Source: an uncultured Solibacteraceae bacterium (GTDB taxonomy: Bacteria; Acidobacteriota; Terriglobia; Bryobacterales; Bryobacteraceae). Taken from it: a stretch of 64,000 nt of DNA. Position 1 is the stretch's first letter, and every line of letters begins with the position of its first letter. The notes beneath the pieces are model-generated. The model saw nothing but the letters and a program-made list of their open reading frames with translations. It did no database searches and was not told the origin of the DNA. The stretch is taken from contig CAZVIK010000001.1 in assembly GCA_964627045.1 (NCBI GenBank), forward strand, positions 14,902 through 78,901, given 5' to 3'. This document shows positions 1-64,000 of the stretch, piece by piece. Both the position numbers and the translations under genes were made by a program.

Positions 1-19
1 GGCGCGGAGCGCCGCTCAG

Positions 20-1159
20 GTGCCTGGCGCGGGGGAGCGCCTCCGAATCGGCGTCATCGGTTGCGGTGGCATGGCCATGGAGCACATGAAGGCGCTGGTG
101 AAGATGCGCGAGGCCGACAACTGCGACGTGGTGGCCGTGTGCGACCTGTTCGATAAGCGCGCGCAGGCCGCCGCGCAGCTAACCGGCGGCCGCGTCTTCA
201 AGGACTACCGCGACCTGCTCGCGTTTAAAGAGGTCGACTACGTTTTGATCGCCGTGACCGAGCACTGGCACTACCGCATCGCCATGGACGCGGCTTCCGC
301 CGGTAAGCACATCTACTGCGAAAAGCCCATGACGCAGACGAGCGAACAGGCCAAGCGCCTGGTGGCGCGCGTCAACTCCACGCGCATCAAACTCCAGGTC
401 GGCGTGCAGGGGATGTCGGACGATTCCTATGAGACCGCGAACCGGTTCGTTAAGGACGGTGCGCTCGGCAAGGTGGTGGTCGCCGAGATCGATTACAGCC
501 GCAATCACCAGGACGACATCTGGATGTACGATATCGACCCCGATGCGAAGCCGGGCGTGAACCTCGACTGGAAAACCTGGCTAGGTCCGGCGCCCAAGCG
601 CGCCTGGGACCCGGAACGTTTCTTCCGTTGGCGGCGGTACTGGGATTACTCGGCCGGAATCGCCAGCGACCTGTTCATCCATCGCGTCACCCGTATCATC
701 AAGGCCCTGGATCTGAAGTTCCCAGACCGGGGCGTGGCCGCCGGGGGTAGTTGGTACTTCAAGAAGGCCGAAGTGCCCGACACGTTCAACATCATGTTGG
801 ACTACCCCGATGGCCCCACCGTCCTGCTGGTCAGTTCGCTCGCCAACGACACGGCCGTCGAGCACGTGCTGCGCGGCCACAAGGCCACCCTGCGTTTCAA
901 CCGCACCGGGTTCGTCATCGAACCACAGCGCATTTTCGCCAAAGAGATGAAGCCGGTGGAGCATAAGAAGACGGGCGCGGAAAACGTCGAACTCCACCAC
1001 CGCAACCTGATGGCGGCCATCCGGAAGAACGAGCCGCTCAAGTGCGATCACATGCTCGGCTACTACGGCGTGGTGGCCTGCGAGATGGGCGTGCTCGCCT
1101 ACCGCAAACAGCAGTACATGCGCTGGGACCGAACGCGGGAACGAATCGTCAAAGCCTGA
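20..1159 (+). CDS. Gfo/Idh/MocA family oxidoreductase (possibly 5'-partial)
   Basis: 379-aa ORF with N-terminal Rossmann motif [11 protein letters not shown] and the family EKP motif (YCEKPMTQ). The frame stays open back to base 2, so the true start (perhaps with a signal peptide) may lie upstream of the window. Confidence 0.85.
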
Positions 1160-1175
1160 ACGAGCGCCGCCCCGT

Positions 1176-1595
1176 TCAAAGCCGGTCGAGCGTGGCCACG
1201 TCCTGCTCGCCGCCGAAGTACTTAGCCAAGGCGTCGAGAAACACGCGGTTGTCCTCCGCCGCACGCGCAAATAGCGTCATCGACGAGCGGAACTTCAGAT
1301 CGTCGGGATAGCCGAAAATCTCGCCGATCGTGCGTCTTTCCACGGCGTTCACCAGCCCCGTGCATTCCCGCAGCCGCGGACCAAGCACCGGGTGCGCCAG
1401 ATACGCCGCGGCCTCCTCCAGCGACGAGATCGCGTAGCGCGCCGACATGGCGCTGAAGCCGAGCCCCCGGATCTGCGGGAAAACGAACCAGATCCAGTGC
1501 CCGCGCTTGCGCCCCGCGCGCAATTCCTCGACGACCGACGCATACACGCCTTCCTGGGCGTCCAGGAAACGTTGCAGGTGGAAGGGGTCTCCCAT
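1176..1595 (-). CDS. DUF1810 family protein
   Basis: Internal ATG at 1595 gives a 139-aa product starting MGDPFHLQRFLDAQ, with HWIWFVFPQIRGLGFS and SSMTLF blocks characteristic of DUF1810. The upstream 25 codons of the ORF are R/W-rich and overlap the neighbouring gene. Confidence 0.75.
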   Translation of the reverse strand: MGDPFHLQRFLDAQEGVYASVVEELRAGRKRGHWIWFVFPQIRGLGFSAMSARYAISSLEEAAAYLAHPVLGPRLRECTGLVNAVERRTIGEIFGYPDDLKFRSSMTLFARAAEDNRVFLDALAKYFGGEQDVATLDRL

Positions 1596-1599
1596 TCCC

Positions 1600-2709
1600 T
1601 CACACTTCCACCACCGCCGCGCTGACCGGTTTGCTGCCCACCGGGATCGTCGTGTACAGCGCCACCCCACGCTGCCGGCTGCGCACGATCGACCCGGGCC
1701 GCACCACCGCCATCGTCCCCGAACGCCGGCTCAGGATCAGCGCGTACCCGTCGTCGGGTGTGATGGTCACGAAATCCGGCTCTGCCCCCACCGCCACCAC
1801 CGCGATCACGCGCCGCGTTTCCGGATCCAGAATCGTCACGTCCCCGGTCGGCGCGTTGGTCACGAACAGGTATTCCGGCGACGAGGAGAACGCCATCGCG
1901 CCCGGAGCGCGGCCCGCCAGCGCGGTCTCGGCTACCTCGGTGCGGTACGGGTTCAGAATGACCACCGCGTCCATCCCGTCTCCCGTGACGAACAGCTCGC
2001 CGCCATCGTGCTTGAAGCAGAATCTCCTCGGCCGCACGGCAACCTGGAGCCGGGTGAGCACGCGCCCGTCCACCGTCTGAATCGCCGCGACTAGGCGGCG
2101 ATCCGGGTCCGCCGCCAGGGCCAGCGTCCCGTCCCGCCGCAGACACACCGCCCCGGCGGCGTCTCCGGCCTCCACCCTGTGTTGAACGCGGCCCGCGGCC
2201 AGGTCCACCAGCGAGACGGATCCCCGTGGGTGGGTGACCGCCGCGATCAGTCCACTCGGGGCGACATCGAATTCCGCCGATTCCACCGCGAGGGCAATCC
2301 GAAGGTCTACCTGGAGGCTCGCCAACGGCACGCGCAGCAACTGCGCCGGTTCGTGCAGCAACACCCAAACCGCGTCCCCCTTGGGCGGCAGGCACATCGA
2401 CGCGGGCCGTCCCGGCAGGCGCAACCGCCGCGCCACGCGGGAATCGCCCACATTCAATTCGCACAACTCGCCCGGCGCCAGTGACAGGACGTAGGCCGTG
2501 CCGCGTTCCCGACCCGCCACCACCTGGATCGGACTGGAGCCCAACGGAATGCGGCGCCGCAGCGCGAATGCCGTCAGATCCACGGCCGCCACCGAGCGGC
2601 TTTCTTCATCAGCCACCAGCGCATAGCCGGGAAACCCCGACCCCCGCCGCGGTCCGCAACCGGCCGCCGCCACCAGCGCCGCCGGGCAGAATGCGCGCCG
2701 CGAGATCAT
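1600..2709 (-). CDS. YVTN-type beta-propeller repeat lipoprotein
   Basis: Start at ATG 2709 gives MISRRAFCPAALVAAAGCG (lipobox-like). It is followed by repeated ~40-aa units of the kind seen in YVTN/40-residue beta-propeller proteins. It lies 4 nt upstream of the DUF1810 gene on the same strand. Confidence 0.65.
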   Translation of the reverse strand: MISRRAFCPAALVAAAGCGPRRGSGFPGYALVADEESRSVAAVDLTAFALRRRIPLGSSPIQVVAGRERGTAYVLSLAPGELCELNVGDSRVARRLRLPGRPASMCLPPKGDAVWVLLHEPAQLLRVPLASLQVDLRIALAVESAEFDVAPSGLIAAVTHPRGSVSLVDLAAGRVQHRVEAGDAAGAVCLRRDGTLALAADPDRRLVAAIQTVDGRVLTRLQVAVRPRRFCFKHDGGELFVTGDGMDAVVILNPYRTEVAETALAGRAPGAMAFSSSPEYLFVTNAPTGDVTILDPETRRVIAVVAVGAEPDFVTITPDDGYALILSRRSGTMAVVRPGSIVRSRQRGVALYTTIPVGSKPVSAAVVEV

Positions 2710-2798
2710 AAGTAAGTCATTGTAACGGAAGGAATAATCCCGGTCCACTGGCGGCGGTTCCCAGCGATGTGATAGGCTTTGAGATCAACCACTTCTGA

Positions 2799-3845
<1,047 letters not shown>

Positions 3846-3864
3846 CCGGTCCCGCGGGCGGGTT

Positions 3865-4983
3865 ATGGGTTCGCTGCTCCATCGCTACCGAAGCCTGACC
3901 GCGCTGTTGCTCCTGTTGTTTGCGCAACTCATCCTGGTGGCCTACCAGGTCCGAACCAGCCAAGACGTCCGGCTGTTGCGGGTTTGGGCCGTCAGCGCCG
4001 TCACCCCTTTGGCGCGGCTCCTGGGATCGGCCAGCGGCGAAACCTCCAGCCTGCTGAAAGACTACCTTCTGCTGGTGGGGGTGCAACAAGAGAACCGGCG
4101 TCTGCGCGCCGAGTTGGACCGCCTCAAGATCGAGAACCGCTTCCTGCGCTCGGAGCTTGGTACGGCCGAGCGCGCCCAGGCGCTGGCGGCGTTTCAGGCG
4201 CGCACGCCGTCCCGCACGATCGCTGCCAGGGTGATCGGCGTCGGGCCTTCGGTGGATTCGCGCGTGCTGTTGCTGGACCGCGGTTCGGACGCCGGTGTCC
4301 GCGCCGGCCAAGCCGTCATCAATGCCGACGGCATCGTGGGAAAGGTCACGGCGGCTTATCCCGCCACGGCGCACGTGATGTTGGTCACCGACGCGGGCTT
4401 CGCTGCGGGTGTCGTCAGCGCCAAAAACAAGGTTCAGGGAACGCTGCGGGGTTCCGGCGGCGCGCTCTGCCGCGTGGACCACGTGCAGAACGAAGAGAAC
4501 GTCGAAGCCGGCGAGTGGTTCTACACATCGGGCGACGACCGGCTGTTTCCGCGGGGGTTGCCGGCGGGCCGCGTGAAGTCCGTCGGACAAGGCCGGACGT
4601 TCAAGGACGTTGTTGTAGAGCCCAGCGGCATCTCTCGCGGCCTGGAGGAAGTACTTGTGGTGCTCGAAGGCGTCCACCAACAGGTTCCGGTTCCCGAGCT
4701 TCCCGCCGAGGCCGCCCCGCTGCTGCCACCGCCCGATGACGGCCCGGCGACGGCGTCAACGCCGGTGGCGGGTGTGGCAACACTGGAGACCGACGCGGAT
4801 CGCCTGGTCAACTCCTACCGGAAATCCGCCGAAGCCTCGGGCCGCCCCTTCGGCGACAACGTGAACGCCGCCAGGCCCCCGGCCGCGCCGCCCGCCGCCA
4901 CGCCGCCTCCCTCCGGCGGGAACGCCGCGAAGAAACCGTCGTCTGCAAAGCCCCCCGCCGGCAGCGGAGCGGCGCGCCCATGA
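3865..4983 (+). CDS. mreC: rod shape-determining protein MreC
   Basis: Lies between mreB and mreD. Has an N-terminal membrane anchor, a coiled-coil segment (LRAELDRLKIENRFLRSEL), the GxxxVGxV core (DGIVGKVT) and a P/A-rich C-terminal tail. Confidence 0.85.
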   Translation: MGSLLHRYRSLTALLLLLFAQLILVAYQVRTSQDVRLLRVWAVSAVTPLARLLGSASGETSSLLKDYLLLVGVQQENRRLRAELDRLKIENRFLRSELGTAERAQALAAFQARTPSRTIAARVIGVGPSVDSRVLLLDRGSDAGVRAGQAVINADGIVGKVTAAYPATAHVMLVTDAGFAAGVVSAKNKVQGTLRGSGGALCRVDHVQNEENVEAGEWFYTSGDDRLFPRGLPAGRVKSVGQGRTFKDVVVEPSGISRGLEEVLVVLEGVHQQVPVPELPAEAAPLLPPPDDGPATASTPVAGVATLETDADRLVNSYRKSAEASGRPFGDNVNAARPPAAPPAATPPPSGGNAAKKPSSAKPPAGSGAARP

Positions 4984-5516
4984 ACGACTTCGGGGGTCCC
5001 CTGTTCCCCGGTACCCGGGGCAAGAAAAAGCTCTTCCGAATCCGCCCCTGGGTGGTATTGGCCACTCCGCTGGCCGCACTGTTGTTCCAGGTGTACGTCC
5101 CGCTGTACGTGCCATTGGCACGCTACCTGGAACTGACGCTGTTGGTCACCGTGTATCTCGCGGTGTCCCGGCGCGGCCCGGTCGCCGGAGCCTTCACCGG
5201 GGCGCTGATCGGCCTGGTTCAGGACTCGCTCTCCAATCAGCCCATCGGCGTGTTCGGGATGGTGAAGACCGTCATCGGCTACGCCGCCGCCAGTCTCGGC
5301 GTCCGGCTTGACACCGAACACGCCGCCGTCCGTTTCGGCCTGGGCTGCTTCTTTTTCGCCGCTCACCAACTGCTGTACGAAGCGGCGAAGCGGGGACTGC
5401 TCGGCACGCCGTCCGGATTGCACCTGGTCCCTACGCTCCTGGCCATACTGGTAAACGGCGCCTCGGGTGTGGTGTTGTTCTTCCTGTTGGATAAACTGAG
5501 GGATAGGGAATCCTAG
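4980..5516 (+). CDS. mreD: rod shape-determining protein MreD
   Basis: ATGA start/stop overlap with mreC. 178-aa polytopic hydrophobic protein in the canonical mreBCD position. Confidence 0.75.
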   Translation: MNDFGGPLFPGTRGKKKLFRIRPWVVLATPLAALLFQVYVPLYVPLARYLELTLLVTVYLAVSRRGPVAGAFTGALIGLVQDSLSNQPIGVFGMVKTVIGYAAASLGVRLDTEHAAVRFGLGCFFFAAHQLLYEAAKRGLLGTPSGLHLVPTLLAILVNGASGVVLFFLLDKLRDRES

Positions 5517-5523
5517 GGTCCCT

Positions 5524-7413
5524 GTGCCCGTGAAGCCTTCCGACCACGACCGCGAACACATGGATATGCCTCGCGGCCTGCTGCGCCGCGACGACGTCAA
5601 GTTCGCCACCGGGCGAATCGCGTTCTTTCAGTACCTCGCCGTGGCGGTGTTCCTTTTCCTTCTGTCCGGATTCTGGGACTTGCAGGTTCGTTACCCGGAG
5701 TTCTACAGCCAGCAGGCCGAGAAGAACCGGATCAAGGCGCTCCCGGTTCCCGCGCCGCGCGGCAAGATTCTGGATCGCGACGGGCGCGTGATCGTCGACA
5801 ATCACTCGTCTTACAGCCTGATGCTGTTGCGCGAGAATCTGAAGCCGGAACAGGTCCGGCCGGTGGCCGAAGGGTTGGGACTGGTTTACGACGAGGTGGC
5901 GGCGCGGGTGCGGCGATTCCGCGCCCAGCCGCGCTATCGTCCCATCACGGTCAAAGAGGAGTTGACGCGCGGAGACCTGGCGTTCGTGGAGGCGCATCGC
6001 GGTTCCCCGGGTTTTCCCGAGATGGAAGTGATTCACGCGCAGCGGCGGCTCTACCCGAAGAGCGGGCTGGCGGCTCACGTCATTGGCTATGTCGGCGAGG
6101 TGAGCGAATCGGAGTTGAATACCGCCGAGTTTGCCAAGTACAACCAGGGCGACGTCATCGGCAAGGCCGGCGTCGAGCGATACTACAACGAGACGCTCAC
6201 CGGCGTCGATGGCCAACGCCGCGTCGTGGTGGATGTTCTCGGCAATGAACGCCAGGTGATCGGGCTGACCGAGGCGGTCCCCGGCAAACCGCTTCGCCTA
6301 ACCATCGATCTGGATCTCCAGAGCGTGGCCGAACTCGCTATGGAGGGACAGAAGGGCGCCGTGGTGGCTCTGGACCCGCGTAACGGCGAGGTTCTGGCGA
6401 TGGTCAGCCAGCCCGCCTACGATCCCAGCAAGTTCACGGGAGGCATCCGTTCGGCCGATTGGAGGGAGATCGTCGGCAACCAGGACAACCCGCTTTTAAA
6501 CCGGGCCATTCAGGCGCAGCTTGCGCCGGGCTCGACGTTCAAGCCCATCGTGGCGTTGGCCGCGTTGGAGAGCGGCATGATCGACGAGACCTTCGACGTC
6601 CACTGTCCCGGCGGCGCGAGCTTTTACGGCCGGTACTTCCGTTGCCACCTGAAGGGCGGCCACGGCACGGTGGATATGCACAAGGCCATCGTGCAGTCTT
6701 GCGACGTGTGGTTCTACAACGCCGGAAACCGGATCGGCATCGACAAGATCGCCGAGTATGCCGAGGCGACCGGCCTTGGAAGAAAGACCGGGATCGATCT
6801 GCCGCACGAAGCCGCCGGACTGGTTCCTTCCACGCAATGGAAGATCCGCACCACGCGCCAGAAATGGTACGCGGGCGAGACCATCTCGGTCGCCATCGGG
6901 CAGGGCGCCTTGACTGTGACTCCGCTGCAACTGGCGCACGCCATTGGCGGATTGGCGATGGGCGGAACCTGGTACACGCCCCACCTGGTTGCCGGGGCGA
7001 CGGCGCAGGAAACGCCTCGGCGGGCGTCCTTCAATCCGGAGAACGTAGCCAAGGTCATCTATGGGATGTTCGGCGTGGTCAACGAGGGCGGTACGGGCGC
7101 GCGCGCCAGGGTCGCCGGCATTGAAATCTGCGGGAAGACGGGGACCGCGCAGTTGGCTTCCAACGAGGCGCTAAAGGCGATGAAGGGCGGGGACGAGATG
7201 AAGGACAACGCCTGGTTTGTCGGCTTCGCTCCGCGCGAGTCACCCGAGATCGTGGTGGCCGCGCTGGTGGAGGGCGGCCTGCACGGCAGCACCGCCGCCG
7301 CGCCCATCGCGCGCGACGTCATCAAGACCTACTTCGACAAGAAGGCCGCGCGTCAGCCCGCGCCAATGGTCGCGCGCCAGTCGCCGGCCGAACCCGTCAC
7401 GGTGGGGCAGTAA
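5524..7413 (+). CDS. mrdA: penicillin-binding protein 2 (elongasome transpeptidase)
   Basis: 629 aa with an N-terminal anchor, a PBP dimerisation domain, and transpeptidase motifs STFK, SCD and KTGTAQ. Sits immediately upstream of rodA. The GTG start at 5524 is uncertain (alternative ATG at 5563). Confidence 0.9.
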   Translation: MPVKPSDHDREHMDMPRGLLRRDDVKFATGRIAFFQYLAVAVFLFLLSGFWDLQVRYPEFYSQQAEKNRIKALPVPAPRGKILDRDGRVIVDNHSSYSLMLLRENLKPEQVRPVAEGLGLVYDEVAARVRRFRAQPRYRPITVKEELTRGDLAFVEAHRGSPGFPEMEVIHAQRRLYPKSGLAAHVIGYVGEVSESELNTAEFAKYNQGDVIGKAGVERYYNETLTGVDGQRRVVVDVLGNERQVIGLTEAVPGKPLRLTIDLDLQSVAELAMEGQKGAVVALDPRNGEVLAMVSQPAYDPSKFTGGIRSADWREIVGNQDNPLLNRAIQAQLAPGSTFKPIVALAALESGMIDETFDVHCPGGASFYGRYFRCHLKGGHGTVDMHKAIVQSCDVWFYNAGNRIGIDKIAEYAEATGLGRKTGIDLPHEAAGLVPSTQWKIRTTRQKWYAGETISVAIGQGALTVTPLQLAHAIGGLAMGGTWYTPHLVAGATAQETPRRASFNPENVAKVIYGMFGVVNEGGTGARARVAGIEICGKTGTAQLASNEALKAMKGGDEMKDNAWFVGFAPRESPEIVVAALVEGGLHGSTAAAPIARDVIKTYFDKKAARQPAPMVARQSPAEPVTVGQ

Positions 7414-7417
7414 CGGC

Positions 7418-8509
7418 ATGTCGGAATACCGCTCCTCACGCGATCTGGACTGGCCGCTGGTTCTGCTGGCGGTTGTCCTTTCGGCTTTCGGGATCCTCCA
7501 GATCTATTCGGCCACCGCCGGCACGGTCTGGAAGGACGCCTGGTGGAAACAGACACTGTTTCTGGCGGCCGGCTTCGCCGTCATGCAGGTATTGGCAAGG
7601 ATCGATTACCACCGGCTTCTCGAACATGTTCCGCTCTTTTACCTTGTCAGCGTCGCCACCCTGCTCGGTGTGATGCTCGTCGGGCGGCAGGTGTTCGGGT
7701 CGCGACGTTGGATCCCGTTGCCCGGAGGATTCACTTTTCAGGTGTCGGAATTCGTTAAACTAGTGATAGTACTGCTGGCGGCGCGATACCTGAGCGAAAT
7801 GAAGGGCGACCGGCCCACGCTCCGGGACTTCCTGAAGCTAGGCGCCTTGGTCGCGCTGCCGATGATGCTGGTCATGAAGCAGCCCGATTTGGGGACGTCG
7901 CTCACCTACGCGGCCATCGCCGGGGCGGGCATCTTCTTCGCCGGGCTGCGGTGGCAGCACACCGTGGCGATCGTGCTCCTGGGAATCCTGGCCCTGCCGG
8001 TGGGCTGGATGTTCCTGAAGGACTATCAGAAGGCCCGTTTGACTTCGTTTCTGAATCCGGGCAGCGACCCGTTGAACACGGGTTACCAGGTCATTCAATC
8101 GAAGATCGCCGTCGGCAGCGGCGGCATGTGGGGCAAGGGAGTCACCCGGGGCAGCCAGACGCAGTTGCGGTTTCTGCCGGTGGCCCACACGGATTTCATT
8201 CTCTCGGCCTTTGCCGAGGAACACGGGTTTGTTGGAGTTGCTGTCGTCTTGAGCCTGTATTTCCTTATGCTGATGCAGATCGTGCAGAATGCGCAGGCCG
8301 CCCCGGACAGGGCCGGCATGTACGTCTGCATGGGTGTCGGCGCGTTGTTGCTGTTTCATTTGCTGGTGAATACCGGAATGCTGGTGGGGCGGATGATCGT
8401 TACCGGAGTCCCGCTGCCGCTGATGAGCTATGGCGGGTCCAGCATGTTGACGGTGTTCATGATGCTGGGGCTGGTCAACAACGTCCGGCTTCAGCGGTTC
8501 GTGAATTGA
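7418..8509 (+). CDS. rodA: peptidoglycan glycosyltransferase RodA (SEDS family)
   Basis: ATG at 7418, 4 nt after the mrdA stop, gives a 363-aa polytopic protein with SEDS blocks (QPDLGT, GYQVIQSKIAVGSGG, AHTDFI, PLPLMSYGGSS). The annotated ORF start at 7217 is an out-of-frame overlap with mrdA. Confidence 0.9.
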   Translation: MSEYRSSRDLDWPLVLLAVVLSAFGILQIYSATAGTVWKDAWWKQTLFLAAGFAVMQVLARIDYHRLLEHVPLFYLVSVATLLGVMLVGRQVFGSRRWIPLPGGFTFQVSEFVKLVIVLLAARYLSEMKGDRPTLRDFLKLGALVALPMMLVMKQPDLGTSLTYAAIAGAGIFFAGLRWQHTVAIVLLGILALPVGWMFLKDYQKARLTSFLNPGSDPLNTGYQVIQSKIAVGSGGMWGKGVTRGSQTQLRFLPVAHTDFILSAFAEEHGFVGVAVVLSLYFLMLMQIVQNAQAAPDRAGMYVCMGVGALLLFHLLVNTGMLVGRMIVTGVPLPLMSYGGSSMLTVFMMLGLVNNVRLQRFVN

Positions 8510-8759
8510 AGCGAGGCACGGTTTTCAGAGGTAACCGGGACGAACGGTTTTTGGCAGGACGCGCCGGGGTGGCGGACGTTGCGAGGCGGCCGGAGGGCTG
8601 CTCCAGTTCGCGGCCCCAGCCCCCGCCGGGCCACCGAGGGTTGGCCTCAGCGACTGGGCGCGCGGCAGTTCCCAGGTTTGTGATCCGCCCGGAGGCGGAT
8701 TGAGTCTTCGGTCCTTTGCGGCGCTGTGCTCCTTGCTTCTCCTGAGGTGAGGAGTATCC

Positions 8760-11138
8760 ATGGGAAAAGAGTTGGTGATTTCCTCCAACCGCCATGAAAC
8801 CAAAGTGGCGGTTTTGGAAGACGACCAGTTGGTCGAGATCTATTTCCAGCGGTCCAACGAGTACTCGCTGGCGGGCAGCATCCACAAAGGGCGCGTGACC
8901 CGGGTGCTTCCGGGAATGCAGTCCGCGTTCGTCGATATCGGGCTGGAGCGCGACGCCTTCCTGTACGTCTCCGATTTCTTCGAAGAACACGAGGAGTACG
9001 ACCGAATCGCTGCGCCCACCGAGTTGCAGGGCCGCCGTCAGGAGAAGGCTGAGCCTGCCGGGCCTGTGCCGGCCGTTGCCGTGCAGGCGGCAGGCTCCGT
9101 CGAGACGGGCTCTGACGCGGAGAGCCGGGACCGCCGCGGACGCCGGACCAAGAGGCGTCGCAGCCGTGGCCGGGGTTTTCCGGACTCCAAGTATGCGGCG
9201 CCCGGAACCGACTTGGAGGCTCCTCCGCTGGCCCCGGAGGCCGGCGCGGCGGCGAGTGAAGCGCCGGCGTCTTCGTCCTTCCAGTTACTGCCGGGCGAGT
9301 CGTTGGCCAAGTACAATCAGGCCGGCTCGGTTGAACTTGCCGAGGAGACCGCGGATGTCGCGGATGACGCCGTGACCGGCGTGCCGCCGGAGCTTTCTGA
9401 GGGCGAACCGGCGCCGGACGGTCTCGATGCCGAGGCGGAGTCCGGTTCCGAACCGTCGCCGCAGGACGAGATCGCCGGGTTGGCCGCCGCCGAGGTTGAG
9501 GCCGACGCGGAGGCCGACCTGGCCCAGGAGATCGCCGAGGCGGTGGATGCGGCCGGCATGGCCGAAGCGGAACAGCCCTCTGCCGAGGTTGCCGTGGCGG
9601 CCTCCGTTGAGTCCGCTTCCGTCGAGCCGGACGGAACTTTGGCTGTCGAGGCGGCCACCCCGGACGACGAGGGCCCCTCGGAGGCCGTGCCGGAGGTGGC
9701 CGGCGGCGAATCGCCGGCGGCCGGTGATTCCAGTGAGCAAACCCAACCTCCCGAAGGCCTCCGCGCGGATGTCCGAGAGCCGTCCCCCCGATATCCGCAC
9801 CGCGTAAGCCGGCGCATGCGGCGCAAGATGCGCTCCGGCGCGCCGGGCGACGAACGGGAGAGCTCGCCTGAGCCGCGTGGGAATGGGCAACGCCGCGAGA
9901 CCGTGGAAGCCGCCGCGCCTCCGCTCGAGAAGGCCGCCCTTTCCATCACCGACCTGTTGAAGGAAGGCCAGGAGATCCTGGTGCAGATCGCCAAGGAGCC
10001 GCTCGGCCAAAAGGGCGCGCGCATCACGTCGCACATCGCCCTGCCGGGCCGCTTCGTGGTGTACATGCCCACCGTGAATCACCTGGGCGTGAGCCGCAAG
10101 ATCGCCTCCGACGAGGAGCGCCATCGACTGCGGCGCATTCTGCAAACTCACTGCGCGGGAGTGCCGGGCGGCTACATCGTCCGCACCGCAGGGGAAGGCC
10201 AAACCGAGAAGGACATTGCGGCCGACATGTTGTTCCTCTACAACCTCTGGCTCGATATCCGGAAGAAGGCCGAGAGCCGGCCGGCCCCGGCGCTGGTCCA
10301 CCACGATCTGGACATCGTGCAGCGGTTACTTCGCGACCAACTGGCGGAAGACTTCAAGGCCGTCTGGTGCGACAACGAGGAGACCTACGAGGCGATCCTC
10401 CGGTTCGTGGAGAGGATTCAGCCGCGCATGGTGTCGCACGTCAAGATGTACACCCGCCCGACGCCGATCTTCGATACGCACAACATCACCTCTGAGCTGG
10501 AAAAGGCGTTGCGGCCGAAGGTGTGGCTGAAATCGGGCGGCTACATCGTCGTCAATCAGACCGAGGCGCTGGTGGCCATCGACGTCAACACCGGCAAGTT
10601 CGTGGGCAGGTCCAACCGTCTCGAAGACACCATCGTCAAGACCAATACCGAGGCCATCCGGGAGATTGTCCGTCAGATCCGGTTGCGCGACCTGGGCGGC
10701 ATCATCGTCGTCGACTTCATAGACATGGACGAGCGCAAGAACCGGCAAAAGGTGATGCAAGCCCTTGAAGACGAGATGCGCCGCGACCGTGCTCCCTACA
10801 AGATTCTCCAATTCAACGATTTCGGGCTGGTGGCCATTACTCGCAAGCGCGTTAAGCAAAGCCTGGAGCGGACGCTTTGCTCGCCGTGCCCCTCCTGCGA
10901 AGGCGCGGGCTACGTCAAGAGCGTGCAGACCGTGGTCGGCGAGATCCTCCAGGAGGCCGTGAAGATCGCTCGGGCCATCGAGGGGCCCAACGTCGTTTTG
11001 CGGGTGCATCCGGAGGTGGCCAAGGTCCTCAAATCTACCAAGAACGACTACCTCGAGGAACTCGAGGAGATCCTGCGGTACCCGGTGCTGGTGACCGGGG
11101 ACCCGCTGTTGCATCCCGAAAAGTGGGACATGGCATGA
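8760..11138 (+). CDS. rng: Rne/Rng family ribonuclease (RNase E/G) with ~315-aa insertion in the S1 domain
   Basis: The N-terminus GSIHKGRVTRVLPGMQSAFVDIGLERDAFLYVSD is the RNase E/G S1 domain. The domain resumes at ITDLLKEGQEILVQIAKEPLGQKGARITSHIALPGRFVVYMP, followed by the DNase I-like/Zn-link catalytic core (CPSCEGAGY). Lies downstream of the mre/mrd cluster, as rng does in E. coli. Confidence 0.9.
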   Translation: MGKELVISSNRHETKVAVLEDDQLVEIYFQRSNEYSLAGSIHKGRVTRVLPGMQSAFVDIGLERDAFLYVSDFFEEHEEYDRIAAPTELQGRRQEKAEPAGPVPAVAVQAAGSVETGSDAESRDRRGRRTKRRRSRGRGFPDSKYAAPGTDLEAPPLAPEAGAAASEAPASSSFQLLPGESLAKYNQAGSVELAEETADVADDAVTGVPPELSEGEPAPDGLDAEAESGSEPSPQDEIAGLAAAEVEADAEADLAQEIAEAVDAAGMAEAEQPSAEVAVAASVESASVEPDGTLAVEAATPDDEGPSEAVPEVAGGESPAAGDSSEQTQPPEGLRADVREPSPRYPHRVSRRMRRKMRSGAPGDERESSPEPRGNGQRRETVEAAAPPLEKAALSITDLLKEGQEILVQIAKEPLGQKGARITSHIALPGRFVVYMPTVNHLGVSRKIASDEERHRLRRILQTHCAGVPGGYIVRTAGEGQTEKDIAADMLFLYNLWLDIRKKAESRPAPALVHHDLDIVQRLLRDQLAEDFKAVWCDNEETYEAILRFVERIQPRMVSHVKMYTRPTPIFDTHNITSELEKALRPKVWLKSGGYIVVNQTEALVAIDVNTGKFVGRSNRLEDTIVKTNTEAIREIVRQIRLRDLGGIIVVDFIDMDERKNRQKVMQALEDEMRRDRAPYKILQFNDFGLVAITRKRVKQSLERTLCSPCPSCEGAGYVKSVQTVVGEILQEAVKIARAIEGPNVVLRVHPEVAKVLKSTKNDYLEELEEILRYPVLVTGDPLLHPEKWDMA

Positions 11139-12016
11139 CGCCGGCGTGGCGGAGTGTGATCGCGGGCGCCGGTCTGGCCGCCTGTGCTTGGGGCCAGACG
11201 GCCGCCGTCCGCGTCTACTCCGCCTTTCAACGCATCGATCCGTTCGGTAACGTCGTTTCGTTGGACCGTGCGCCGCGCCCGGACGTCCGGCCCAGGGAGA
11301 TCCTGAGCCCGGCCATCGGGCGCAATGCGAGTGTGGCCTTCCACGTCGCGGTCACCGTCCCGCAGGGCGACGATTTCGCGCTGTACATCGGGCAAAACCC
11401 GGACGACTTCCTCGACGTGGCGCTGTTCAAGCAGACTTATGTCAAGCACGGCGACGAGTGGATTCCAGACGGTCTGGAGCCGGTGACGTTGCCCTACAGC
11501 GGCCGGTTGCCGGACTCCGGCGGCGGGATTCCGGGCCAAACCACGGTGACGTTCCTGATGGACGTCCGCGCTCGCCCGGGCACCGCGGTGCAGCGGGCCA
11601 AACTGGAGCCCGAACTCTACACCGGCGGGCGTTGGATCATCTACCCGATGGAAGTGCGCGTGGTCGAAGCTACAGTGCCGGAGCACGAGGCGCGCGCCGT
11701 GCCGCTGCCCGCCGTGGACGAGCCAGCGGACATGACGGCGCGGGCCGCCGTGCGGACGTACGTCTGCGGTTTGCCGGCCGCCGAGCGGCGGCGGGAAGAC
11801 AACATCCGCTGGTTCATCATGCGCGACGTGATGCAGGACATGGCGCTCGCCCGCGTCCGTGAGTCGGCGCCCGGCGCGCGCATCCTCCCGCTTCTGGCTC
11901 GCGGGACAGACCCGCTGGTATCCAGCAAGTGGTGTGAAGCCCCGGTCTGGCCCGGCGACCTTGGCCCTGAATGGTACCTGCGGGTTCGGGACGCGTTCTA
12001 CCGCGAATACCGTTAG
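11135..12016 (+). CDS. hypothetical secreted protein
   Basis: The ATG at 11135 overlaps the rng stop (ATGA). 293 aa with a signal peptide (MTPAWRSVIAGAGLAACAWGQTA) and ordinary globular composition. I recognise no family. Confidence 0.6.
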   Translation: MTPAWRSVIAGAGLAACAWGQTAAVRVYSAFQRIDPFGNVVSLDRAPRPDVRPREILSPAIGRNASVAFHVAVTVPQGDDFALYIGQNPDDFLDVALFKQTYVKHGDEWIPDGLEPVTLPYSGRLPDSGGGIPGQTTVTFLMDVRARPGTAVQRAKLEPELYTGGRWIIYPMEVRVVEATVPEHEARAVPLPAVDEPADMTARAAVRTYVCGLPAAERRREDNIRWFIMRDVMQDMALARVRESAPGARILPLLARGTDPLVSSKWCEAPVWPGDLGPEWYLRVRDAFYREYR

Positions 12017-12091
12017 CGGATTTGGGAACACGCGGTTTCCGCATGTTAAACTGGGCGAAGACGTCCGATTCCAACGCATCTTGACCGCGCC

Positions 12092-12181
12092 GGAGAGATG
12101 GCCGAGTGGTTGAAGGCGCACGCTTGGAAAGCGTGTATAGGGGAAACTCTATCGAGGGTTCGAATCCCTCTCTCTCCGCCA
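12092..12181 (+). tRNA. tRNA-Ser (anticodon GGA)
   Basis: Hand-folded cloverleaf. Acceptor GGAGAGA/TCTCTCC, anticodon stem CACGC/GCGTG with loop TTGGAAA (anticodon GGA), long variable arm (TATAG...CTATC) typical of class II Ser tRNA, T arm GAGGG-TTCGAAT-CCCTC, discriminator G and encoded CCA. Confidence 0.9.
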
Positions 12182-12340
12182 GTTGCGTGAACTCCCGTTC
12201 CGAGAATATCCAGCCCGCCGGCGCCGCCATCGGCCAGGGCCACAACTTTTCCGGCGCCGGACAGGTGAGGAACCGGCGGTCTGATCGGCATGGGCATCGC
12301 GCACACACCGTGTTGCTGCCGCCGCGTCCACTTCCGGTTG

Positions 12341-15235
12341 TTACGCGCCCAGTCTGGTCTCGAACGTATGCGTTCCCGGGCCCACCTGGAAGGTCCGGCC
12401 GGCGTCTCCATGTGCAGGCGGCGCCTGGCGCGCTCGTGTTCGGATGGAGCCCTCGCCTGGCACAATCACGGTAGCCGTCGAGCCGGGAGGAACGGTGACG
12501 TTCATTGTGAAGATCCCGCCTTCGGCCCGCCACTCGCTGGCGATGTCCCCCTGAATCGAGCGGTATTTCGCCCTGACGAACGTGAGGCCCCCCACCACGG
12601 AAGGCTTCACGACGAAATGCTTGAAGCCGGGCGTGACCCCGTCGCTGCGGATACCCGCCAGCCCTTGCGTGAACCACGCGCCAATAGAGATCAGAGTGTC
12701 GTGGATATGAGATTGCCCGGTCCAGCTTTCCCACGCCGTCGTGGCCCCGTTCGAGAGCATATAACCCCAACCCGGGTAGTCTCTTGTGCTCACCATCTCG
12801 TAGATCAGGTCGTTGCGGCCGGCCTCGATCAGGTACTTCATCAAGAAGTAGGTACCGTGCATCCCCGTGTCGAGATGCCCGTCGTTCTGAACGCGGATCA
12901 CGTGCTCCACCTTCTGCGCCACTCCTTGGCGAAGATCCGGCGGTACCACGCCGGTCAAGAGCGGAAACGCCTGCTGGATCGAATCTCCGTTGGTGTAGGT
13001 GTACTGGCCGGGATTGTAGAAGCGTTTGTGGATGGCTTTTGAGACGGATTCCGCACGAGTATCGAAGGCGGCTGCCGCGGTGGTCTCCCCCAGCACTTTG
13101 GCGATCTTGGACGCGGTCTGGAGTTGGAGGAGATAGTGCACGCTGTTGATGGCCTGCACCGGCGGGACCGTCCCTCGCAGGCTGCCCTTCGGCGTCAGCC
13201 AGTCTCCCAGAAAATTCCACGCCTGCATCGCCATCGCATGGCTCTTGTGGTCCAACAGGAGGCTGTCCGTGGTCTCGGAGTCCAGATAGTCGAGCCACCG
13301 CTTCATCATCGGGAAGTTGATTTCCAGCACGCGCCGGTCTCCGTAGTGCAGATACATCTCCCAGGGCAGCGTCACCACCATGCCGCCCCACATCGGGCCG
13401 CCGCCTCCCTGGTTCGGGTAGTGCGGCGCCGTGTGCGGCAGAGAACCGCTGGCGCCTTGGGAGTCCCTCCAGTTGCCGAGCCAGCGGTTATACAATCCGC
13501 CGGCGGCGAAGTTGAGCATGCCGGTCTCGAACGAAGTCCCGGCGTCGCCGCCGTAGCCCAGCCGCTCCCGCGTCGGGCAATCGACAACATAGCCGCCGAG
13601 TGTGAGGGCTTCATAGGTCCATGTGACCATCTGATAGATCCGGTTCAGCAGTTCGTCGGATGAGGTGAACTCGCCGGCCCGGTGGTACGCGGTGCGAATG
13701 AAGTAACCGGTCGCGTCCCCGGCCGCCGGCGCCGAGGCGATTCCCAACACGCGCACGTAGCGGAATCCGTGGTAGTTGAAGCGCGACCGGAAGGTCAGGG
13801 GCTCACCGTTGCTCACGATCTCGTCGCGTTGGTTAAAGGTAAACGGGAACACCGCCGGGCTCCCACCAGGCCCCGGCTTGGGCGCGGCCGCCCGAGCCGG
13901 AAGTGCGGTCGGATCCGGTGCCGCCGGAGCGCGGGTGGCGCGCGGCGGCTGGGCGGGCCCGCCACCACCGGCTCCGCCTGCCATGGCCCCCGGAGCGGGC
14001 TTGTCCGGCTCCATCTGGTCGGAGTATTCCAACTTGACCACCGTGCCCTTTGGCAGGGCGGGCACCCTGAACTCAAGCCAGCCGACGTAGTTTTTTCCCA
14101 TGTCGATGATCCAGCCGCCCTCCGGATACGGCTCGACGCGAACCGCCCTGAGCGTCTCCATGATCCGGTTCGGCTCCACCATCTGTGAGGCGGTCAAAAC
14201 CTGTGGTGGCTCGAATACAGCCGCTGTCTGCCACGCCGAGTCGTCCAGGTCCACCGCGTTCCATCCCGGCAGATCGCCCGTTGCATCCCAGCGTTCGCCG
14301 CCATAGTCGCCGAACGCCGTCCCGCGGCCGAGCGGTGAGAGGTGGCTTTCCCGCAACTTCCAGGTCTCGTCGGTCACGATGCCAATTGCGCCGCCGTCCG
14401 GCATGGTAATCTCCACCTGGGCGCGCACCAGCGGACCGTCATGAATGACGCCCGGGTGGCCGCGAACATACCAGCCTCGGCCCAGCCAGAGCGCCACAAC
14501 GTTTTTGCCTGGCACAAGATACTCCGCCACTTCGTGCGCGACGTAGAGGTTCCGTTTGGAGTAGTCGCTCACCGCGGGGCTAAGCACGTGATCGTCGACC
14601 TTCCGGCCGTTTATGTAAAGCTCGTAGTAGCCGAGCGGATTCACATACGCCACCGCCCGCGCCGGCTTGGACCGAAGCGTGAACGACTTTCGCAGCCACG
14701 GGAACGGCAGCGGTGTGCCCTCGGCCACGCCCTCCGGCCGCTGCTGACCGATCCACTTGGCGCGCCACTCCGAGGGGCTCAGAATCCCCATCGACCAGGT
14801 CGCCGGCTCGCTCCAGGCGGAAGGCCCCCCTCCGTCGCCCCACACGCGCACCTTCCAATAAACGCGCTGGCCGGAGATCAGCCTCTTGCCACCATATGGG
14901 ACCCACGTCGAATCGGGCGAAACCACCCGCCCCGAATCCCACAAGTCGCCCCGGTCTTTGCGCAACACATCCAGGCTGCCGGCCGCCAGGACGTGATACG
15001 CGCTCTGGACGCGGATGCCGGACGAGGGGCTGATCCTCCAACTCAGGCGGGGTGTCTCGGCGTCGATGCAGGAGGGATCTACCAGATACTCGCAGCGCAG
15101 CCCATGGACCGGGCCGCCGGCGCCCGCCGTATCCGCTCCGGCCGGCCGGGCTGCGCCGGGCGCTAGAATCAGCGCCGCCGCAGTAGTGCAAAGAACCGCG
15201 GCGATTCTCGGGATGTGTCTGCCGTTCACGTGCAC
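12341..15235 (-). CDS. alpha-L-rhamnosidase (GH78 family), secreted
   Basis: 964-aa ORF with a signal peptide. Has the N-terminal bacterial rhamnosidase domains ([17 protein letters not shown]) and the six-hairpin catalytic region ([17 protein letters not shown]). The GTG at 15235 or the GTG at 15229 (6 nt after GAGGAG) may be the start. Confidence 0.85.
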
Positions 15236-15293
15236 CTCCTCGATGAATCCCCGGCGAGGCCGGCGTTTATGCCCCCACCCCGCCCCTCACTTC

Positions 15294-16118
15294 TCACTGC
15301 AGCGCTTTCTCGCTGTAGTTGATGCGTACTCCGTGTGCGCTCACGGCCAGGTTCATCCCCATCATGCCCCGAGCGCTTGCCTCGCCTTTGATCTTGCCCG
15401 AGAGGATGTCCTGGCTCAGGGTGAGGATGTCGTCCACCCGCTGCCTGGTCTCCGCATTCTTGCCCATGTAGTGCCCCGGATAGAGCAGCTTGATCCCACG
15501 CGCCTCCATCAGTCTGCTCGTCTTCCGGCAGCTCTCAATCAACATCGAGAAGTTGCCGAACACCAGCAGATTACCGGAGCCAAAGGAATCGCCGCTGAAA
15601 CCGTATCCGGCATTGCGGTCCAGGAACGTGGCCGAGCCGGGCGTGTGCCCCGGCGTGAATACCACCTCCAGCGTCCTCCCCCCAAGGTCGATGACCTCGC
15701 CGTCCTTCAGGTGCTGGACCTTTCCTTTGTAGCCCGCTAAAAAAGAGGAGTCCGCGTCCGCAGGGCTGATGAACAACTCGGGGAAATAGTTGATGGCGGA
15801 GCCTGTGTGGTCCGGGTGGGCGTGCGTGGCGACCAGAGTGACGGGCTTTTTGGTGATGGAAGCCACGATCTTGTCCAGGTCCGCGATGCTGGTGCCAGCG
15901 TCGATCAGCACCGCTCTGTTGTTCCCCTCGACCAGGTACAGGCTTTCGTTGGACATCTTGTTCCCCGTGCCGACCCAGGTATGCTCGTCGATTTGACGAA
16001 AAACGACATCTCCATTCCTGGCCACTTCTTTGCCATCGATCTGGACCCCGGGCATCTGCGGGAATAACACGCTCTGAAGGAAGAGAAGCAATGGGAGTGG
16101 CGCAAAAAGTTGTCTCAT
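15294..16118 (-). CDS. MBL-fold metallo-hydrolase, secreted
   Basis: ATG at 16118 gives MRQLFAPLPLLLFLQSV (signal). Carries the HxHxDH motif (THAHPDHTG) plus downstream TPGHTPGS and a His/Asp ligand region. Confidence 0.8.
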   Translation of the reverse strand: MRQLFAPLPLLLFLQSVLFPQMPGVQIDGKEVARNGDVVFRQIDEHTWVGTGNKMSNESLYLVEGNNRAVLIDAGTSIADLDKIVASITKKPVTLVATHAHPDHTGSAINYFPELFISPADADSSFLAGYKGKVQHLKDGEVIDLGGRTLEVVFTPGHTPGSATFLDRNAGYGFSGDSFGSGNLLVFGNFSMLIESCRKTSRLMEARGIKLLYPGHYMGKNAETRQRVDDILTLSQDILSGKIKGEASARGMMGMNLAVSAHGVRINYSEKALQ

Positions 16119-16592
16119 GACTTGGTCCTCGAATCCGGTTCGCCGCACCCGGCAAACACTCCGGCGGCGTCGAATTTTATCTTACCTTCGGAGCGGCCCG
16201 GTTACAGCTGTGCCGCCCGAGGGTCGTGGCCTGGATCTCCGGCCGGATCGCCAGGCTTCGTGCGCACTTCTGACGTCACCAGAACGCACCGGCATCCGTT
16301 TTCAGCATCGACGTGGGCACCCTATCCAGAAGCGGCGATGCGCGCCATCAATCCGCGACGTGCAATTCAAACCGTTCCCGCACTGAAAGGCCCTTGGCCT
16401 TCCGCCCCCAAAAAAAAGGAGTGCTGCGTCACCAGTCGAGCTTCCCCGGACAGCAGTGATTTGCCGGGGCGGCACCACCGGTTCAAGAGTACCGGTACCA
16501 GTTGCGCTGGGTCATGGGCCGAGATGCGGCAAACAGGCCTCGACACCGCCGTGCCGCTCGTTCAGCCTTGACGTACGGAGGTGCCCCGCATC

Positions 16593-16751
16593 GTGTTCGG
16601 CATACGGTCCAAAGAAGAGCGCCTCAGAGAGGAAGAACTCCGCGAAGCCTATCACGAAAGGATTTTGGAGGCGCTGCAGCCGGCTGCGGAGGATTCAGAC
16701 ACAGAAAACGTGGACGGCTTGGTGACGCCTCTTCGTGAATCGGCAGGGTGA
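16593..16751 (+). CDS. possible small ORF (52 aa), hypothetical
   Basis: GTG at 16593 is preceded by GGAGGTG about 8 nt upstream. It encodes a charged, helix-like peptide (FGIRSKEERLREEELREAYHERILEAL...) and ends 41 nt before the PilZ gene. It is below the ORF-track length cutoff and I recognise no homology. Confidence 0.25.
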   Translation: MFGIRSKEERLREEELREAYHERILEALQPAAEDSDTENVDGLVTPLRESAG

Positions 16752-16791
16752 CGCCATGCGCTTCGGCGCTTGAACGCCAGAGGAGAAGGAC

Positions 16792-17220
16792 GTGAACCTC
16801 ATTCCGCAAGTTCTCGACAGGCTCGTCGACGCGTTCACCGCAGAACCCCTCCTTCAGTTGGCTGTGGCGCTGTCCTGCAGCGCGATCGTTGTCGTTGGTT
16901 CGATTCTGTTTGTGGCGAAGCGTCTTCGTCCGCACCGGCGGCAACAGAGAGAGTTTGTGGGACGCCCCGTGTTGGTGCGGTGGGTGGAGCGGGCCGGTCC
17001 GCGGCAGTCCGACGATGGCTTCTGCGAAGACCTGTCGACCGAAGGGATCGGCATGGACCTACCGTTCCGCCTGCGGGTGGGGTCCCGCGTGGATGTGCGG
17101 ATGTCGGAGGCTAACCTGTCGCGCTCCGGTATCGTCAGACGCTGCACGCGCCATGGGGAACGCTACGCGGTCGGTGTGGCGTTCGATCGCCGAGCGGATC
17201 CGGCCGTGGCGGGCGATTAG
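16792..17220 (+). CDS. PilZ domain protein with N-terminal membrane anchor
   Basis: 142 aa. Has a hydrophobic helix (LLQLAVALSCSAIVVVGSILFV), then the c-di-GMP-binding PilZ signatures RxxxR (RRQQR) and D/NxSxxG (DLSTEGIG). Confidence 0.7.
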   Translation: MNLIPQVLDRLVDAFTAEPLLQLAVALSCSAIVVVGSILFVAKRLRPHRRQQREFVGRPVLVRWVERAGPRQSDDGFCEDLSTEGIGMDLPFRLRVGSRVDVRMSEANLSRSGIVRRCTRHGERYAVGVAFDRRADPAVAGD

Positions 17221-17234
17221 GTGCGGGTGGCGAT

Positions 17235-18026
17235 TCAGCCCCCGGTGGCGGGACGATTGGCCGGCGCGGGAACACGTTCCGTGCGGTCATCGGACTGCCC
17301 CGGCGGCCGAGGATCACCGGCACTTGGGATCGATTCCAGCAGCGGCGTTATCGACGAGACGCGCTTGGCTCGTAACACGAGGTCCCACAGCGGCTCGAAC
17401 TTCTTCCAACCGGCGGCTTCCTCGACCAGGCGGGGATGGGCACGCGTTTCCAGAATGGAGCCTACCGTGGCGGCCGCCTGCCACAAACGCCCCATGCCGC
17501 GCATCCCCGCAAACAACGCGGAAGCGAAATCACGGCCGCCGAACAAGTGATCATCGAGGAAGTAGAGATGCCGGCCAGGCAGACGGTCGATTTCCGCCAG
17601 GGCGGCATCAACCTGCTGCGTGTAGTACCCACGGCCGCCGTCGAAGAGCCCGTGCTTGTAGCAGAAGTTGCAGCGATGCGGGCACCCGCGCGAGACGACA
17701 AGGGAGTTCGGGACCAGGCAGAGGTGACGCCGGATTAAGTCGCGCCGCGGGGGCGGAGCGCCGCGAAGTGCTCTGTGTCGCGATTGATAACGGCGCGCGG
17801 GCCGGCCGGCGCGGAAGTCCGCCAGGAAGCGCGGCCAGGCCTCCTCCCCGGGCCCCAGAACCAGTGCGTCGGCGTGCTGGGCCGCCTCCCCGGGACAGGA
17901 GGTGACGTGCAGGCCGCCTAGCACCCCGAACGCGCCGCGCCGGCCGTAGTGATCGGCGATCCGGAAGGCCCGGCGCGCGTTGGTGATGTGGACCTGGACT
18001 CCGATCAGGTCCGGCGAATCCTCCAA
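17235..18026 (-). pseudogene. remnant of a B12-binding radical SAM gene (N-terminally truncated, apparent internal deletion)
   Basis: Contains the end of a B12-binding domain (PDLIGVQVH...VLGGLHVTSCP) and the CxxxCxxC motif (CPHRCNFC). It then jumps after about 100 aa directly into the family's C-terminal tail motif (AAGWKKFEPLWDLVLRAK). There is no ATG; the frame is closed by TAA about 20 codons upstream of the TTG. At 263 aa it is about half the length of the intact paralog at 58135-59721. Confidence 0.55.
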
Positions 18027-18149
18027 GTCGAGGCGTTCGATGTGCTCGTCGGCGAGTGCGACGTCGTTTTGTGAAGTACTTTTTGGAGATTACGGGCACA
18101 CTCGTTGCCGCTGGAAGACGGCAAGAAGGAAGGAGTTGGAAGAACCCGA

Positions 18150-18176
18150 GGGGCCGGCTTCGAAGAGCGCGGCCCC
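18150..18176 (-). terminator. GC-rich hairpin downstream of the TIM-barrel gene (possible terminator)
   Basis: GGGGCCG...CGGCCCC forms a 7-bp GC stem with an inner CTT/AAG extension, about 20 nt after the stop at 18196. No clear U-tract follows. Confidence 0.3.
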
Positions 18177-18195
18177 TTGGGGAAAGGACTTGCGG

Positions 18196-19122
18196 TCAGA
18201 CCAGGATCTTGGTCTGGAGGTTGGTGATGCTCTTCTTGATATCCCCGAAGATATCGTTGTCGCGGCTCACATCCTGCTCGACGACCATGTACTTCATACC
18301 GGCCACGTCCTTGACGGCCAGAATCGCCTTGAAGTCGATGACGCCCTCGCCCACCGGTGCGATATCGCTCCGGTCGTCGGTGTCGAAGGCTTGCGGCCCC
18401 TTCCCGTAGGAGTCCTTCATGTGGAAGAACTGGAACCGGCCGGGGTACTTCTTGATGATGTCGATTGGATTCTGCCCCGCCTTGGTGGTCCAGAACATGT
18501 CGAGTTCCATCGTCACCAGGTCTTTGTCCAGTTCCGCCAGCATGACATCGAAATAGGGGACCTTCCCCTGGACGGTGGCGAATTCGAAGTTGTGGTTGTG
18601 GTAGCCGAACTGGATCCCGCGCTCCTTCATGATCGCGCCGATCTTGTTCCAGTTGGCCGCCATCTTCTGGTAGCTGGCGATCGTCCTGCGCATCTCTTCG
18701 ACGATCCATGGCTGGAAACAGTACGTGACGCCGAGTTTGAGGTGGTCGTCGGCCATGATCTTGGCGTTGTCCATGGTTACGCCGGCGCCTTCCACCTGCG
18801 TGTGGCTGCTGACGATGGCCAGGCCAAGGTCGTCGCACATCTTCTTAAACTCCGCCGGCTCCTTCCCGTAGAACTTACCCTTGGCGTAGTCGGCCAATTC
18901 CACGAACTTGTACCCCGTGTCGGCGACCCTCTTCAAGGTTCCGGGCAAGTCCGACGCAATCGCGTCGCGAACGGTGTAAAGCTGAATCCCGATATCCGGA
19001 AGCGGAGGCGCTGCCGCCTTCTCTGCCGGCTTCGGCGCGCTGCTACAGGAGTACAGTGATGCCGACAAAGCGCCGGCGGCGGACACCTTGAGGAAGTCCC
19101 TTCTTGAAGCGTTCGTTTTCAT
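18196..19122 (-). CDS. sugar phosphate isomerase/epimerase (xylose isomerase-like TIM barrel), Tat-exported
   Basis: 308 aa with a twin-arginine signal (SRRDFLKVSAAGALS). Carries conserved GYHNHNFEF and ELDMFW blocks of the AP endonuclease 2/xylose isomerase-like TIM-barrel family. Confidence 0.85.
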   Translation of the reverse strand: MKTNASRRDFLKVSAAGALSASLYSCSSAPKPAEKAAAPPLPDIGIQLYTVRDAIASDLPGTLKRVADTGYKFVELADYAKGKFYGKEPAEFKKMCDDLGLAIVSSHTQVEGAGVTMDNAKIMADDHLKLGVTYCFQPWIVEEMRRTIASYQKMAANWNKIGAIMKERGIQFGYHNHNFEFATVQGKVPYFDVMLAELDKDLVTMELDMFWTTKAGQNPIDIIKKYPGRFQFFHMKDSYGKGPQAFDTDDRSDIAPVGEGVIDFKAILAVKDVAGMKYMVVEQDVSRDNDIFGDIKKSITNLQTKILV

Positions 19123-19234
19123 GCATGCCTTCCTTTGCCTATGAAGTGCTGGTTGCCTCGTGTGCCTCCCGTGCCGCGCCTCCGGCTGGAACCGGCCGAA
19201 GGCGCGGGCGGGAAGCGTTTCGAGAGCCCGGGGC

Positions 19235-20629
19235 CTAGGCGCCCTTGATGGTCCGGGAAGCGTCGTCCCAGACCGCGACCGTCTTGTTGAAGTACGAGTA
19301 GTTCGACAGGTGGCAGCCGGCGATGGCGGCGATGTTCCCGAATGTCTCGTTCTCCACGGTGGGCTTGCGCGTTCTCACCGCCTGGAAGAAATTCGCCAGG
19401 TGATCCCGCATGTCGCTGTAGCCCGAAGGAACGCCGTAGATCTCCTGCTCCTGCTGCACGGCGAACTTGCCTTGCGGCGTCGCCGGGTTCTGCTGGTTCC
19501 ACTCCGCGATGTACTGCTGGCGGTCCTTCTCCGGCCAGCCGCCGATGGAATAGCCTTCGCGCGTGCGGAAGGGCGGCTCGGGACGGATCGCCAGCGACGC
19601 TCCGGCGCCGAGCGATGCCGGCGCGCCCTCGCCGTTGATGAACATCGTGCCCCGCTTCCCGTAGAAGGCGAAGAGCTGGTTCTGGTTCTGGTTGTTCTGG
19701 TTGCAGCGCAGCACCAGTTTGAACTTGGGGTAATCGTAGACGGACCATTGAAGGTCGGGGAACTCGCGGCCGTCCTTGTAGTGGTACACGTCCCCGGTGG
19801 AATACGCTCGCGAGGGCGGCGCGGTGACGCCGGTGATGTAGTGTACGCCGGAGATCAGGTGCACGAACAGGTCTCCGGGAAGTCCCTGGCCGTAATCGCG
19901 ATAGCAGCGCCAGGAAACGAAGCGCCGTCCGTCCAGGTTCCGCTTGGGCGCGTTACCGAGCCAGGCGCCCCAGTCGATGGTCTTTTCGTTCAGGTTCGGG
20001 GGAATCGGATAGACCCAGGCCCCGCTGTCGCTGTTGCGGTCCCAGACGGCCTCGATGGTGTGGACCTCGCCCAGCCGGCCGGAGTCCCAAATCTCCTTGG
20101 CCTTCGCGTAGAGGATCGAGCTGACGCGCTGGCTACCGATCTGGCAGACCCGCTTGTTCTTCTGGATCGCGTCGATCATCGCGTAGCCGTCTTCCAGCTT
20201 GTGCGACATCGGCTTCTCGCAATAGACGTCCTTGCCGGCCTGGGCCGCTTCCACCGTGATCTGCCGGTGCCAGTGGTCCGGCGTTGCGACGATCACGGCG
20301 TCGATGTCCTTGCGTTCGAGAAGCCGCCGGTAATCTCGGGTGGCATCGACGTTCCGGCCAATAACCTCCCTTGCGGAAGTATGGCGTGCGTCGTACACGT
20401 CGGCCACCATCACACATTCAATTCCGGATACCCCGCGGCTGGCGCGCAACAGGTCGCAGCCTTCGGTCCCCGTACCGATGACTCCGAACCGGACAGTATT
20501 CGACGGTGCCGAAGATTGCTGCTGAACGCTCGCTTCCAGCATCGTCATGTTGCCGGCCGCCAGCCCTACAGGCACGGCGCCCGCACCCAGCCGGACAAAG
20601 TTGCGTCTTGTCACCGAGGGCAGTTTCAT
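19235..20629 (-). CDS. Gfo/Idh/MocA family oxidoreductase, Tat-exported
   Basis: 464 aa with a twin-arginine signal (TRRNFVRLGAGA), Rossmann motif RFGVIGTGTEG and EKP motif (YCEKPMSH). AGGAGG SD upstream. Confidence 0.9.
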   Translation of the reverse strand: MKLPSVTRRNFVRLGAGAVPVGLAAGNMTMLEASVQQQSSAPSNTVRFGVIGTGTEGCDLLRASRGVSGIECVMVADVYDARHTSAREVIGRNVDATRDYRRLLERKDIDAVIVATPDHWHRQITVEAAQAGKDVYCEKPMSHKLEDGYAMIDAIQKNKRVCQIGSQRVSSILYAKAKEIWDSGRLGEVHTIEAVWDRNSDSGAWVYPIPPNLNEKTIDWGAWLGNAPKRNLDGRRFVSWRCYRDYGQGLPGDLFVHLISGVHYITGVTAPPSRAYSTGDVYHYKDGREFPDLQWSVYDYPKFKLVLRCNQNNQNQNQLFAFYGKRGTMFINGEGAPASLGAGASLAIRPEPPFRTREGYSIGGWPEKDRQQYIAEWNQQNPATPQGKFAVQQEQEIYGVPSGYSDMRDHLANFFQAVRTRKPTVENETFGNIAAIAGCHLSNYSYFNKTVAVWDDASRTIKGA

Positions 20630-20814
20630 GTCAGATCAGACCTCCTAATTGAGAACTCCAAGATGGCTCGATTCGAGCCGTCGATAGCTAGTGTAGCGTG
20701 GCCGTGCCAATGCCCGCCCGTCTTCGGCGGCGGCGCCCCCACACTGCCGCACTGCGCCCCAACCGCCTGGCGTACCACACGCTCGACTCCGCCTCGCCGG
20801 TTCAGGCCATGTTC

Positions 20815-20843
20815 AGATTAGTCTGTATGCACATTGGTGTCAA
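20815..20843 (-). promoter_or_regulatory. candidate sigma70-type promoter for the oxidoreductase/TIM-barrel pair
   Basis: On the minus strand there is a perfect -35 TTGACA (20838-20843), a 17-nt spacer and a -10-like TAATCT (20815-20820). It sits in the only AT-enriched patch of the 285-nt intergenic region. Confidence 0.35.
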
Positions 20844-20914
20844 GGGTGGCCAAGCTCCGCCCCAAGGCAGCCGTGCCGTCTCCCGCTTCTCCCGGCGCCG
20901 GCCGGCCAACCGGG

Positions 20915-23080
20915 CTAAAACCGGAACGTGTAGTTGACCTTGGCTCGCACGTCGGTCCGCAAAGCTTCGAAGCGGTCCATCTCGTTCTCCTTCCACTCGT
21001 GGTTGAGGACGAAGTAGACCTCCTGGCCAGGCTTCAATATCCAGCGCAGGCGGCTCTGCAAGCCAATGTTGCGCGAATCGGTGTCGTACTGCACGAAGTT
21101 CTGGATGCTGAGCATCGGGCTGAAGAAGTAGCGCAGCCGTACCAGGAGCAGCGACGTATTGAAGTTGCCTTCCTTCAGGCGTACCCAATACTGCCGCATT
21201 TCCGCGCTGGTGGTAATGCGCTCGCTCTTGCGCCAGGTAACGCTACCGTTCAGTTCGTCGCTGCTGCCGGTATAGAACCCGCCTCGGTTGTAGCGGAGCG
21301 AATAGGTCAACGGCTTGTTGTTGGGACCGACGAAGGACGCCGCGTGCCGGGTGTAGGAATACAGCCCGACGGGGATTCGAATGCCATCGTGAATGCCGAA
21401 CGGCGAGAACAGGTTTTCGGTGGAGCGGCTGACGGTGTAGCTGAGCTGCTGCCCCCCGTGAAAGAGAATCCCGAGGGGGCTGAAGGAGTAGGCGCGCGAT
21501 TCCACGGCGTCGTGGATGGTGCTGTGGTAGTCGCTGAAGTCGAACTCGACGCTGACCTGCCGGATGTAGCGATGCCCTTTGGGGCGGGGGGCGAAACGGG
21601 CGGTGGCGGAGTTTGTCCGCACGCCCCGCCGCTGCACGTAGCCCAGCTTCGGATCGAAGTTCCGGCCGATCTCCTGCACGGCGTAGCTCAGGTTGATGCG
21701 GTCGTTGGGGTACCGGACCTGCGCGCCGTAGGCGGCATCGTGATCGCGAATTCCCGGCGTGTCGGTCTTCATGCCGTAGGCCGCGACATCGAAGTTCTTC
21801 CGCTTGCCCATGAGGTTGGAGGTGGCCAGCAGTATGTCCGCGCCGCCCAGCGTATTATCGGTCGCGCCGGTGGGTTCGCCGTGCGTGAAGATGCCGCCCA
21901 CGTAGGACTGCCGCCCGAAGCCGTACTTGGCTCGGCCGACGACGAAGTTCTGACTTTGCACGGTGTCCGAATCGCGCGTCAGCACGTCCAACAGGCCCAT
22001 CTCCAGCCGCCCGATTTTCCCCGTCAGTTTTTCGCCGAACAGAATGGGGACCGTCTCGCCGCCTACCAGCCCGATGCGGCGAGAGAAAAACGGCAACAGC
22101 GTGGTCCCCGACCCGGGTAGGCCGAACTGAAACACGCCGGCCTCTTCCAGGAAGAAGGCGCGCTTCTCGGGGAAGAACAGCGAGAAGCGCGTCAGGTTCA
22201 CCTGCCGCGTGTCCACCTCGGTTTCGGCGAAGTCCGTATTGATGGTGGTGCTGGATAGGAAGGTGGGTGTGATCCGGTAGAAGAGATCCACGCCCGCTTC
22301 GGCGACCGGATCGACCTTGTCGACACGCGTCGCCTCGCGGTTCACGCCAATTAGGCCGTACGGCTTGATGTCCAGACCGATGCCCTGAGAGAGGCCTTGC
22401 AGCCCCTCGATGTCGCCGGCGCGGGAGACGGCGTGAATGGTGGAATCCAGCACGGCGCCCTCCCAACGGGACTCCTCGTTGATGCGCGCGATGGTGCGCT
22501 CGATGTTGAAACCCCAGGTGGTGACACTGGACTTGAAGGTCAGCGTCTTGAACGGGATTTCCAGTTCGGCGGTCCACCCGCGATCGTCGATCCGCGTGCG
22601 CGCATTCCAAATGCCGTCCCAGCTCACGTCGGCCAGGCGGTTTTCGACGATACGCCCGTCGCTCATCGAGCCGGCGGCATTCAGTTGAAGGTAGTAGCCG
22701 CTGCGGCGATCGTGCATCGGATCGATGACGATCTCCAGGCTGTCGTCGTCGAACGGACGCCCGTCCCGCGCCATCGTCGTATTGAGGATCTTCTTTGGTT
22801 CAGGATCCAGGCACCGCACGGCCATGTAGAGGGCGTTGTCGTCGTATGCCAGGCGGACCTCGGTCTGAAACGTCGGCGGCTTGCCGGGGTAGGGATCGGC
22901 CTGAACGAAATCGCCGATGTGGGCGATGTCGCGCCAGACGGCTTCATCCAGGTTGCCGTCGATTCGCGGCGGCGTGGCCACCCGGACGACCGTGGCACGC
23001 CGGACTTCCGCGGCGCGGCCCGAAAACGCAAACAGGAATAGTGCGGACACACAACATACGTAGAAACGGAAAGATGCCAT
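20915..23080 (-). CDS. CBM9-like/DUF5916 domain protein (secreted, probable outer-membrane associated)
   Basis: 721 aa with a signal peptide. The N-terminal block PPRIDGNLDEAVWRD...YMAVRCLDPEP is typical of carbohydrate-binding family 9-like domains. The long beta-rich C-terminus ends in an aromatic residue (YTFRF). Confidence 0.75.
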   Translation of the reverse strand: MASFRFYVCCVSALFLFAFSGRAAEVRRATVVRVATPPRIDGNLDEAVWRDIAHIGDFVQADPYPGKPPTFQTEVRLAYDDNALYMAVRCLDPEPKKILNTTMARDGRPFDDDSLEIVIDPMHDRRSGYYLQLNAAGSMSDGRIVENRLADVSWDGIWNARTRIDDRGWTAELEIPFKTLTFKSSVTTWGFNIERTIARINEESRWEGAVLDSTIHAVSRAGDIEGLQGLSQGIGLDIKPYGLIGVNREATRVDKVDPVAEAGVDLFYRITPTFLSSTTINTDFAETEVDTRQVNLTRFSLFFPEKRAFFLEEAGVFQFGLPGSGTTLLPFFSRRIGLVGGETVPILFGEKLTGKIGRLEMGLLDVLTRDSDTVQSQNFVVGRAKYGFGRQSYVGGIFTHGEPTGATDNTLGGADILLATSNLMGKRKNFDVAAYGMKTDTPGIRDHDAAYGAQVRYPNDRINLSYAVQEIGRNFDPKLGYVQRRGVRTNSATARFAPRPKGHRYIRQVSVEFDFSDYHSTIHDAVESRAYSFSPLGILFHGGQQLSYTVSRSTENLFSPFGIHDGIRIPVGLYSYTRHAASFVGPNNKPLTYSLRYNRGGFYTGSSDELNGSVTWRKSERITTSAEMRQYWVRLKEGNFNTSLLLVRLRYFFSPMLSIQNFVQYDTDSRNIGLQSRLRWILKPGQEVYFVLNHEWKENEMDRFEALRTDVRAKVNYTFRF

Positions 23081-23280
23081 AAACCTTCATCCTCGACGTA
23101 AGACTGGTCTGCTCTTGTGGAGTAGAGGAAGTATATCATTCGGAAGGTGGTTGCGTCGAAAGGCGCACGGCCGGTGCGGGAATCGATGGATCCGCGGGGG
23201 CCCCCGGTAATCGGGACAGTGGCGCCGCGGGCCGGATAGGGCGGCCCCGGCTAGGACCGCCCCAACTGCGGCTCTGCGGA

Positions 23281-25551
23281 CTAACGGACGACGCGGAACT
23301 CGCCGTGCAACTTGGCGGCGGAGTCGCCGCCCACCCACACGTCGAACGCTTCGGCTTCCTGGATCCACGCGCGGTCGGTCGTGCTCCAGTAGCTCAACTC
23401 GTCTTTGCCGAGGACGAAGGAGACCGTCCGGGTTTCTCCGGGCTTCAGCGTGACGCGCTCGAAGCCCTTCAGCAGGCGCACCGGGCGCGAGGATTTGCCG
23501 GCCCTCTGGTGTATGTAGAGTTGCGCCACCTCGTCGGCCGCCACCTTACCGTTGTTGCGGAGGTCGACCGAGACTTCGACCTTCTCGCCGAGCTTCACCT
23601 GGGGCTGCCGCAGGCGCAGGTTCGAGTACTCGAAGGTCGTGTAGCTGAGTCCGTAGCCGAACGGATACAGCGGCGACGAGACGTCATCCCAATAACGCGA
23701 GGTGAACCGCTCGGACCCCTCGGGCTGGTGCGAGAGATTGTGCGCGTAGTAGAGGGGCACATGGCCGGCGTGCCGCGGCCAGGTGACCGGCAACTTGCCG
23801 CCGGGGACCGCGTCGCCGAACAGCAAGTCGGCGATGGCGTTGCCGCCTTCTGTGCCCGGATGCCAGGCCTCGAGGATGGCGGGGATGTGGGTGGACGCCC
23901 ACACCAGGTTGAGCGGACGGCCGTTGATGAGCACCAGCACCACAGGCTTGCCCATCGCGGTCACCGTTTCCATCAACTCCTGCTGGCGCCCGGGGAATTC
24001 TATCGTGGATTGCGACGCCGACTCGCCGCTCTGGCTGGCCAGTTCGCCCAGTGCGAGCACGATCAGGTCGGACCGTTTGGCGAGCGCAATGGCGTCGTCC
24101 CAGGCCTTCTTGGCCTCCGCTTCGGTCCAGGGCTTCGGCGCGGGACCCGGGAACATGGACGGGAACTTCCGCTCAAGCTGGACGGCCGGCGCAGATTCCA
24201 CCCGCGCCCCGGCGCCCAGCTTGTTGCGGATGCCCTCATAGACCGTAACCGAGTCCTTGGGGTCGCCCTGCCGCGCCCAGTCCGTGATCATGTGGTCGGC
24301 GTTGTCGGCCAACGGACCGATCACGGCGATGCTGCGCGAGGTGGACTTCGCCAGGGGCAGCAGCGCGTTCTCGTTACGAAGCAGCACGGCGCTGCGGGCG
24401 GCCGCTACGCGCGTCAACGAGCGGTGCTCGGGCGTGCTCAACACCTTCTCGACGGCCGACTCGTCGACGTAGGGATTCTCGAAAAGCCCCAACCGGATCT
24501 TGGCGTCCAGGATCGGCCGTACCAGTTCGTCCAACTCGGACATGGTGACCTGGCCGCCGGCCACCGCCTTGGCGATGTTCTCCATGAAGGTCCCGCTGGC
24601 CATGTCCATGTTGGTGCCGGCCTTGAAGGCGCGGAGAGCGGCGTCGGCGCGGTCGCGCGCGAAGCCCTGTATCTGGAGGTTGCCGATGCCAAGCGCGTCG
24701 CTGACCACGAAGCCGCGGAAGCCCCAGTTCTGGCGGAGGGTCTCGCGCAGCAGGAAGTGGTTGGCTGTGGCGGGCACGTCGTTGAGATCCATGTAGGCGC
24801 TCATGAAACTGCCCACGCCCGCCTCGACGGCCGCCTTAAACGGGGGCAGATACACGTTGAACAACTCGGTGTCGGAAAGAAACACCGAGTCGTAGTCGCG
24901 CCCGCCGTGGGGCGCGCCATAGCCGGCGAAGTGCTTGGCGCAGGCCAGCACGTGTCCGGGAGCCCCGACATAGGCGCCCTGGAAGCCGCGCACCTGGGCC
25001 TTGGCAACGGCCGCGCCGAGGAAAGGATCCTCACCCGCGCCCTCGATCATCCGGCCCCAACGGGGATCCCGTGCGATGTCCAGCATCGGCGCGAAGGTCC
25101 AGTGAATCCCCGCGGCACGCGCTTCCCGCGCGGCCACCGTTTGGGCGCGTTCGATGAGCGCCGGATCCCAGGACGCGGCCATGGCCAGCGGCATCGGGAA
25201 GATGTTGCGGTAGCCGTGGATCACGTCCAACCCGAAGATTAACGGAATGCGTAACCGGGACTCGCTCATCGCGATCTTCTGTAGCTTGTTCAGTGCCGCC
25301 GTTCCGCGCACCCACAATACGGACCCGCCCATGCCCTTGCGCAGCCGGTCCTCAAGCTGATTGGCGTCAGGAACGTAGGCGCCGGGGAGTTGGACCAGTT
25401 GGCCCACCTTCTCGTCCACCGTCATCTGCTTGAGCAGTCCTTCCACGCGCGCCGCGACCTGCTGATCGTTCGGCGGTGCAGCGGTCTGGGCCGCCGCCAT
25501 CGTGGCCAGGCCCGCCAGTGCGGCCAGGGCCAGAGCACTTCTCACTTGCAT
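23281..25551 (-). CDS. bglX: glycoside hydrolase family 3 beta-glucosidase (BglX-like), secreted
   Basis: 756 aa with a signal peptide. Carries GH3 N-domain motifs (GLDVIHGY, DIARDPRWGR, catalytic GFVVSD), a C-terminal alpha/beta domain and a fibronectin-like domain. Confidence 0.92.
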   Translation of the reverse strand: MQVRSALALAALAGLATMAAAQTAAPPNDQQVAARVEGLLKQMTVDEKVGQLVQLPGAYVPDANQLEDRLRKGMGGSVLWVRGTAALNKLQKIAMSESRLRIPLIFGLDVIHGYRNIFPMPLAMAASWDPALIERAQTVAAREARAAGIHWTFAPMLDIARDPRWGRMIEGAGEDPFLGAAVAKAQVRGFQGAYVGAPGHVLACAKHFAGYGAPHGGRDYDSVFLSDTELFNVYLPPFKAAVEAGVGSFMSAYMDLNDVPATANHFLLRETLRQNWGFRGFVVSDALGIGNLQIQGFARDRADAALRAFKAGTNMDMASGTFMENIAKAVAGGQVTMSELDELVRPILDAKIRLGLFENPYVDESAVEKVLSTPEHRSLTRVAAARSAVLLRNENALLPLAKSTSRSIAVIGPLADNADHMITDWARQGDPKDSVTVYEGIRNKLGAGARVESAPAVQLERKFPSMFPGPAPKPWTEAEAKKAWDDAIALAKRSDLIVLALGELASQSGESASQSTIEFPGRQQELMETVTAMGKPVVLVLINGRPLNLVWASTHIPAILEAWHPGTEGGNAIADLLFGDAVPGGKLPVTWPRHAGHVPLYYAHNLSHQPEGSERFTSRYWDDVSSPLYPFGYGLSYTTFEYSNLRLRQPQVKLGEKVEVSVDLRNNGKVAADEVAQLYIHQRAGKSSRPVRLLKGFERVTLKPGETRTVSFVLGKDELSYWSTTDRAWIQEAEAFDVWVGGDSAAKLHGEFRVVR

Positions 25552-25645
25552 GCAATCCTCCTCTCGTTAGGATACACTCTGACGCGGGACCTCTCGCGGC
25601 GGAAAGCGGGTCCGCGTGTCAGACTGGTCTCTGGAGGTCGCCGCG

Positions 25646-27163
25646 ATGGATGAGAGCAGGGTACGCGTCGCCGACGGGGTTCTCGAAGGAACGGTTCTGC
25701 CGCGCTCCGCGACGCGGGTTTTTCGCGGTATCCCGTATGCGGCTCCGCCGATGGGGGGACTCCGGTGGAAGCCTCCGCAACCGGCACGTCCCTGGACCGG
25801 CATCCGAAAGTCGCTCCAATTCGGCCCCCGCGCGGTCCAGCCCGCGATCTTTCCGGACATGATCTTCCCGGAGAATGCCGAGAGCGAGGACTGCCTTTAC
25901 CTGAATGTTTGGACGCCCGCCCGTGAGACCGGAGAACGGCTCCCCGTTCTGGTCTACTTCCATGGCGGGGGGTTCGCCGCCGGCTCGGGCGCCGAGCCGC
26001 GATACGGCGGGGAGAACTTCGCGGCCCGGGGCGTCGTTGCCGTGACGGTGAACTACCGGTTGGGTGTGATCGGGTTCCTGTCGCACCCAGAACTGAGCGC
26101 CGAATCGCCGGACCGTGCGTCGGGCAACTACGGCATGCTGGACCAAGTGGCGGCGCTGCGTTGGGTGCGCGATAACATCGCCGCGTTTGGCGGCGATCCC
26201 GGCAGAGTGACCATCGGCGGCGAGTCGGCGGGGTCGTTTTCGGTGAGCGCCCTGATGGCGTCGCCGTTATCGCGGGATCTGTTCCGCGGCGCCATCGGAC
26301 AGAGCGGCGCTTTCTTCACGACGGGAGCGGGAACGCTGGCGCTCAGAACGCTCGCCGAAAGCGAAGAGCAGGGAATTGAATTCGCCCGGTCGGTGGGCGC
26401 GACGTCTCTGGCCGAACTGCGCGCCAGGTCCGCCGGGGAGCTGGTGGCGGCGGCGCTGAAGATGGGGATGGTCGCCTTCAGCCCGAACATCGACGGGCGT
26501 TTCCTGCCGGGGAGCGTCCTGTCCCTCTACGAACGGGGTGAGCAAAGCCGGATCCCGCTGCTCGCCGGCTGGAACGCCGACGAGGTCCGCGCCGGCGTGC
26601 TCGCCGAGCCGGAGAAGTACACCGCCGCAGCCTTCCGCGAACAACTGCGCGCCACGTTCCGGGAACACGCTGACGCCGCGCTGGCTCTTTATCCCGCATC
26701 GACCGATGCCCAGGCCCTGCGCAGCGCCGGCGACTTGGCGAGCGACCGGTTTGTCGCGCACTGCACCTGGAAGTGGATCGAGATGCAGCGCCGCACGGCG
26801 CGCGCCCCGGTCTATCGCTATGTCTTTGATCGCCCCGCCCCGTTCCACGCCGGAACCTCGGTCGCAGGATTGGACCGGTTGGCCGGACACGCTTGGGAGA
26901 TTGAATACGCCTTCGGAACCCTGGACTCCATGCACGCTCCCTGGGACGCAGACGACCGCAAGGTATCGGAGACGATGCTCGGCTACTGGGCCAACTTCGT
27001 CAAGCACGGCGACCCCAACGGCGCGGGGCTACCCCGGTGGCCGGAATTCGGCGCCGCCCGGGAAGTGATGCACCTGGACGCGGTGAGCCGCCCTTTGCCC
27101 GAAGAGCATAGGGCGCGCTACGAGTTTCTGGATCGGTTCTATTTCGGCGAGGGCTGCCGGTAG
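25646..27163 (+). CDS. carboxylesterase/lipase family protein (type B)
   Basis: Shows [19 protein letters not shown], the oxyanion HGGGF, the nucleophile elbow GESAGS, and a C-terminal [13 protein letters not shown] block. ATG at 25646 is preferred over GTG at 25616. No signal peptide. Confidence 0.85.
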
Positions 27164-27171
27164 GGGGGTCG

Positions 27172-27840
27172 CTACTTCTTCGTCCCGGCCTTCTTCGGCG
27201 CCGCCGGCGCGCCTTCCCGTTCGATGGTGACGCGCGTGATAACAACCGGCGTGCGCGGCTTATCGTTGGAGTCGCGCGGAACCGCGCCGATCTTCTTGAC
27301 CGTGTCCTGTCCTTCGACCACCTGTCCGAAGATCGTGTGCAGGCCGTTCAGGTGCGGTGCGGGAGCCTCGGTGATAAAGAACTGGCAGTTGCCGGAATTC
27401 CTGTCGCCGGTGTTGGCCATGCCAAGCCGGCCGGGCCGGTCGAACTTCAGGCTGGCGTCGAATTCGTCCGGGACCGTGAAGCCCGGCTCGTAGGTCCCCG
27501 CGCCCGTAGGGTCCCCCATCTGGACCATGAAACCCGGGATCACCCGGTGGATGGCGATGCCGTCGTAGAACGGCCGACGGACCATCTGGTTCGTCTTGGG
27601 GTCGCGGAACGCCTTCCCGCCGCGCGCCAGCGCCACGAAGTTCTCCACCGTCTTGGGCGCTTCCTTTTCGTAGAGCCGCACCGTGAGGCTGCCCAAGGAA
27701 GTCGCGATTCTTGCGTACAGCCCGGGTTCCCGCGGCGGCGTCACCAGGGGTATCGCCGGCTGCGCCGACGCGGTTTGGGCTATCATGACTGCGAAAGCGA
27801 TTGTAGGAAAAACGGCTGTCAGCCGCGGCCGGACGCTCAT
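27172..27840 (-). CDS. peptidylprolyl isomerase (cyclophilin type), secreted
   Basis: 222 aa with a signal peptide and cyclophilin blocks (FHRVIPGFMVQMGDP, GRLGMANTG, NGSQFFIT-like GNCQFFIT, LNGLHTIFG). Confidence 0.9.
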   Translation of the reverse strand: MSVRPRLTAVFPTIAFAVMIAQTASAQPAIPLVTPPREPGLYARIATSLGSLTVRLYEKEAPKTVENFVALARGGKAFRDPKTNQMVRRPFYDGIAIHRVIPGFMVQMGDPTGAGTYEPGFTVPDEFDASLKFDRPGRLGMANTGDRNSGNCQFFITEAPAPHLNGLHTIFGQVVEGQDTVKKIGAVPRDSNDKPRTPVVITRVTIEREGAPAAPKKAGTKK

Positions 27841-27921
27841 TCACGCTGATTATACTACGCGCCTTGCGGCGGCCAGAACGTCCCGGCGGCAGTGCCTTCC
27901 CGCCGGCAGGGCGTCTTCATA

Positions 27922-27950
27922 TTGTGCGCGGCTCGAACAAGAGCTAGAAT
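27922..27950 (+). promoter_or_regulatory. candidate promoter of the GntR-family regulator gene
   Basis: TTGTGC (-35), a 17-nt spacer and TAGAAT (-10), about 50 nt upstream of the ATG at 28001, with GGAG SD in between. Confidence 0.35.
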
Positions 27951-28000
27951 TGGCAGCGGTATACATTTCAATGTTTTCATAACGGAGCGAGTCAAATCCT

Positions 28001-28759
28001 ATGGGCAGCACTAATGGACTGAGTCCCACCACCGATAGCAGATCGCAAACCGACCGCGTGGCTATGACGCTGCGCGAAATGTTGTTGCGGGGAGAGTTTC
28101 GCCCCGGCGAGCGCCTGGCCGAGTTGACGCTGGTTCCGATGTTAAAGGCCTCCCGGACGCCGGTGCGCCTGGCCCTGGAACGGCTTTCCCACCAAGGACT
28201 GCTGGAAGCCCAGGTGACCGGCGGGTTCCGGGTCCGGGAATTCACCGTCAACGATATCTGGGACGCCATCGAAGTTCGCGGCGTTCTCGAAGGTACCGCC
28301 GCGCGCCTGGCGGCCGAACGGCTCGGGAGCCCCGACGAACTGGAAGGCTTGAAGGCGTCCTGCGCCAGGCTCGGGCAAATCACAATGAACAGCCCCGAAA
28401 GCTTTGTGCTCTACCTGGAAGAGAACGGGGTCTTCCACCAGGCGCTGTGGCGGCTGTCGAAGAGCCAGATGCTGTTGAACGCGCTGGAGGCGGTCTGCAA
28501 CCTGCCGTTCGCCGAACCCGGCGCGCTGGTGTTCTTCGGAATCAACGGAGCCGAAGCGGCCGACTCGATTCATGCCACGATGGCCTCGGAGCACCACCGC
28601 AACCTGGTGGAGGCGATCGAGAGCCGTGAAGGTACCCGCGCGGAGTTCCTCGCCCGGGAACATTCCCGGATGGCGCGGCACAACCTTGGCCGTGCGCTTC
28701 GCGACTCCGAGTTGTTCCGGCGCGTCCCCGGGTCTTCCCTCGTGGTGAAGCCCGAATAG
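28001..28759 (+). CDS. GntR family transcriptional regulator (FadR/FCD subfamily)
   Basis: Has an N-terminal winged helix-turn-helix (GERLAELTLVPMLKASRTPVRLALERLSHQGLL) and an all-helical FCD-like C-terminal ligand domain. Confidence 0.85.
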   Translation: MGSTNGLSPTTDSRSQTDRVAMTLREMLLRGEFRPGERLAELTLVPMLKASRTPVRLALERLSHQGLLEAQVTGGFRVREFTVNDIWDAIEVRGVLEGTAARLAAERLGSPDELEGLKASCARLGQITMNSPESFVLYLEENGVFHQALWRLSKSQMLLNALEAVCNLPFAEPGALVFFGINGAEAADSIHATMASEHHRNLVEAIESREGTRAEFLAREHSRMARHNLGRALRDSELFRRVPGSSLVVKPE

Positions 28760-28874
28760 CCGGTTCGGAGCGGTGTGACCACTGCGACGCGGGGCGGCTC
28801 GGCCCTCCGGCGCACGTCCGCGCCCGTCCATGTCCCGGCCGATCATGGCTGACGACTGACGCACGCCACATCGA

Positions 28875-28897
28875 ATTAGTTGTTGATGTAAACTAAT
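28875..28897. promoter_or_regulatory. perfect 7-bp inverted repeat ATTAGTT-N9-AACTAAT (candidate GntR operator/promoter)
   Basis: It is the only AT-rich stretch in the 240-nt GC-rich intergenic region between the GntR gene and the GH55-like gene. The arms contain the GT...AC core typical of GntR/FadR-family operators. Confidence 0.35.
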
Positions 28898-28999
28898 GAG
28901 CTGAAGGCGTCCGGCTGTCCCCGCGGCGACGGCTCCCCGCGTCCCGTCGCGCCCGGCTCCGGGATGGTCGGCCATCGCCGAGTGCTTAAGGAGATCATC

Positions 29000-31969
29000 G
29001 TGTTCAAGTTTGGCGTGTCCATCATCGCTCTTCTGGTTAATACGGTCTGTGCGGAGGCGGCCTCCTACTACACGGCGCGTCCCGACGACCCCCAAGCCGT
29101 CTATCTGGCGCCGGGGGTGAATGGCGTCCGCGGCGACGGTGCGGCCGACGACAGCGACGCGATCCAAAAGGCGATCGACCAAGTGCAGGAAACCTCCGGC
29201 CTGGGCGTCGTCTTCCTGGCCGAAGGCCGTTACCGGCTCGGCAAGACGATCAATGTGTGGCCGGGCATCCGGGTCTTCGGATACGGCGAATCGCGGCCGG
29301 TACTGGTGCTGGCGCCCAACACCCCCGGCTACCAGGACAGGTCCCGTGAGAGATACATGGTGTTCTTCGCCGGGCGGCGGCCGGCGGCGGGAGGGCGCGG
29401 CGGACCCGCCGGCGCTCCAGGCGCGCCCGCGCGCGGCGGTGATTCCGACAGGCTTCCGGACTCCGGCGCAGGGACTTTCTACTCCGCGATGAGCAACATC
29501 GATCTTGAGATCGGCGACGGTAACCCGGGCGCGGTGGGCGTGCGTGGAACCTACGCCCAGCACTCGTTCCTGGCGCACATGGATTTCCGGATCGGGCAGG
29601 GCATCGCGGGGGTCCATGACACGGGCAACGTCATGGAGGACGTCCGTTTCTACGGCGGAGCCTACGGCATCTGGACCAGGACGCCGTCCCCGAGTTGGCA
29701 ATTCACGGCCGTGGACGCCTACTTCGAAGGACAGCGCGAAGCCGCCATTCGGGAGACGGCGGCCGGGCTGACGCTGGTGCGCCCGCACTTCCGCAAGGTC
29801 CCCACCGCGGTTTCCGTCGACTCCGGCGCCCACGACGAACTCTGGATCAAGGACGGACGCCTCGAAGAGATCTCCGGCCCGGCGATCGTCCTGGGTCTGG
29901 AGAACGTCCCGCGCAATGAGATCAACATGGAGAACGTGGTTTGCCGGTCGGTTCCCGTGTTTGCGTCCTTTCCGAGCGGCCGGAGGGTCGCCGGTCCCGC
30001 CGGGATGTACGAAGTCAAGGTCTTCTCGCACGGGTATCATTACGCCGATCTCGGCGCGGCCCCGGCGATGAGGGATATCTTCGAGGCGTCGGCGCTCGCG
30101 TCCATGCCGGCTCCCGCGCCCTCGGACCTGACGCCGCTGCCACCTATGAGCACTTGGGTGAACATACGGTCGCTTGGGGCCAAGGGCGATGGAAAGACCG
30201 ACGACACCGAGGTGTTCCGCAAGGCGCTGGCGGCCCACCGGGCCATCTACCTGCCGCAGGGCTATTACATCATCAGCGACACGTTGGTCTTGCGGCCCGA
30301 TACGGCGCTGATCGGCATGCACCCGAGCACCACGCAGATCGACTTGCTGGACCGCACGCCGGCCTTCCAAGGCGTGGACGGGCCCAAACCGATGATCGAA
30401 GCGCCCAAGGGCGGCGCCAACATCATGATCGGCCTCGGTGTCTACACCAACGGAATCAATCCGCGCGCCGTGGGCGTGAAGTGGATGTCCGGCAAGGACT
30501 CTCTGATGAACGACGTCCGCTTCCACGGCGGCCACGGGACTCCTCCGATCGGCGGCGGCCGGGCCAACCCCTACAACAACAACCGCACGGCCGACCCGGA
30601 CGCCAGCCGCCGCTGGGACAGCCAGTATCCCAGCCTGTGGGTCACCGACGGCGGCGGCGGAACGTTCTTTGACATCTGGACGCCGAGTTCCTTCGCGCAG
30701 GCCGGCATGCTGATCACAAACACCGCCACCGAAGGGCGAGTCTACGAGATGTCGAGCGAGCACCACGTCCGCTATGAGGTGCAGTTGCGCAACGTTTCCA
30801 ACTGGAAGTTCTACGCGCTTCAAACCGAGGAGGAGCGCGGCGAGGGCGGCTACGCGCTGCCCCTGGAGATCGATTCCTCCAGTAACATCACCGTGGCCAA
30901 TTTTCACATTTACCGGGTAATCAGCTCGTTCCAGCCGTTTCCGTGGGCCATCAAGGTTGTTAACTCTAAGGACATCCGCTTCCGGAACATCCACTGCTAC
31001 AGCAATAGCAAAGTCAGTTTCGATGCTGCGGTCTACGACCAAACCCACAACGTGGAGATCCGGCAGCGCGAGTTCGCGTGGCTTACCATTTCCGGGAACC
31101 CGCCCAAGCCGGCCGCGAAGAAGGCCACGCCGGTGGTGGCGGCCGGCGCCAAGGTGGAGAGATTGGCCGGCGGCTTCTTCAACATCTCGGGCGGCGCGGT
31201 GCATCCCTCGGGCGACCTTTTCTTCGTGGACGCCAAGTGGCATCGCATCTATCGATGGAGCGCCGCTGCACGGCGGCTGTCTACGGTGCGCGAAAGCCCT
31301 CTCGACCCGGTCAATCTGGCCATCGACAAGGCCGGAAATGTCATGGTCGTCTCTTACGAAGGGAAGGGAATCGTCTATGCGTTTAACCCGGACGCGGCGA
31401 ACCTCGACGTCAAGATTCTTCCCGCTGTTGCCGCCGCGCCGCGCCCAGGTATGACCCCCTACTATCCGGTGGGCGACTGGAGTTTCGACGGCGGTTCCGG
31501 GAGCATGGCTCCGGCGAAACGAGCCTGGCACTTCCTATCTCCGGATGGGACCACTTACATCGCTTCCGGCGAAGACTTTGCCTCGGGTGCACTAAGTTGG
31601 GGGATCAAGAGTGCCGACTTGGTGCGCGGCTTCGGCCTGGCGCCGGGGATTCCCGGCAAGCCGTTCTACTACACGACCGAGGCGCAGACCGTGACCGGTG
31701 TGGGCGCCATGGGTGAAGACGGGAATCTCCAGGACTTCAAGCCCTTCGTCCACCAGGGCGGCGACGGACTCGCCGTGGACAGCGAGGGCAACGTTTACCT
31801 GGCAGACGGCCAAATCAGCGTTTACAGCCCCTCTGGCAAGTTGATTGACGTGATCGAGGTCGCGGAGCGGCCCACACAACTGGTGTTCGGCGGCAAGGAT
31901 GGGCGGACGCTGTTCATCCTGGCGCGAAGCTCGCTCTACGCGGTCCGGACAAAAGCGAGGGGCCGGTAA
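29000..31969 (+). CDS. GH55-like pectate-lyase-superfamily beta-helix protein fused to an SMP-30/gluconolactonase-like beta-propeller, secreted
   Basis: The GTG at 29000 has AAGGAG 6 nt upstream and is followed by a signal peptide. There are two pectate_lyase_3-type starts (GDGAADDSDAIQKAID; GAKGDGKTDDTEVFRKAL), as in GH55. The C-terminal ~280 aa show SMP-30/LRE signatures (GGDGLAVDSEGNVYLAD, FGGKDGRTLFI). Confidence 0.8.
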   Translation: MFKFGVSIIALLVNTVCAEAASYYTARPDDPQAVYLAPGVNGVRGDGAADDSDAIQKAIDQVQETSGLGVVFLAEGRYRLGKTINVWPGIRVFGYGESRPVLVLAPNTPGYQDRSRERYMVFFAGRRPAAGGRGGPAGAPGAPARGGDSDRLPDSGAGTFYSAMSNIDLEIGDGNPGAVGVRGTYAQHSFLAHMDFRIGQGIAGVHDTGNVMEDVRFYGGAYGIWTRTPSPSWQFTAVDAYFEGQREAAIRETAAGLTLVRPHFRKVPTAVSVDSGAHDELWIKDGRLEEISGPAIVLGLENVPRNEINMENVVCRSVPVFASFPSGRRVAGPAGMYEVKVFSHGYHYADLGAAPAMRDIFEASALASMPAPAPSDLTPLPPMSTWVNIRSLGAKGDGKTDDTEVFRKALAAHRAIYLPQGYYIISDTLVLRPDTALIGMHPSTTQIDLLDRTPAFQGVDGPKPMIEAPKGGANIMIGLGVYTNGINPRAVGVKWMSGKDSLMNDVRFHGGHGTPPIGGGRANPYNNNRTADPDASRRWDSQYPSLWVTDGGGGTFFDIWTPSSFAQAGMLITNTATEGRVYEMSSEHHVRYEVQLRNVSNWKFYALQTEEERGEGGYALPLEIDSSSNITVANFHIYRVISSFQPFPWAIKVVNSKDIRFRNIHCYSNSKVSFDAAVYDQTHNVEIRQREFAWLTISGNPPKPAAKKATPVVAAGAKVERLAGGFFNISGGAVHPSGDLFFVDAKWHRIYRWSAAARRLSTVRESPLDPVNLAIDKAGNVMVVSYEGKGIVYAFNPDAANLDVKILPAVAAAPRPGMTPYYPVGDWSFDGGSGSMAPAKRAWHFLSPDGTTYIASGEDFASGALSWGIKSADLVRGFGLAPGIPGKPFYYTTEAQTVTGVGAMGEDGNLQDFKPFVHQGGDGLAVDSEGNVYLADGQISVYSPSGKLIDVIEVAERPTQLVFGGKDGRTLFILARSSLYAVRTKARGR

Positions 31970-32017
31970 ACACCGGCCCCTGGCCCATGATTTCTGCGCG
32001 CGCCACGGCGCGGGAAA

Positions 32018-33175
32018 TCAAAAACCGCTCGGACGCACCCAGAAGCTCTCTTGCCACACCCCCCCGGCGGGAATGCTCTGGAGGTCCTTGTACAAGCCCT
32101 TGTGCGCCAGGTTGGTGGCGTTGGTGATGCCGGCCATCGGCTCGAAACAGATGAAGTTGCGGTTCTGCATCATCCCGCCGCCCCCTGGGCCACGTCCCTG
32201 GGCGCCCTGTGGAGGTGCCCCCGCGGGTGGGCCGCCCGGCGCACCGGCCGGAGGTCCCCCCGGTCCGCGTCCGGCCGCTGGTGCCGCGCTCGGATTCGGC
32301 GCGTAGATGACCGAGGCGCGGTAATTGGGGCCATAGACGACATCCAGCCGCTGGCTTTTTCCCTTCACCGACATCACCGCGTTTCCCGTAGCATCGCGCA
32401 CCAGGTCGCCGAATACATGGTCCAGGTCGTAGTCCTTCAGTGCGATCGCCTGCGGGTTGGGGAAGAACCTCTCAATCGGCCGGGTCTCGCCCGTGGGGAC
32501 TTTTTCCGGAGCCAACAGCCACTCGGTCCGCGCGCCCACCGAAACCGTCCATTCATCGCGCGGCGAATCGGTCAACTGGAAGTAGGGGTGGTAGCCGACG
32601 GCCACGGGCATCGGTTCCGCGCTTAGGTTCTCGATACGCGTGCGTACCTCGAGCACGCCCCCTTGCAGGCGGTGTGTGATCTCGATGGTGTGTGCGAAGG
32701 GCCATTGCGCCATCCAGGAGGGCTGCCGCCAGAACTCCAGCCGGCAGGTGACCCACGCCGCCTGGCTGTCCGACTTCGCCTCCACCACCGTCCATTCGGA
32801 GGTCGAAGTCAGGAACCCGTGCATCGGAATGTTGCCGCGCACGTTGCCGAGGCCCATGTTGAAGGTGTATTTCTTGCCGTTGGCGTAGAACGCCTGTTCG
32901 TCCAGCCGGTTGGCCCACGGCGCCAGGAAAGGAGTGCCGGCCATCCCGGGGCGCTTCAGGAATTCCTCCAGCGACGCGGCCGGGAACCGGAACACGTTCT
33001 GCCCCTTCACCATCATTTCGATGGCCTGGTTGCCGGCGGCGGGCACAACTGTGACTGTGGTCTGCGCGGCGGCGTCGCGCAACCGCACGACGGCGCCTTC
33101 GCGCTCCACCGAGTATTGGCCCAGGGCGGGCAGCGTCAGCGCCAAGACAAGCATTGACAGAATGGCAAGCCGCAT
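32018..33175 (-). CDS. aldose 1-epimerase (galactose mutarotase-like) family protein, secreted
   Basis: ATG at 33175 with AAGGAGG SD, followed by a signal peptide. Carries mutarotase blocks (IPMHGF, VAVGYHPYFQL, FICFEPMAG). It carries a G/P-rich insertion before the FICFEP block. Confidence 0.8.
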   Translation of the reverse strand: MRLAILSMLVLALTLPALGQYSVEREGAVVRLRDAAAQTTVTVVPAAGNQAIEMMVKGQNVFRFPAASLEEFLKRPGMAGTPFLAPWANRLDEQAFYANGKKYTFNMGLGNVRGNIPMHGFLTSTSEWTVVEAKSDSQAAWVTCRLEFWRQPSWMAQWPFAHTIEITHRLQGGVLEVRTRIENLSAEPMPVAVGYHPYFQLTDSPRDEWTVSVGARTEWLLAPEKVPTGETRPIERFFPNPQAIALKDYDLDHVFGDLVRDATGNAVMSVKGKSQRLDVVYGPNYRASVIYAPNPSAAPAAGRGPGGPPAGAPGGPPAGAPPQGAQGRGPGGGGMMQNRNFICFEPMAGITNATNLAHKGLYKDLQSIPAGGVWQESFWVRPSGF

Positions 33176-33272
33176 GAAGATCCTCCTTACGACATTGTGA
33201 AGCTGTATCATACCCAACGCGGCGAACCGGCAACAAGTACTGCATCCGTTGCGCGAGATTGCGGGTATGCTC

Positions 33273-33281
33273 TGCTATAAT
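33273..33281 (+). promoter_or_regulatory. extended -10 promoter element (TGCTATAAT) upstream of the ABC operon
   Basis: Exact match to the extended -10 consensus TGnTATAAT, in the divergent intergenic region, 24 nt before the ATG at 33305 and 57 nt before the GTG at 33338. Confidence 0.4.
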
Positions 33282-33304
33282 CGCGTTTCTGAGATCCGGC
33301 TTCC

Positions 33305-34114
33305 ATGTGCGGGAGCGGCGGACGCGAGGGGGTGGCGGTGAGGTGGTGTTGCGCCGGTCTGGAAGTCAGCTTCCCCACGAACAACGGGCGCGTTGAGGCG
33401 ATCAAAGGACTGTCTTTGCACACCGGTTCCGGCGAGTTCTTGTCCGTCGTCGGCCCCAGCGGCTGCGGCAAGACGACGCTCCTGAAGACGCTCGCGGGGA
33501 TGATCCCGTATCAAGCCGGGACGATCGACCGGATCCCGTGCCCGGAAGACCGCAACGACCTGGCGCTGCTGGTGTACCAGGAGAACAGCCTGTTCCCTTG
33601 GATGACGGTTCTGGACAATGCCACCTTCGGGCTGCGGATGCGCGGCGTCGATCGCTCCGAACGCGAAGAGCGGGCCATGGTCTTGCTACGCCGGTTTGGC
33701 TTCCAGGGCCGCGAGCGAGTCTACCCAAGAGAACTGTCGCTCGGCATGAAGCAGCGGGTGGCGGTCATCCGTTGTTTCCTCAGCGATCCCTCGGCGATGT
33801 TGATGGACGAACCGTTCGCCGCCCTGGACTATCAGAACCGGCTGGCCTTGCACCGCGAGTTACTGGAGTTGTGGGAACAGGACCATAAGACGGTCGTCTT
33901 TGTGACCCACGACATCGAGGAGGCCATCGTCCTGAGCGACCGCATCGTCGTGCTTTCACGTCAACCGGCCAAGGTGGTGGCTGAGTTGAAGGTCCCCTTC
34001 GGGCGTCCGCGCGATCCCGCCGTCGTCCTGGAGGAGGAATTCCTGGTTTTGAAGCGGCGTGTTTGGGCGGCTCTCGGGCAACATGCCGACATCGGCGCCG
34101 TGGGGCGGGCATGA
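33305..34114 (+). CDS. ABC transporter ATP-binding protein (NitT/TauT-type)
   Basis: Has Walker A GPSGCGKTT, Q-loop, a variant signature LSLGMKQRV, Walker B LMDEPFAALD and H-loop VTHDIEEA. An alternative start is the GTG at 33338, 6 nt after GAGGGG. Confidence 0.9.
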   Translation: MCGSGGREGVAVRWCCAGLEVSFPTNNGRVEAIKGLSLHTGSGEFLSVVGPSGCGKTTLLKTLAGMIPYQAGTIDRIPCPEDRNDLALLVYQENSLFPWMTVLDNATFGLRMRGVDRSEREERAMVLLRRFGFQGRERVYPRELSLGMKQRVAVIRCFLSDPSAMLMDEPFAALDYQNRLALHRELLELWEQDHKTVVFVTHDIEEAIVLSDRIVVLSRQPAKVVAELKVPFGRPRDPAVVLEEEFLVLKRRVWAALGQHADIGAVGRA

Positions 34115-34887
34115 TTTCGCCGGCGCTTTGGAAGCGGATTGCGTTGGGCTTGTGGGCTCCGTTGCTCGTGCTCGCCTGCTGGCAATTTGCCGTGCGCTGG
34201 GGAATGCTGGATCCGTTGTTCTTTCCTCCCCCTTCGGAACTGGTGGGGGTCGGCCTGAAGATGGTAACCAGCGGCGAGTTGCCCGGGCATGTGCAGGCCA
34301 CTCTCGTCCGTTCCCTCGGCGGGTTTGCCATTGGAGCGATATCCGGCCTTTGCTTTGGGCTTGTCATGGGCGCGTCGCGGCGGCTGCGCCAGTCCGCCGA
34401 GCCACTGTTGTCGGCATTGTTCGCCACGCCGAAACTCAGCCTGTTCCCGATGCTGCTTCTCTTGTTGGGAGTGGGCGACGCCGCCAAGATCGCCTTGATC
34501 GCCCTGAGCACCTTTATTCTCGTCGCCTTCCACGCCCTTGATGCCGTGCTCAATGTCAACAAGGCCTACGCGGAGATGGCCGCCAATTATGGGGCGGGAA
34601 CCCGGGATCTGCTGCGCCACGTCTACCTGCCGGCGTGTTTGCCGCAGGTCTTCACGGGTTTGCGGCTGGCTCTGAGCCGTTCGTTGGTCTCGGCGATCTC
34701 CGTGGAATTAATCAGTGCGCAGGACGGTCTGGGCAGCCTCATCTGGATCTCCTGGCAGACTCTGGCGACCGAACGCCTCTACGTCGCCATCGTGACCTCG
34801 GCCGCGCTTGGGGTGCTGCTGCATCACGTACTACGCCGTCTGGAGGCCGCGTTGCTCCCCTGGAGAGGCCGCCATGCCGCCGCTTGA
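34111..34887 (+). CDS. ABC transporter permease (NitT/TauT-type, BPD_transp_1)
   Basis: ATGA overlap with the ATPase stop. 258 aa with about 6 TM segments and an EAA-like loop (NKAYAEMAANYGAGTRDLLRHVYLPA). Confidence 0.85.
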   Translation: MISPALWKRIALGLWAPLLVLACWQFAVRWGMLDPLFFPPPSELVGVGLKMVTSGELPGHVQATLVRSLGGFAIGAISGLCFGLVMGASRRLRQSAEPLLSALFATPKLSLFPMLLLLLGVGDAAKIALIALSTFILVAFHALDAVLNVNKAYAEMAANYGAGTRDLLRHVYLPACLPQVFTGLRLALSRSLVSAISVELISAQDGLGSLIWISWQTLATERLYVAIVTSAALGVLLHHVLRRLEAALLPWRGRHAAA

Positions 34888-36478
34888 CCGTGGCCTTTGG
34901 GAGAAGCTCGGCTACTACCGCCGCATGCTAACAGGCATGCGGGCGCTGCTGAAGAAGCCGCCGTATGCCGATCCGGAGGCGGTAATCCGCCACCAGTTTG
35001 CCCACCGGGAGGAGATCTGGCTTCGCCTGGTCGAACGTGTGGTGTTCGCCAATCCGGAGAACCCGTACCACCAGATGTTCCATTTGGCGGGTTGCACGCA
35101 CGGGGACCTGAGCGCCGCGGTATCCAAGGACGGCCTGGAATCGACTCTCGCCGCGCTGCATCGTGCGGGCGTGTATCTCACGCACGATGAGTTCAAGGGG
35201 CGGAAGCCAATCGTGCGCTCCAACCGCACCTTGGAAGCCAAGCCGGCATGGTACTTTAACCCACTCGTCAAGGGCGGCGGAATTGAGTCGACCAGCGGTG
35301 GGAGCCGCAGCCCCGGCACGCGGATCGGCGGCGCCATTCCCGCGCGCCTCTACGGGGAGGCTCGCCGCCGGCTGCGGTATCGGGAACTGGGGGTCGAGGA
35401 CTTCGAACAGGTGAGCGTCAAGGCCATCCTGCCCGCCGCCGACGGCCTGCTCGGATGCATCCTCGCATCGCGCGCCGGTATGCGGCAGGGGCCCTGGTTC
35501 TCCATTACCACCTCTTCGCTGGACGACGCGCATTACCGTTTCGCGACCAACTGCCTGGTGGCCCTGGCGCGCGCCCACGGGGAACAGGTGCCTTTTCCGG
35601 AGAGCCTGCCCTCCAACGATTATTCCCGCGTCTCCGCCTGGATTGCCGGACGCCGCCGCCAGGGGGTGCCCTCGGTGGTGTGCGCACACCCGAGTCCCGC
35701 CGCGCGTATAGCCGCGGCCGCGGCCGAAAACGGGCACGAGATCCAGGGAACCGTGTTCCTGGTTGGCGGCGAAGCGCTGACCGGCGCCCGGCGCCGGGTG
35801 ATCGAGTCGGCGGGCGCGAGCGTTTTCCCGAGCTATCCCATCAGCGAAGTTGGGGGCGTTGGCTCGGCCTGCCGCCAGATGACTTCGGGCAACTGCGTGC
35901 ACATCAGCGAGGATTCGATGGCCGTCATCAGCTACCGCCGGAAAGCGCCGCTGAGCGAGGCCGAGGTCGATTCGCTCCTGATGACCACGCTGGTGGAACA
36001 CGGCAACTGTGTGTTGATCAACGTTGAAATGGACGACTGCGGCGTGATTGAGCCGGCCACCTGCGATTGCCTCTACTCGCGGATCGGCTTCCGCCGCCGC
36101 ATCCGGGACATTGCCAGCTTCGGAAAACTTACCGGAATCGGCGTGACGCTGGTGGGGACCGACGTCATCCGGATTCTGGAAGAAACGCTCCCGTCGCGTT
36201 TTGGCGGAAGCGTAACCGATTATCAACTGGTGGAATGCGACGGCGGTGCACAGGCGCGGCTTCAACTCAGGGTCGGCCGGCGCGTGGCGGTCGCCTCGCT
36301 TGACGGCATCAAGGACTGTTTCCTTCGGGAGTTGCGCCAGTTCGAAGGCGGGGCGGGCGCCTCGCGGATCTGGCGCGACACCGGCGCGCTGGAGGTGGTC
36401 CACGAAGACCCGTTGGTCACCTTGCGCGGAAAGGTGCTCCCGTTACATCTCCTCGGGAGGCAGGAAAAGACGGCATGA
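34874..36478 (+). CDS. PaaK/coenzyme F390 synthetase-like adenylate-forming enzyme (putative, divergent)
   Basis: The ATG at 34874 overlaps the permease end by 14 nt. 534 aa with a degenerate ANL P-loop (STSGGSRSPGT) and a PaaK-like C-terminal subdomain pattern (SFGKLTGIGVTLVGTDVIRILEE). The coding call is strong; the functional call is tentative. Confidence 0.55.
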   Translation: MPPLDRGLWEKLGYYRRMLTGMRALLKKPPYADPEAVIRHQFAHREEIWLRLVERVVFANPENPYHQMFHLAGCTHGDLSAAVSKDGLESTLAALHRAGVYLTHDEFKGRKPIVRSNRTLEAKPAWYFNPLVKGGGIESTSGGSRSPGTRIGGAIPARLYGEARRRLRYRELGVEDFEQVSVKAILPAADGLLGCILASRAGMRQGPWFSITTSSLDDAHYRFATNCLVALARAHGEQVPFPESLPSNDYSRVSAWIAGRRRQGVPSVVCAHPSPAARIAAAAAENGHEIQGTVFLVGGEALTGARRRVIESAGASVFPSYPISEVGGVGSACRQMTSGNCVHISEDSMAVISYRRKAPLSEAEVDSLLMTTLVEHGNCVLINVEMDDCGVIEPATCDCLYSRIGFRRRIRDIASFGKLTGIGVTLVGTDVIRILEETLPSRFGGSVTDYQLVECDGGAQARLQLRVGRRVAVASLDGIKDCFLRELRQFEGGAGASRIWRDTGALEVVHEDPLVTLRGKVLPLHLLGRQEKTA

Positions 36479-37488
36479 ATCGTAGAACTGTGTTGTCCGC
36501 CGGAGCGGTATGGGCGGCGGTCGCCCTCGCCGGATGCGGGAGGAAGAAATCTACGTTGCGGCGGCTCCGGGTCGCCCTGGTTCCGAGGTTCACATTGGCC
36601 CCGCTCTACCTGGCCGACGAGAAGGGGTACTTCGCGGCAGAGGGAATTGAGATGGAGCGGCTTCCCTTGTCGCAGGCCAACGAGGTGCTGCCAATGCTGG
36701 CAGCGGGAAAGGTGGATGTCGCGTTCACCTCCGTCGGCCCGGCGCTGATTAACGCCGTAGTCCGCGGTGCGCCCATCCGCGTCGTCGCGGCGCGCGACAT
36801 GGTGGTCCCCGGATGTACCACCGGCGGCACGGTCTTTGCCAGCGCCAAGGCGTTCCCCGATGGATTGAAAGACCTCCGCCCGCTTCGGGGCAAGCGCGTC
36901 GTTGTGAACAACAGCACCGGGGTGATGTCTTTTTTCCTCGACGAGTTACTCAAAGCCTCGGGAATGACGCGCAAGGACATCAAGATCGTGGGCCTGAGGT
37001 CTATGGATGGTGTGGCCGCGCTGCTGGGGGGCAAGGTGGACGCTCTCGTGGCGGCCAATCTGGACAAGGACCTCTCGCTGGTCAGTGCCAAGATCGTGAG
37101 AGGCGTCAGCTTTGCGGAACTGTCCCCGAATTTCCAATACACCTTCGTGCTCTTCGGGAAGGCGCTCGTCGAAGGCAACCGCCGTGACGGCGTCGGCTTC
37201 CTAAGGGCGTATCTGCGCGGGTTGCGTGGGTTTCAGTCGGGCGAGAGTCCGAAGTCCCTGGAGGATCTGGCGCTGGCGGCGCACTCGGACCCCGGGGCGG
37301 TGCAGGAAGCCTGCCGCCAGGGATTCGCCGGCGATGGCATCGTGAATCCCGGCGACGTCGAGCGGCTGGTGAATTGGGCCGTGGCGGGCGGCTTCTGTGA
37401 GAAGGCGCCGCCTCTGGACCGGCTGTTGGACAACACCATGGTGCAGGAGGCGTACTTGTCTCTCCGGGAGGACGGGAAACGACGATGA
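36475..37488 (+). CDS. ABC transporter substrate-binding lipoprotein (NMT1/THI5-like, TauA/SsuA class)
   Basis: ATGA overlap with the preceding gene. Has a lipobox (VALAGCG) and the block LAPLYLADEKGYFAAEGIEMERLPLSQANEVLPMLAAGKVDVAF, typical of this SBP class. Confidence 0.8.
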   Translation: MNRRTVLSAGAVWAAVALAGCGRKKSTLRRLRVALVPRFTLAPLYLADEKGYFAAEGIEMERLPLSQANEVLPMLAAGKVDVAFTSVGPALINAVVRGAPIRVVAARDMVVPGCTTGGTVFASAKAFPDGLKDLRPLRGKRVVVNNSTGVMSFFLDELLKASGMTRKDIKIVGLRSMDGVAALLGGKVDALVAANLDKDLSLVSAKIVRGVSFAELSPNFQYTFVLFGKALVEGNRRDGVGFLRAYLRGLRGFQSGESPKSLEDLALAAHSDPGAVQEACRQGFAGDGIVNPGDVERLVNWAVAGGFCEKAPPLDRLLDNTMVQEAYLSLREDGKRR

Positions 37489-40400
37489 CGTGGCGCGGAA
37501 TCGTGTTGGCGTGTTTGGCGGTGGCGCCCCTGATGGCGCAGACCTCCGGGTCGGTCGAGGGGATCGTGCGGGACCCCAGCGGAGCCGTGGTCCCGGGCGC
37601 GCGGGTGATGGTGGTGGAGGAGGCCACCGCCGCGCCACGGCTGGCGGTAACGGATTCTGCCGGCCGCTTCCAGGTGCCGCGTCTTGCGCCGGGAACCTAC
37701 GAGATCACCGTCGGCCGCGCCGGGTTCCGCGACCAGTCTCAATCCGGCGTCCACGTCGAATCCGGCGCCTCGGCGCGGGCCGATTTCTCCCTCGTGCTCG
37801 AGGGATACCGCGACCAGGTGGCCGTCTCGGCGGAAGCCATATTGATCGACGCGACTCCGTCGGGGGCCGCCAGCTTTGTGCGCCAGCAGCAACTGGAGGA
37901 CCTGCCGGTGGCCGGCCGCGACGTCTTTGAACTGGCGGCGCAACAGCCTGGGGTTCTGTTCGTGAGGAACGCCGACCAAAGTGTGACGCGCGGGCAGGGG
38001 CCCAAGTTCTCGGTGCATGGCGTGCGCCCTTCGCAGAACGGTTTTTTGTTGGATGGGATTCCCATTAGCGATTCGGCCGGCTCGGTGGCGGCCAGCGCGG
38101 CTCAGGTGACCCTCGGCGTGGAGTCGATGCGCGAAGTGGTGATCGTCACCAGCCCGTTCAGCGCCGAGTATGGCCGTTCGGCGGGCGCGGTGTTCACGGC
38201 CGTAACCAAATCCGGTGGCAATCAGTGGCACGGCGCCGCCTATGAGTATTTCCGGAATGACGCCCTGGACGCCCGCAACTTCTTCGCTGACCCGGCCGAG
38301 GCGTCCCAGCCCTTCCGGCGCAACCAGTTCGGAGGGCTGCTCAGCGGGCCCCTTTACCGCAACCGCGCCTTTTTCCTCGTCAATTACGAGGCGATTCGGG
38401 AGACTCGCTCTTCCACGATGCGGCCCGTGGTCCCCGACGCTAATGCGAGAATCGGCCTGCTGCCGGCGGCAGGAGGAGCCAAGACCGTCGCCGTCGCTGC
38501 TGCGGTGAAGCCTTACCTGGATCTTTATCCGCTTCCTAACGGGAGGAACTTCGGGGACGGCACCGGGGAGTTCCTGCATCCCTCGGTGCGCGGTATGCGG
38601 GAGGACTACGTCAGTGGGAAGTTGGATCTCCTGCTGAGCCCAACCTTCCGTTTGGCCGGCCGCTACGCCTTCGACGATGCCGAGCAGAGCCAGCCGCAAC
38701 CGCTCGCCATCTGGAATTTCCTCACGGTGACTCAAAACCAGTTCGCCAGCGCCGAAATGCAGAACGTGTTGTCGCCCCGCACGGTCCACACCCTCCGTTC
38801 GGCCTTCAGCCGCGTGCCCGCGTCGGAGTTAGCCCGTCTGATGATCCAGGTTCCCGGCTCCCTTTCGTTCGTCCCCGGCCAGCCGCTTGGAGTAATCGCC
38901 GTCACCGGGCTCGCCGATATCGGGCCCTCGACCGTGCGGCAGCGCCCGCGGAGCCACATCCTGAACACCTATCAGGCGAATGACGATTTCGTGCACGTGC
39001 GCGGGCGCGACACGCTCAAGATCGGCGCCGGCTTGTACCGCATCCAATTCAACCAGGTAGCCGACTTCAGTGCCTGCGGGTACTACCAGTTCAACTCGCT
39101 CCAGGAGTTTTTGGCGGGTACCGCCCGCACGGCCGACGTCATGGTCCCCGGCTCGGATTCCCGCCGGGGCTGGCGCCAGACGCAGGGCTTTGTCTACTTC
39201 CAGCACGAGGTCCGCTGGCGGCCCGAGTTGAGCTTCGCTTACGGAATCCGCTTCGAATCGGCGAACACCCCGAGTGAGGTTAACGGGAAGGCATCCGCGC
39301 TGATCGACTACTTGGCCGACAGCGCCGTGACCGTCGGTGCGCCTCCCTATCGCAACCCTTCCGGCCGCACGCTGGCGCCGCGCGTGTCCGTCTCATGGGA
39401 CCCCTGGGGCAACGGACGCACAGTCGTCCGCGCCGGCGCCGGCATCTTCCAGGACCTGGTCGGCGTGCGCGACCTGATCGTCGCCGGCGGGCGCATGCCG
39501 CCGTTTTTCAGCCGCGTCTCGGTGACGCGCCCTACGTTCCCCAAACTCTTGGCGGCGATCCAGGGATCGGCGCCGTTAACCGCTCTGGATACCATCGACT
39601 ACAACTTGCAGCAACCCTACGTGGCGCAGTTCCAGCTATCCGTGGAACGGCAGATCGGCGGCGCCATGGTGGTGGGCGCCACCTACGCCGGCTCGCGCGG
39701 CGTCCACCTGATGAGTTTTGTCGGCAACGTCAACGCCACGCGGCCGCAATATCTTCCCGACGGTCGGATCTATCTCGCGGCGGACGCCGGACGGCTGAAT
39801 CCGGCGTTTTCGCAGATCGCCATGCGCCGAAGCCAGTTCGATTCCGTGCACCACGGTCTAACGTTGACCGTGCGCCGGCGGTGGCAGGGCGGGCTGGGAT
39901 TTCAGGCGAATTACCAGTGGGCCAAGTCGATCGACAACTCGTCTTCCACCATCACCAACGACTACTCCGGGACCGACTCGGTGCCGACCGTCTACGACTA
40001 CCGCGCCAATCGCGGCCCCTCGGACTTTGACCAGCGTGGAGTGCTTTCCGGGAACCTGTCCTGGGCGGTCCCCTCCGGACGCGGCGGCGGGTTGGCCCGT
40101 CTCTGGCACGGATGGGAGCTGCACGCGCTCGTGAGTGCGCAGACCGGCCTTCCGTTCGCACCCACCGTCGGATTTGACCGGGTGCGGCTGCTGACGACGC
40201 GGGTCGACTTGGGCCAGCGTCCCGACTACGCCGGATTCGGCCGGAAGGCCGTCCTCGGCGGGCCGGACCGGTATTTCGATCCCACCGTGTTCGCGTTGCC
40301 CGCGGCGGGTTACTTCGGAACCCTGGGGCGGAACACGCTGGTTGGGCCGGGCCTGTTCACAGTGGATGCCGCTCTCCATCGGACGCTCTTCCGCAACGAA

Positions 40401-40580
40401 CGCCAGAACCTGAGCCTCCGCGTCCAGGCGTTCAACCTGGCCAACCGCGCGAATTTCCGGCAGCCGTCCGGGCTCGCCCTGTTTGAGAGCACCGGAGAGC
40501 GGCTCGGGAGCGCCGGGAGGATCACAGAGACCGCCACCCCCTCCCGTCAACTGCAAATGGCCCTTCGATGGACGTTCTAG
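37485..40580 (+). CDS. TonB-dependent receptor-like outer-membrane barrel with N-terminal carboxypeptidase-regulatory-like domain
   Basis: ATGA overlap with the SBP gene. Has a signal peptide, a CarboxypepD_reg block (GIVRDPSGAVVPGARVMV...DSAGRFQVPRLAPGTYEITV), a plug-like region, a long beta-rich barrel and a terminal LRWTF. Confidence 0.85.
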   Translation: MTWRGIVLACLAVAPLMAQTSGSVEGIVRDPSGAVVPGARVMVVEEATAAPRLAVTDSAGRFQVPRLAPGTYEITVGRAGFRDQSQSGVHVESGASARADFSLVLEGYRDQVAVSAEAILIDATPSGAASFVRQQQLEDLPVAGRDVFELAAQQPGVLFVRNADQSVTRGQGPKFSVHGVRPSQNGFLLDGIPISDSAGSVAASAAQVTLGVESMREVVIVTSPFSAEYGRSAGAVFTAVTKSGGNQWHGAAYEYFRNDALDARNFFADPAEASQPFRRNQFGGLLSGPLYRNRAFFLVNYEAIRETRSSTMRPVVPDANARIGLLPAAGGAKTVAVAAAVKPYLDLYPLPNGRNFGDGTGEFLHPSVRGMREDYVSGKLDLLLSPTFRLAGRYAFDDAEQSQPQPLAIWNFLTVTQNQFASAEMQNVLSPRTVHTLRSAFSRVPASELARLMIQVPGSLSFVPGQPLGVIAVTGLADIGPSTVRQRPRSHILNTYQANDDFVHVRGRDTLKIGAGLYRIQFNQVADFSACGYYQFNSLQEFLAGTARTADVMVPGSDSRRGWRQTQGFVYFQHEVRWRPELSFAYGIRFESANTPSEVNGKASALIDYLADSAVTVGAPPYRNPSGRTLAPRVSVSWDPWGNGRTVVRAGAGIFQDLVGVRDLIVAGGRMPPFFSRVSVTRPTFPKLLAAIQGSAPLTALDTIDYNLQQPYVAQFQLSVERQIGGAMVVGATYAGSRGVHLMSFVGNVNATRPQYLPDGRIYLAADAGRLNPAFSQIAMRRSQFDSVHHGLTLTVRRRWQGGLGFQANYQWAKSIDNSSSTITNDYSGTDSVPTVYDYRANRGPSDFDQRGVLSGNLSWAVPSGRGGGLARLWHGWELHALVSAQTGLPFAPTVGFDRVRLLTTRVDLGQRPDYAGFGRKAVLGGPDRYFDPTVFALPAAGYFGTLGRNTLVGPGLFTVDAALHRTLFRNERQNLSLRVQAFNLANRANFRQPSGLALFESTGERLGSAGRITETATPSRQLQMALRWTF

Positions 40581-41380
40581 CGCGCAGCGCGGTGGAGGAA
40601 GGCGCCGGCGCTGGCGGGCCGGCCCGCTCCATCCCCGTGTTGACGTTTCACGCCATCGAGGATGCGCGCGACGTTACCGCCTTTCCTCCGGGGCTTTTTC
40701 GCGCCGGGCTGAAGGGCTTGGCGGCGAGGTCCCTGCGCGCGGAGCCGCTGGAATCGGTGGCGGCTCGCATCCGGCGCGGGGCGGGCTTCGCCGCGCGGAC
40801 TATGGCGCTCACTTTCGACGACGGCTACCGGTCGGTCTACACCGATGCGTTTCCGGTGTTGGCAAGCCTCGGCATGAGCGCGACTGTGTTTTTGTGCACG
40901 GGCCGCGATGCGGGCCCGCTCTCTGCCGGGCTTCCCTCCCTTGGCGGGCGGCCCATGCTGAGCTGGGGACAGATTCGCGAGATGCACCGCGCGGGGATCT
41001 CGTTCGGGGCTCACACGCTGACTCATCCGGACCTGACGCGGTTGGCTCCCCGCGAGATCGAGGTCGAAGTCCGCGAATCTCAGGCCCGGATTGAAGACGC
41101 CATTGGCGCGCCGGTGCGAGCGTTCGCCTACCCGTTCGGGCGTTTCAACCGCGCCTGCCTTGAGGTCGTCGGCCGGTACTTCGACGTAGCGTGTTCGGAC
41201 CGGCTCGGCTTGGTCCGCGCATCTTCGGATATCTTTGCGCTGCCGCGCGTGGACGCTTACTACCTGCGCTCGGAGCGGATGTTCGCGGGCGTGGCGTCGC
41301 GGTTTTTGGGTACTTACGTGGCGGCGCGCTCCTTGCCGCGGGGGTTGCGCCGCATGCTGATGAACTGCGTCGGAGGTTAG
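40568..41380 (+). CDS. polysaccharide deacetylase (NodB homology, CE4)
   Basis: Overlaps the barrel gene by 13 nt. Carries NodB motifs TFDDGYRS and AHTLTHPDL plus RAFAYPFG. Confidence 0.85.
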   Translation: MDVLARSAVEEGAGAGGPARSIPVLTFHAIEDARDVTAFPPGLFRAGLKGLAARSLRAEPLESVAARIRRGAGFAARTMALTFDDGYRSVYTDAFPVLASLGMSATVFLCTGRDAGPLSAGLPSLGGRPMLSWGQIREMHRAGISFGAHTLTHPDLTRLAPREIEVEVRESQARIEDAIGAPVRAFAYPFGRFNRACLEVVGRYFDVACSDRLGLVRASSDIFALPRVDAYYLRSERMFAGVASRFLGTYVAARSLPRGLRRMLMNCVGG

Positions 41381-41381
41381 C

Positions 41382-42635
41382 TTGGACCGCCCGCTTCGCT
41401 TCGCGATGGTCACGACATTCTACCCGCCATACTCGTTCGGCGGCGATGGGGTCTTCGTGAAGCGGTTGTCCCATGAGCTTGCGGCGCGCGGTCACCAGGT
41501 TACGGTGATCCACAACGCGGACGCCTTCCGCGTGCTTGCTGGGCGCGGCCCGGAAGGCGGATACGACGATCCCTCGAACGTCTCCGTGCAGGCCCTCCAA
41601 TCCCGGACTCCGGTGCTCAGCCTTCTGGCGGCCCACCAGACCGGGACTCCAGCCCTTTATGCGAGTGAACTGCGGCGGCTGCTCTCTCAAGACTTCGACG
41701 TCATCCACTTCCACAACGTCTCGCTGATGGGAGGCCCCGGCGTTCTGGCGCTGGGCGATGCGTTGAAGCTGTACACCATGCACGAGTACTGGCTGGTGTG
41801 CCCTACACACGGGCTGTTTCGCTTCGGCCGGACGCCATGTTCGAAAAGAATTTGTTCGCTGTGCACGCTATCCTACGGCCGGCCTCCCCAGCTCTGGCGC
41901 TACACAAACCGCCTGAACCATGCGGCAAGGCACGTCGACCTTTTCCTGGCGCCAAGCAGGTTTGTGGCGGCAAAACACGTTGAGCTCGGTCTAAAACGTC
42001 CGATCACCCACCTGCCGAACTTCACTCCCTCGCTGGAGAGCGCCATGCCGAGTGCCGCACCAAACCTCAGCGAGCCATACTTCCTTTTCGTTGGCCGCCT
42101 TGAGTGGCTGAAGGGCCTCCAGACGCTCATCCCGGTGTTTCGGCGATTCCAACGCGCTCAGTTGCGGATCGCCGGAGCCGGAAGCTGCGAGGCGCGCTTT
42201 CGAAGCCTGGCCCGAGATTGCCCGAACATCCAATTCCTTGGCTGGAAGAGCCGCGAGGAGCTTGCTCCTCTGCTTAGCGGGGCCATCGCTCTGATCTTCC
42301 CCTCGGTCAACTTCGAGACCTCCGGGCTGGTGACGTTGGAAGCCTTCAGCCAGGAGACACCGGTGCTCGGTCGCGACCTCGGTTCGCTTCCGGAGGCGAT
42401 CCGCGATAGTGGAGGCGGGTTTCAATACAGGAATGACGAAGAGCTGATTCATGCGATGGAGATGCTCTTGGACCGCCCTGGCCTCAGACGCTCCCTCGGC
42501 CAGAACGCGCGGGCTGCCTGGGCCCGGCTGTGGTCGCCCGAGGTCCACATGGAGCGTTACCTCGGATTGGTGAACGAACTCCTGGAACGCAGAACGGCCC
42601 ACCCGGGCGCCGCTGCGGGCGTCGCGTCTCCGTAG
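41382..42635 (+). CDS. glycosyltransferase family 4 (GT-B fold)
   Basis: The TTG at 41382 lies 1 nt after the CE4 stop, with GGAGG just upstream (alternative ATG at 41406). Has the N-terminal VTTFYPPYSFGGDG and a C-terminal EX7E motif (ETSGLVTLE). Confidence 0.85.
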   Translation: MDRPLRFAMVTTFYPPYSFGGDGVFVKRLSHELAARGHQVTVIHNADAFRVLAGRGPEGGYDDPSNVSVQALQSRTPVLSLLAAHQTGTPALYASELRRLLSQDFDVIHFHNVSLMGGPGVLALGDALKLYTMHEYWLVCPTHGLFRFGRTPCSKRICSLCTLSYGRPPQLWRYTNRLNHAARHVDLFLAPSRFVAAKHVELGLKRPITHLPNFTPSLESAMPSAAPNLSEPYFLFVGRLEWLKGLQTLIPVFRRFQRAQLRIAGAGSCEARFRSLARDCPNIQFLGWKSREELAPLLSGAIALIFPSVNFETSGLVTLEAFSQETPVLGRDLGSLPEAIRDSGGGFQYRNDEELIHAMEMLLDRPGLRRSLGQNARAAWARLWSPEVHMERYLGLVNELLERRTAHPGAAAGVASP

Positions 42636-42658
42636 GACGAAAGGACCCGCCCTTCGCC

Positions 42659-43459
42659 TCAGCCGGTCCGTTTCTGCGCCACCATGGCCCGCGTCGAACC
42701 CGTGGTGATTCCGCCGTCCACCAGCAGCGTCTGTCCCGTGATGTACTGGCAGGCGTCGGAGGCCAGGAACACGACCGCCCCCTCCAGGTCCGGCGGCTGA
42801 CCGTGACGCTTCAACGGAATGCGATCGACCAGGTAGGCCAGCCAGTCCGGATCTTCGTACAGGATGGCGTTCTGCGCGGTCTTGAACCACCCCGGCGCCA
42901 GGCAGTTTACCGTGATTCCATGCGGCCCCCAATCGTCGGCCAGGCTCATGGTCATCTGCTTGGTGCCGCCGCGGCTGGCGCAGTAGGCCGTGATGCCGGC
43001 GTAGCCGAACACGCTGGTCACCGAGCCGATGTTCACGATGCGGCCGTACTTCCGCGGGATCATCTTCTTCGCCACCGCCTGCGCCACGAAGAACGACCCG
43101 CGCAGGTTGGTGTCCAGCACCGTGTTCCAGTCCTCCCAGGTGACCTCCACGGCCGGCTTGCGCACGTTGCAGCCCGCGTTGTTGACCAGGATGTCGATCT
43201 TCCCGTAGTGCGCGTGCGCGGCCTCCACCATGCCCTGGATGCTCTCGTAGTCGCGCACGTTCAACTCAAGCGGCAGCGCCCTCCGGCCCATCTGCCGGAC
43301 CTCCTCGCAGAACGGTTCGAGCGACGCGAGCGTTCGGCTGGTCACGGCCAAGTCGGCTCCCGCTTTCGCCAGAGCCCTCGCCATGGCCTGCCCCAGACCG
43401 CGGCTGGCCCCAGTGACGATGGCGGCCTTCCCCGTCAGGTCGAATGGTGACGAACTCAA
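42659..43459 (-). CDS. SDR family oxidoreductase (KduD/gluconate 5-dehydrogenase-like)
   Basis: Has TGASRGLG cofactor motif, NNAG and the PG motif. The active-site Tyr segment reads YCASR instead of YxxSK. TTG start overlaps the DUF1080 stop (TTGA). Confidence 0.88.
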   Translation of the reverse strand: MSSSPFDLTGKAAIVTGASRGLGQAMARALAKAGADLAVTSRTLASLEPFCEEVRQMGRRALPLELNVRDYESIQGMVEAAHAHYGKIDILVNNAGCNVRKPAVEVTWEDWNTVLDTNLRGSFFVAQAVAKKMIPRKYGRIVNIGSVTSVFGYAGITAYCASRGGTKQMTMSLADDWGPHGITVNCLAPGWFKTAQNAILYEDPDWLAYLVDRIPLKRHGQPPDLEGAVVFLASDACQYITGQTLLVDGGITTGSTRAMVAQKRTG

Positions 43460-44298
43460 GATCCCTCCTGCCGGCCAATGCGCCGGATCCAGATGTTGCG
43501 AAACCGCACTGCCTGATTGTGGTCTTGCAGGCTGAGCGGTTCCTCCGCCCCGTGCGGCGTGTACTTCCCTACATTCCGCCAGACCGTCGTCCCGAGATAC
43601 GACCGGTGATCCTGCGCCAGCACGCCGTTGAAGAACAGCGTCACGGTCGCCGGCTTCACCACCTTGTCGCCCTCGAAACGCGGCGCTTCAAAGTAGATGT
43701 CGTAGACGTTCCACTCGCCCTGCGGGCGTGCGGGATTGACCATCGGCGGCCATACCCCATAGATCGAACCGGCCCCGCCGTCGGCGTAAGTCAGATTCGT
43801 GTGGCTCTCCAGGACCTGGATCTCGTAGCGCCCCATGAGTTCCACCCCGCTGTTCCCGCGGTCCTGACCCGTTCCCTGCGCCTCTTTGGGAACCATCCAC
43901 TCGATGTGCAGTTGGCAATCGCCGAACTTCTCTTTAGTGACCAGACGGCCCGTCTTGGGAACGATCTCGATGAAGCCGTTTTCCACCTTCCACCGCGGCT
44001 GCCCTGTTACGCCGCCTCTTCCCGCCGACACCCACTGGGAAAGGTCCTTCCCGTTGAACAGCACGATGGCGTCGGAGGGCGGCGCCGTGTAGGCCGGCGG
44101 ATGGCCCGGCGTCACCTTCACCGGCCGTGGTCGTTCGCTGTCGTGGACGCGCCATTTCTGGCCGGGAATGCGCGGCGTGTCGGTGTACCCGTCGACCGCG
44201 TCGCCCGCGAACTCCTGGGCGGGCTTGGGCGGCGCCGCGGCGGGTGGTTGCTGGGCCAGCAGCAGCGGCGCCAGCGCTGCAAGACAGAGCCGTTTCAT
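43456..44298 (-). CDS. DUF1080 (3-keto-disaccharide hydrolase-like) domain protein, secreted
   Basis: ATG at 44298 with GAGGTG SD, followed by a signal peptide (MKRLCLAALAPLLLAQQ). Carries DUF1080 blocks (WKVENGFIE, QLHIEWM, NSGVELMGRYEIQVLES, LQDHNQAVRFRNIWIR). Confidence 0.8.
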   Translation of the reverse strand: MKRLCLAALAPLLLAQQPPAAAPPKPAQEFAGDAVDGYTDTPRIPGQKWRVHDSERPRPVKVTPGHPPAYTAPPSDAIVLFNGKDLSQWVSAGRGGVTGQPRWKVENGFIEIVPKTGRLVTKEKFGDCQLHIEWMVPKEAQGTGQDRGNSGVELMGRYEIQVLESHTNLTYADGGAGSIYGVWPPMVNPARPQGEWNVYDIYFEAPRFEGDKVVKPATVTLFFNGVLAQDHRSYLGTTVWRNVGKYTPHGAEEPLSLQDHNQAVRFRNIWIRRIGRQEGS

Positions 44299-44461
44299 CT
44301 GTTCACCTCGTGGGTAGTCTATCGCAGTCGGACGCCGCCGGCGAGGACCTGACTCTGCCCCTTGACTTGGCCGTGCCATCCGCATACCCTGGATCTTTGC
44401 AATCGCTTGCGGCGCGGGGTCGGGCTTGATCCGGTTCCGGTCCGGCAAGCGGGAGACCTCT

Positions 44462-46177
44462 ATGCCAATGCCCCTCTGTTTTCTCGCCGGCGACGCTCCC
44501 TCCCGGCTGATCTCTCTGAGTTGGCTGGACCTGACGATCATCGCGATCTACTTCGTGGCCGTGCTGATCATCGGCTACTACCTCAAGGAGCGCGCCTCCA
44601 CCGGCGAGGACTTCTTCCTGGCGGGTCGCGAGATGACCGCCTGGGTGGCGGGCCTCAGCTTTCTCGCCGCCAACCTGGGCGCGCTCGAGTTGATGGGCTG
44701 GGCCGCGTCCGCCTACCAGTACGGCATCCTGGCCGCGCACTGGTACTGGGTGGGCGCCATTCCCGCGATGCTGCTGTTGGGCGTCGTGATGATGCCCTTC
44801 TATTACATCTGCAAGACGCACTCGGTGCCCGGCTACCTGCAACTCCGCTACGGTGAGGGCAGCCGCGGATTGGCGGCCGTCTCCTTCGGCCTCATGACTG
44901 TGCTGATGAGCGGCATCAATATGTACGCCATGGCGCTGGTGATGAAGGTGGTCCTCGGCTGGGACATCAACTTCAGCATCTGGGTCTCGTCGATCACCGT
45001 GGCCATCTACGTGGCCCTGGGCGGCCTGCGGTCGGCCATCTTCAACGAAGTTCTCCAGTTCGTGCTGATCTGGCTTGGCGCGCTGTTGATCCCCATTCTC
45101 GGCCTGATCGAAGCGGGCGGCTGGAGCGGGTTGCAGGCGCGCATCGCCGCGAACTTCCCCGGTGTCGACTACACGCACCTGTGGCGCACCATGGGCTCGT
45201 TCGCCGACAACCCCATGGGTATCCACTGGACCGGCATCGTCTTCGGTCTGGGATGGGCCATCTCTTGCGGGTATTGGACGACGGATTTCCTGGTGGTGCA
45301 GCGCGTGCTCGCCGCCAAGGACCTGCGCTCGGCCAAAATGGCTCCCATCATCGGCGCGGGCTTCAAGATGATGGTGCCGATCATCGTCATTCTGCCCGGC
45401 CTGTTGGGTCTGGCGCTGCTGCCGATGCAGCTGGTCGGCGAGGATATGGCCGTCGCCACCGGCGGACACAGCTACAACGAGGTGCTTCCGCTGATGCTGG
45501 CCCGCTACTGCGGTCCGGGCCTCCTCGGTCTGGGCATCACCGCGCTGATCGCCGGCTTCATGTCGGGCATGGCGGGCAACGTCAGCGCCTTCTCTACCGT
45601 CTGGACCTACGACATCTACCGCGCCTATTTCAAGAAGGACGCCGCCGACGCGCACTACGTCAGCATGGGCCGCTGGTGCACCATTCTCGGGGTCCTGGTG
45701 AGCATCGGCACCGCCTACCTGGTGATGGAATTCAAGAGCATCATGGATTACGTCCAGGCGCTGTTCAGTTTCTTCATCGCTCCGCTGCTCGGCACGGTCA
45801 CTCTTGGCATGTTCTGGAAGCGCGCCACCAAGGCGGCGGGATTCTGGGGCCTGCTCACGGGCACCGTATCCTCCATCGCCATGTGGGCCTGGGTGAAACT
45901 CGATCACTCGGCGCTTTCGATCATCGCCCTCTCGCCCGACGCCAAGGACATGGCCGAAAACATGTACCGTGCGCTCTGGTCGTCGACCATTTGTATTTTG
46001 GTGACGATCGTGGTGAGTTACATGACCAAGCCCAAGCCGGACAGCGAACTGGTAGGCCTGGTCTATAGCTGCACCAAGGTCCCCTCGGAAGGCCACCTGC
46101 CGCTGCTCGAGCGGCCGATCTTCTGGGCGGGCGTTGTGGCGGCGGTGTTCGTGGTTCTCCAGATTATCTTCTGGTAG
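44462..46177 (+). CDS. sodium:solute symporter family transporter (SGLT-like)
   Basis: About 571 aa and polytopic (about 13-14 TM). Carries SSS blocks (DFFLAGREM, GLRSAIFNEVLQ, WYWVGAIPAM). Confidence 0.9.
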   Translation: MPMPLCFLAGDAPSRLISLSWLDLTIIAIYFVAVLIIGYYLKERASTGEDFFLAGREMTAWVAGLSFLAANLGALELMGWAASAYQYGILAAHWYWVGAIPAMLLLGVVMMPFYYICKTHSVPGYLQLRYGEGSRGLAAVSFGLMTVLMSGINMYAMALVMKVVLGWDINFSIWVSSITVAIYVALGGLRSAIFNEVLQFVLIWLGALLIPILGLIEAGGWSGLQARIAANFPGVDYTHLWRTMGSFADNPMGIHWTGIVFGLGWAISCGYWTTDFLVVQRVLAAKDLRSAKMAPIIGAGFKMMVPIIVILPGLLGLALLPMQLVGEDMAVATGGHSYNEVLPLMLARYCGPGLLGLGITALIAGFMSGMAGNVSAFSTVWTYDIYRAYFKKDAADAHYVSMGRWCTILGVLVSIGTAYLVMEFKSIMDYVQALFSFFIAPLLGTVTLGMFWKRATKAAGFWGLLTGTVSSIAMWAWVKLDHSALSIIALSPDAKDMAENMYRALWSSTICILVTIVVSYMTKPKPDSELVGLVYSCTKVPSEGHLPLLERPIFWAGVVAAVFVVLQIIFW

Positions 46178-46183
46178 GCGGTT

Positions 46184-46417
46184 ATGACGGAACACAAGGA
46201 ATCAATCTCGATCTGGTATTTCGTGGGACTCCTCCTCACCGTGTACGGAGTCCTGATCATGGGCGCGGGTATCTACGACCTGGTGGCTGGCATTCAGCGC
46301 ACGACCGTTCTGGCCGAGTATCATGCCCCAATCTGGTGGGGAGCGTTCCTGCTGGCGCTCGGCGTAATCTATGTGTACTTCTTCTCGCCGCGCCGCCAAA
46401 AGGGTTCTGGGAATTGA
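46184..46417 (+). CDS. small membrane protein (2 predicted TM helices), hypothetical
   Basis: 77-aa ORF starting 7 nt after the symporter stop, with two hydrophobic helices (WYFVGLLLTVYGVLIMGAGI; WWGAFLLALGVIYVYFF). Confidence 0.55.
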   Translation: MTEHKESISIWYFVGLLLTVYGVLIMGAGIYDLVAGIQRTTVLAEYHAPIWWGAFLLALGVIYVYFFSPRRQKGSGN

Positions 46418-46430
46418 AGGAGAAAAGGAT

Positions 46431-47843
46431 ATGGCACAGAAAATGACGTTTGGACTCATTGTGGGCAACCGGGGCTTCTTCCCCGATCACCTGGCCAAGA
46501 GCGGCCGCGAGGAGATGATCGCCGTCCTGAAGGCCGCCGGGCACGACGTGGTTTGCCCCGACGCCACACAGACGACCTACGGCGCCGTCTGCACCCGGGA
46601 GGAAGCCAAGACCTGCGCGGACCTCTTCCAGGCGAGCCGCGGCAAGATCGACGGCATCATCATCACCTTGCCCAACTTCGGCGAGGAGCGCGGCCTGGTG
46701 GAGGCCATCCGCCTGGCGAACCTCAACGTTCCCGTGCTGGTTCAGGCCACTCCCGACTCCGCGACCAAGATGACCATCGCCGACCGCCGCGACAGCTTCT
46801 GCGGCAAGATGAGCGCCTGCAACAACCTGTCGCAGTACCGCATCCCCTACTCGCTCACGACGCTGCACACCGAATCGCCTTCGTCGGACACCTTCAAAAA
46901 GGATCTCGACTGGTTTGCCGCCGTCTGCCGCGTTGTGGGCGGTTTGCGGAAGCTGCGCGTGGGCGCGCTGGGCGCGCGTCCGGCGGCGTTCAACACCGTC
47001 CGCTACAGCGAGAAGCTGCTCGAGGCTCACGGCATCGCCGTCGAACCCCTGGACCTCTCGGAGGTCTTCGGCCGCATCGGAAAGATGAAGGACGAAGACG
47101 CCGCCGCCCAGGCCAAGCTCGCCGAGATCAAGTCCTACGTCAAATCCGATGACGTGCCCGCTCCCGCCCTCATGAAGATGGCCAAGCTCGGTGCGGTGAT
47201 CGACGCCTGGATGAAGGACAACGACCTCGACGTCAGCGCCGTGCAGTGCTGGACTTCGATGGAGGAGTTCTTCGGCGTGGTCCCCTGCACCATCATGAGC
47301 ATGATGAGCAACAAGCTCATGTCCAGCGCCTGCGAGGTGGACATCCCCGGCGTCGTCGCCATGCACGCGCTCAGGCTCGCCAGTGAAACCCCCAGCGCCC
47401 TGCTCGACTGGAACAACAATTACGGCGAAGACCCCAACAAGGCCGTCTGCTTCCATTGCAGCAACCTCCCGAAGCACTTCTTCGAGGAAGCCAAGATGGA
47501 CTACCAGGAGATCATCGCTGGAACCGTGGGCAAGCTGAACACCTTCGGCACCTGCGTCGGCCGTGTGAAGGCCGGGCCCATGAGCTTCGCCCGCTTCTCC
47601 ACCAGCGACACCACGGGCAAGATCCGCGGCTACCTGGGCGAAGGCCGGTTCACCAAGGACCCGCTCAACACCTTCGGCGGCGCCGGAGTGGTCGAAATCC
47701 AGAACATGCAGACCCTGCTGCGCTACATCTGCGAGAACGGCTTCGAGCACCACGTGGCCGCCAACTTCAGCGCCACGGCGGCGGCCGCTGTCTATGAGGC
47801 CGCCACGAAGTACCTGGGCTGGGACGTCTGCTACCACCGCTAG
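46431..47843 (+). CDS. L-fucose/L-arabinose isomerase family protein (short FucI-like)
   Basis: ATG at 46431 with GAAGGAG SD. 470 aa. The start MTFGLIVGNRGFFPDHLA and the blocks CGKMSACNNL, VQCWTSMEEFFGV and HH(V)A are typical of the ~470-aa FucI-like isomerase family. Confidence 0.8.
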   Translation: MAQKMTFGLIVGNRGFFPDHLAKSGREEMIAVLKAAGHDVVCPDATQTTYGAVCTREEAKTCADLFQASRGKIDGIIITLPNFGEERGLVEAIRLANLNVPVLVQATPDSATKMTIADRRDSFCGKMSACNNLSQYRIPYSLTTLHTESPSSDTFKKDLDWFAAVCRVVGGLRKLRVGALGARPAAFNTVRYSEKLLEAHGIAVEPLDLSEVFGRIGKMKDEDAAAQAKLAEIKSYVKSDDVPAPALMKMAKLGAVIDAWMKDNDLDVSAVQCWTSMEEFFGVVPCTIMSMMSNKLMSSACEVDIPGVVAMHALRLASETPSALLDWNNNYGEDPNKAVCFHCSNLPKHFFEEAKMDYQEIIAGTVGKLNTFGTCVGRVKAGPMSFARFSTSDTTGKIRGYLGEGRFTKDPLNTFGGAGVVEIQNMQTLLRYICENGFEHHVAANFSATAAAAVYEAATKYLGWDVCYHR

Positions 47844-47851
47844 AGGTTCGC

Positions 47852-49420
47852 ATGGCCATCGTCGCCGGAGTGGATTTTGGGACGCTGAGCGTCCGCGTGT
47901 CCATTGTCGACAGTCAAGACGGCCGCATCGGTTCCGGTGTGGCGGAGTATCCGCTGCACCGGAAACGGGAAGACCCCGATCACGCCACCCAGAGCCACGC
48001 CGATCACATGCGCGCGCTGGCCGAGGCGGCCCGTAAGGCCGTGGCGGACGCGCGCGTGCCCGGCAGCCGTGTCGAGGCGCTGGCGCTGGATACCACCGGC
48101 TCCAGCGTTATCCCCGTGGCCGCCAACCTGGAGCCGCTCGACGACTATTACCTCTGGTGCGACCACCGCGCCTGGCGCGAAGCCGCTCTGATCACCCGAA
48201 CGGCGCACGAGAGCGGGCTTCCCGCCATCGACTGGTGCGGAGGCGTCTACTCTTCCGAGTGGGGCTTCTCCAAGCTGCTCCACTGGCTCCGGAACAACCC
48301 GGAGAAGCGCGCGCGCCTGGCCGGCGCTTTTGAGCACTGCGACATGGTGGCGGCGGTGCTCTGCGGCATAACCGATGTGGCCCAGGCGCCACGTTCGGTC
48401 TGCGCCATGGGCCATAAGTGGATGTGGAACGCCGCGCTCGGCGGTCTTCCGCCCGAGTCCTTCCTCGCCTCGGTGGACCCGCTGTTTGCGGGGATTCACA
48501 GCAAGCTCGGCGGCCGCTACGCCACCAGCGACCAACTCGCCGGCCGCCTTTCGCCGGAATGGGCCGGGCGGCTCGGATTCCGCGCCGGCATCCCCATCCC
48601 GGTGGGCGCTTTTGACGCGCACTGGGACGCCATCGGCGCGGGCGTGCAGGAGGGCGACGTCGTCAACGTGGTCGGCACCTCCACTTGCATCATGGCGATC
48701 GCGCGCGAGACCCGGCTCGTTCCCGGCGTCTGCGGCGTCGTGCAGGGATCGATTCACCCCGCGATGGCCGGCATCGAAGCCGGCCTTTCGGCCACCGGCG
48801 ACATCTTCGAAGCCATCGCACGGCGCGCCGGAAGCACGGTCGTCGAACTGTCGAAGGGGCTGGAGGACTACCGCGCCGGCGGGACCGGCCTTCTGCGCCT
48901 CACCTGGGACAACGGCGACCGCACGGTTCTGGTGAACCCGGAGCTGGGCGGCGTGACGCTAGGCTGGAAGCTGACCCACACGGCGCAGGACGAGTTGTTC
49001 GCCGCCATCGAAGGCACCGCCTTCCACACGCGCGTCATTTTGGAGCGCATGGAGAAATATGGCGTGCCCATCCGCCGCGTCATCAACGGCGGCGGCGTTC
49101 CGCAGAAGAACGAGACGCTCAACCGCGTCTACGCCAACGTGTTCAACAAGCCCGTCCTGGTGCCGGAAAGCGACGTGACCAGTCTCGGCTCGGCCATTTT
49201 TGCGTTTTTGGCCGCCGGCGTTTTCAAGACCATCGAGGAGGCGCAGGCCGCGCTTTGTCCCCGTCACCGCATCGTCCAACCGGACCCTGCCGCGGCGGCG
49301 GTGTATCAGAGGCTTTTTGGCGCGTACCGCAGGCTCTATTTCGGACTCGGGCAGCCCGGCGCGGCGCCCCTCGCGGCGGGTGACGTGCTCCCGCTGCTGC
49401 GCGAGATCGCCGCGAATTGA
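47852..49420 (+). CDS. araB: FGGY-family carbohydrate kinase, ribulokinase-like
   Basis: 522 aa. The N-terminal GVDFGTLSVRVSIVD, DTTGSSVIPV and C-terminal NGGGVPQKN blocks match ribulokinase-type FGGY kinases. Lies directly downstream of the isomerase. Confidence 0.8.
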   Translation: MAIVAGVDFGTLSVRVSIVDSQDGRIGSGVAEYPLHRKREDPDHATQSHADHMRALAEAARKAVADARVPGSRVEALALDTTGSSVIPVAANLEPLDDYYLWCDHRAWREAALITRTAHESGLPAIDWCGGVYSSEWGFSKLLHWLRNNPEKRARLAGAFEHCDMVAAVLCGITDVAQAPRSVCAMGHKWMWNAALGGLPPESFLASVDPLFAGIHSKLGGRYATSDQLAGRLSPEWAGRLGFRAGIPIPVGAFDAHWDAIGAGVQEGDVVNVVGTSTCIMAIARETRLVPGVCGVVQGSIHPAMAGIEAGLSATGDIFEAIARRAGSTVVELSKGLEDYRAGGTGLLRLTWDNGDRTVLVNPELGGVTLGWKLTHTAQDELFAAIEGTAFHTRVILERMEKYGVPIRRVINGGGVPQKNETLNRVYANVFNKPVLVPESDVTSLGSAIFAFLAAGVFKTIEEAQAALCPRHRIVQPDPAAAAVYQRLFGAYRRLYFGLGQPGAAPLAAGDVLPLLREIAAN

Positions 49421-49427
49421 GGATTAA

Positions 49428-49456
49428 GGCCGCGCGAGCGGGGTGCCCGCGCGGCC
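49428..49456. terminator. GC-rich hairpin between convergent genes (possible bidirectional terminator)
   Basis: GGCCGCGCG-N11-CGCGCGGCC (9-bp stem) lies between the kinase stop (49420) and the esterase stop (49467). No U-tract. Confidence 0.35.
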
Positions 49457-49466
49457 CGGTCAGCCG

Positions 49467-51071
49467 CTACTTCGGAAGCAGTTCGTCCAGCAACAGGTAG
49501 CGCGCGCGGTCCGTCTCCGGCTCCGCCTTGGACTCCACATCGATGCGCATCCGCTGGTATCCGGTCTTGCTGTCGTAGGTGGGCCAGTTCGGCAGCCCCG
49601 GGCCGTTGGGATTCCCCGTCTTGATGAAATTCACGAAGTACCCCTGCATCGTCTCGGACACCTAGCGATCGGCCGGCTCCCACTTGTACCGCTGGTCCAG
49701 ATCCAGGTTCCCCATGGCGTACTGGATCTCGGCCGAATGCGCCGCGCCGCGCGGAGCCGCCGGAGGTCCGCCGCGTCCCGGCGCCGCGCTGGGCGGCGGC
49801 TGGCCCGGCATCCCCAGGTATGGCGGCCGGATGCGCGTGTAGAAATAGCGGTAGACCGGCTGGCCCCCCGTCTGCATGTGGAGTTCGGTCCACTTCCACG
49901 TGCTGTGGGAAATGAACCGTGCGCTCGCCAGGTCGGTCGCGGCTTGCAGAACCTCCTCCGGCGTCGTGGCCGCGTAGACCTTCAGCACGTCGGCCGCGCG
50001 GCCGCCGAAGAGCTTCTTCAAGGCTTCGGCGAAATTCTCCGGCGTCGGTTCGCTCGTTCCGAGGACGCTGCGCGCGCCCTGCTCCTCCGAGTTCGTCCCG
50101 GCCAGCAGCGGCACCTTCGCCTGCTCCTTGGCTAGGAAGATCTCGGTCAACCGCTTCGGCAGGAAGTACCCGTCCAGCGTCGTGCTGAAGCGCACCCCCT
50201 GCGCCTTGGTCGTGGCCTCCTGGATCTGCTCGGCGCTCATCGCGCGCAACGCGGCCAGGTTGGCGGCGCCCGCCGCGGCGGCGAACTTCACGCCGTCCTG
50301 CTCGGCGTCGGCCAATTCGCGCGGCGGCATCGTCGTGATCATGGCCCCGCTCTCTCCGATCGCTCCGGCGATCAGGTTCCGGCTCAACGGCGACGCCATC
50401 TGCGCGCTCACCGAAATCGACCCGGCCGATTCTCCGGCGATCGTGACCTTCTTCGGATCCCCGCCAAACGCCGCGATGTTCTCGCTCACCCACTTGAGCG
50501 CGGCCGCCTGGTCCAGCAGCCCGTAGTTGCCGGACGCCTTGTGCGGCGACTCCTTGGTCAGCTCCGGATGCGCCATGAAGCCGAAAATGTTGGTCCGGTA
50601 ATTGATCGACACGGCCACGATTCCTTTGCCGGCCATGCTGGCGCCGTCGTAGCGCGGCTCGGAGCCGTCGCCGTTCTGGAACCCGCCGCCGAAGATGTAC
50701 ACCAGGACGGGCAATCGCTCATTACCGCTTTTGGCCGGCGTCCAGACGTTCAGATACAGGCAGTCTTCGCTCATGCCGTTGCTCCGGAACCAGTAGTCGG
50801 CTCCGGGGCCCGTGCGCTGCATACACCGCGGCCCGAAGTTGTCGGCGTTGCGCACGCCGGTCCAGTTCTTCAGCGGCTGCGGCTCGCGCCAGCGCCACTC
50901 GCCCACCGGCGGCTGCGCGAACGGGATTCCCTTGAAGCTGCGGACTCCGTTGACCGGCGCGGCGGTGGACTCAACCACGCCGTGGGCGGTCTTGACTTGA
51001 TCGGCGGCTCCCAGCACCGTGGCCGAAAACAACGCCGTGGTTACAACGAACGCGAATCGAATGGATTTCAT
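49467..51071 (-). pseudogene. type B carboxylesterase interrupted by an in-frame TAG (codon at 49662-49664)
   Basis: The 469-aa ORF (49662-51071) has a signal peptide, [25 protein letters not shown] and the His region AHSAEIQYAMG. The 64-aa ORF (49467-49661) is contiguous and in the same frame. Joined, they read ...KWEPADR*VSETMQGYFVNFIKTGNPNGPGLPNWP, collinear with the paralog at 25646-27163 (...[33 protein letters not shown]). Confidence 0.8.
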
Positions 51072-51196
51072 GACTCTCCTGACAGGCTAAGAACCATTCT
51101 GTTTGGAATCGCGTTCCCGGTCAAGGCGCCCCGTCCCGGCGGCGCGTGCGGCGGGGTAGAATGACCCTACGCAGTCCGATAGAGGAGGGATTCCCA

Positions 51197-51763
51197 GTGA
51201 GACGAACCGTTCTGTTGATGGCCGTGGCGGCCGCCACCGCGTTGGCGCTTTCCGCACAACCGGCGGCCCCGGCCAACCCTTTGACCACCGAACTCAGGCA
51301 GGCTTTCGACCGCGTAACCAACAACCTCCTGCGCATGGCCGAGAAGATGCCCGAAGAGAACTACAGCTTCAAGCCCGTGCCCGAGATCCGCGACTTCGGC
51401 GCTACCATGGCCCACACCATCGACTACCAGATGCGCACCTGCTCCACGGTCAACGGCGAAGCGAAGTCGGTGGACGCCGCCTCCAAAAAGACCAAGGCCG
51501 AAATCGTCGAGGCGATGAAGACCGCGATGGCGGAATGCGCCAAGGCGTTCGATTCCCTCACCGACGCCACCATCGTCCAGATGATGAGCGGCGGACGCGG
51601 CCCGCAGCGGTCCAAACTGGGCGCCCTCAACAGCGTCGTGGGCCACAACAACGAAGAGTACGGCTACCTGGCCGTCTACCTGCGGCTGAAGGGTATCGTT
51701 CCTCCCTCCAGCGAAGGCGGCGGCGCGGCGCCGGGCGCTCCGGCACGCCGCGGCGGCATGTAG
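51197..51763 (+). CDS. DinB family protein, secreted
   Basis: The GTG at 51197 lies 7 nt after GAGGAGGG and is followed by a signal peptide. The four-helix DinB pattern is present with His ligand regions (FGATMAHTIDYQ, VVGHNNEEYGYL). Confidence 0.8.
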   Translation: MRRTVLLMAVAAATALALSAQPAAPANPLTTELRQAFDRVTNNLLRMAEKMPEENYSFKPVPEIRDFGATMAHTIDYQMRTCSTVNGEAKSVDAASKKTKAEIVEAMKTAMAECAKAFDSLTDATIVQMMSGGRGPQRSKLGALNSVVGHNNEEYGYLAVYLRLKGIVPPSSEGGGAAPGAPARRGGM

Positions 51764-51818
51764 TTGTAGTGCGGCGGAAATGATGGCGGTTATGTCCGGC
51801 TCGAAGCAGGCCGTTTTC

Positions 51819-51897
51819 GTAGGGGCTTGGCGGTGCCAAGCCCAAAGCAGAACGCACTAGCCATTTCCGCGAGGGCTTGCCGGCGGCAAGCCCCTAC
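51819..51897. repeat. REP-like composite element: two near-identical GC hairpins enclosed by GTAGGGG...CCCCTAC
   Basis: Hairpin 1 is GGGCTTGGC-GGT-GCCAAGCCC (51823-51843). Hairpin 2 is GGGCTTGCC-GGC-GGCAAGCCC (51873-51893). The outer arms GTAGGGG/CCCCTAC are complementary. It lies between the convergent DinB and ftsK genes. Confidence 0.5.
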
Positions 51898-52022
51898 GCC
51901 GGCGATGTATCTTTGCTGTGATTGTGGGCGTTACCAGGGGCGATTGGGAATCGCGCAAGCGCCTCGGATAATGGGCATTCCGTGTGGCGCACTACAGTAG
52001 CGGCATGCGCCGGCCGGCGGCT

Positions 52023-54377
52023 TTACCTTAGCTGCGTCTCGACTTCCTCCAGCCAGTCGGGCGCTTTCAGAACCTCCCGCGGCTTGCTCCCGTCGGGCGG
52101 CCCGATGATGCCGTCCCGCTGCATCATATCCAGGATGCGCGCCGCGCGCCCGTAGCCCAGCCGCAGCCGCCGTTGCAGCGTGCTGGTAGATGCCTTGCCC
52201 ATATCCAGCACCACGCGCACAGCTTCCTGGTACAGCGGGTCCTGTTCGCCGTCGAACTCCTCCAGGTTGGCTTCGTCGTCGTCGCTCGGCGGCGCCACCA
52301 GGTAGGTCGCGTCGTACTCGGGAGCGGCCTGTTCCTTCCAGCAATCCACCACGCGGTTGATCTCCGCCTCGGTCACCAGCGCGCCGTGCACACGCACTAG
52401 CCGGGAAGAGCCCGGCGGCAAGCACAGCATGTCGCCCTTGCCGAGCAGGTGCTCGGCGCCCATCACGTCCAGAATCGTCCGGGAATCCACGCGCGTCGCC
52501 ACGCGAAAGCTGATCCGCGACGGGAAGTTCGCCTTAATCAGGCCCGTCACCACGTCCACGCTCGGCCGCTGCGTGGCCAGCACCAGGTGGATGCCCACCG
52601 CCCGCGCCATCTGCGCCAGCCGCGTGACGGACTCTTCGACGTTGGCCCGCTCCAGCATCATCAGGTCCGCCAGTTCGTCGATGAAGATCACGATGTAGGG
52701 CAGCGGCTCCAGCGCCTCGGCCTCCGCCTCTTCCTCGAACAGGTTTCGCGGTTCGTACTGGTTCTGGCGCACCTTCCGGTTGAACTGCTCGATGTTGCGC
52801 ACGCCCTGGCTGGCCAGCAGCCGCAGCCGACGGTCCATCTCCAGCACCGCGTTGCGCAGCGCGTTGGTGGCCTTCTTCGGATCGGTGATCACCGGGGTCA
52901 GCAGGTGCGGGATGCCCTCGTACAGCCCCAGTTCCAGCCTCTTTGGGTCCACCAGGATCATGCGTACCTGTTCTGGCGTCGAGTGGAACAGGATCGACAT
53001 GATCATCGAGTTTAGCAGCACGCTCTTGCCCGACCCGGTCGATCCCGCAATCAGCAGGTGCGGCATCGATTCCAGCGCGGCCACCTTGATCCGCCCGTTG
53101 ATGTCCTTGCCGAGCGGAATCGGCAGCTTGGCCGTCGAATTGTGCAACTCGTCGGATTCCAGGATCTGCCGCAGCCCGATCACCTCGCGCCGGCTGTTGG
53201 GCACTTCGATGCCCACCGTCGGCTTGCCCGGAATCCGTTCGATCAGGATCGACTCGGCTTGCAGCCCCAGGCACAGGTCCTCGGTCAGCGTCGTGATGCG
53301 GCTGTACTTGATCCCCGCTTCCGGCTTGAACTCGAACGTCGTCACCACGGGCCCGGGGTTGATCTGCACCACCGTGCCGAGGACGTTGAACTCCTCGAAT
53401 TTCGACTTGATGCGCGCGGCCGTGTCTTTCAACTCCTGCTCGTCGTAGGGGCTGCGGCCCGCAGGCTCGTTCAGCAGATCGGTCGATGGCAGCTGGTACT
53501 CGTGCCGCTTGCGCTCCGCTTGCCCGGCGGCGGCCTCAACCGGCGCCACGGGTTCGGGCGGCGCCGGCGCTTCCGACCCCGGTTCGTTCAACGCCGCGCC
53601 GGTCCGCCGCCAGGGCGGCAGGTCTTCCAGCGTGTGAATGGGGATGTCGGCTGGCGGCTCGGGTTCGGCGGCGGCCGGTTCGGCCGCTTCCAACGCGGGC
53701 CCGATCACCGCAGCGGGGCTTTCCATCGCCACGGGGGCCTTCCGCGCCGGAGCCTCCACAATCGCCGGCTTCGCCTTCCGGGCGGCCTTCGCCTTGCGGC
53801 TCTGTTGCCGCGCCTCGCGCCACGCCTCGATCGCCGCCCGAGGCTTCTCCATCCATCCGCGGGACTTGGCGAAACTGAACGACGAGAACAGGTAGACCGA
53901 AATCACCAGTGCCGTCGCGGCCACGATCACCGAGCCCGCCACGTTCAGCAGGCCCACCAGCCACCCGGCCAGCAGCACGCCGGCCAGACCTCCCGCCGGA
54001 ATCGCCCCGCCGAACACCCTCCAATCGGGCACGAGGGACACCAGCGCTGCCAGGCTCAACGTGAACAGTGCCGCGCCCGCCACTCGCGCCGCCGGCGCTT
54101 CCAGAGGGCTCGAACGCACCCACTTCCATGCCAGCAGCAACAGAAGCACCGGGAAGGAGAAGGCCGCCAGGCCGAACGCCTGTAGCGCCAGGTCGGCCGT
54201 CAGCGCGCCCGCCGGTCCGATCAGATTGCGTGCCGCCGTTCCACCCGCCGTGTTCCAGGATGGGTCCGGATGCTGGTAGGTCAGCAGACACAGCCACAGC
54301 AGGAGGGAGAGGGCGAGCAACACCACTCCCACCGCTTCGTTCAGCCTCGCATGGGACGTCGGTGATAGAAAACGCAT
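52023..54377 (-). CDS. ftsK: DNA translocase FtsK
   Basis: 784 aa with N-terminal TM helices, a P/A/E-rich linker, the motor domain with Walker A GSTGSGKSV and Walker B IVIFIDELADL, and a C-terminal gamma winged helix (ASTSTLQRRLRLGYGRAARILD). Confidence 0.92.
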   Translation of the reverse strand: MRFLSPTSHARLNEAVGVVLLALSLLLWLCLLTYQHPDPSWNTAGGTAARNLIGPAGALTADLALQAFGLAAFSFPVLLLLLAWKWVRSSPLEAPAARVAGAALFTLSLAALVSLVPDWRVFGGAIPAGGLAGVLLAGWLVGLLNVAGSVIVAATALVISVYLFSSFSFAKSRGWMEKPRAAIEAWREARQQSRKAKAARKAKPAIVEAPARKAPVAMESPAAVIGPALEAAEPAAAEPEPPADIPIHTLEDLPPWRRTGAALNEPGSEAPAPPEPVAPVEAAAGQAERKRHEYQLPSTDLLNEPAGRSPYDEQELKDTAARIKSKFEEFNVLGTVVQINPGPVVTTFEFKPEAGIKYSRITTLTEDLCLGLQAESILIERIPGKPTVGIEVPNSRREVIGLRQILESDELHNSTAKLPIPLGKDINGRIKVAALESMPHLLIAGSTGSGKSVLLNSMIMSILFHSTPEQVRMILVDPKRLELGLYEGIPHLLTPVITDPKKATNALRNAVLEMDRRLRLLASQGVRNIEQFNRKVRQNQYEPRNLFEEEAEAEALEPLPYIVIFIDELADLMMLERANVEESVTRLAQMARAVGIHLVLATQRPSVDVVTGLIKANFPSRISFRVATRVDSRTILDVMGAEHLLGKGDMLCLPPGSSRLVRVHGALVTEAEINRVVDCWKEQAAPEYDATYLVAPPSDDDEANLEEFDGEQDPLYQEAVRVVLDMGKASTSTLQRRLRLGYGRAARILDMMQRDGIIGPPDGSKPREVLKAPDWLEEVETQLR

Positions 54378-54382
54378 TCCGC

Positions 54383-55207
54383 CTAGAGGCGGAAGATTGT
54401 GGCCAGAGCTATCACTATTATGCCAAAAATGATCCGGTAGTAAACAAAGAATTTAAGGGTATGGCTTCGCAGGTAGCGCAGGAGCCCGGCAATCACCCCG
54501 CATCCGGCCAGGGCGCTCAGCAGAATCCCCAGGATGAAGGAGAGCCGCATTTCCGGCGGAACGCCCCCTTTTTCGATTAGGTCCCAGGTGGCTTTCGCCG
54601 CCGCCGCGCCAATGGCCGGCGTCGAAATCAGGAAGGAAAACCGCGCCGCACTCTCCCGGTCGAAATTGCGGAAAAGCCCCGCCGTAATGGTGATACCGCT
54701 ACGGGAAGTCCCCGGAACCACCGCCAGCGCCTGCGCTACGCCCACCACCATCGCGTCCAGGAACCCGACCTTCTCCATTCCCCGCGTGCGCCGCCCCACC
54801 CGTTCGGCCACGAGCATCAGCAGGCCGACGCCCACCAGCATCCCGCCGATCAGCACCCGGTTATGCCGCCACACGTCCTCGGCGTAGCCTTCCAGCAGCA
54901 ATCCGGCCACGCCCACCGGAACTGTGGCCGCAGCGATCAGCCACAGCAGCCGCGGCGTCTTCCGCAACCCTTCGTCGTTCCCCCACTGCCGGCCAAAGCC
55001 CTGCGCCAGAATCTGCACCCAGTCCCGCCAGAAGTAGATGACGACGGCCGCCAGCGTGCCAAGGTGGAGCGCGATATCGAACACCAGTGTCTGGTCCTGC
55101 CACCCGAGCAGCCACGGCGCTAGCGCCAGGTGCGCGGAACTGCTGATGGGCAGAAATTCGGTGACTCCCTGGACCACGGCAAGAACAACCACTTGGAGGA
55201 TCGGCAT
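54383..55207 (-). CDS. uppP: undecaprenyl-diphosphate phosphatase
   Basis: 274 aa and polytopic. Carries BacA/UppP signatures ([24 protein letters not shown]). Confidence 0.92.
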
Positions 55208-55276
55208 AGAGGGGACAGTGATTCAATGGTAACCCACCCGCGAACGCATCCGCCCCGGTGGTACGCTTGTTTTCTT

Positions 55277-56947
55277 ATGGCTGACGGTAAACTTCAAGTC
55301 ATCCCGATCGGCGGGGTGGGCGAATTCGGCATGAACTGTCTCGCCCTGCGCTATGGCGACGACATCATCGTCATCGACTGCGGGATGATGTTTCCCGAGG
55401 AGGAACTCCTCGGGGTCGACGTCGTCATCCCCGACTTCACTTACCTCGAGGACAACCGCGATAAGGTCCGCGCCCTCATCCTCACCCACGGGCACGAGGA
55501 CCACATCGGCGCCACCCCGTTTCTCCTCTCCGAACTGAACATCCCGGTCTATGCTAGCGAGTTCACCCTCGCCCTGGCCGGGCGGCGCCTGGAGGAGCAC
55601 GACCTGAAGGACCGGCTCCGCCTGAACGCCGTCAAACCCGGCGAGCGTGTCCAGATCGGCGCGTTCCAGGTCCAGTTCATCCACGTCACGCACTCCATCG
55701 TCAGCGCCTTCGCCCTCGCCATCACCACGCCGCTCGGCGTCGTCATCCACACCGGCGATTTCAAAGTCGACCCCACGCCCACCGACAACGACCTGTTCGA
55801 CCTGCACACCCTGGCCGACTACGGCAAGCGGGGCGTGCTGCTGCTGCTCTCCGATTCCACCAACGTGGACCGCTCCGGTTACACCGAGAGCGAGCGCGCC
55901 GTCCGCCCGCGTCTGGAGGATATCTTCAACCGCGCCCGCGAGCGCGTGGTCGTGGCCTGCTTCAGTTCGTCGGTCCACCGCCTCCAGCAGTTGATCGACC
56001 TGGCCGCCGAGTTCGACCGCAAGGTCTGTTTCCTCGGCCGCAGCATAGCGACGGTCACTGAAATCGCCCATTCGCTCGGCCTGCTGCGAATCCCGGACCG
56101 CATCCTCCTCCGCCCGCAGGACTTGAACTCGGTGCCGCGAAGCAGCGTTCTGGCGGTCATCTCGGGGACGCAGGGCGAACCGATGTCGGCGCTCAGCCGC
56201 GTCGCCGTGGACAACCACAAGCAGCTTTCACTCGAACCGGGCGACACCGTCGTGCTGAGTTCGCGCATCATTCCGGGCAACGAGAAGGCCATCTACCGGA
56301 TGATCAACCACCTCTCGCGCCGCGGCGCCGATGTCATCTACGGATCGATGAACCCGCCGGTTCACGTCTCCGGCCACGGCAGCGCCGAGGAGTTGAAACT
56401 TATCCTGAACCTCGTCCGCCCCCGCTATTTCATGCCCATCCACGGCGAATACCGGCAGCTTGCCAAGCACGCCGCTTTGGCCAGCCACCTTCGCTTCGTG
56501 GGCCTGGAGGAAACGTTCGTCACCGAGACCGGACGCGTTCTGGAGATCGACGCCTACGGCGCGCGCATTAACGGCGAGGTCCCGGTCGGGCGCGTGTGCA
56601 TCGACAGCGGCACGCTGGACGAAGTGGTCGAGGACCTCGTCATCCGCGATCGCCGGCATCTGTCCGAAGACGGCATTGTACTTCCCATCATCGCCATCAA
56701 CAAGCACACCGGCCGGAGCGAAGGGCTTCCCGAAATCGTCAGCCGCGGCTTCATCTCCGAAGAGGGCAGTGCCGAGATGTTGCAGGAGGCGCGCAGCGTC
56801 GTCGCCCGCACCATCGAGGAGTCCAGCGCCGAGGAGCGCTCCGACTGGGGTGTCATCAAGGAGAAGATTCGCATCGACCTGCGGCGCTACCTCACGCGCC
56901 AGACCTCGCGCCGCCCCCTGGTAATGCCTGTCATTCTGGAAATCTGA
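55277..56947 (+). CDS. rnj: ribonuclease J
   Basis: ATG at 55277 gives 556 aa. Has the beta-lactamase/beta-CASP architecture (LTHGHEDHIGA, SDSTN, GHGSAEEL) and an RNase J C-terminal domain. Confidence 0.92.
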   Translation: MADGKLQVIPIGGVGEFGMNCLALRYGDDIIVIDCGMMFPEEELLGVDVVIPDFTYLEDNRDKVRALILTHGHEDHIGATPFLLSELNIPVYASEFTLALAGRRLEEHDLKDRLRLNAVKPGERVQIGAFQVQFIHVTHSIVSAFALAITTPLGVVIHTGDFKVDPTPTDNDLFDLHTLADYGKRGVLLLLSDSTNVDRSGYTESERAVRPRLEDIFNRARERVVVACFSSSVHRLQQLIDLAAEFDRKVCFLGRSIATVTEIAHSLGLLRIPDRILLRPQDLNSVPRSSVLAVISGTQGEPMSALSRVAVDNHKQLSLEPGDTVVLSSRIIPGNEKAIYRMINHLSRRGADVIYGSMNPPVHVSGHGSAEELKLILNLVRPRYFMPIHGEYRQLAKHAALASHLRFVGLEETFVTETGRVLEIDAYGARINGEVPVGRVCIDSGTLDEVVEDLVIRDRRHLSEDGIVLPIIAINKHTGRSEGLPEIVSRGFISEEGSAEMLQEARSVVARTIEESSAEERSDWGVIKEKIRIDLRRYLTRQTSRRPLVMPVILEI

Positions 56948-56998
56948 CCCCCCCGGCCTGAGTGGCGCGGACCGTCGTTTTTCGTGGGCTGCGCTCGT

Positions 56999-57150
56999 CT
57001 TCGCGGGGCAGCCCCGCCCGTTGTTGTGGCGTGCACCCTCGGGTTGTGGAGCAGGCGGCCAGGTCTGCCACGTGGGCAGTCTTGCCCACGGCCTGGCCCT
57101 CTTGTTCTGCGGCTTCGCGCTTCCCTGTGAGACCCCCAGCCGCGGCGCAC
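56999..57150 (+). repeat. ~150-nt intergenic repeat, copy A
   Basis: Aligns by eye with 57952-58113 in the same orientation. Shared blocks are GT(T/C)GTGGCG(T/C)GCA(C/A)CCTCGG, CCAGG(T/C)CTGCCACGTGGGCAGTCT, GGCTTCGCGC and GTGAGACCCC. It contains the hairpin CGTGGGCA-GTCT-TGCCCACG. Confidence 0.55.
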
Positions 57151-57223
57151 CGGTCAACCCAAGTCGCGTCGAGGTTCGCCTTCCAGCCGCCGCCCCGTCT
57201 CGCGCACGGAACGCCCCCGCCGC

Positions 57224-57886
57224 TCAGTCCTTGAACCCCACCACCAGTTTGCCCGCCGGCGTCTTGTAGTGCAGGCTCACGTCTTTGGGTTTGTGCCGTC
57301 CCTCCAGGTAGAAGTACAGCAGCCCCTCCACCGGTTCGGAAGTCTCCTTCTCCGGCAGGACCTTCTCCTCCAGGAGTTCGAGCGTGCTCTTGCGGCTCGT
57401 GTCCCGGCCCGCCCGCGCCGTGGTCTCCCCGGCGGAACCCACATTGCCGATGGTGGGGCTGCCGCCGCCGATCCTCTCCGGCCGGCCGTCGCCCGTCGGC
57501 CGCCGCCACGCCGGCCCGTTGTCCTGCGAGGCCACTCCGGCGCCGCCTTTTCCCGAGGAAACCACCAGCACGCCGGCCCCCGCGATCTGGCTCGGGGCGA
57601 ACGGCGTCGAGCGGCTCCCATTCTTGCCGGACCACAATTCGAAATCGTCGCGGGCGATCGTCAGCTTGTGGCCGGTCCTCGGCGCGAGCCGCACCTCCAC
57701 CACGGCGATCGCCTCCTCCAACTCCACGCCAACGGCCCGCCGCACTTCGGCCTTGTCCAGAAAGACCTTGGCCGCGACCTCGACCACGCCATTGGAATCC
57801 CGGCCTTCCGCCGGCTTTCGCTCCGCCCCGGACAAGACCAGCGCGATGGCCACCGGCACGATCACGCTCCTGCGCGCGACGTTCAC
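57224..57886 (-). CDS. hypothetical secreted protein
   Basis: 220-aa ORF with a GTG start and a signal-like N-terminus (RRSVIVPVAIALVLSGA). It has a G-rich middle and an ordinary C-terminal domain (LLYFYLEGRHKPKDVSLHYKTPAGKLVVGFKD). I recognise no family. Confidence 0.6.
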   Translation of the reverse strand: MNVARRSVIVPVAIALVLSGAERKPAEGRDSNGVVEVAAKVFLDKAEVRRAVGVELEEAIAVVEVRLAPRTGHKLTIARDDFELWSGKNGSRSTPFAPSQIAGAGVLVVSSGKGGAGVASQDNGPAWRRPTGDGRPERIGGGSPTIGNVGSAGETTARAGRDTSRKSTLELLEEKVLPEKETSEPVEGLLYFYLEGRHKPKDVSLHYKTPAGKLVVGFKD

Positions 57887-57951
57887 GATTGTATTATGCG
57901 GGATCGGCGGCGCACTTTGTGGAACAGCTCTTCAACGTGGCGCAGCCCCGA

Positions 57952-58113
57952 CTTCGTAGGGCAGCCCTTTCCAGCCCTGCCCGTCGTCGTGGCGCGCAAC
58001 CTCGGATTGGGGATCGGGCCGCCAGGCCTGCCACGTGGGCAGTCTCACCAACGGCTCGGTTCCCCGTTTTTTCGGCTTCGCGCCTTCGCGTGAGACCCCA
58101 AGTTGTGGCGCAC
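57952..58113 (+). repeat. ~150-nt intergenic repeat, copy B
   Basis: Second copy of the element at 56999-57150, roughly three quarters identical by eye with a ~10-nt indel near the 5' end. In this copy the hairpin GTGGGCA/TGCCCAC is degraded. Confidence 0.55.
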
Positions 58114-58134
58114 GCGCCGCGCCGCGCGCCGAAC

Positions 58135-59721
58135 CTAGTCGCCCGCCTGGGGGCGTTCCGGAGCCGCGACCGGAGGGCCGGCAGGGGGAAGCAGACCCTT
58201 GGACTTGGCGGCCGCCACTTCGCGGCGCCACGCGGCCACGTCCCGAATCACGCTGGCGATGGCGGCGCGGTTGCGGAACAGCAGCCACAACCAGGCCCGC
58301 GCGCCCTTCTGCTGGAAGTAGATGCCCCGGAAGAACAGCCGCGCGATCAGAATGCTGATCTTGTACGGCGCCGGCTCGCCGGCAATCGACCGTAAGGCAC
58401 GCAGGTTCTCCTCCGGGCTGTAGGCGCTCGCCCACGCCTGCCTCACCTCGGCTTGCACTTGCGGAATCGACATGCCGAGCGGCGAATGCGCCATCTGGAA
58501 CGCCGAGAACTCCAGCCAGTGCTTGGGCCGTGTCAGCCGCCCCTCGCGCTGCAAGCGGTCGTATAGCGGCGTTCCCGGGAATGGTGTGATCTGCCCGAAC
58601 ACCGGCAGCCCCGGCGCCCATTGGCGGACTTCCTCTACCGTGCGCTCGGCCACCCCGGGCTTGTCGTGATCCAGTCCGAAGATGAAAGACGTGATCGCGT
58701 ATACGTTCCGCTTCGCCAGCCGGTCCAGCACCGCCCGGTACTCTTCCGGCTTAACGAAGTTCTTGCCCACGCTCGCCAGGTTGTCGCGGTCGAGCGACTC
58801 CATGCCGATGAAGATCCACCGCCCGCCCGACTCGGCGATCAAGTCGATTAGCTCTTCGTCCCGCAGAAGGTTCGCGCTGATCTGCCCCACCCAGGACATC
58901 TGCGCGCCCGCGGCGATGATGTCTCGCAGCAGCGACTTGGCCCGCTTGACGTTGATCGCCAGGTTGTCATCGACAAAAAACACCGCGATCTCGCCGCGCG
59001 AACGCCGCGCACGCTCCTTCAGCCGCAGCATCTCATCGACGATGCTCTGATTGGTGCGAAACCGGATCGAGTCTCCGAAGAAGCCCGTCACCGTGCAAAA
59101 CTCGCACCCGTAAGGACACCCGCGCCCGGATTCGATCGGGATGATGTGGAACGTCTCCCAGCCCGTCCGGTAGTGCGCCATGAACTTTTTCGCCAGCCCC
59201 GGGATGCGGTTGAACTGGTCCAGGTCCAGCGATTCCCACGGGATGGCCGGGTAGTCCTGAAGGTCCGGCTTCGCTGCCGCGCCCGCGACATCGCCGGCCC
59301 GGTAGGTCTCCTTGAGTTGGCCCCGCGCGGCATCCTCGACGATCTGCGGCCAGGTTTGATCGGCCTCGCCGATGGCCACCGCATCGGCGTGCTTCGCTCC
59401 GCCGTCGCGTCCCAGCGCCTCATCGGGGATCTCGGTAACATGGGGGCCGCCCATCACCACCGGAATCCCGGCGGCCCGCAACGCGTCGGCCACCCGGTAG
59501 GCTTTGGCGATCATGCGCGTCATGGCGCCGATGCCCACCAGCCCCACGCCTTCTTGTTTCACAAACCCGACGAGTTCCTCGTCGCTCATCGGCCGCGCAT
59601 TGCCGTCGATGAGCAGCACCTCGTGCCCCTTCGGAGTGAGCGCCTGTAGCAAAAACATCCACAGGTGCGGCATGAAGTTCCGCGTCACGCCGTTATCCGG
59701 GTTGTAAAGCAGTATCTTCAA
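58135..59721 (-). CDS. B12-binding domain radical SAM protein
   Basis: 528 aa with a TTG start 6-8 nt after GGGAGGAAG. Has an N-terminal cobalamin-binding Rossmann-like domain (LVGIGAMT...VVMGGPHVT), the radical SAM motif CPYGCEFC and a long helical C-terminal extension. Confidence 0.85.
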   Translation of the reverse strand: MKILLYNPDNGVTRNFMPHLWMFLLQALTPKGHEVLLIDGNARPMSDEELVGFVKQEGVGLVGIGAMTRMIAKAYRVADALRAAGIPVVMGGPHVTEIPDEALGRDGGAKHADAVAIGEADQTWPQIVEDAARGQLKETYRAGDVAGAAAKPDLQDYPAIPWESLDLDQFNRIPGLAKKFMAHYRTGWETFHIIPIESGRGCPYGCEFCTVTGFFGDSIRFRTNQSIVDEMLRLKERARRSRGEIAVFFVDDNLAINVKRAKSLLRDIIAAGAQMSWVGQISANLLRDEELIDLIAESGGRWIFIGMESLDRDNLASVGKNFVKPEEYRAVLDRLAKRNVYAITSFIFGLDHDKPGVAERTVEEVRQWAPGLPVFGQITPFPGTPLYDRLQREGRLTRPKHWLEFSAFQMAHSPLGMSIPQVQAEVRQAWASAYSPEENLRALRSIAGEPAPYKISILIARLFFRGIYFQQKGARAWLWLLFRNRAAIASVIRDVAAWRREVAAAKSKGLLPPAGPPVAAPERPQAGD

Positions 59722-59827
59722 TGGACGCTTCCTCCCGGGCCGCCGCCATTCGCCTTCTCAAAAGGGATCCGGCCCGCCGCGTTCGGGACTCGCCCGCGAT
59801 CGCGGCAGGCCGGTCAAATACTTAAGC

Positions 59828-60163
59828 TTACCAGCGCGGTTCGCGCCGCCGGTGGGACGGGCCCGAAGACCGTCCGCGGAACCCGCCGCCGCCCGGCCCG
59901 CCGCCGCCCCCGCCCGCGCCCTTCGGCCGGGCTTCGTTCACGTTGATGGCCCGGCTTCCAAGCGTCGCGCCGTTGAGCTCGCCGATCGCGCGGTCGGCGT
60001 CCGCATCGTTGGTCATCTCGACAAACGCGAAACCGCGCGGCTGGCCCGTATCACGGTCGCGGACGACGTTCACGCGCTCGACGGGGCCGTACTTCTCAAA
60101 CTGTTCCTGGATTTGCTCTTCGCTAACGTTGAAATCCAGGTTCCCAACAAAGATGTTCTTCAT
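59828..60163 (-). CDS. RRM-type RNA-binding protein with RGG tail
   Basis: 111 aa with RNP2 (IFVGNL), RNP1 (RGFAFVEM) and a C-terminal Gly/Arg tail. Confidence 0.9.
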   Translation of the reverse strand: MKNIFVGNLDFNVSEEQIQEQFEKYGPVERVNVVRDRDTGQPRGFAFVEMTNDADADRAIGELNGATLGSRAINVNEARPKGAGGGGGGPGGGGFRGRSSGPSHRRREPRW

Positions 60164-60246
60164 CTGGTCTCCTGCGGTTGAGGCCTGCTTTGCGGGACGA
60201 ACTTCGGAACCTGGCCCGGTCTGGCGGGATTATCAAGCGCTCTTGC

Positions 60247-60255
60247 AGTATAACA
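60247..60255 (-). promoter_or_regulatory. extended -10-like element (TGTTATACT) upstream of the RRM gene
   Basis: The minus strand reads TGTTATACT (TGnTATAcT) about 85 nt upstream of the ATG at 60163, just downstream of the kpsF hairpin. Confidence 0.3.
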
Positions 60256-60259
60256 TCAT

Positions 60260-60284
60260 GCGCGCGGGGGAAAAACCCGCGCGC
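60260..60284 (-). terminator. strong GC hairpin downstream of kpsF (possible terminator)
   Basis: The minus strand reads GCGCGCGGG-TTTTTCC-CCCGCGCGC (9-bp GC stem), 28 nt after the kpsF stop. The T-run is in the loop rather than trailing. Confidence 0.4.
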
Positions 60285-60311
60285 CGGCGGGCAAAACCTG
60301 CGCCCCGTTCC

Positions 60312-61304
60312 TTATACCGGCCGCCAACGGTAGATGTCGTGCAGCCGCACCAGCCCCCGGCAGCGGCCCGACGCCCCTTCGACCACCGGAAGGACCGAAA
60401 TCTGCGATGGCCGGTCCTCCATCAGCCGTAGCGCCTCGGCCAGCGTCGCCTCCGGCGCCACCGAGACCGGGTGGCGGGTCATGATCTGGCCCGCGCTCAG
60501 CGTCCGGATGTCGTCGTGGGCCCGCAGCGCGCGCCGCAAGTCGCCGTCGGTGATCAGCCCCAGAAACCGCCCGTCGGCCTCCACCACGCAGGCCGCCCCC
60601 AACGCCCGCTGGGTCATCGCCATCACCACGTCTTTCAGCGATTCCCCAGGCGCCACCCAGGCGACCTCGTCTCCGGTATGCATCGCATCGGCCACCGTCA
60701 GCCGCAGGTTGACGCCGAGCTGCCCGGCCGGGTGGTACCGCCCGAAATCCTCCGCACTCACCTGCCGCGCCAGAATCAGCGCCACCGCCAGCGCGTCGCC
60801 CAGCGCCAGCGCCACCACCGCGCTCGCGGTCGGCGCCAGGTTGTTCGGATCGGCCTCCCGGCGCACCGACGCATCCAGCACCACGTCCACCTCGGCCGCC
60901 AGCGGCGAGGCCATGCTGCCCAGAACCCCGATAATCGGCGAGCGGAACTCGCGCAGCGTCGGCACCAGCCGGCGCAACTCGGCCGTCGATCCGCTTTTGG
61001 AAAACATCACGGTCGGGTCGCCGGGAGCGTACACCCCCAGGTCGCCGTGCACCGCCTCGGCCGGATGCAGAAACACCGACGGCGACCCCGTGCTGCAAAA
61101 CGTAGCCGCCACCTTTCGCGCGACGTGCCCTGACTTGCCCATCCCGGTCGTCACCACCTTGCCGGGATGGTCCAGGATCAGCCGGACCGCGCGCACCAGC
61201 TTTTCGTCCAAAGCCCGGGCTGCGACCTCAATGCCCTCCGCTTCGGCACGCATCGCCGCCCGCGCCGCCTCCAGCCACGCGCGATCCTGGTTCGCCGTTT
61301 CCAT
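60312..61304 (-). CDS. kpsF: KpsF/GutQ family arabinose-5-phosphate isomerase
   Basis: ATG at 61304 gives 330 aa. Has a SIS domain (VVTTGMGKSGHVARKVAATF, SKSGST) followed by tandem CBS domains. Confidence 0.88.
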   Translation of the reverse strand: METANQDRAWLEAARAAMRAEAEGIEVAARALDEKLVRAVRLILDHPGKVVTTGMGKSGHVARKVAATFCSTGSPSVFLHPAEAVHGDLGVYAPGDPTVMFSKSGSTAELRRLVPTLREFRSPIIGVLGSMASPLAAEVDVVLDASVRREADPNNLAPTASAVVALALGDALAVALILARQVSAEDFGRYHPAGQLGVNLRLTVADAMHTGDEVAWVAPGESLKDVVMAMTQRALGAACVVEADGRFLGLITDGDLRRALRAHDDIRTLSAGQIMTRHPVSVAPEATLAEALRLMEDRPSQISVLPVVEGASGRCRGLVRLHDIYRWRPV

Positions 61305-61372
61305 AGAAGGCCATTGTCGCGCACCCCGCGCCTCCCGGGCGGGGACGCCCCGTCCCGCGCGCCCGCGGCGAG

Positions 61373-62596
61373 CTAAAGGAACAGGTCCGCTGCGGGCGCC
61401 GGCGTCACCTCTTCCCCGCTTTCCACCAGGGTCTCGATCCACCAGTTGGTCTCGTTATAGATGCAGGTGATCTCGCGGCACTCGGTGGCGGCGTCGAAGC
61501 GCCGGATCTGCGCCTCGGCCGCCTCCGACGCCCGGCGGCAGCCGTCCGGGGTGGCGTAGGCATCGGCCTCGGCCACCCAACTGCTTTCGTTGCCCCGGTG
61601 CGCCGGACAGGCGAAAACCCCAAGCGGCGTCACCACGTGCCGGAACTTCTGCATGTGGCAGGTGCGCGGCTGGAGCGCCGCCCCTTGGCGCGCCGAGCCG
61701 TCCAACAGCGCCAGCAGGTTCCGGCTGGGCGCCACGCCGAACCCGGCGTCCGCCAACCGCTGGGCCTCCCCCAGGGCCGCGCGGATTTGCTCGACCGCTT
61801 CGGCATCGCCGCCCGGCTCGCGCCCTCCGCCTCCCGCCCGGCTTCCGAGATTGACCACCTCGGCCCGCCCCGCGCCCCGCGCCAGCATCGGCTTGAAAGA
61901 GATGTAGTCGAACCCCGACGCCTTGGCCAGCCTCGCCGCCAGGACCATCTCGTTCACGTTCGACGCCGCCGGCGTGAACATCTGGCCTTCGCTGCGCCAC
62001 AGGATGACGAACGAATAGCCGAGTTGAACCTGCGGCGCCGCCTCCTTGATTCGCGCCGCCGTCCGGCAGATTTCTTCCAGCGTGACCTTCTTCCTCGGGC
62101 GGTGCAACATTTGAAACGTCTCGTCCGTGCCCGCGTCCAGCGACAGCCTCACCCAGTCTCCGGGGCCGAGCGGGCCCGCCACGCGCGCGATCCTATCGTT
62201 GTGCGCCCCGTTGGAGACGATGGCGCATTGCAGCCCCAGCCCCTTGATTTCGGCCACGGCCTCTTCGAACTGAGGGTGCAGCGCCGGCTCCCCGCCGCCG
62301 ATCAGAATCACCGACCGCAGCCCCCTCTCGGCCAGCAGCCGCAGCGTCGCCCTCACCGTATCCAGCCCCAGGTGCTTCCCGCCGTTCAGCAACTCCGCAT
62401 CGATGCAGTGGCCACAGCGATAGTCGCACGCCAGCGTCAGATCCAGGTTGATGGAAATCGGACCGTCGTTGGCGTTCTCTCCGCCGCCCGTCCCGCCCGC
62501 GCCTGGCGTGCGCCGCGCGGCCCGCGTCTTGGCCAGGTACCGGTTCAGCGCCGGGGCCGTCCTTGGGTCCGACAACTTCAAGCGGAAATCATGCAT
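61373..62596 (-). CDS. radical SAM protein with Cys-rich C-terminal (Twitch/SPASM-like?) region
   Basis: 407 aa with the CxxxCxxC motif CDYRCGHC and the SAM-binding GGGEP. Additional C-terminal cysteines are present (CHMQKFRHVVTPLGVFAC, CRR, ECREITC). Confidence 0.85.
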   Translation of the reverse strand: MHDFRLKLSDPRTAPALNRYLAKTRAARRTPGAGGTGGGENANDGPISINLDLTLACDYRCGHCIDAELLNGGKHLGLDTVRATLRLLAERGLRSVILIGGGEPALHPQFEEAVAEIKGLGLQCAIVSNGAHNDRIARVAGPLGPGDWVRLSLDAGTDETFQMLHRPRKKVTLEEICRTAARIKEAAPQVQLGYSFVILWRSEGQMFTPAASNVNEMVLAARLAKASGFDYISFKPMLARGAGRAEVVNLGSRAGGGGREPGGDAEAVEQIRAALGEAQRLADAGFGVAPSRNLLALLDGSARQGAALQPRTCHMQKFRHVVTPLGVFACPAHRGNESSWVAEADAYATPDGCRRASEAAEAQIRRFDAATECREITCIYNETNWWIETLVESGEEVTPAPAADLFL

Positions 62597-63518
62597 GCTC
62601 GAGTTCCTGTTCCGGCGGCAACGCCTTCAATAGCGCCGAGGACATCCGGAGATTCGGCAGAATCCCCGGGTCCGGGCCGCGCCCGTCCGGCCCCGCCGCA
62701 GCCTTGTTTACGAACGCCGCGACCGAGGACTCTACCGGATCGGCCACCGGCATCTCCCGTCCTTCGTGAAGAAGGTAGATCCGGTAGCCTTCCAGATCCA
62801 CCCGCCGTTCGACGCGGCGCCCGTTGATCTCATAGGCGGCGTGCCGCGGCTGCCCGGCCTGTCGCGCAAAGCGGTACGACGCCTCGATTTCCTGCCCCCC
62901 GGCGCCCATGCACATGAAATCGATCTCCAGCCGCGCGTCTCCGCCGGCGCCGGCCGGCCAATGCGCCGCCTTCACGCGGCGCGCCCCCGCGCCTCCCAGC
63001 GCCAATAACAGCGAGTTGGCATGCGCCGCGCACTCCATCAACATCTCCGCTGCGCCGCCGCTCGAAGGTGACAGCTCGCAACGGAACAGCCGCACTTCTT
63101 CGGGACGCACCTGGCCCGCGATCTCGCCGAACGCGGCGAGCGTGTAGACCCACTGCGTGTTCTCGTGGACCACGCTGCTTGACCGCCGCGCCTTTTCCAG
63201 GACCGCTTCCAGAGCCGTGATAAGCTCGTCGAAGCTCCCGGCTCCCCCGCCGCCCGGCCACACCGCCGGTTTCTCGCAGAAAACGTGCAGCCCCCGCTCC
63301 ACGGCCGCCGCCAGGTATTCGAAGTGGGTTTCGGGCGGGGAGCAGATCGCCACCGCCTCCACGCCGCACGGCGTCTCTCCGCTCTCCAGCCATGCGCGCG
63401 ACGCCGCGCGGTCCCATGCCTGGACGGCGCAGCCCATCCGGCCGAGAAACCGCCCTACAAACGGTCCTGTTCCCGTCCGGCTGCGGTTTGGCCCAATGAG
63501 GGCGATGCGAAGGGGCAT
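62589..63518 (-). CDS. Gfo/Idh/MocA-like oxidoreductase (short, divergent)
   Basis: 309 aa with an N-terminal Rossmann-like RIALIGP and the EKP motif (FCEKPAVW). Its end overlaps the radical SAM start by 8 nt. Confidence 0.7.
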   Translation of the reverse strand: MPLRIALIGPNRSRTGTGPFVGRFLGRMGCAVQAWDRAASRAWLESGETPCGVEAVAICSPPETHFEYLAAAVERGLHVFCEKPAVWPGGGGAGSFDELITALEAVLEKARRSSSVVHENTQWVYTLAAFGEIAGQVRPEEVRLFRCELSPSSGGAAEMLMECAAHANSLLLALGGAGARRVKAAHWPAGAGGDARLEIDFMCMGAGGQEIEASYRFARQAGQPRHAAYEINGRRVERRVDLEGYRIYLLHEGREMPVADPVESSVAAFVNKAAAGPDGRGPDPGILPNLRMSSALLKALPPEQELEHA

Positions 63519-63607
63519 TCGGCGAGCGCCGGGCTCCTCACCATCCCGGCGCGAAAAACAAAGGGTAACCCATCGGCCGGAGCGATCTCAAGCGCCGCCG
63601 CGCGCCG

Positions 63608-64000
63608 TCAGCGGCCCATCCCGCTGCGTCGCATCAACGCCTCGGGGTCCGGGTCGCGTCCCATGAAATTGCGGAACAGCGTTTCGGGCGGCTCGGCGTT
63701 TCCCTTTTCCAGGATCTCCTTGCGGAACGCCATGCCCGTCTTCGGATTGAACACGCCCTCTTTCTGGAAACGGCTGAAGGCGTCGGCATCCAGCACCTCG
63801 GACCACTTGTAGGAATAGTAGCCGCAGGCGTACATCCCGGAGAAAATGTGGCCGAAACTCGCCACCATGGCGTATTCCTCGGGCAGGGCGAACGGCGTGA
63901 ACCGCTCCACCGCCTGGCGCGCGTACCCCAGCAGGCTTCCGTCGCGCGCCTCGTCGTAGTCCACGTGCAGCGCCATGTCCAGCACGCCGAAGGAAAGCTG
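63608..64000 (-). CDS. M3 family metallopeptidase (oligopeptidase A/Dcp-like), C-terminal part; 5' end beyond window
   Basis: The C-terminal block FGHIFSGMYACGYYSYKWSEVLDADAFSRF...GNAEPPETLFRNFMGRDPDPEALMRRSG is typical of peptidase M3. The frame runs open to base 64000. Confidence 0.85.
   Translation of the reverse strand, partial: QLSFGVLDMALHVDYDEARDGSLLGYARQAVERFTPFALPEEYAMVASFGHIFSGMYACGYYSYKWSEVLDADAFSRFQKEGVFNPKTGMAFRKEILEKGNAEPPETLFRNFMGRDPDPEALMRRSGMGR

Follow-up and report, generated by a model that had tools for sequence, protein, structure and literature searches.

What might seven genes do together that join an ABC importer, a cytoplasmic adenylating enzyme, an outer-membrane barrel, a deacetylase and a glycosyltransferase? 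They lie in a 64,000-nucleotide stretch of DNA (the window) from an uncultured soil acidobacterium of the Solibacteraceae (GenBank assembly GCA_964627045.1). The operon matches no characterised pathway or system, and the same partnership of families recurs in many environmental bacteria.

Gene layout and products

A first-pass annotation had described seven tightly packed plus-strand genes. All of these ORFs are present (33305-42635), and the junctions that it listed are exact: three ATGA overlaps, overlaps of 14 and 13 nt, and a 1-nt gap (Table 1). The orthologous loci L079 and L081 keep the same gene overlaps as the window, the 13-nt barrel/CE4 overlap being retained in L081. The extended -10 element TGCTATAAT noted upstream of the first gene was likewise confirmed; TGNTATAAT occurs once in the 64 kb (0.05 expected; at least one match in 5 of 100 shuffles). 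L081 and L082, two orthologous loci, retain the element as CTCTG[C/T]TATAATC, along with sequence blocks upstream of it. No -35 hexamer was found near TGCTATAAT and no terminator signal 3′ of the GT4 gene; we infer that the element functions as a promoter and that the seven genes are co-transcribed. The genes flanking the block in the window are sugar-catabolic.

Table 1. Features of the seven-gene block and its flanks (window positions)
Feature	Position	Strand	Basis
Aldose epimerase gene	32018-33217	-	flanks block upstream
Extended -10 element TGCTATAAT	33273-33281	+	24 nt 5′ of first ATG
NitT/TauT-type ABC ATPase	33305-34114	+	ABC_tran 9.7e-26
ATGA overlap, ATPase/permease	34111	+	junction inspection
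Type I ABC importer permease	34111-34887	+	BPD_transp_1 2.8e-21
14-nt overlap, permease/ANL	34874-34887	+	junction inspection
Cytoplasmic PaaK-fold adenylate-forming (ANL) enzyme, 534 aa	34874-36478	+	AlphaFold/Foldseek fold match
ATGA overlap, ANL/SBP	36475	+	junction inspection
Lipoprotein SBP, NMT1/SsuA class	36475-37488	+	NMT1 3.1e-22
ATGA overlap, SBP/barrel	37485	+	junction inspection
TonB-dependent-type outer-membrane transporter	37485-40580	+	OMP_b-brl_4 7.3e-149, CarboxypepD_reg 2.3e-20, Plug 3.6e-9
13-nt overlap, barrel/CE4	40568-40580	+	junction inspection
Cytoplasmic CE4 (NodB-fold) de-N-acetylase	40568-41380	+	Polysacc_deac_1 1.9e-27
1-nt gap, CE4/GT4	41381	+	junction inspection
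GT4 (GT-B) glycosyltransferase	41382-42635	+	Glycos_transf_1 1.1e-23, Glyco_transf_4 1.6e-16
SDR gene	42659-43459	-	flanks block downstream

The domain identities first given to the ATPase, permease, SBP, barrel, CE4 and GT4 hold in profile searches. The ATPase has Walker A (GPSGCGKT) and Walker B (LMDEP) motifs, and its non-canonical signature LSLGM, already remarked upon in the first pass, is real (residues 144-148; 33734-33748) and family-wide: LS[LAVMS]GM is found in 32 of the 35 ATPases of the first set, the three exceptions including two unlinked minus-strand ATPases, and in 15 of the 16 in the sister set. Orthologs do not conserve the first 10-15 residues of the ATPase, which may therefore really begin at GTG 33332 or 33338. 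Its best NCBIfam matches, SaoA and TauB, are both under cut-off, as are those of the SaoP/SsuC/TauC-like permease. The SBP (lipobox LAGC, residues 18-21) matches SsuA_fam at 9e-18, again under cut-off, and its PDB relatives are remote (THI5 5e-8, SsuA 1e-5). In the barrel protein, sequence inspection finds a signal peptide, CarboxypepD_reg, a TonB-box-like DQVAVSA, Plug and a 22-strand-class barrel; the plug matches that of FepA (3e-8).

This set of a plugged, TonB-box-like barrel, NMT1/SsuA lipoprotein SBP, BPD_transp_1 permease and ABC ATPase resembles FecA-FecBCDE/BtuB-BtuFCD and TauABC/SsuABC. Unlike those three-tier and NitT/TauT importers, the operon encodes a cytoplasmic adenylating enzyme translationally coupled to the SBP. 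Its importer proteins miss all equivalog cut-offs of known importers, which have LSGG[QM] where the clade here has LS[LAVMS]GM, and its barrel, in contrast to those of three-tier importers, bears an N-terminal CarboxypepD_reg.

The ANL enzyme has no signal peptide and no Pfam match at E≤0.01, and its sole NCBIfam signal is a weak PaaK match (1.7e-7, residues 268-399). Its earlier assignment as PaaK-like holds at fold level: the AlphaFold model (pLDDT 86, pTM 0.87) has as its best Foldseek matches BT_0428, PaaK1, PaaK2 and 2-hydroxyisobutyryl-CoA ligase (E 1e-16 to 1e-14), with which it shares a two-domain fold (TM-score by target up to 0.67). The A5 Glu, A7 Asp and A10 Lys and a CxC motif before the hinge are also common to PaaK-type enzymes and ANL, whereas identity is only 16-18%, ANL is ~100 residues longer, it stays below the threshold of every Pfam and NCBIfam model, its P-loop reads SGGSRSxGT, its hinge is SFGKLTG rather than GRxDD, and its gene adjoins an SBP gene rather than belonging to the paa catabolic operon. 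Motifs recognised in ANL are THDEFKGRK, the P-loop-like TSGGSRSPGT, GGEALT and YPISEVG, together with EMDDCG, CDC, SFGKLTG and RGK. With E325 (A5 motif), D388 (A7) and K520 (A10) invariant across both ANL clades, the modelled protein is plausibly an active adenylating enzyme. The clade is large and unannotated (876 clusters at 50% identity, E≤1e-30), and the enzyme falls into none of the known transporter-accessory families and into no characterised pathway.

The Asp-His-His motif set of CE4 is intact (TFDDG, HTLTH, YPFG), no signal peptide was found in it, and its best PDB match is 6dq3 (2.4e-16). GT4 starts with TTG 1 nt past the CE4 stop, with GGAGG just upstream, and carries an EX7E motif and a Cys-rich insertion. 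Judged by their motifs, both enzymes look active.

Import module and CE4-GT4 cassette

The block consists of two parts, a five-gene import module and a CE4-GT4 cassette. The module (ATPase, permease, ANL, SBP, TonB-type barrel) recurs across Bryobacterales in two layouts; among these modules are tandem ANL-SBP-barrel triads sharing one ATPase/permease, and at least nine ANL genes occur on seven contigs of one MAG. An NMT1 SBP gene lies directly 3′ of ANL in 53 of 78 genome cases and follows it in 23 of 49 metagenome cases. Pairwise identities among barrels track those among ANL enzymes (r=0.83, reached by none of 999 Mantel permutations). Neither CE4 nor GT4 lies within 10 kb of most Bryobacterales modules, the cassette accompanying the module only in the window and in L081, its nearest relative; L079 (74% ANL identity) has the module without it. 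Another relative, L082, has lost the module and kept CE4, and the two parts are therefore separable. The cassette also stands alone in polysaccharide/glycolipid clusters of other phyla, with a CE4 54% identical and a GT4 52% identical (full length) to those of the window; elsewhere the set accompanies Polysacc_synt flippases, lipid-A-type acyltransferases, and GT2 and GT-C enzymes. Of the seven-gene unit as first proposed, the conserved permease-ANL-SBP core stands and the indivisible block does not, since the module usually lacks CE4-GT4 and the cassette is independent.

In a sister ANL clade, genes of these CE4 and GT4 families (52-72% identical) turn up repeatedly beside ANL and an SBP importer (ABC or TctABC), in shuffled orders. 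Among the 28 sister-clade loci flanked by 5 kb or more, CE4 and/or GT4 were found in 14 and an importer in 16; 22 had an importer or some member of the glycan set (CE4, GT4, GT2, FAD oxidoreductase, flippase). Orders include CE4-ANL-GT4 (L169, L142), ANL-CE4-GT4 (L151), ANL-TctCAB-CE4-GT4 (L092), CE4-GT4-ANL-SBP (L132) and CE4-GT4-barrel-ANL-TctC (L135); L110, L137 and L157 are further ANL loci linked to these families. Gene neighbourhoods thus compared indicate that the partnership of module and cassette is not a chance fusion. The NMT1 SBP importer is replaced by TctC-TctA-TctB in L085, L092, L101 and L159, with a 4-nt overlap between ANL and TctC in L085; the tie of ANL to an SBP-dependent importer is thus kept across transporter classes. 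DASS or Nramp-like carriers occur in a few ANL loci. The TTT, NitT/TauT and DASS families all transport small organic anions. Loci that have the CE4 family but lack this ANL clade usually contain a different carboxylate-amine ligase, either an ATP-grasp enzyme (L083, L086) or an AMP-binding enzyme with PCP/condensation/NRPS genes (L086, L088, P0180 locus), which is what re-N-acylation after de-N-acetylation would predict.

Module neighbours in Bryobacterales are biosynthetic, not catabolic. The 126 nearest neighbours included 13 methyltransferases, 7 GT2, 7 PMT_2, 4 Mur-type ligases and 2 flippases, and no beta-oxidation, ring-cleavage, hydratase, thiolase or dioxygenase genes or regulators were among their 25 commonest families.

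Proposed function and its alternatives

From the observed gene architecture, folds, motifs and conserved linkage we propose, giving it an even chance of being right, that the cell imports an organic acid, activates it as an adenylate and attaches it in N-linkage to a GlcN unit produced by GT4 and CE4; the functional links in this pathway all rest on gene context. The TonB-dependent barrel would capture an organic anion, most likely a carboxylic acid, at the surface and pass it to the lipoprotein SBP, from which the NitT/TauT-type permease and ATPase would pump it inward, a direction to which the type I importer permease, the lipoprotein SBP and the plugged barrel with its TonB-box-like motif point. 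The PaaK-fold enzyme would adenylate the acid in the cytoplasm. In parallel, GT4 would add an N-acetyl-hexosamine to an acceptor, putatively a lipid or glycan carrier, and CE4 would strip the acetyl group, baring an amine. The activated acyl group would then be N-linked to this amine, either directly by ANL as a predicted amide synthetase or via CoA, which would yield an amino-sugar conjugate carrying an N-acyl group and probably belonging to the cell envelope. Of the two readings first offered for the locus, envelope or glycoconjugate modification is favoured over the catabolic import of acetylated glycan fragments: the closest neighbours encode methyltransferases, GT2, GT-C, Mur-type ligases and flippases, with beta-oxidation and ring-cleavage genes absent, and CE4 has no signal peptide and is located in biosynthetic clusters.

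Paralogy and the tandem ANL-SBP-barrel arrays look more like nutrient harvesting than surface decoration. It is conceivable, though unlikely, that PUL-like vectorial activation traps scarce (e.g. aromatic) acids as acyl-CoA for degradation elsewhere, CE4-GT4 being a promoter-sharing passenger. Paralog expansion in triads on one ATPase/permease, the ANL/barrel covariation (as expected of matched specificity units), the CoA-ligase activity of the PaaK-type relatives, the cassette-free L079 and the sugar-catabolic flanks fit such harvesting, for which a TonB-dependent receptor importing a lignin-derived aromatic acid is a precedent (PMC6874591). Against it, the 25 commonest neighbour families are glycan-building, the ANL clade is repeatedly embedded within CE4-GT4 cassettes, and L081 conserves the 13-nt barrel/CE4 overlap. 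Other points also weigh against the proposed N-acyl conjugate: the solved relatives of ANL are CoA ligases, amide formation being our proposal; its P-loop, as read from the sequence, differs from the canonical SSGTTG; the 64-kb window contains neither a flippase nor an acyltransferase nor a carrier protein; and genome comparison indicates that most Bryobacterales modules do without CE4/GT4 nearby and that the parts come apart in L082.

The absence of a flippase or exporter in the window, and of signal peptides on CE4 and ANL, would suit a soluble product, a mycothiol/bacillithiol-like cytoplasmic low-molecular-weight N-acyl-glucosaminide made by GT4, CE4 and ANL from an imported acid or aglycone. 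Mycothiol (MshA/MshB/MshC) and bacillithiol (BshA/BshB/BshC) are made by a glycosyltransferase, then a deacetylase, then an ATP-dependent ligase, a sequence that these three enzymes parallel. BshA (8e-15) and MshA (6e-11) are indeed among the best NCBIfam matches of the GT4s, but they fall far under cut-offs (55 vs 274 and 42 vs 463 bits), the deacetylase is CE4 and not of LmbE type, the ligase is not CysRS-like, and flippases, lipid-A-type acyltransferases, GT2 and GT-C at other loci point to membrane or envelope products; we consider this reading improbable. A little less probable still is a reversed polarity, in which an amine or aminosulfonate (taurine-like) is imported and ANL adenylates a glycan sugar-acid carboxyl for amidation with it. 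Some capsules carry taurine amide-linked to uronic acids, and taurine and sulfonate systems are the closest named relatives of the transporter; however, the recurrent partner, a de-N-acetylase, yields an amine instead of a carboxylate, the operon contains no UDP-sugar dehydrogenase, and the TctABC and DASS alternatives indicate carboxylates. That the genes are merely packed, with no common function, is very improbable: module and cassette are each found alone, but orthologs conserve the overlaps and the single promoter element, and the same families meet in many unrelated metagenomic loci in varied orders.

The proposed N-acyl conjugate would share with Nod factor (NodC-NodB-NodA), mycothiol and bacillithiol the logic of GlcNAc transfer, deacetylation and ATP-dependent or acyl-transfer loading; CE4 is NodB-fold, and GT4 is in the CAZy family of MshA and BshA. 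No equivalog model of those systems is matched here, the ligase is a PaaK-type ANL, and the cell apparently takes up the acyl group through a dedicated trans-envelope transporter instead of synthesising it. Import, nucleotide activation and envelope attachment are combined in pneumococcal choline uptake with Lic teichoic-acid decoration and in Haemophilus sialic-acid uptake with LOS sialylation. These share the concept, predicted here from genes, although the protein families are entirely different and the proposed steps here are acyl-adenylate activation and an amide link to a de-N-acetylated hexosamine. In vectorial acylation (FadL/FadD; mce1 with fadD5), an outer-membrane or envelope uptake system works with an ANL enzyme, which traps the acid once it is inside, and in mce1 the ANL gene sits in the transporter operon; transporter (FadL barrel, Mce) and ANL class (FadD, long-chain) both differ from those here, and the products enter beta-oxidation or lipid synthesis, not glycan modification.

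Organisation of the block and its predicted products

Block genes were called by GC3-guided ORF calling and direct inspection, which recovered exactly the seven plus-strand genes and the junctions described in the first-pass annotation. The block has the organisation expected of an operon: a single strand, no internal gaps, one predicted promoter, and opposite-strand genes on either side. Its translational overlaps are kept in the orthologous loci L079 and L081. The extended -10 element TGCTATAAT is the sole TGNTATAAT in the 64-kb window (0.05 expected), and the element and its flanking sequence blocks are kept in two orthologous loci.

Features of the seven-gene block and its bounding genes (window coordinates)
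Feature	Position	Strand	Basis
Aldose epimerase, flank before block	32018-33217	-	bounding gene
Extended -10 promoter element TGCTATAAT	33273-33281	+	single window match
ATPase	33305-34114	+	ORF calling, ABC_tran
Permease	34111-34887	+	ORF calling, BPD_transp_1
ANL-like	34874-36478	+	ORF calling
SBP	36475-37488	+	ORF calling, NMT1
Outer-membrane barrel	37485-40580	+	ORF calling, Plug + OMP_b-brl_4
CE4	40568-41380	+	ORF calling, Polysacc_deac_1
GT4	41382-42635	+	ORF calling, Glyco_transf_4 + Glycos_transf_1
SDR, flank after block	42659-43459	-	bounding gene

No -35 hexamer was found at the block promoter, and a sigma-70 two-hexamer scan of 32900-43000 gave no match. A terminator scan gave four terminator-like matches, below shuffle expectation, and no terminator signal was seen; the 23-nt gap 3′ of the GT4 gene folds no better than its shuffles (z = -0.49). 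Scanned against Rfam, the window as a whole yields one match, a tRNA gene at 12092-12178, and no riboswitch or leader of a known kind. Since conservation is lacking over the first 10-15 residues of the ATPase, its true start may be GTG 33332 or GTG 33338. The flanks (28001-33217 and 42659-49420) hold sugar-catabolic genes in an order also present in locus L082: a GntR/FCD regulator, a 1001-aa pectate-lyase-fold and SMP-30/gluconolactonase protein, the aldose epimerase, the SDR, a 3-keto-disaccharide hydrolase, a sodium:solute symporter, a fucose-isomerase-like protein and an FGGY kinase.

Of the family assignments made earlier from sequence for the seven products, Pfam and NCBIfam bore out six; the other, for the ANL-like protein, has no Pfam match and is supported at fold level. 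The importer has the composition of the NitT/TauT family (Pfam: ATPase 9.7e-26, BPD_transp_1 permease 2.8e-21, NMT1/SsuA-class substrate-binding protein (SBP) 3.1e-22), and the SBP lipobox reads LAGC. Every NCBIfam score for TauABC, SsuABC, SaoAPX and NrtBCD falls under its cut-off (203 bits vs 360 for SaoA, 118 vs 347 for SsuC, 64 vs 163.5 for SsuA_fam). A single-sequence structural model of the SBP was unusable (pLDDT 38). The barrel has the features of a TonB-dependent transporter (TBDT), namely a signal peptide (by inspection), Plug (3.6e-9) and OMP_b-brl_4 (7.3e-149), and also carries CarboxypepD_reg; its plug matches that of FepA, and residues 110-116, DQVAVSA, resemble a TonB box in sequence. 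Siderophore or metallophore uptake had been weighed, prompted by the TBDT, by ‘biosynthesis’ genes in divergent orientation and by Nramp-like neighbours in occasional loci. It was rejected as the main reading, the SBP being of the wrong class and the module loci showing no NRPS/NIS genes and no Fur-type signal.

The canonical LSGGQ/LSGGM signature is absent from the window ATPase, which reads LSLGM (33734-33748) as the first-pass annotation had noticed, and the departure is clade-wide. A non-glycine residue at the third position, LS[LAVMS]GM, is found in 32 of 35 ATPases from loci with the import module (L002-L078) and in 15 of 16 from loci of a sister ANL clade (L094-L167), with normal Walker A and Walker B motifs. 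Judged by these motifs, LSxGM marks a distinct clade of NitT/TauT ATPases that travels with ANL and has undergone a systematic signature change.

The NodB-type deacetylase (CE4) matches Polysacc_deac_1 (1.9e-27), contains the Asp-His-His metal-triad motifs TFDDG, HTLTH and R-x-F-A-YPFG, and has no signal peptide; it scores under the NCBIfam cut-offs for PgaB, NodB and HfsH. The glycosyltransferase (GT4) has the two GT-B domains, Glyco_transf_4 and Glycos_transf_1, and the EX7E motif ETSGLVTLE at residues 312-320. An insertion in its N-terminal domain, CPTH-x10-C-x4-C-x2-C (residues 140-161; window 41799-41864), may be a metal-binding knuckle.

An unannotated clade of PaaK-fold enzymes

The ANL ORF matches no Pfam family at E<=0.01, AMP-binding included, and falls far below the NCBIfam PaaK equivalogs, the best being haloarchaeal PaaK at 30 bits vs a cut-off of 700. 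A profile of 26 homologs retrieved just two PaaK-type PDB sequences, only over residues 259-397. An AlphaFold model built on the 26-homolog alignment has pLDDT 86 and pTM 0.87, and the top 11 Foldseek matches to it are all PaaK-type (E 1e-16 to 1e-14, 16-18% identity), with BT_0428, PaaK1, PaaK2 and 2-hydroxyisobutyryl-CoA ligase the best. The earlier reading of this ORF as a PaaK-type adenylating enzyme thus holds at the level of the fold: as modelled, the protein is a two-domain adenylate-forming enzyme of the PaaK-type subfamily of the ANL superfamily.

Residues of motifs A5 (Y321, E325), A7 (D388) and A10 (K520) align to the PaaK motifs and are invariant in alignments of 26 and of 28 ANL sequences. 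The P-loop (A3) is Ser/Gly-rich and non-canonical, TSGGSRSPGT here and TGGTTGAGT in the sister clade, and the hinge motif A8 reads SFGKLTG in place of GRxDD. Residues C333, H343, C397 and C399 (window 35870-36070) are also invariant, in a C...H...CxC pattern common to PaaK-type PDB sequences, and probably form a structural metal site of the subfamily.

At 50% identity the family comprises 2493 clusters at E<=1e-3 and 876 at E<=1e-30. Among the members listed, none has a Pfam domain and nearly all that are source-named are called ‘hypothetical protein’, three from the sister clade being called PaaK-like. For this unannotated clade there are now a fold, a set of conserved catalytic residues and genomic partners that recur consistently. 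An 857-aa protein from the representative search (P0365) that looked like an ANL-NMT1 fusion retains an internal lipoprotein signal peptide, MVATALLALLVATACG, and was set aside as a read-through or gene-calling artefact. A lead to DVU_1553/DVU_1556, from weak NCBIfam matches of ANL and a neighbouring methyltransferase, was dropped when no literature was found.

Genomic partners of the ANL gene

The first-pass annotation had asked whether the seven-gene order, or at least its permease-ANL-SBP core, is conserved. Neighbours of ANL were probed by tblastn with the window proteins in 78 genome loci, mostly from Bryobacterales, Solibacteraceae or Terriglobia MAGs, whose ANL homologs are 43-62% identical. 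The core is conserved across these related genomes; the full order is not, and in none of the 78 does the module have a clear CE4 or GT4 of these families as a neighbour. Transport genes adjoin ANL in 63 loci, and the SBP gene lies directly 3′ of it in 53. The window order, ATPase-permease-ANL-SBP-barrel, occurs in 14 loci, and the layout ATPase-ANL-SBP-permease-barrel in eight, with a further eight lacking the barrel. Another eight consist of ANL-SBP-barrel triads alone, which form tandem arrays in L001, L002, L003 and L017, and a single MAG holds at least nine ANL copies. Pairwise identities of ANL and barrel co-vary (r=0.83, a value reached in 0 of 999 permutations).

The tandem triads, from one Solibacteraceae MAG and a second, share one ATPase/permease, and in L001 and L017 a signal-peptide-bearing 5′-nucleotidase/UshA-like gene lies between triads. 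A subset of loci (L064, L068, L072; also L066 and L025) has the order ANL-barrel-Nramp-like transporter and no SBP or ABC system, and two lone ANL genes (L043, L052) are divergent from a DASS/CitMHS-type carrier. Such carriers replace the ABC system, and the inner-membrane partner of ANL is therefore interchangeable.

A census of the 126 genes nearest to the modules in Bryobacterales is headed by 13 class I methyltransferases, seven GT2, seven PMT_2 GT-C, four MurF-like ligases and two flippases; many of the GT2 proteins have C-terminal TM pairs, like polyprenyl-phosphate glycosyltransferases. Beta-oxidation, ring-cleavage and regulator families are absent from its top 25. MurF-like ligases without the N-terminal Mur domain, sometimes tandemly duplicated, adjoin ANL in L020 (11577-14158), L024, L044, L070 (115-3091) and L078, and are a second amide-forming ligase type in these neighbourhoods.

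Close relatives of the block differ at its 3′ end. The block stops after the barrel in L079 (ANL identity 74%); in L081 (77%), where the upstream epimerase is also present, CE4 is kept with its 13-nt overlap. The syntenic L082 (GCA_030153585.1, 4700-7500) has lost the import genes and keeps, behind the conserved promoter, two barrel fragments (residues 439-606 and 995-1031 only), an intact CE4 and a GT4 split into two HSPs; this is a copy in decay or else an error in the assembly of the MAG.

CE4 is one of a large family that spans phyla. Its members lie directly beside a GT4 at least 52% identical to that of the window, in polysaccharide gene clusters where Wzx-type flippases are also encoded (L083, L084, L087). 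CE4-family loci without this ANL usually carry another carboxylate-amine ligase, either ATP-grasp or AMP-binding with PCP/condensation/NRPS genes. These CE4-centred contexts, along with a metagenome scan, overturned the idea that the CE4-GT4 pair is a lineage-specific passenger.

In the CE4-centred locus L085, a 534-aa protein without Pfam match proved homologous to ANL over its full length (36% identity, E 5e-97). Its gene overlaps TctC by 4 nt and is followed by TctA, TctB, a flippase and GT4, with CE4, GT2 and an FAD oxidoreductase transcribed divergently. It belongs to the sister clade, which is even larger (2481 clusters at E<=1e-10) and has Acidobacteria, Blastocatellia, Deltaproteobacteria and Latescibacterota among its source names. 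The metagenome scan added 80 sister-clade loci, and among the 81 probed, 33 have NMT1-SBP/ABC genes, six TctABC, 18 CE4 and/or GT4, and 10 both an importer and CE4/GT4. Where at least 5 kb of flank was available (28 loci), 16 have an importer of any kind, 14 CE4 and/or GT4, 18 any glycan-set gene and 22 an importer or the glycan set. The CE4 and GT4 of sister-clade loci are 52-72% identical to those of the CE4-GT4 cassette. Gene order varies: ANL-TctCAB-CE4-GT4 (L092), CE4-GT4-ANL-SBP (L132), CE4-GT4-barrel-ANL-TctC (L135), ANL-CE4-GT4 (L151) and CE4-ANL-GT4 (L142, L169).

A trio recurs with ANL, CE4 and GT4: a GT2, a PRK07208-type FAD oxidoreductase with a C-terminal holin_4-like membrane segment, and a holin_4-like protein of ~110 aa (L085, L087, L092, L096-L098, L111, L141, L142, L152, L153, L157 and L169).

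Proposed pathway and its alternatives

Facing outward, the system has a plugged barrel, a lipoprotein SBP and a type I permease, all of them parts for import. The transporters that take the place of the ABC system are of the TTT and DASS families, which carry organic anions. In the most economical scheme, to which we give an even chance, an acid would be brought in, adenylated in the cytoplasm by ANL and N-linked to a de-N-acetylated sugar, CE4 freeing the amine on an N-acetyl-hexosamine put in place by GT4. What the scheme says of function is read from gene context, from folds and from motifs, and its substrate, its acceptor and the formation of the amide are inferred. The proposed logic is like that of NodC/NodB/NodA, MshA/B/C and BshA/B/C, with the difference that the acyl group would here be scavenged through a dedicated trans-envelope route.

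The main rival, a module for catabolic harvest and trapping of the imported compound, is distinctly less probable: paralog expansion in Bryobacterales suits it better, but it fits neither the neighbour census nor the CE4-ANL-GT4 gene orders. A soluble product of the mycothiol kind would share the proposed logic and is improbable. Mycothiol and bacillithiol synthesis calls for an MshA/BshA equivalog, an LmbE-type deacetylase and a Cys ligase, whereas the window GT4 reaches 55 bits against BshA (cut-off 274) and 42 against MshA (cut-off 463), the deacetylase is CE4 and the ligase PaaK-fold. Reverse polarity, in which a sugar acid would be amidated, we consider slightly less probable again. Closeness kept despite rearrangement and replacement of the transporter class is, as read from gene order, the classical signature of functional coupling, and chance juxtaposition is very improbable.

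The component families are all known; what is new is an ANL clade coupled to a transporter and associated with a CE4-GT4 pair, together with an ATPase clade of altered signature. Hard-wiring a cytoplasmic adenylating enzyme to an ABC or TTT importer is likewise a new operon design, and the earlier statement that no characterised pathway of this composition is known stands: no equivalog model was matched, and a literature search found no description of a system with this gene combination. More tentatively, and as a possibility we hold below the import-and-linkage scheme itself, there may be a widespread, so far undescribed scavenge-and-graft pathway in which the new PaaK-fold clade, encoded immediately 5′ of the SBP gene, adenylates environmental organic acids taken up by TonB-dependent/ABC or TctABC importers and N-links them directly to de-N-acetylated amino sugars made by the conserved CE4 and GT4. 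If so, the many duplications of the Bryobacterales triad would have equipped the cell with a combinatorial set of surface decorations or, from the same components, with an array for harvesting. Should the import-and-linkage scheme hold, abundant soil bacteria (Acidobacteriota among them) would import organic acids both as food and to acylate amino sugars in glycoconjugates of the envelope, and environmental chemistry would have a new path to the cell surface. The parts are all soluble or standard membrane proteins, and the ANL/SBP pair suits matched ligand screens. L092 also carries lipid-A/PIM-type acyltransferases and a FadD-like ligase, which suggest acylated glycolipid products.
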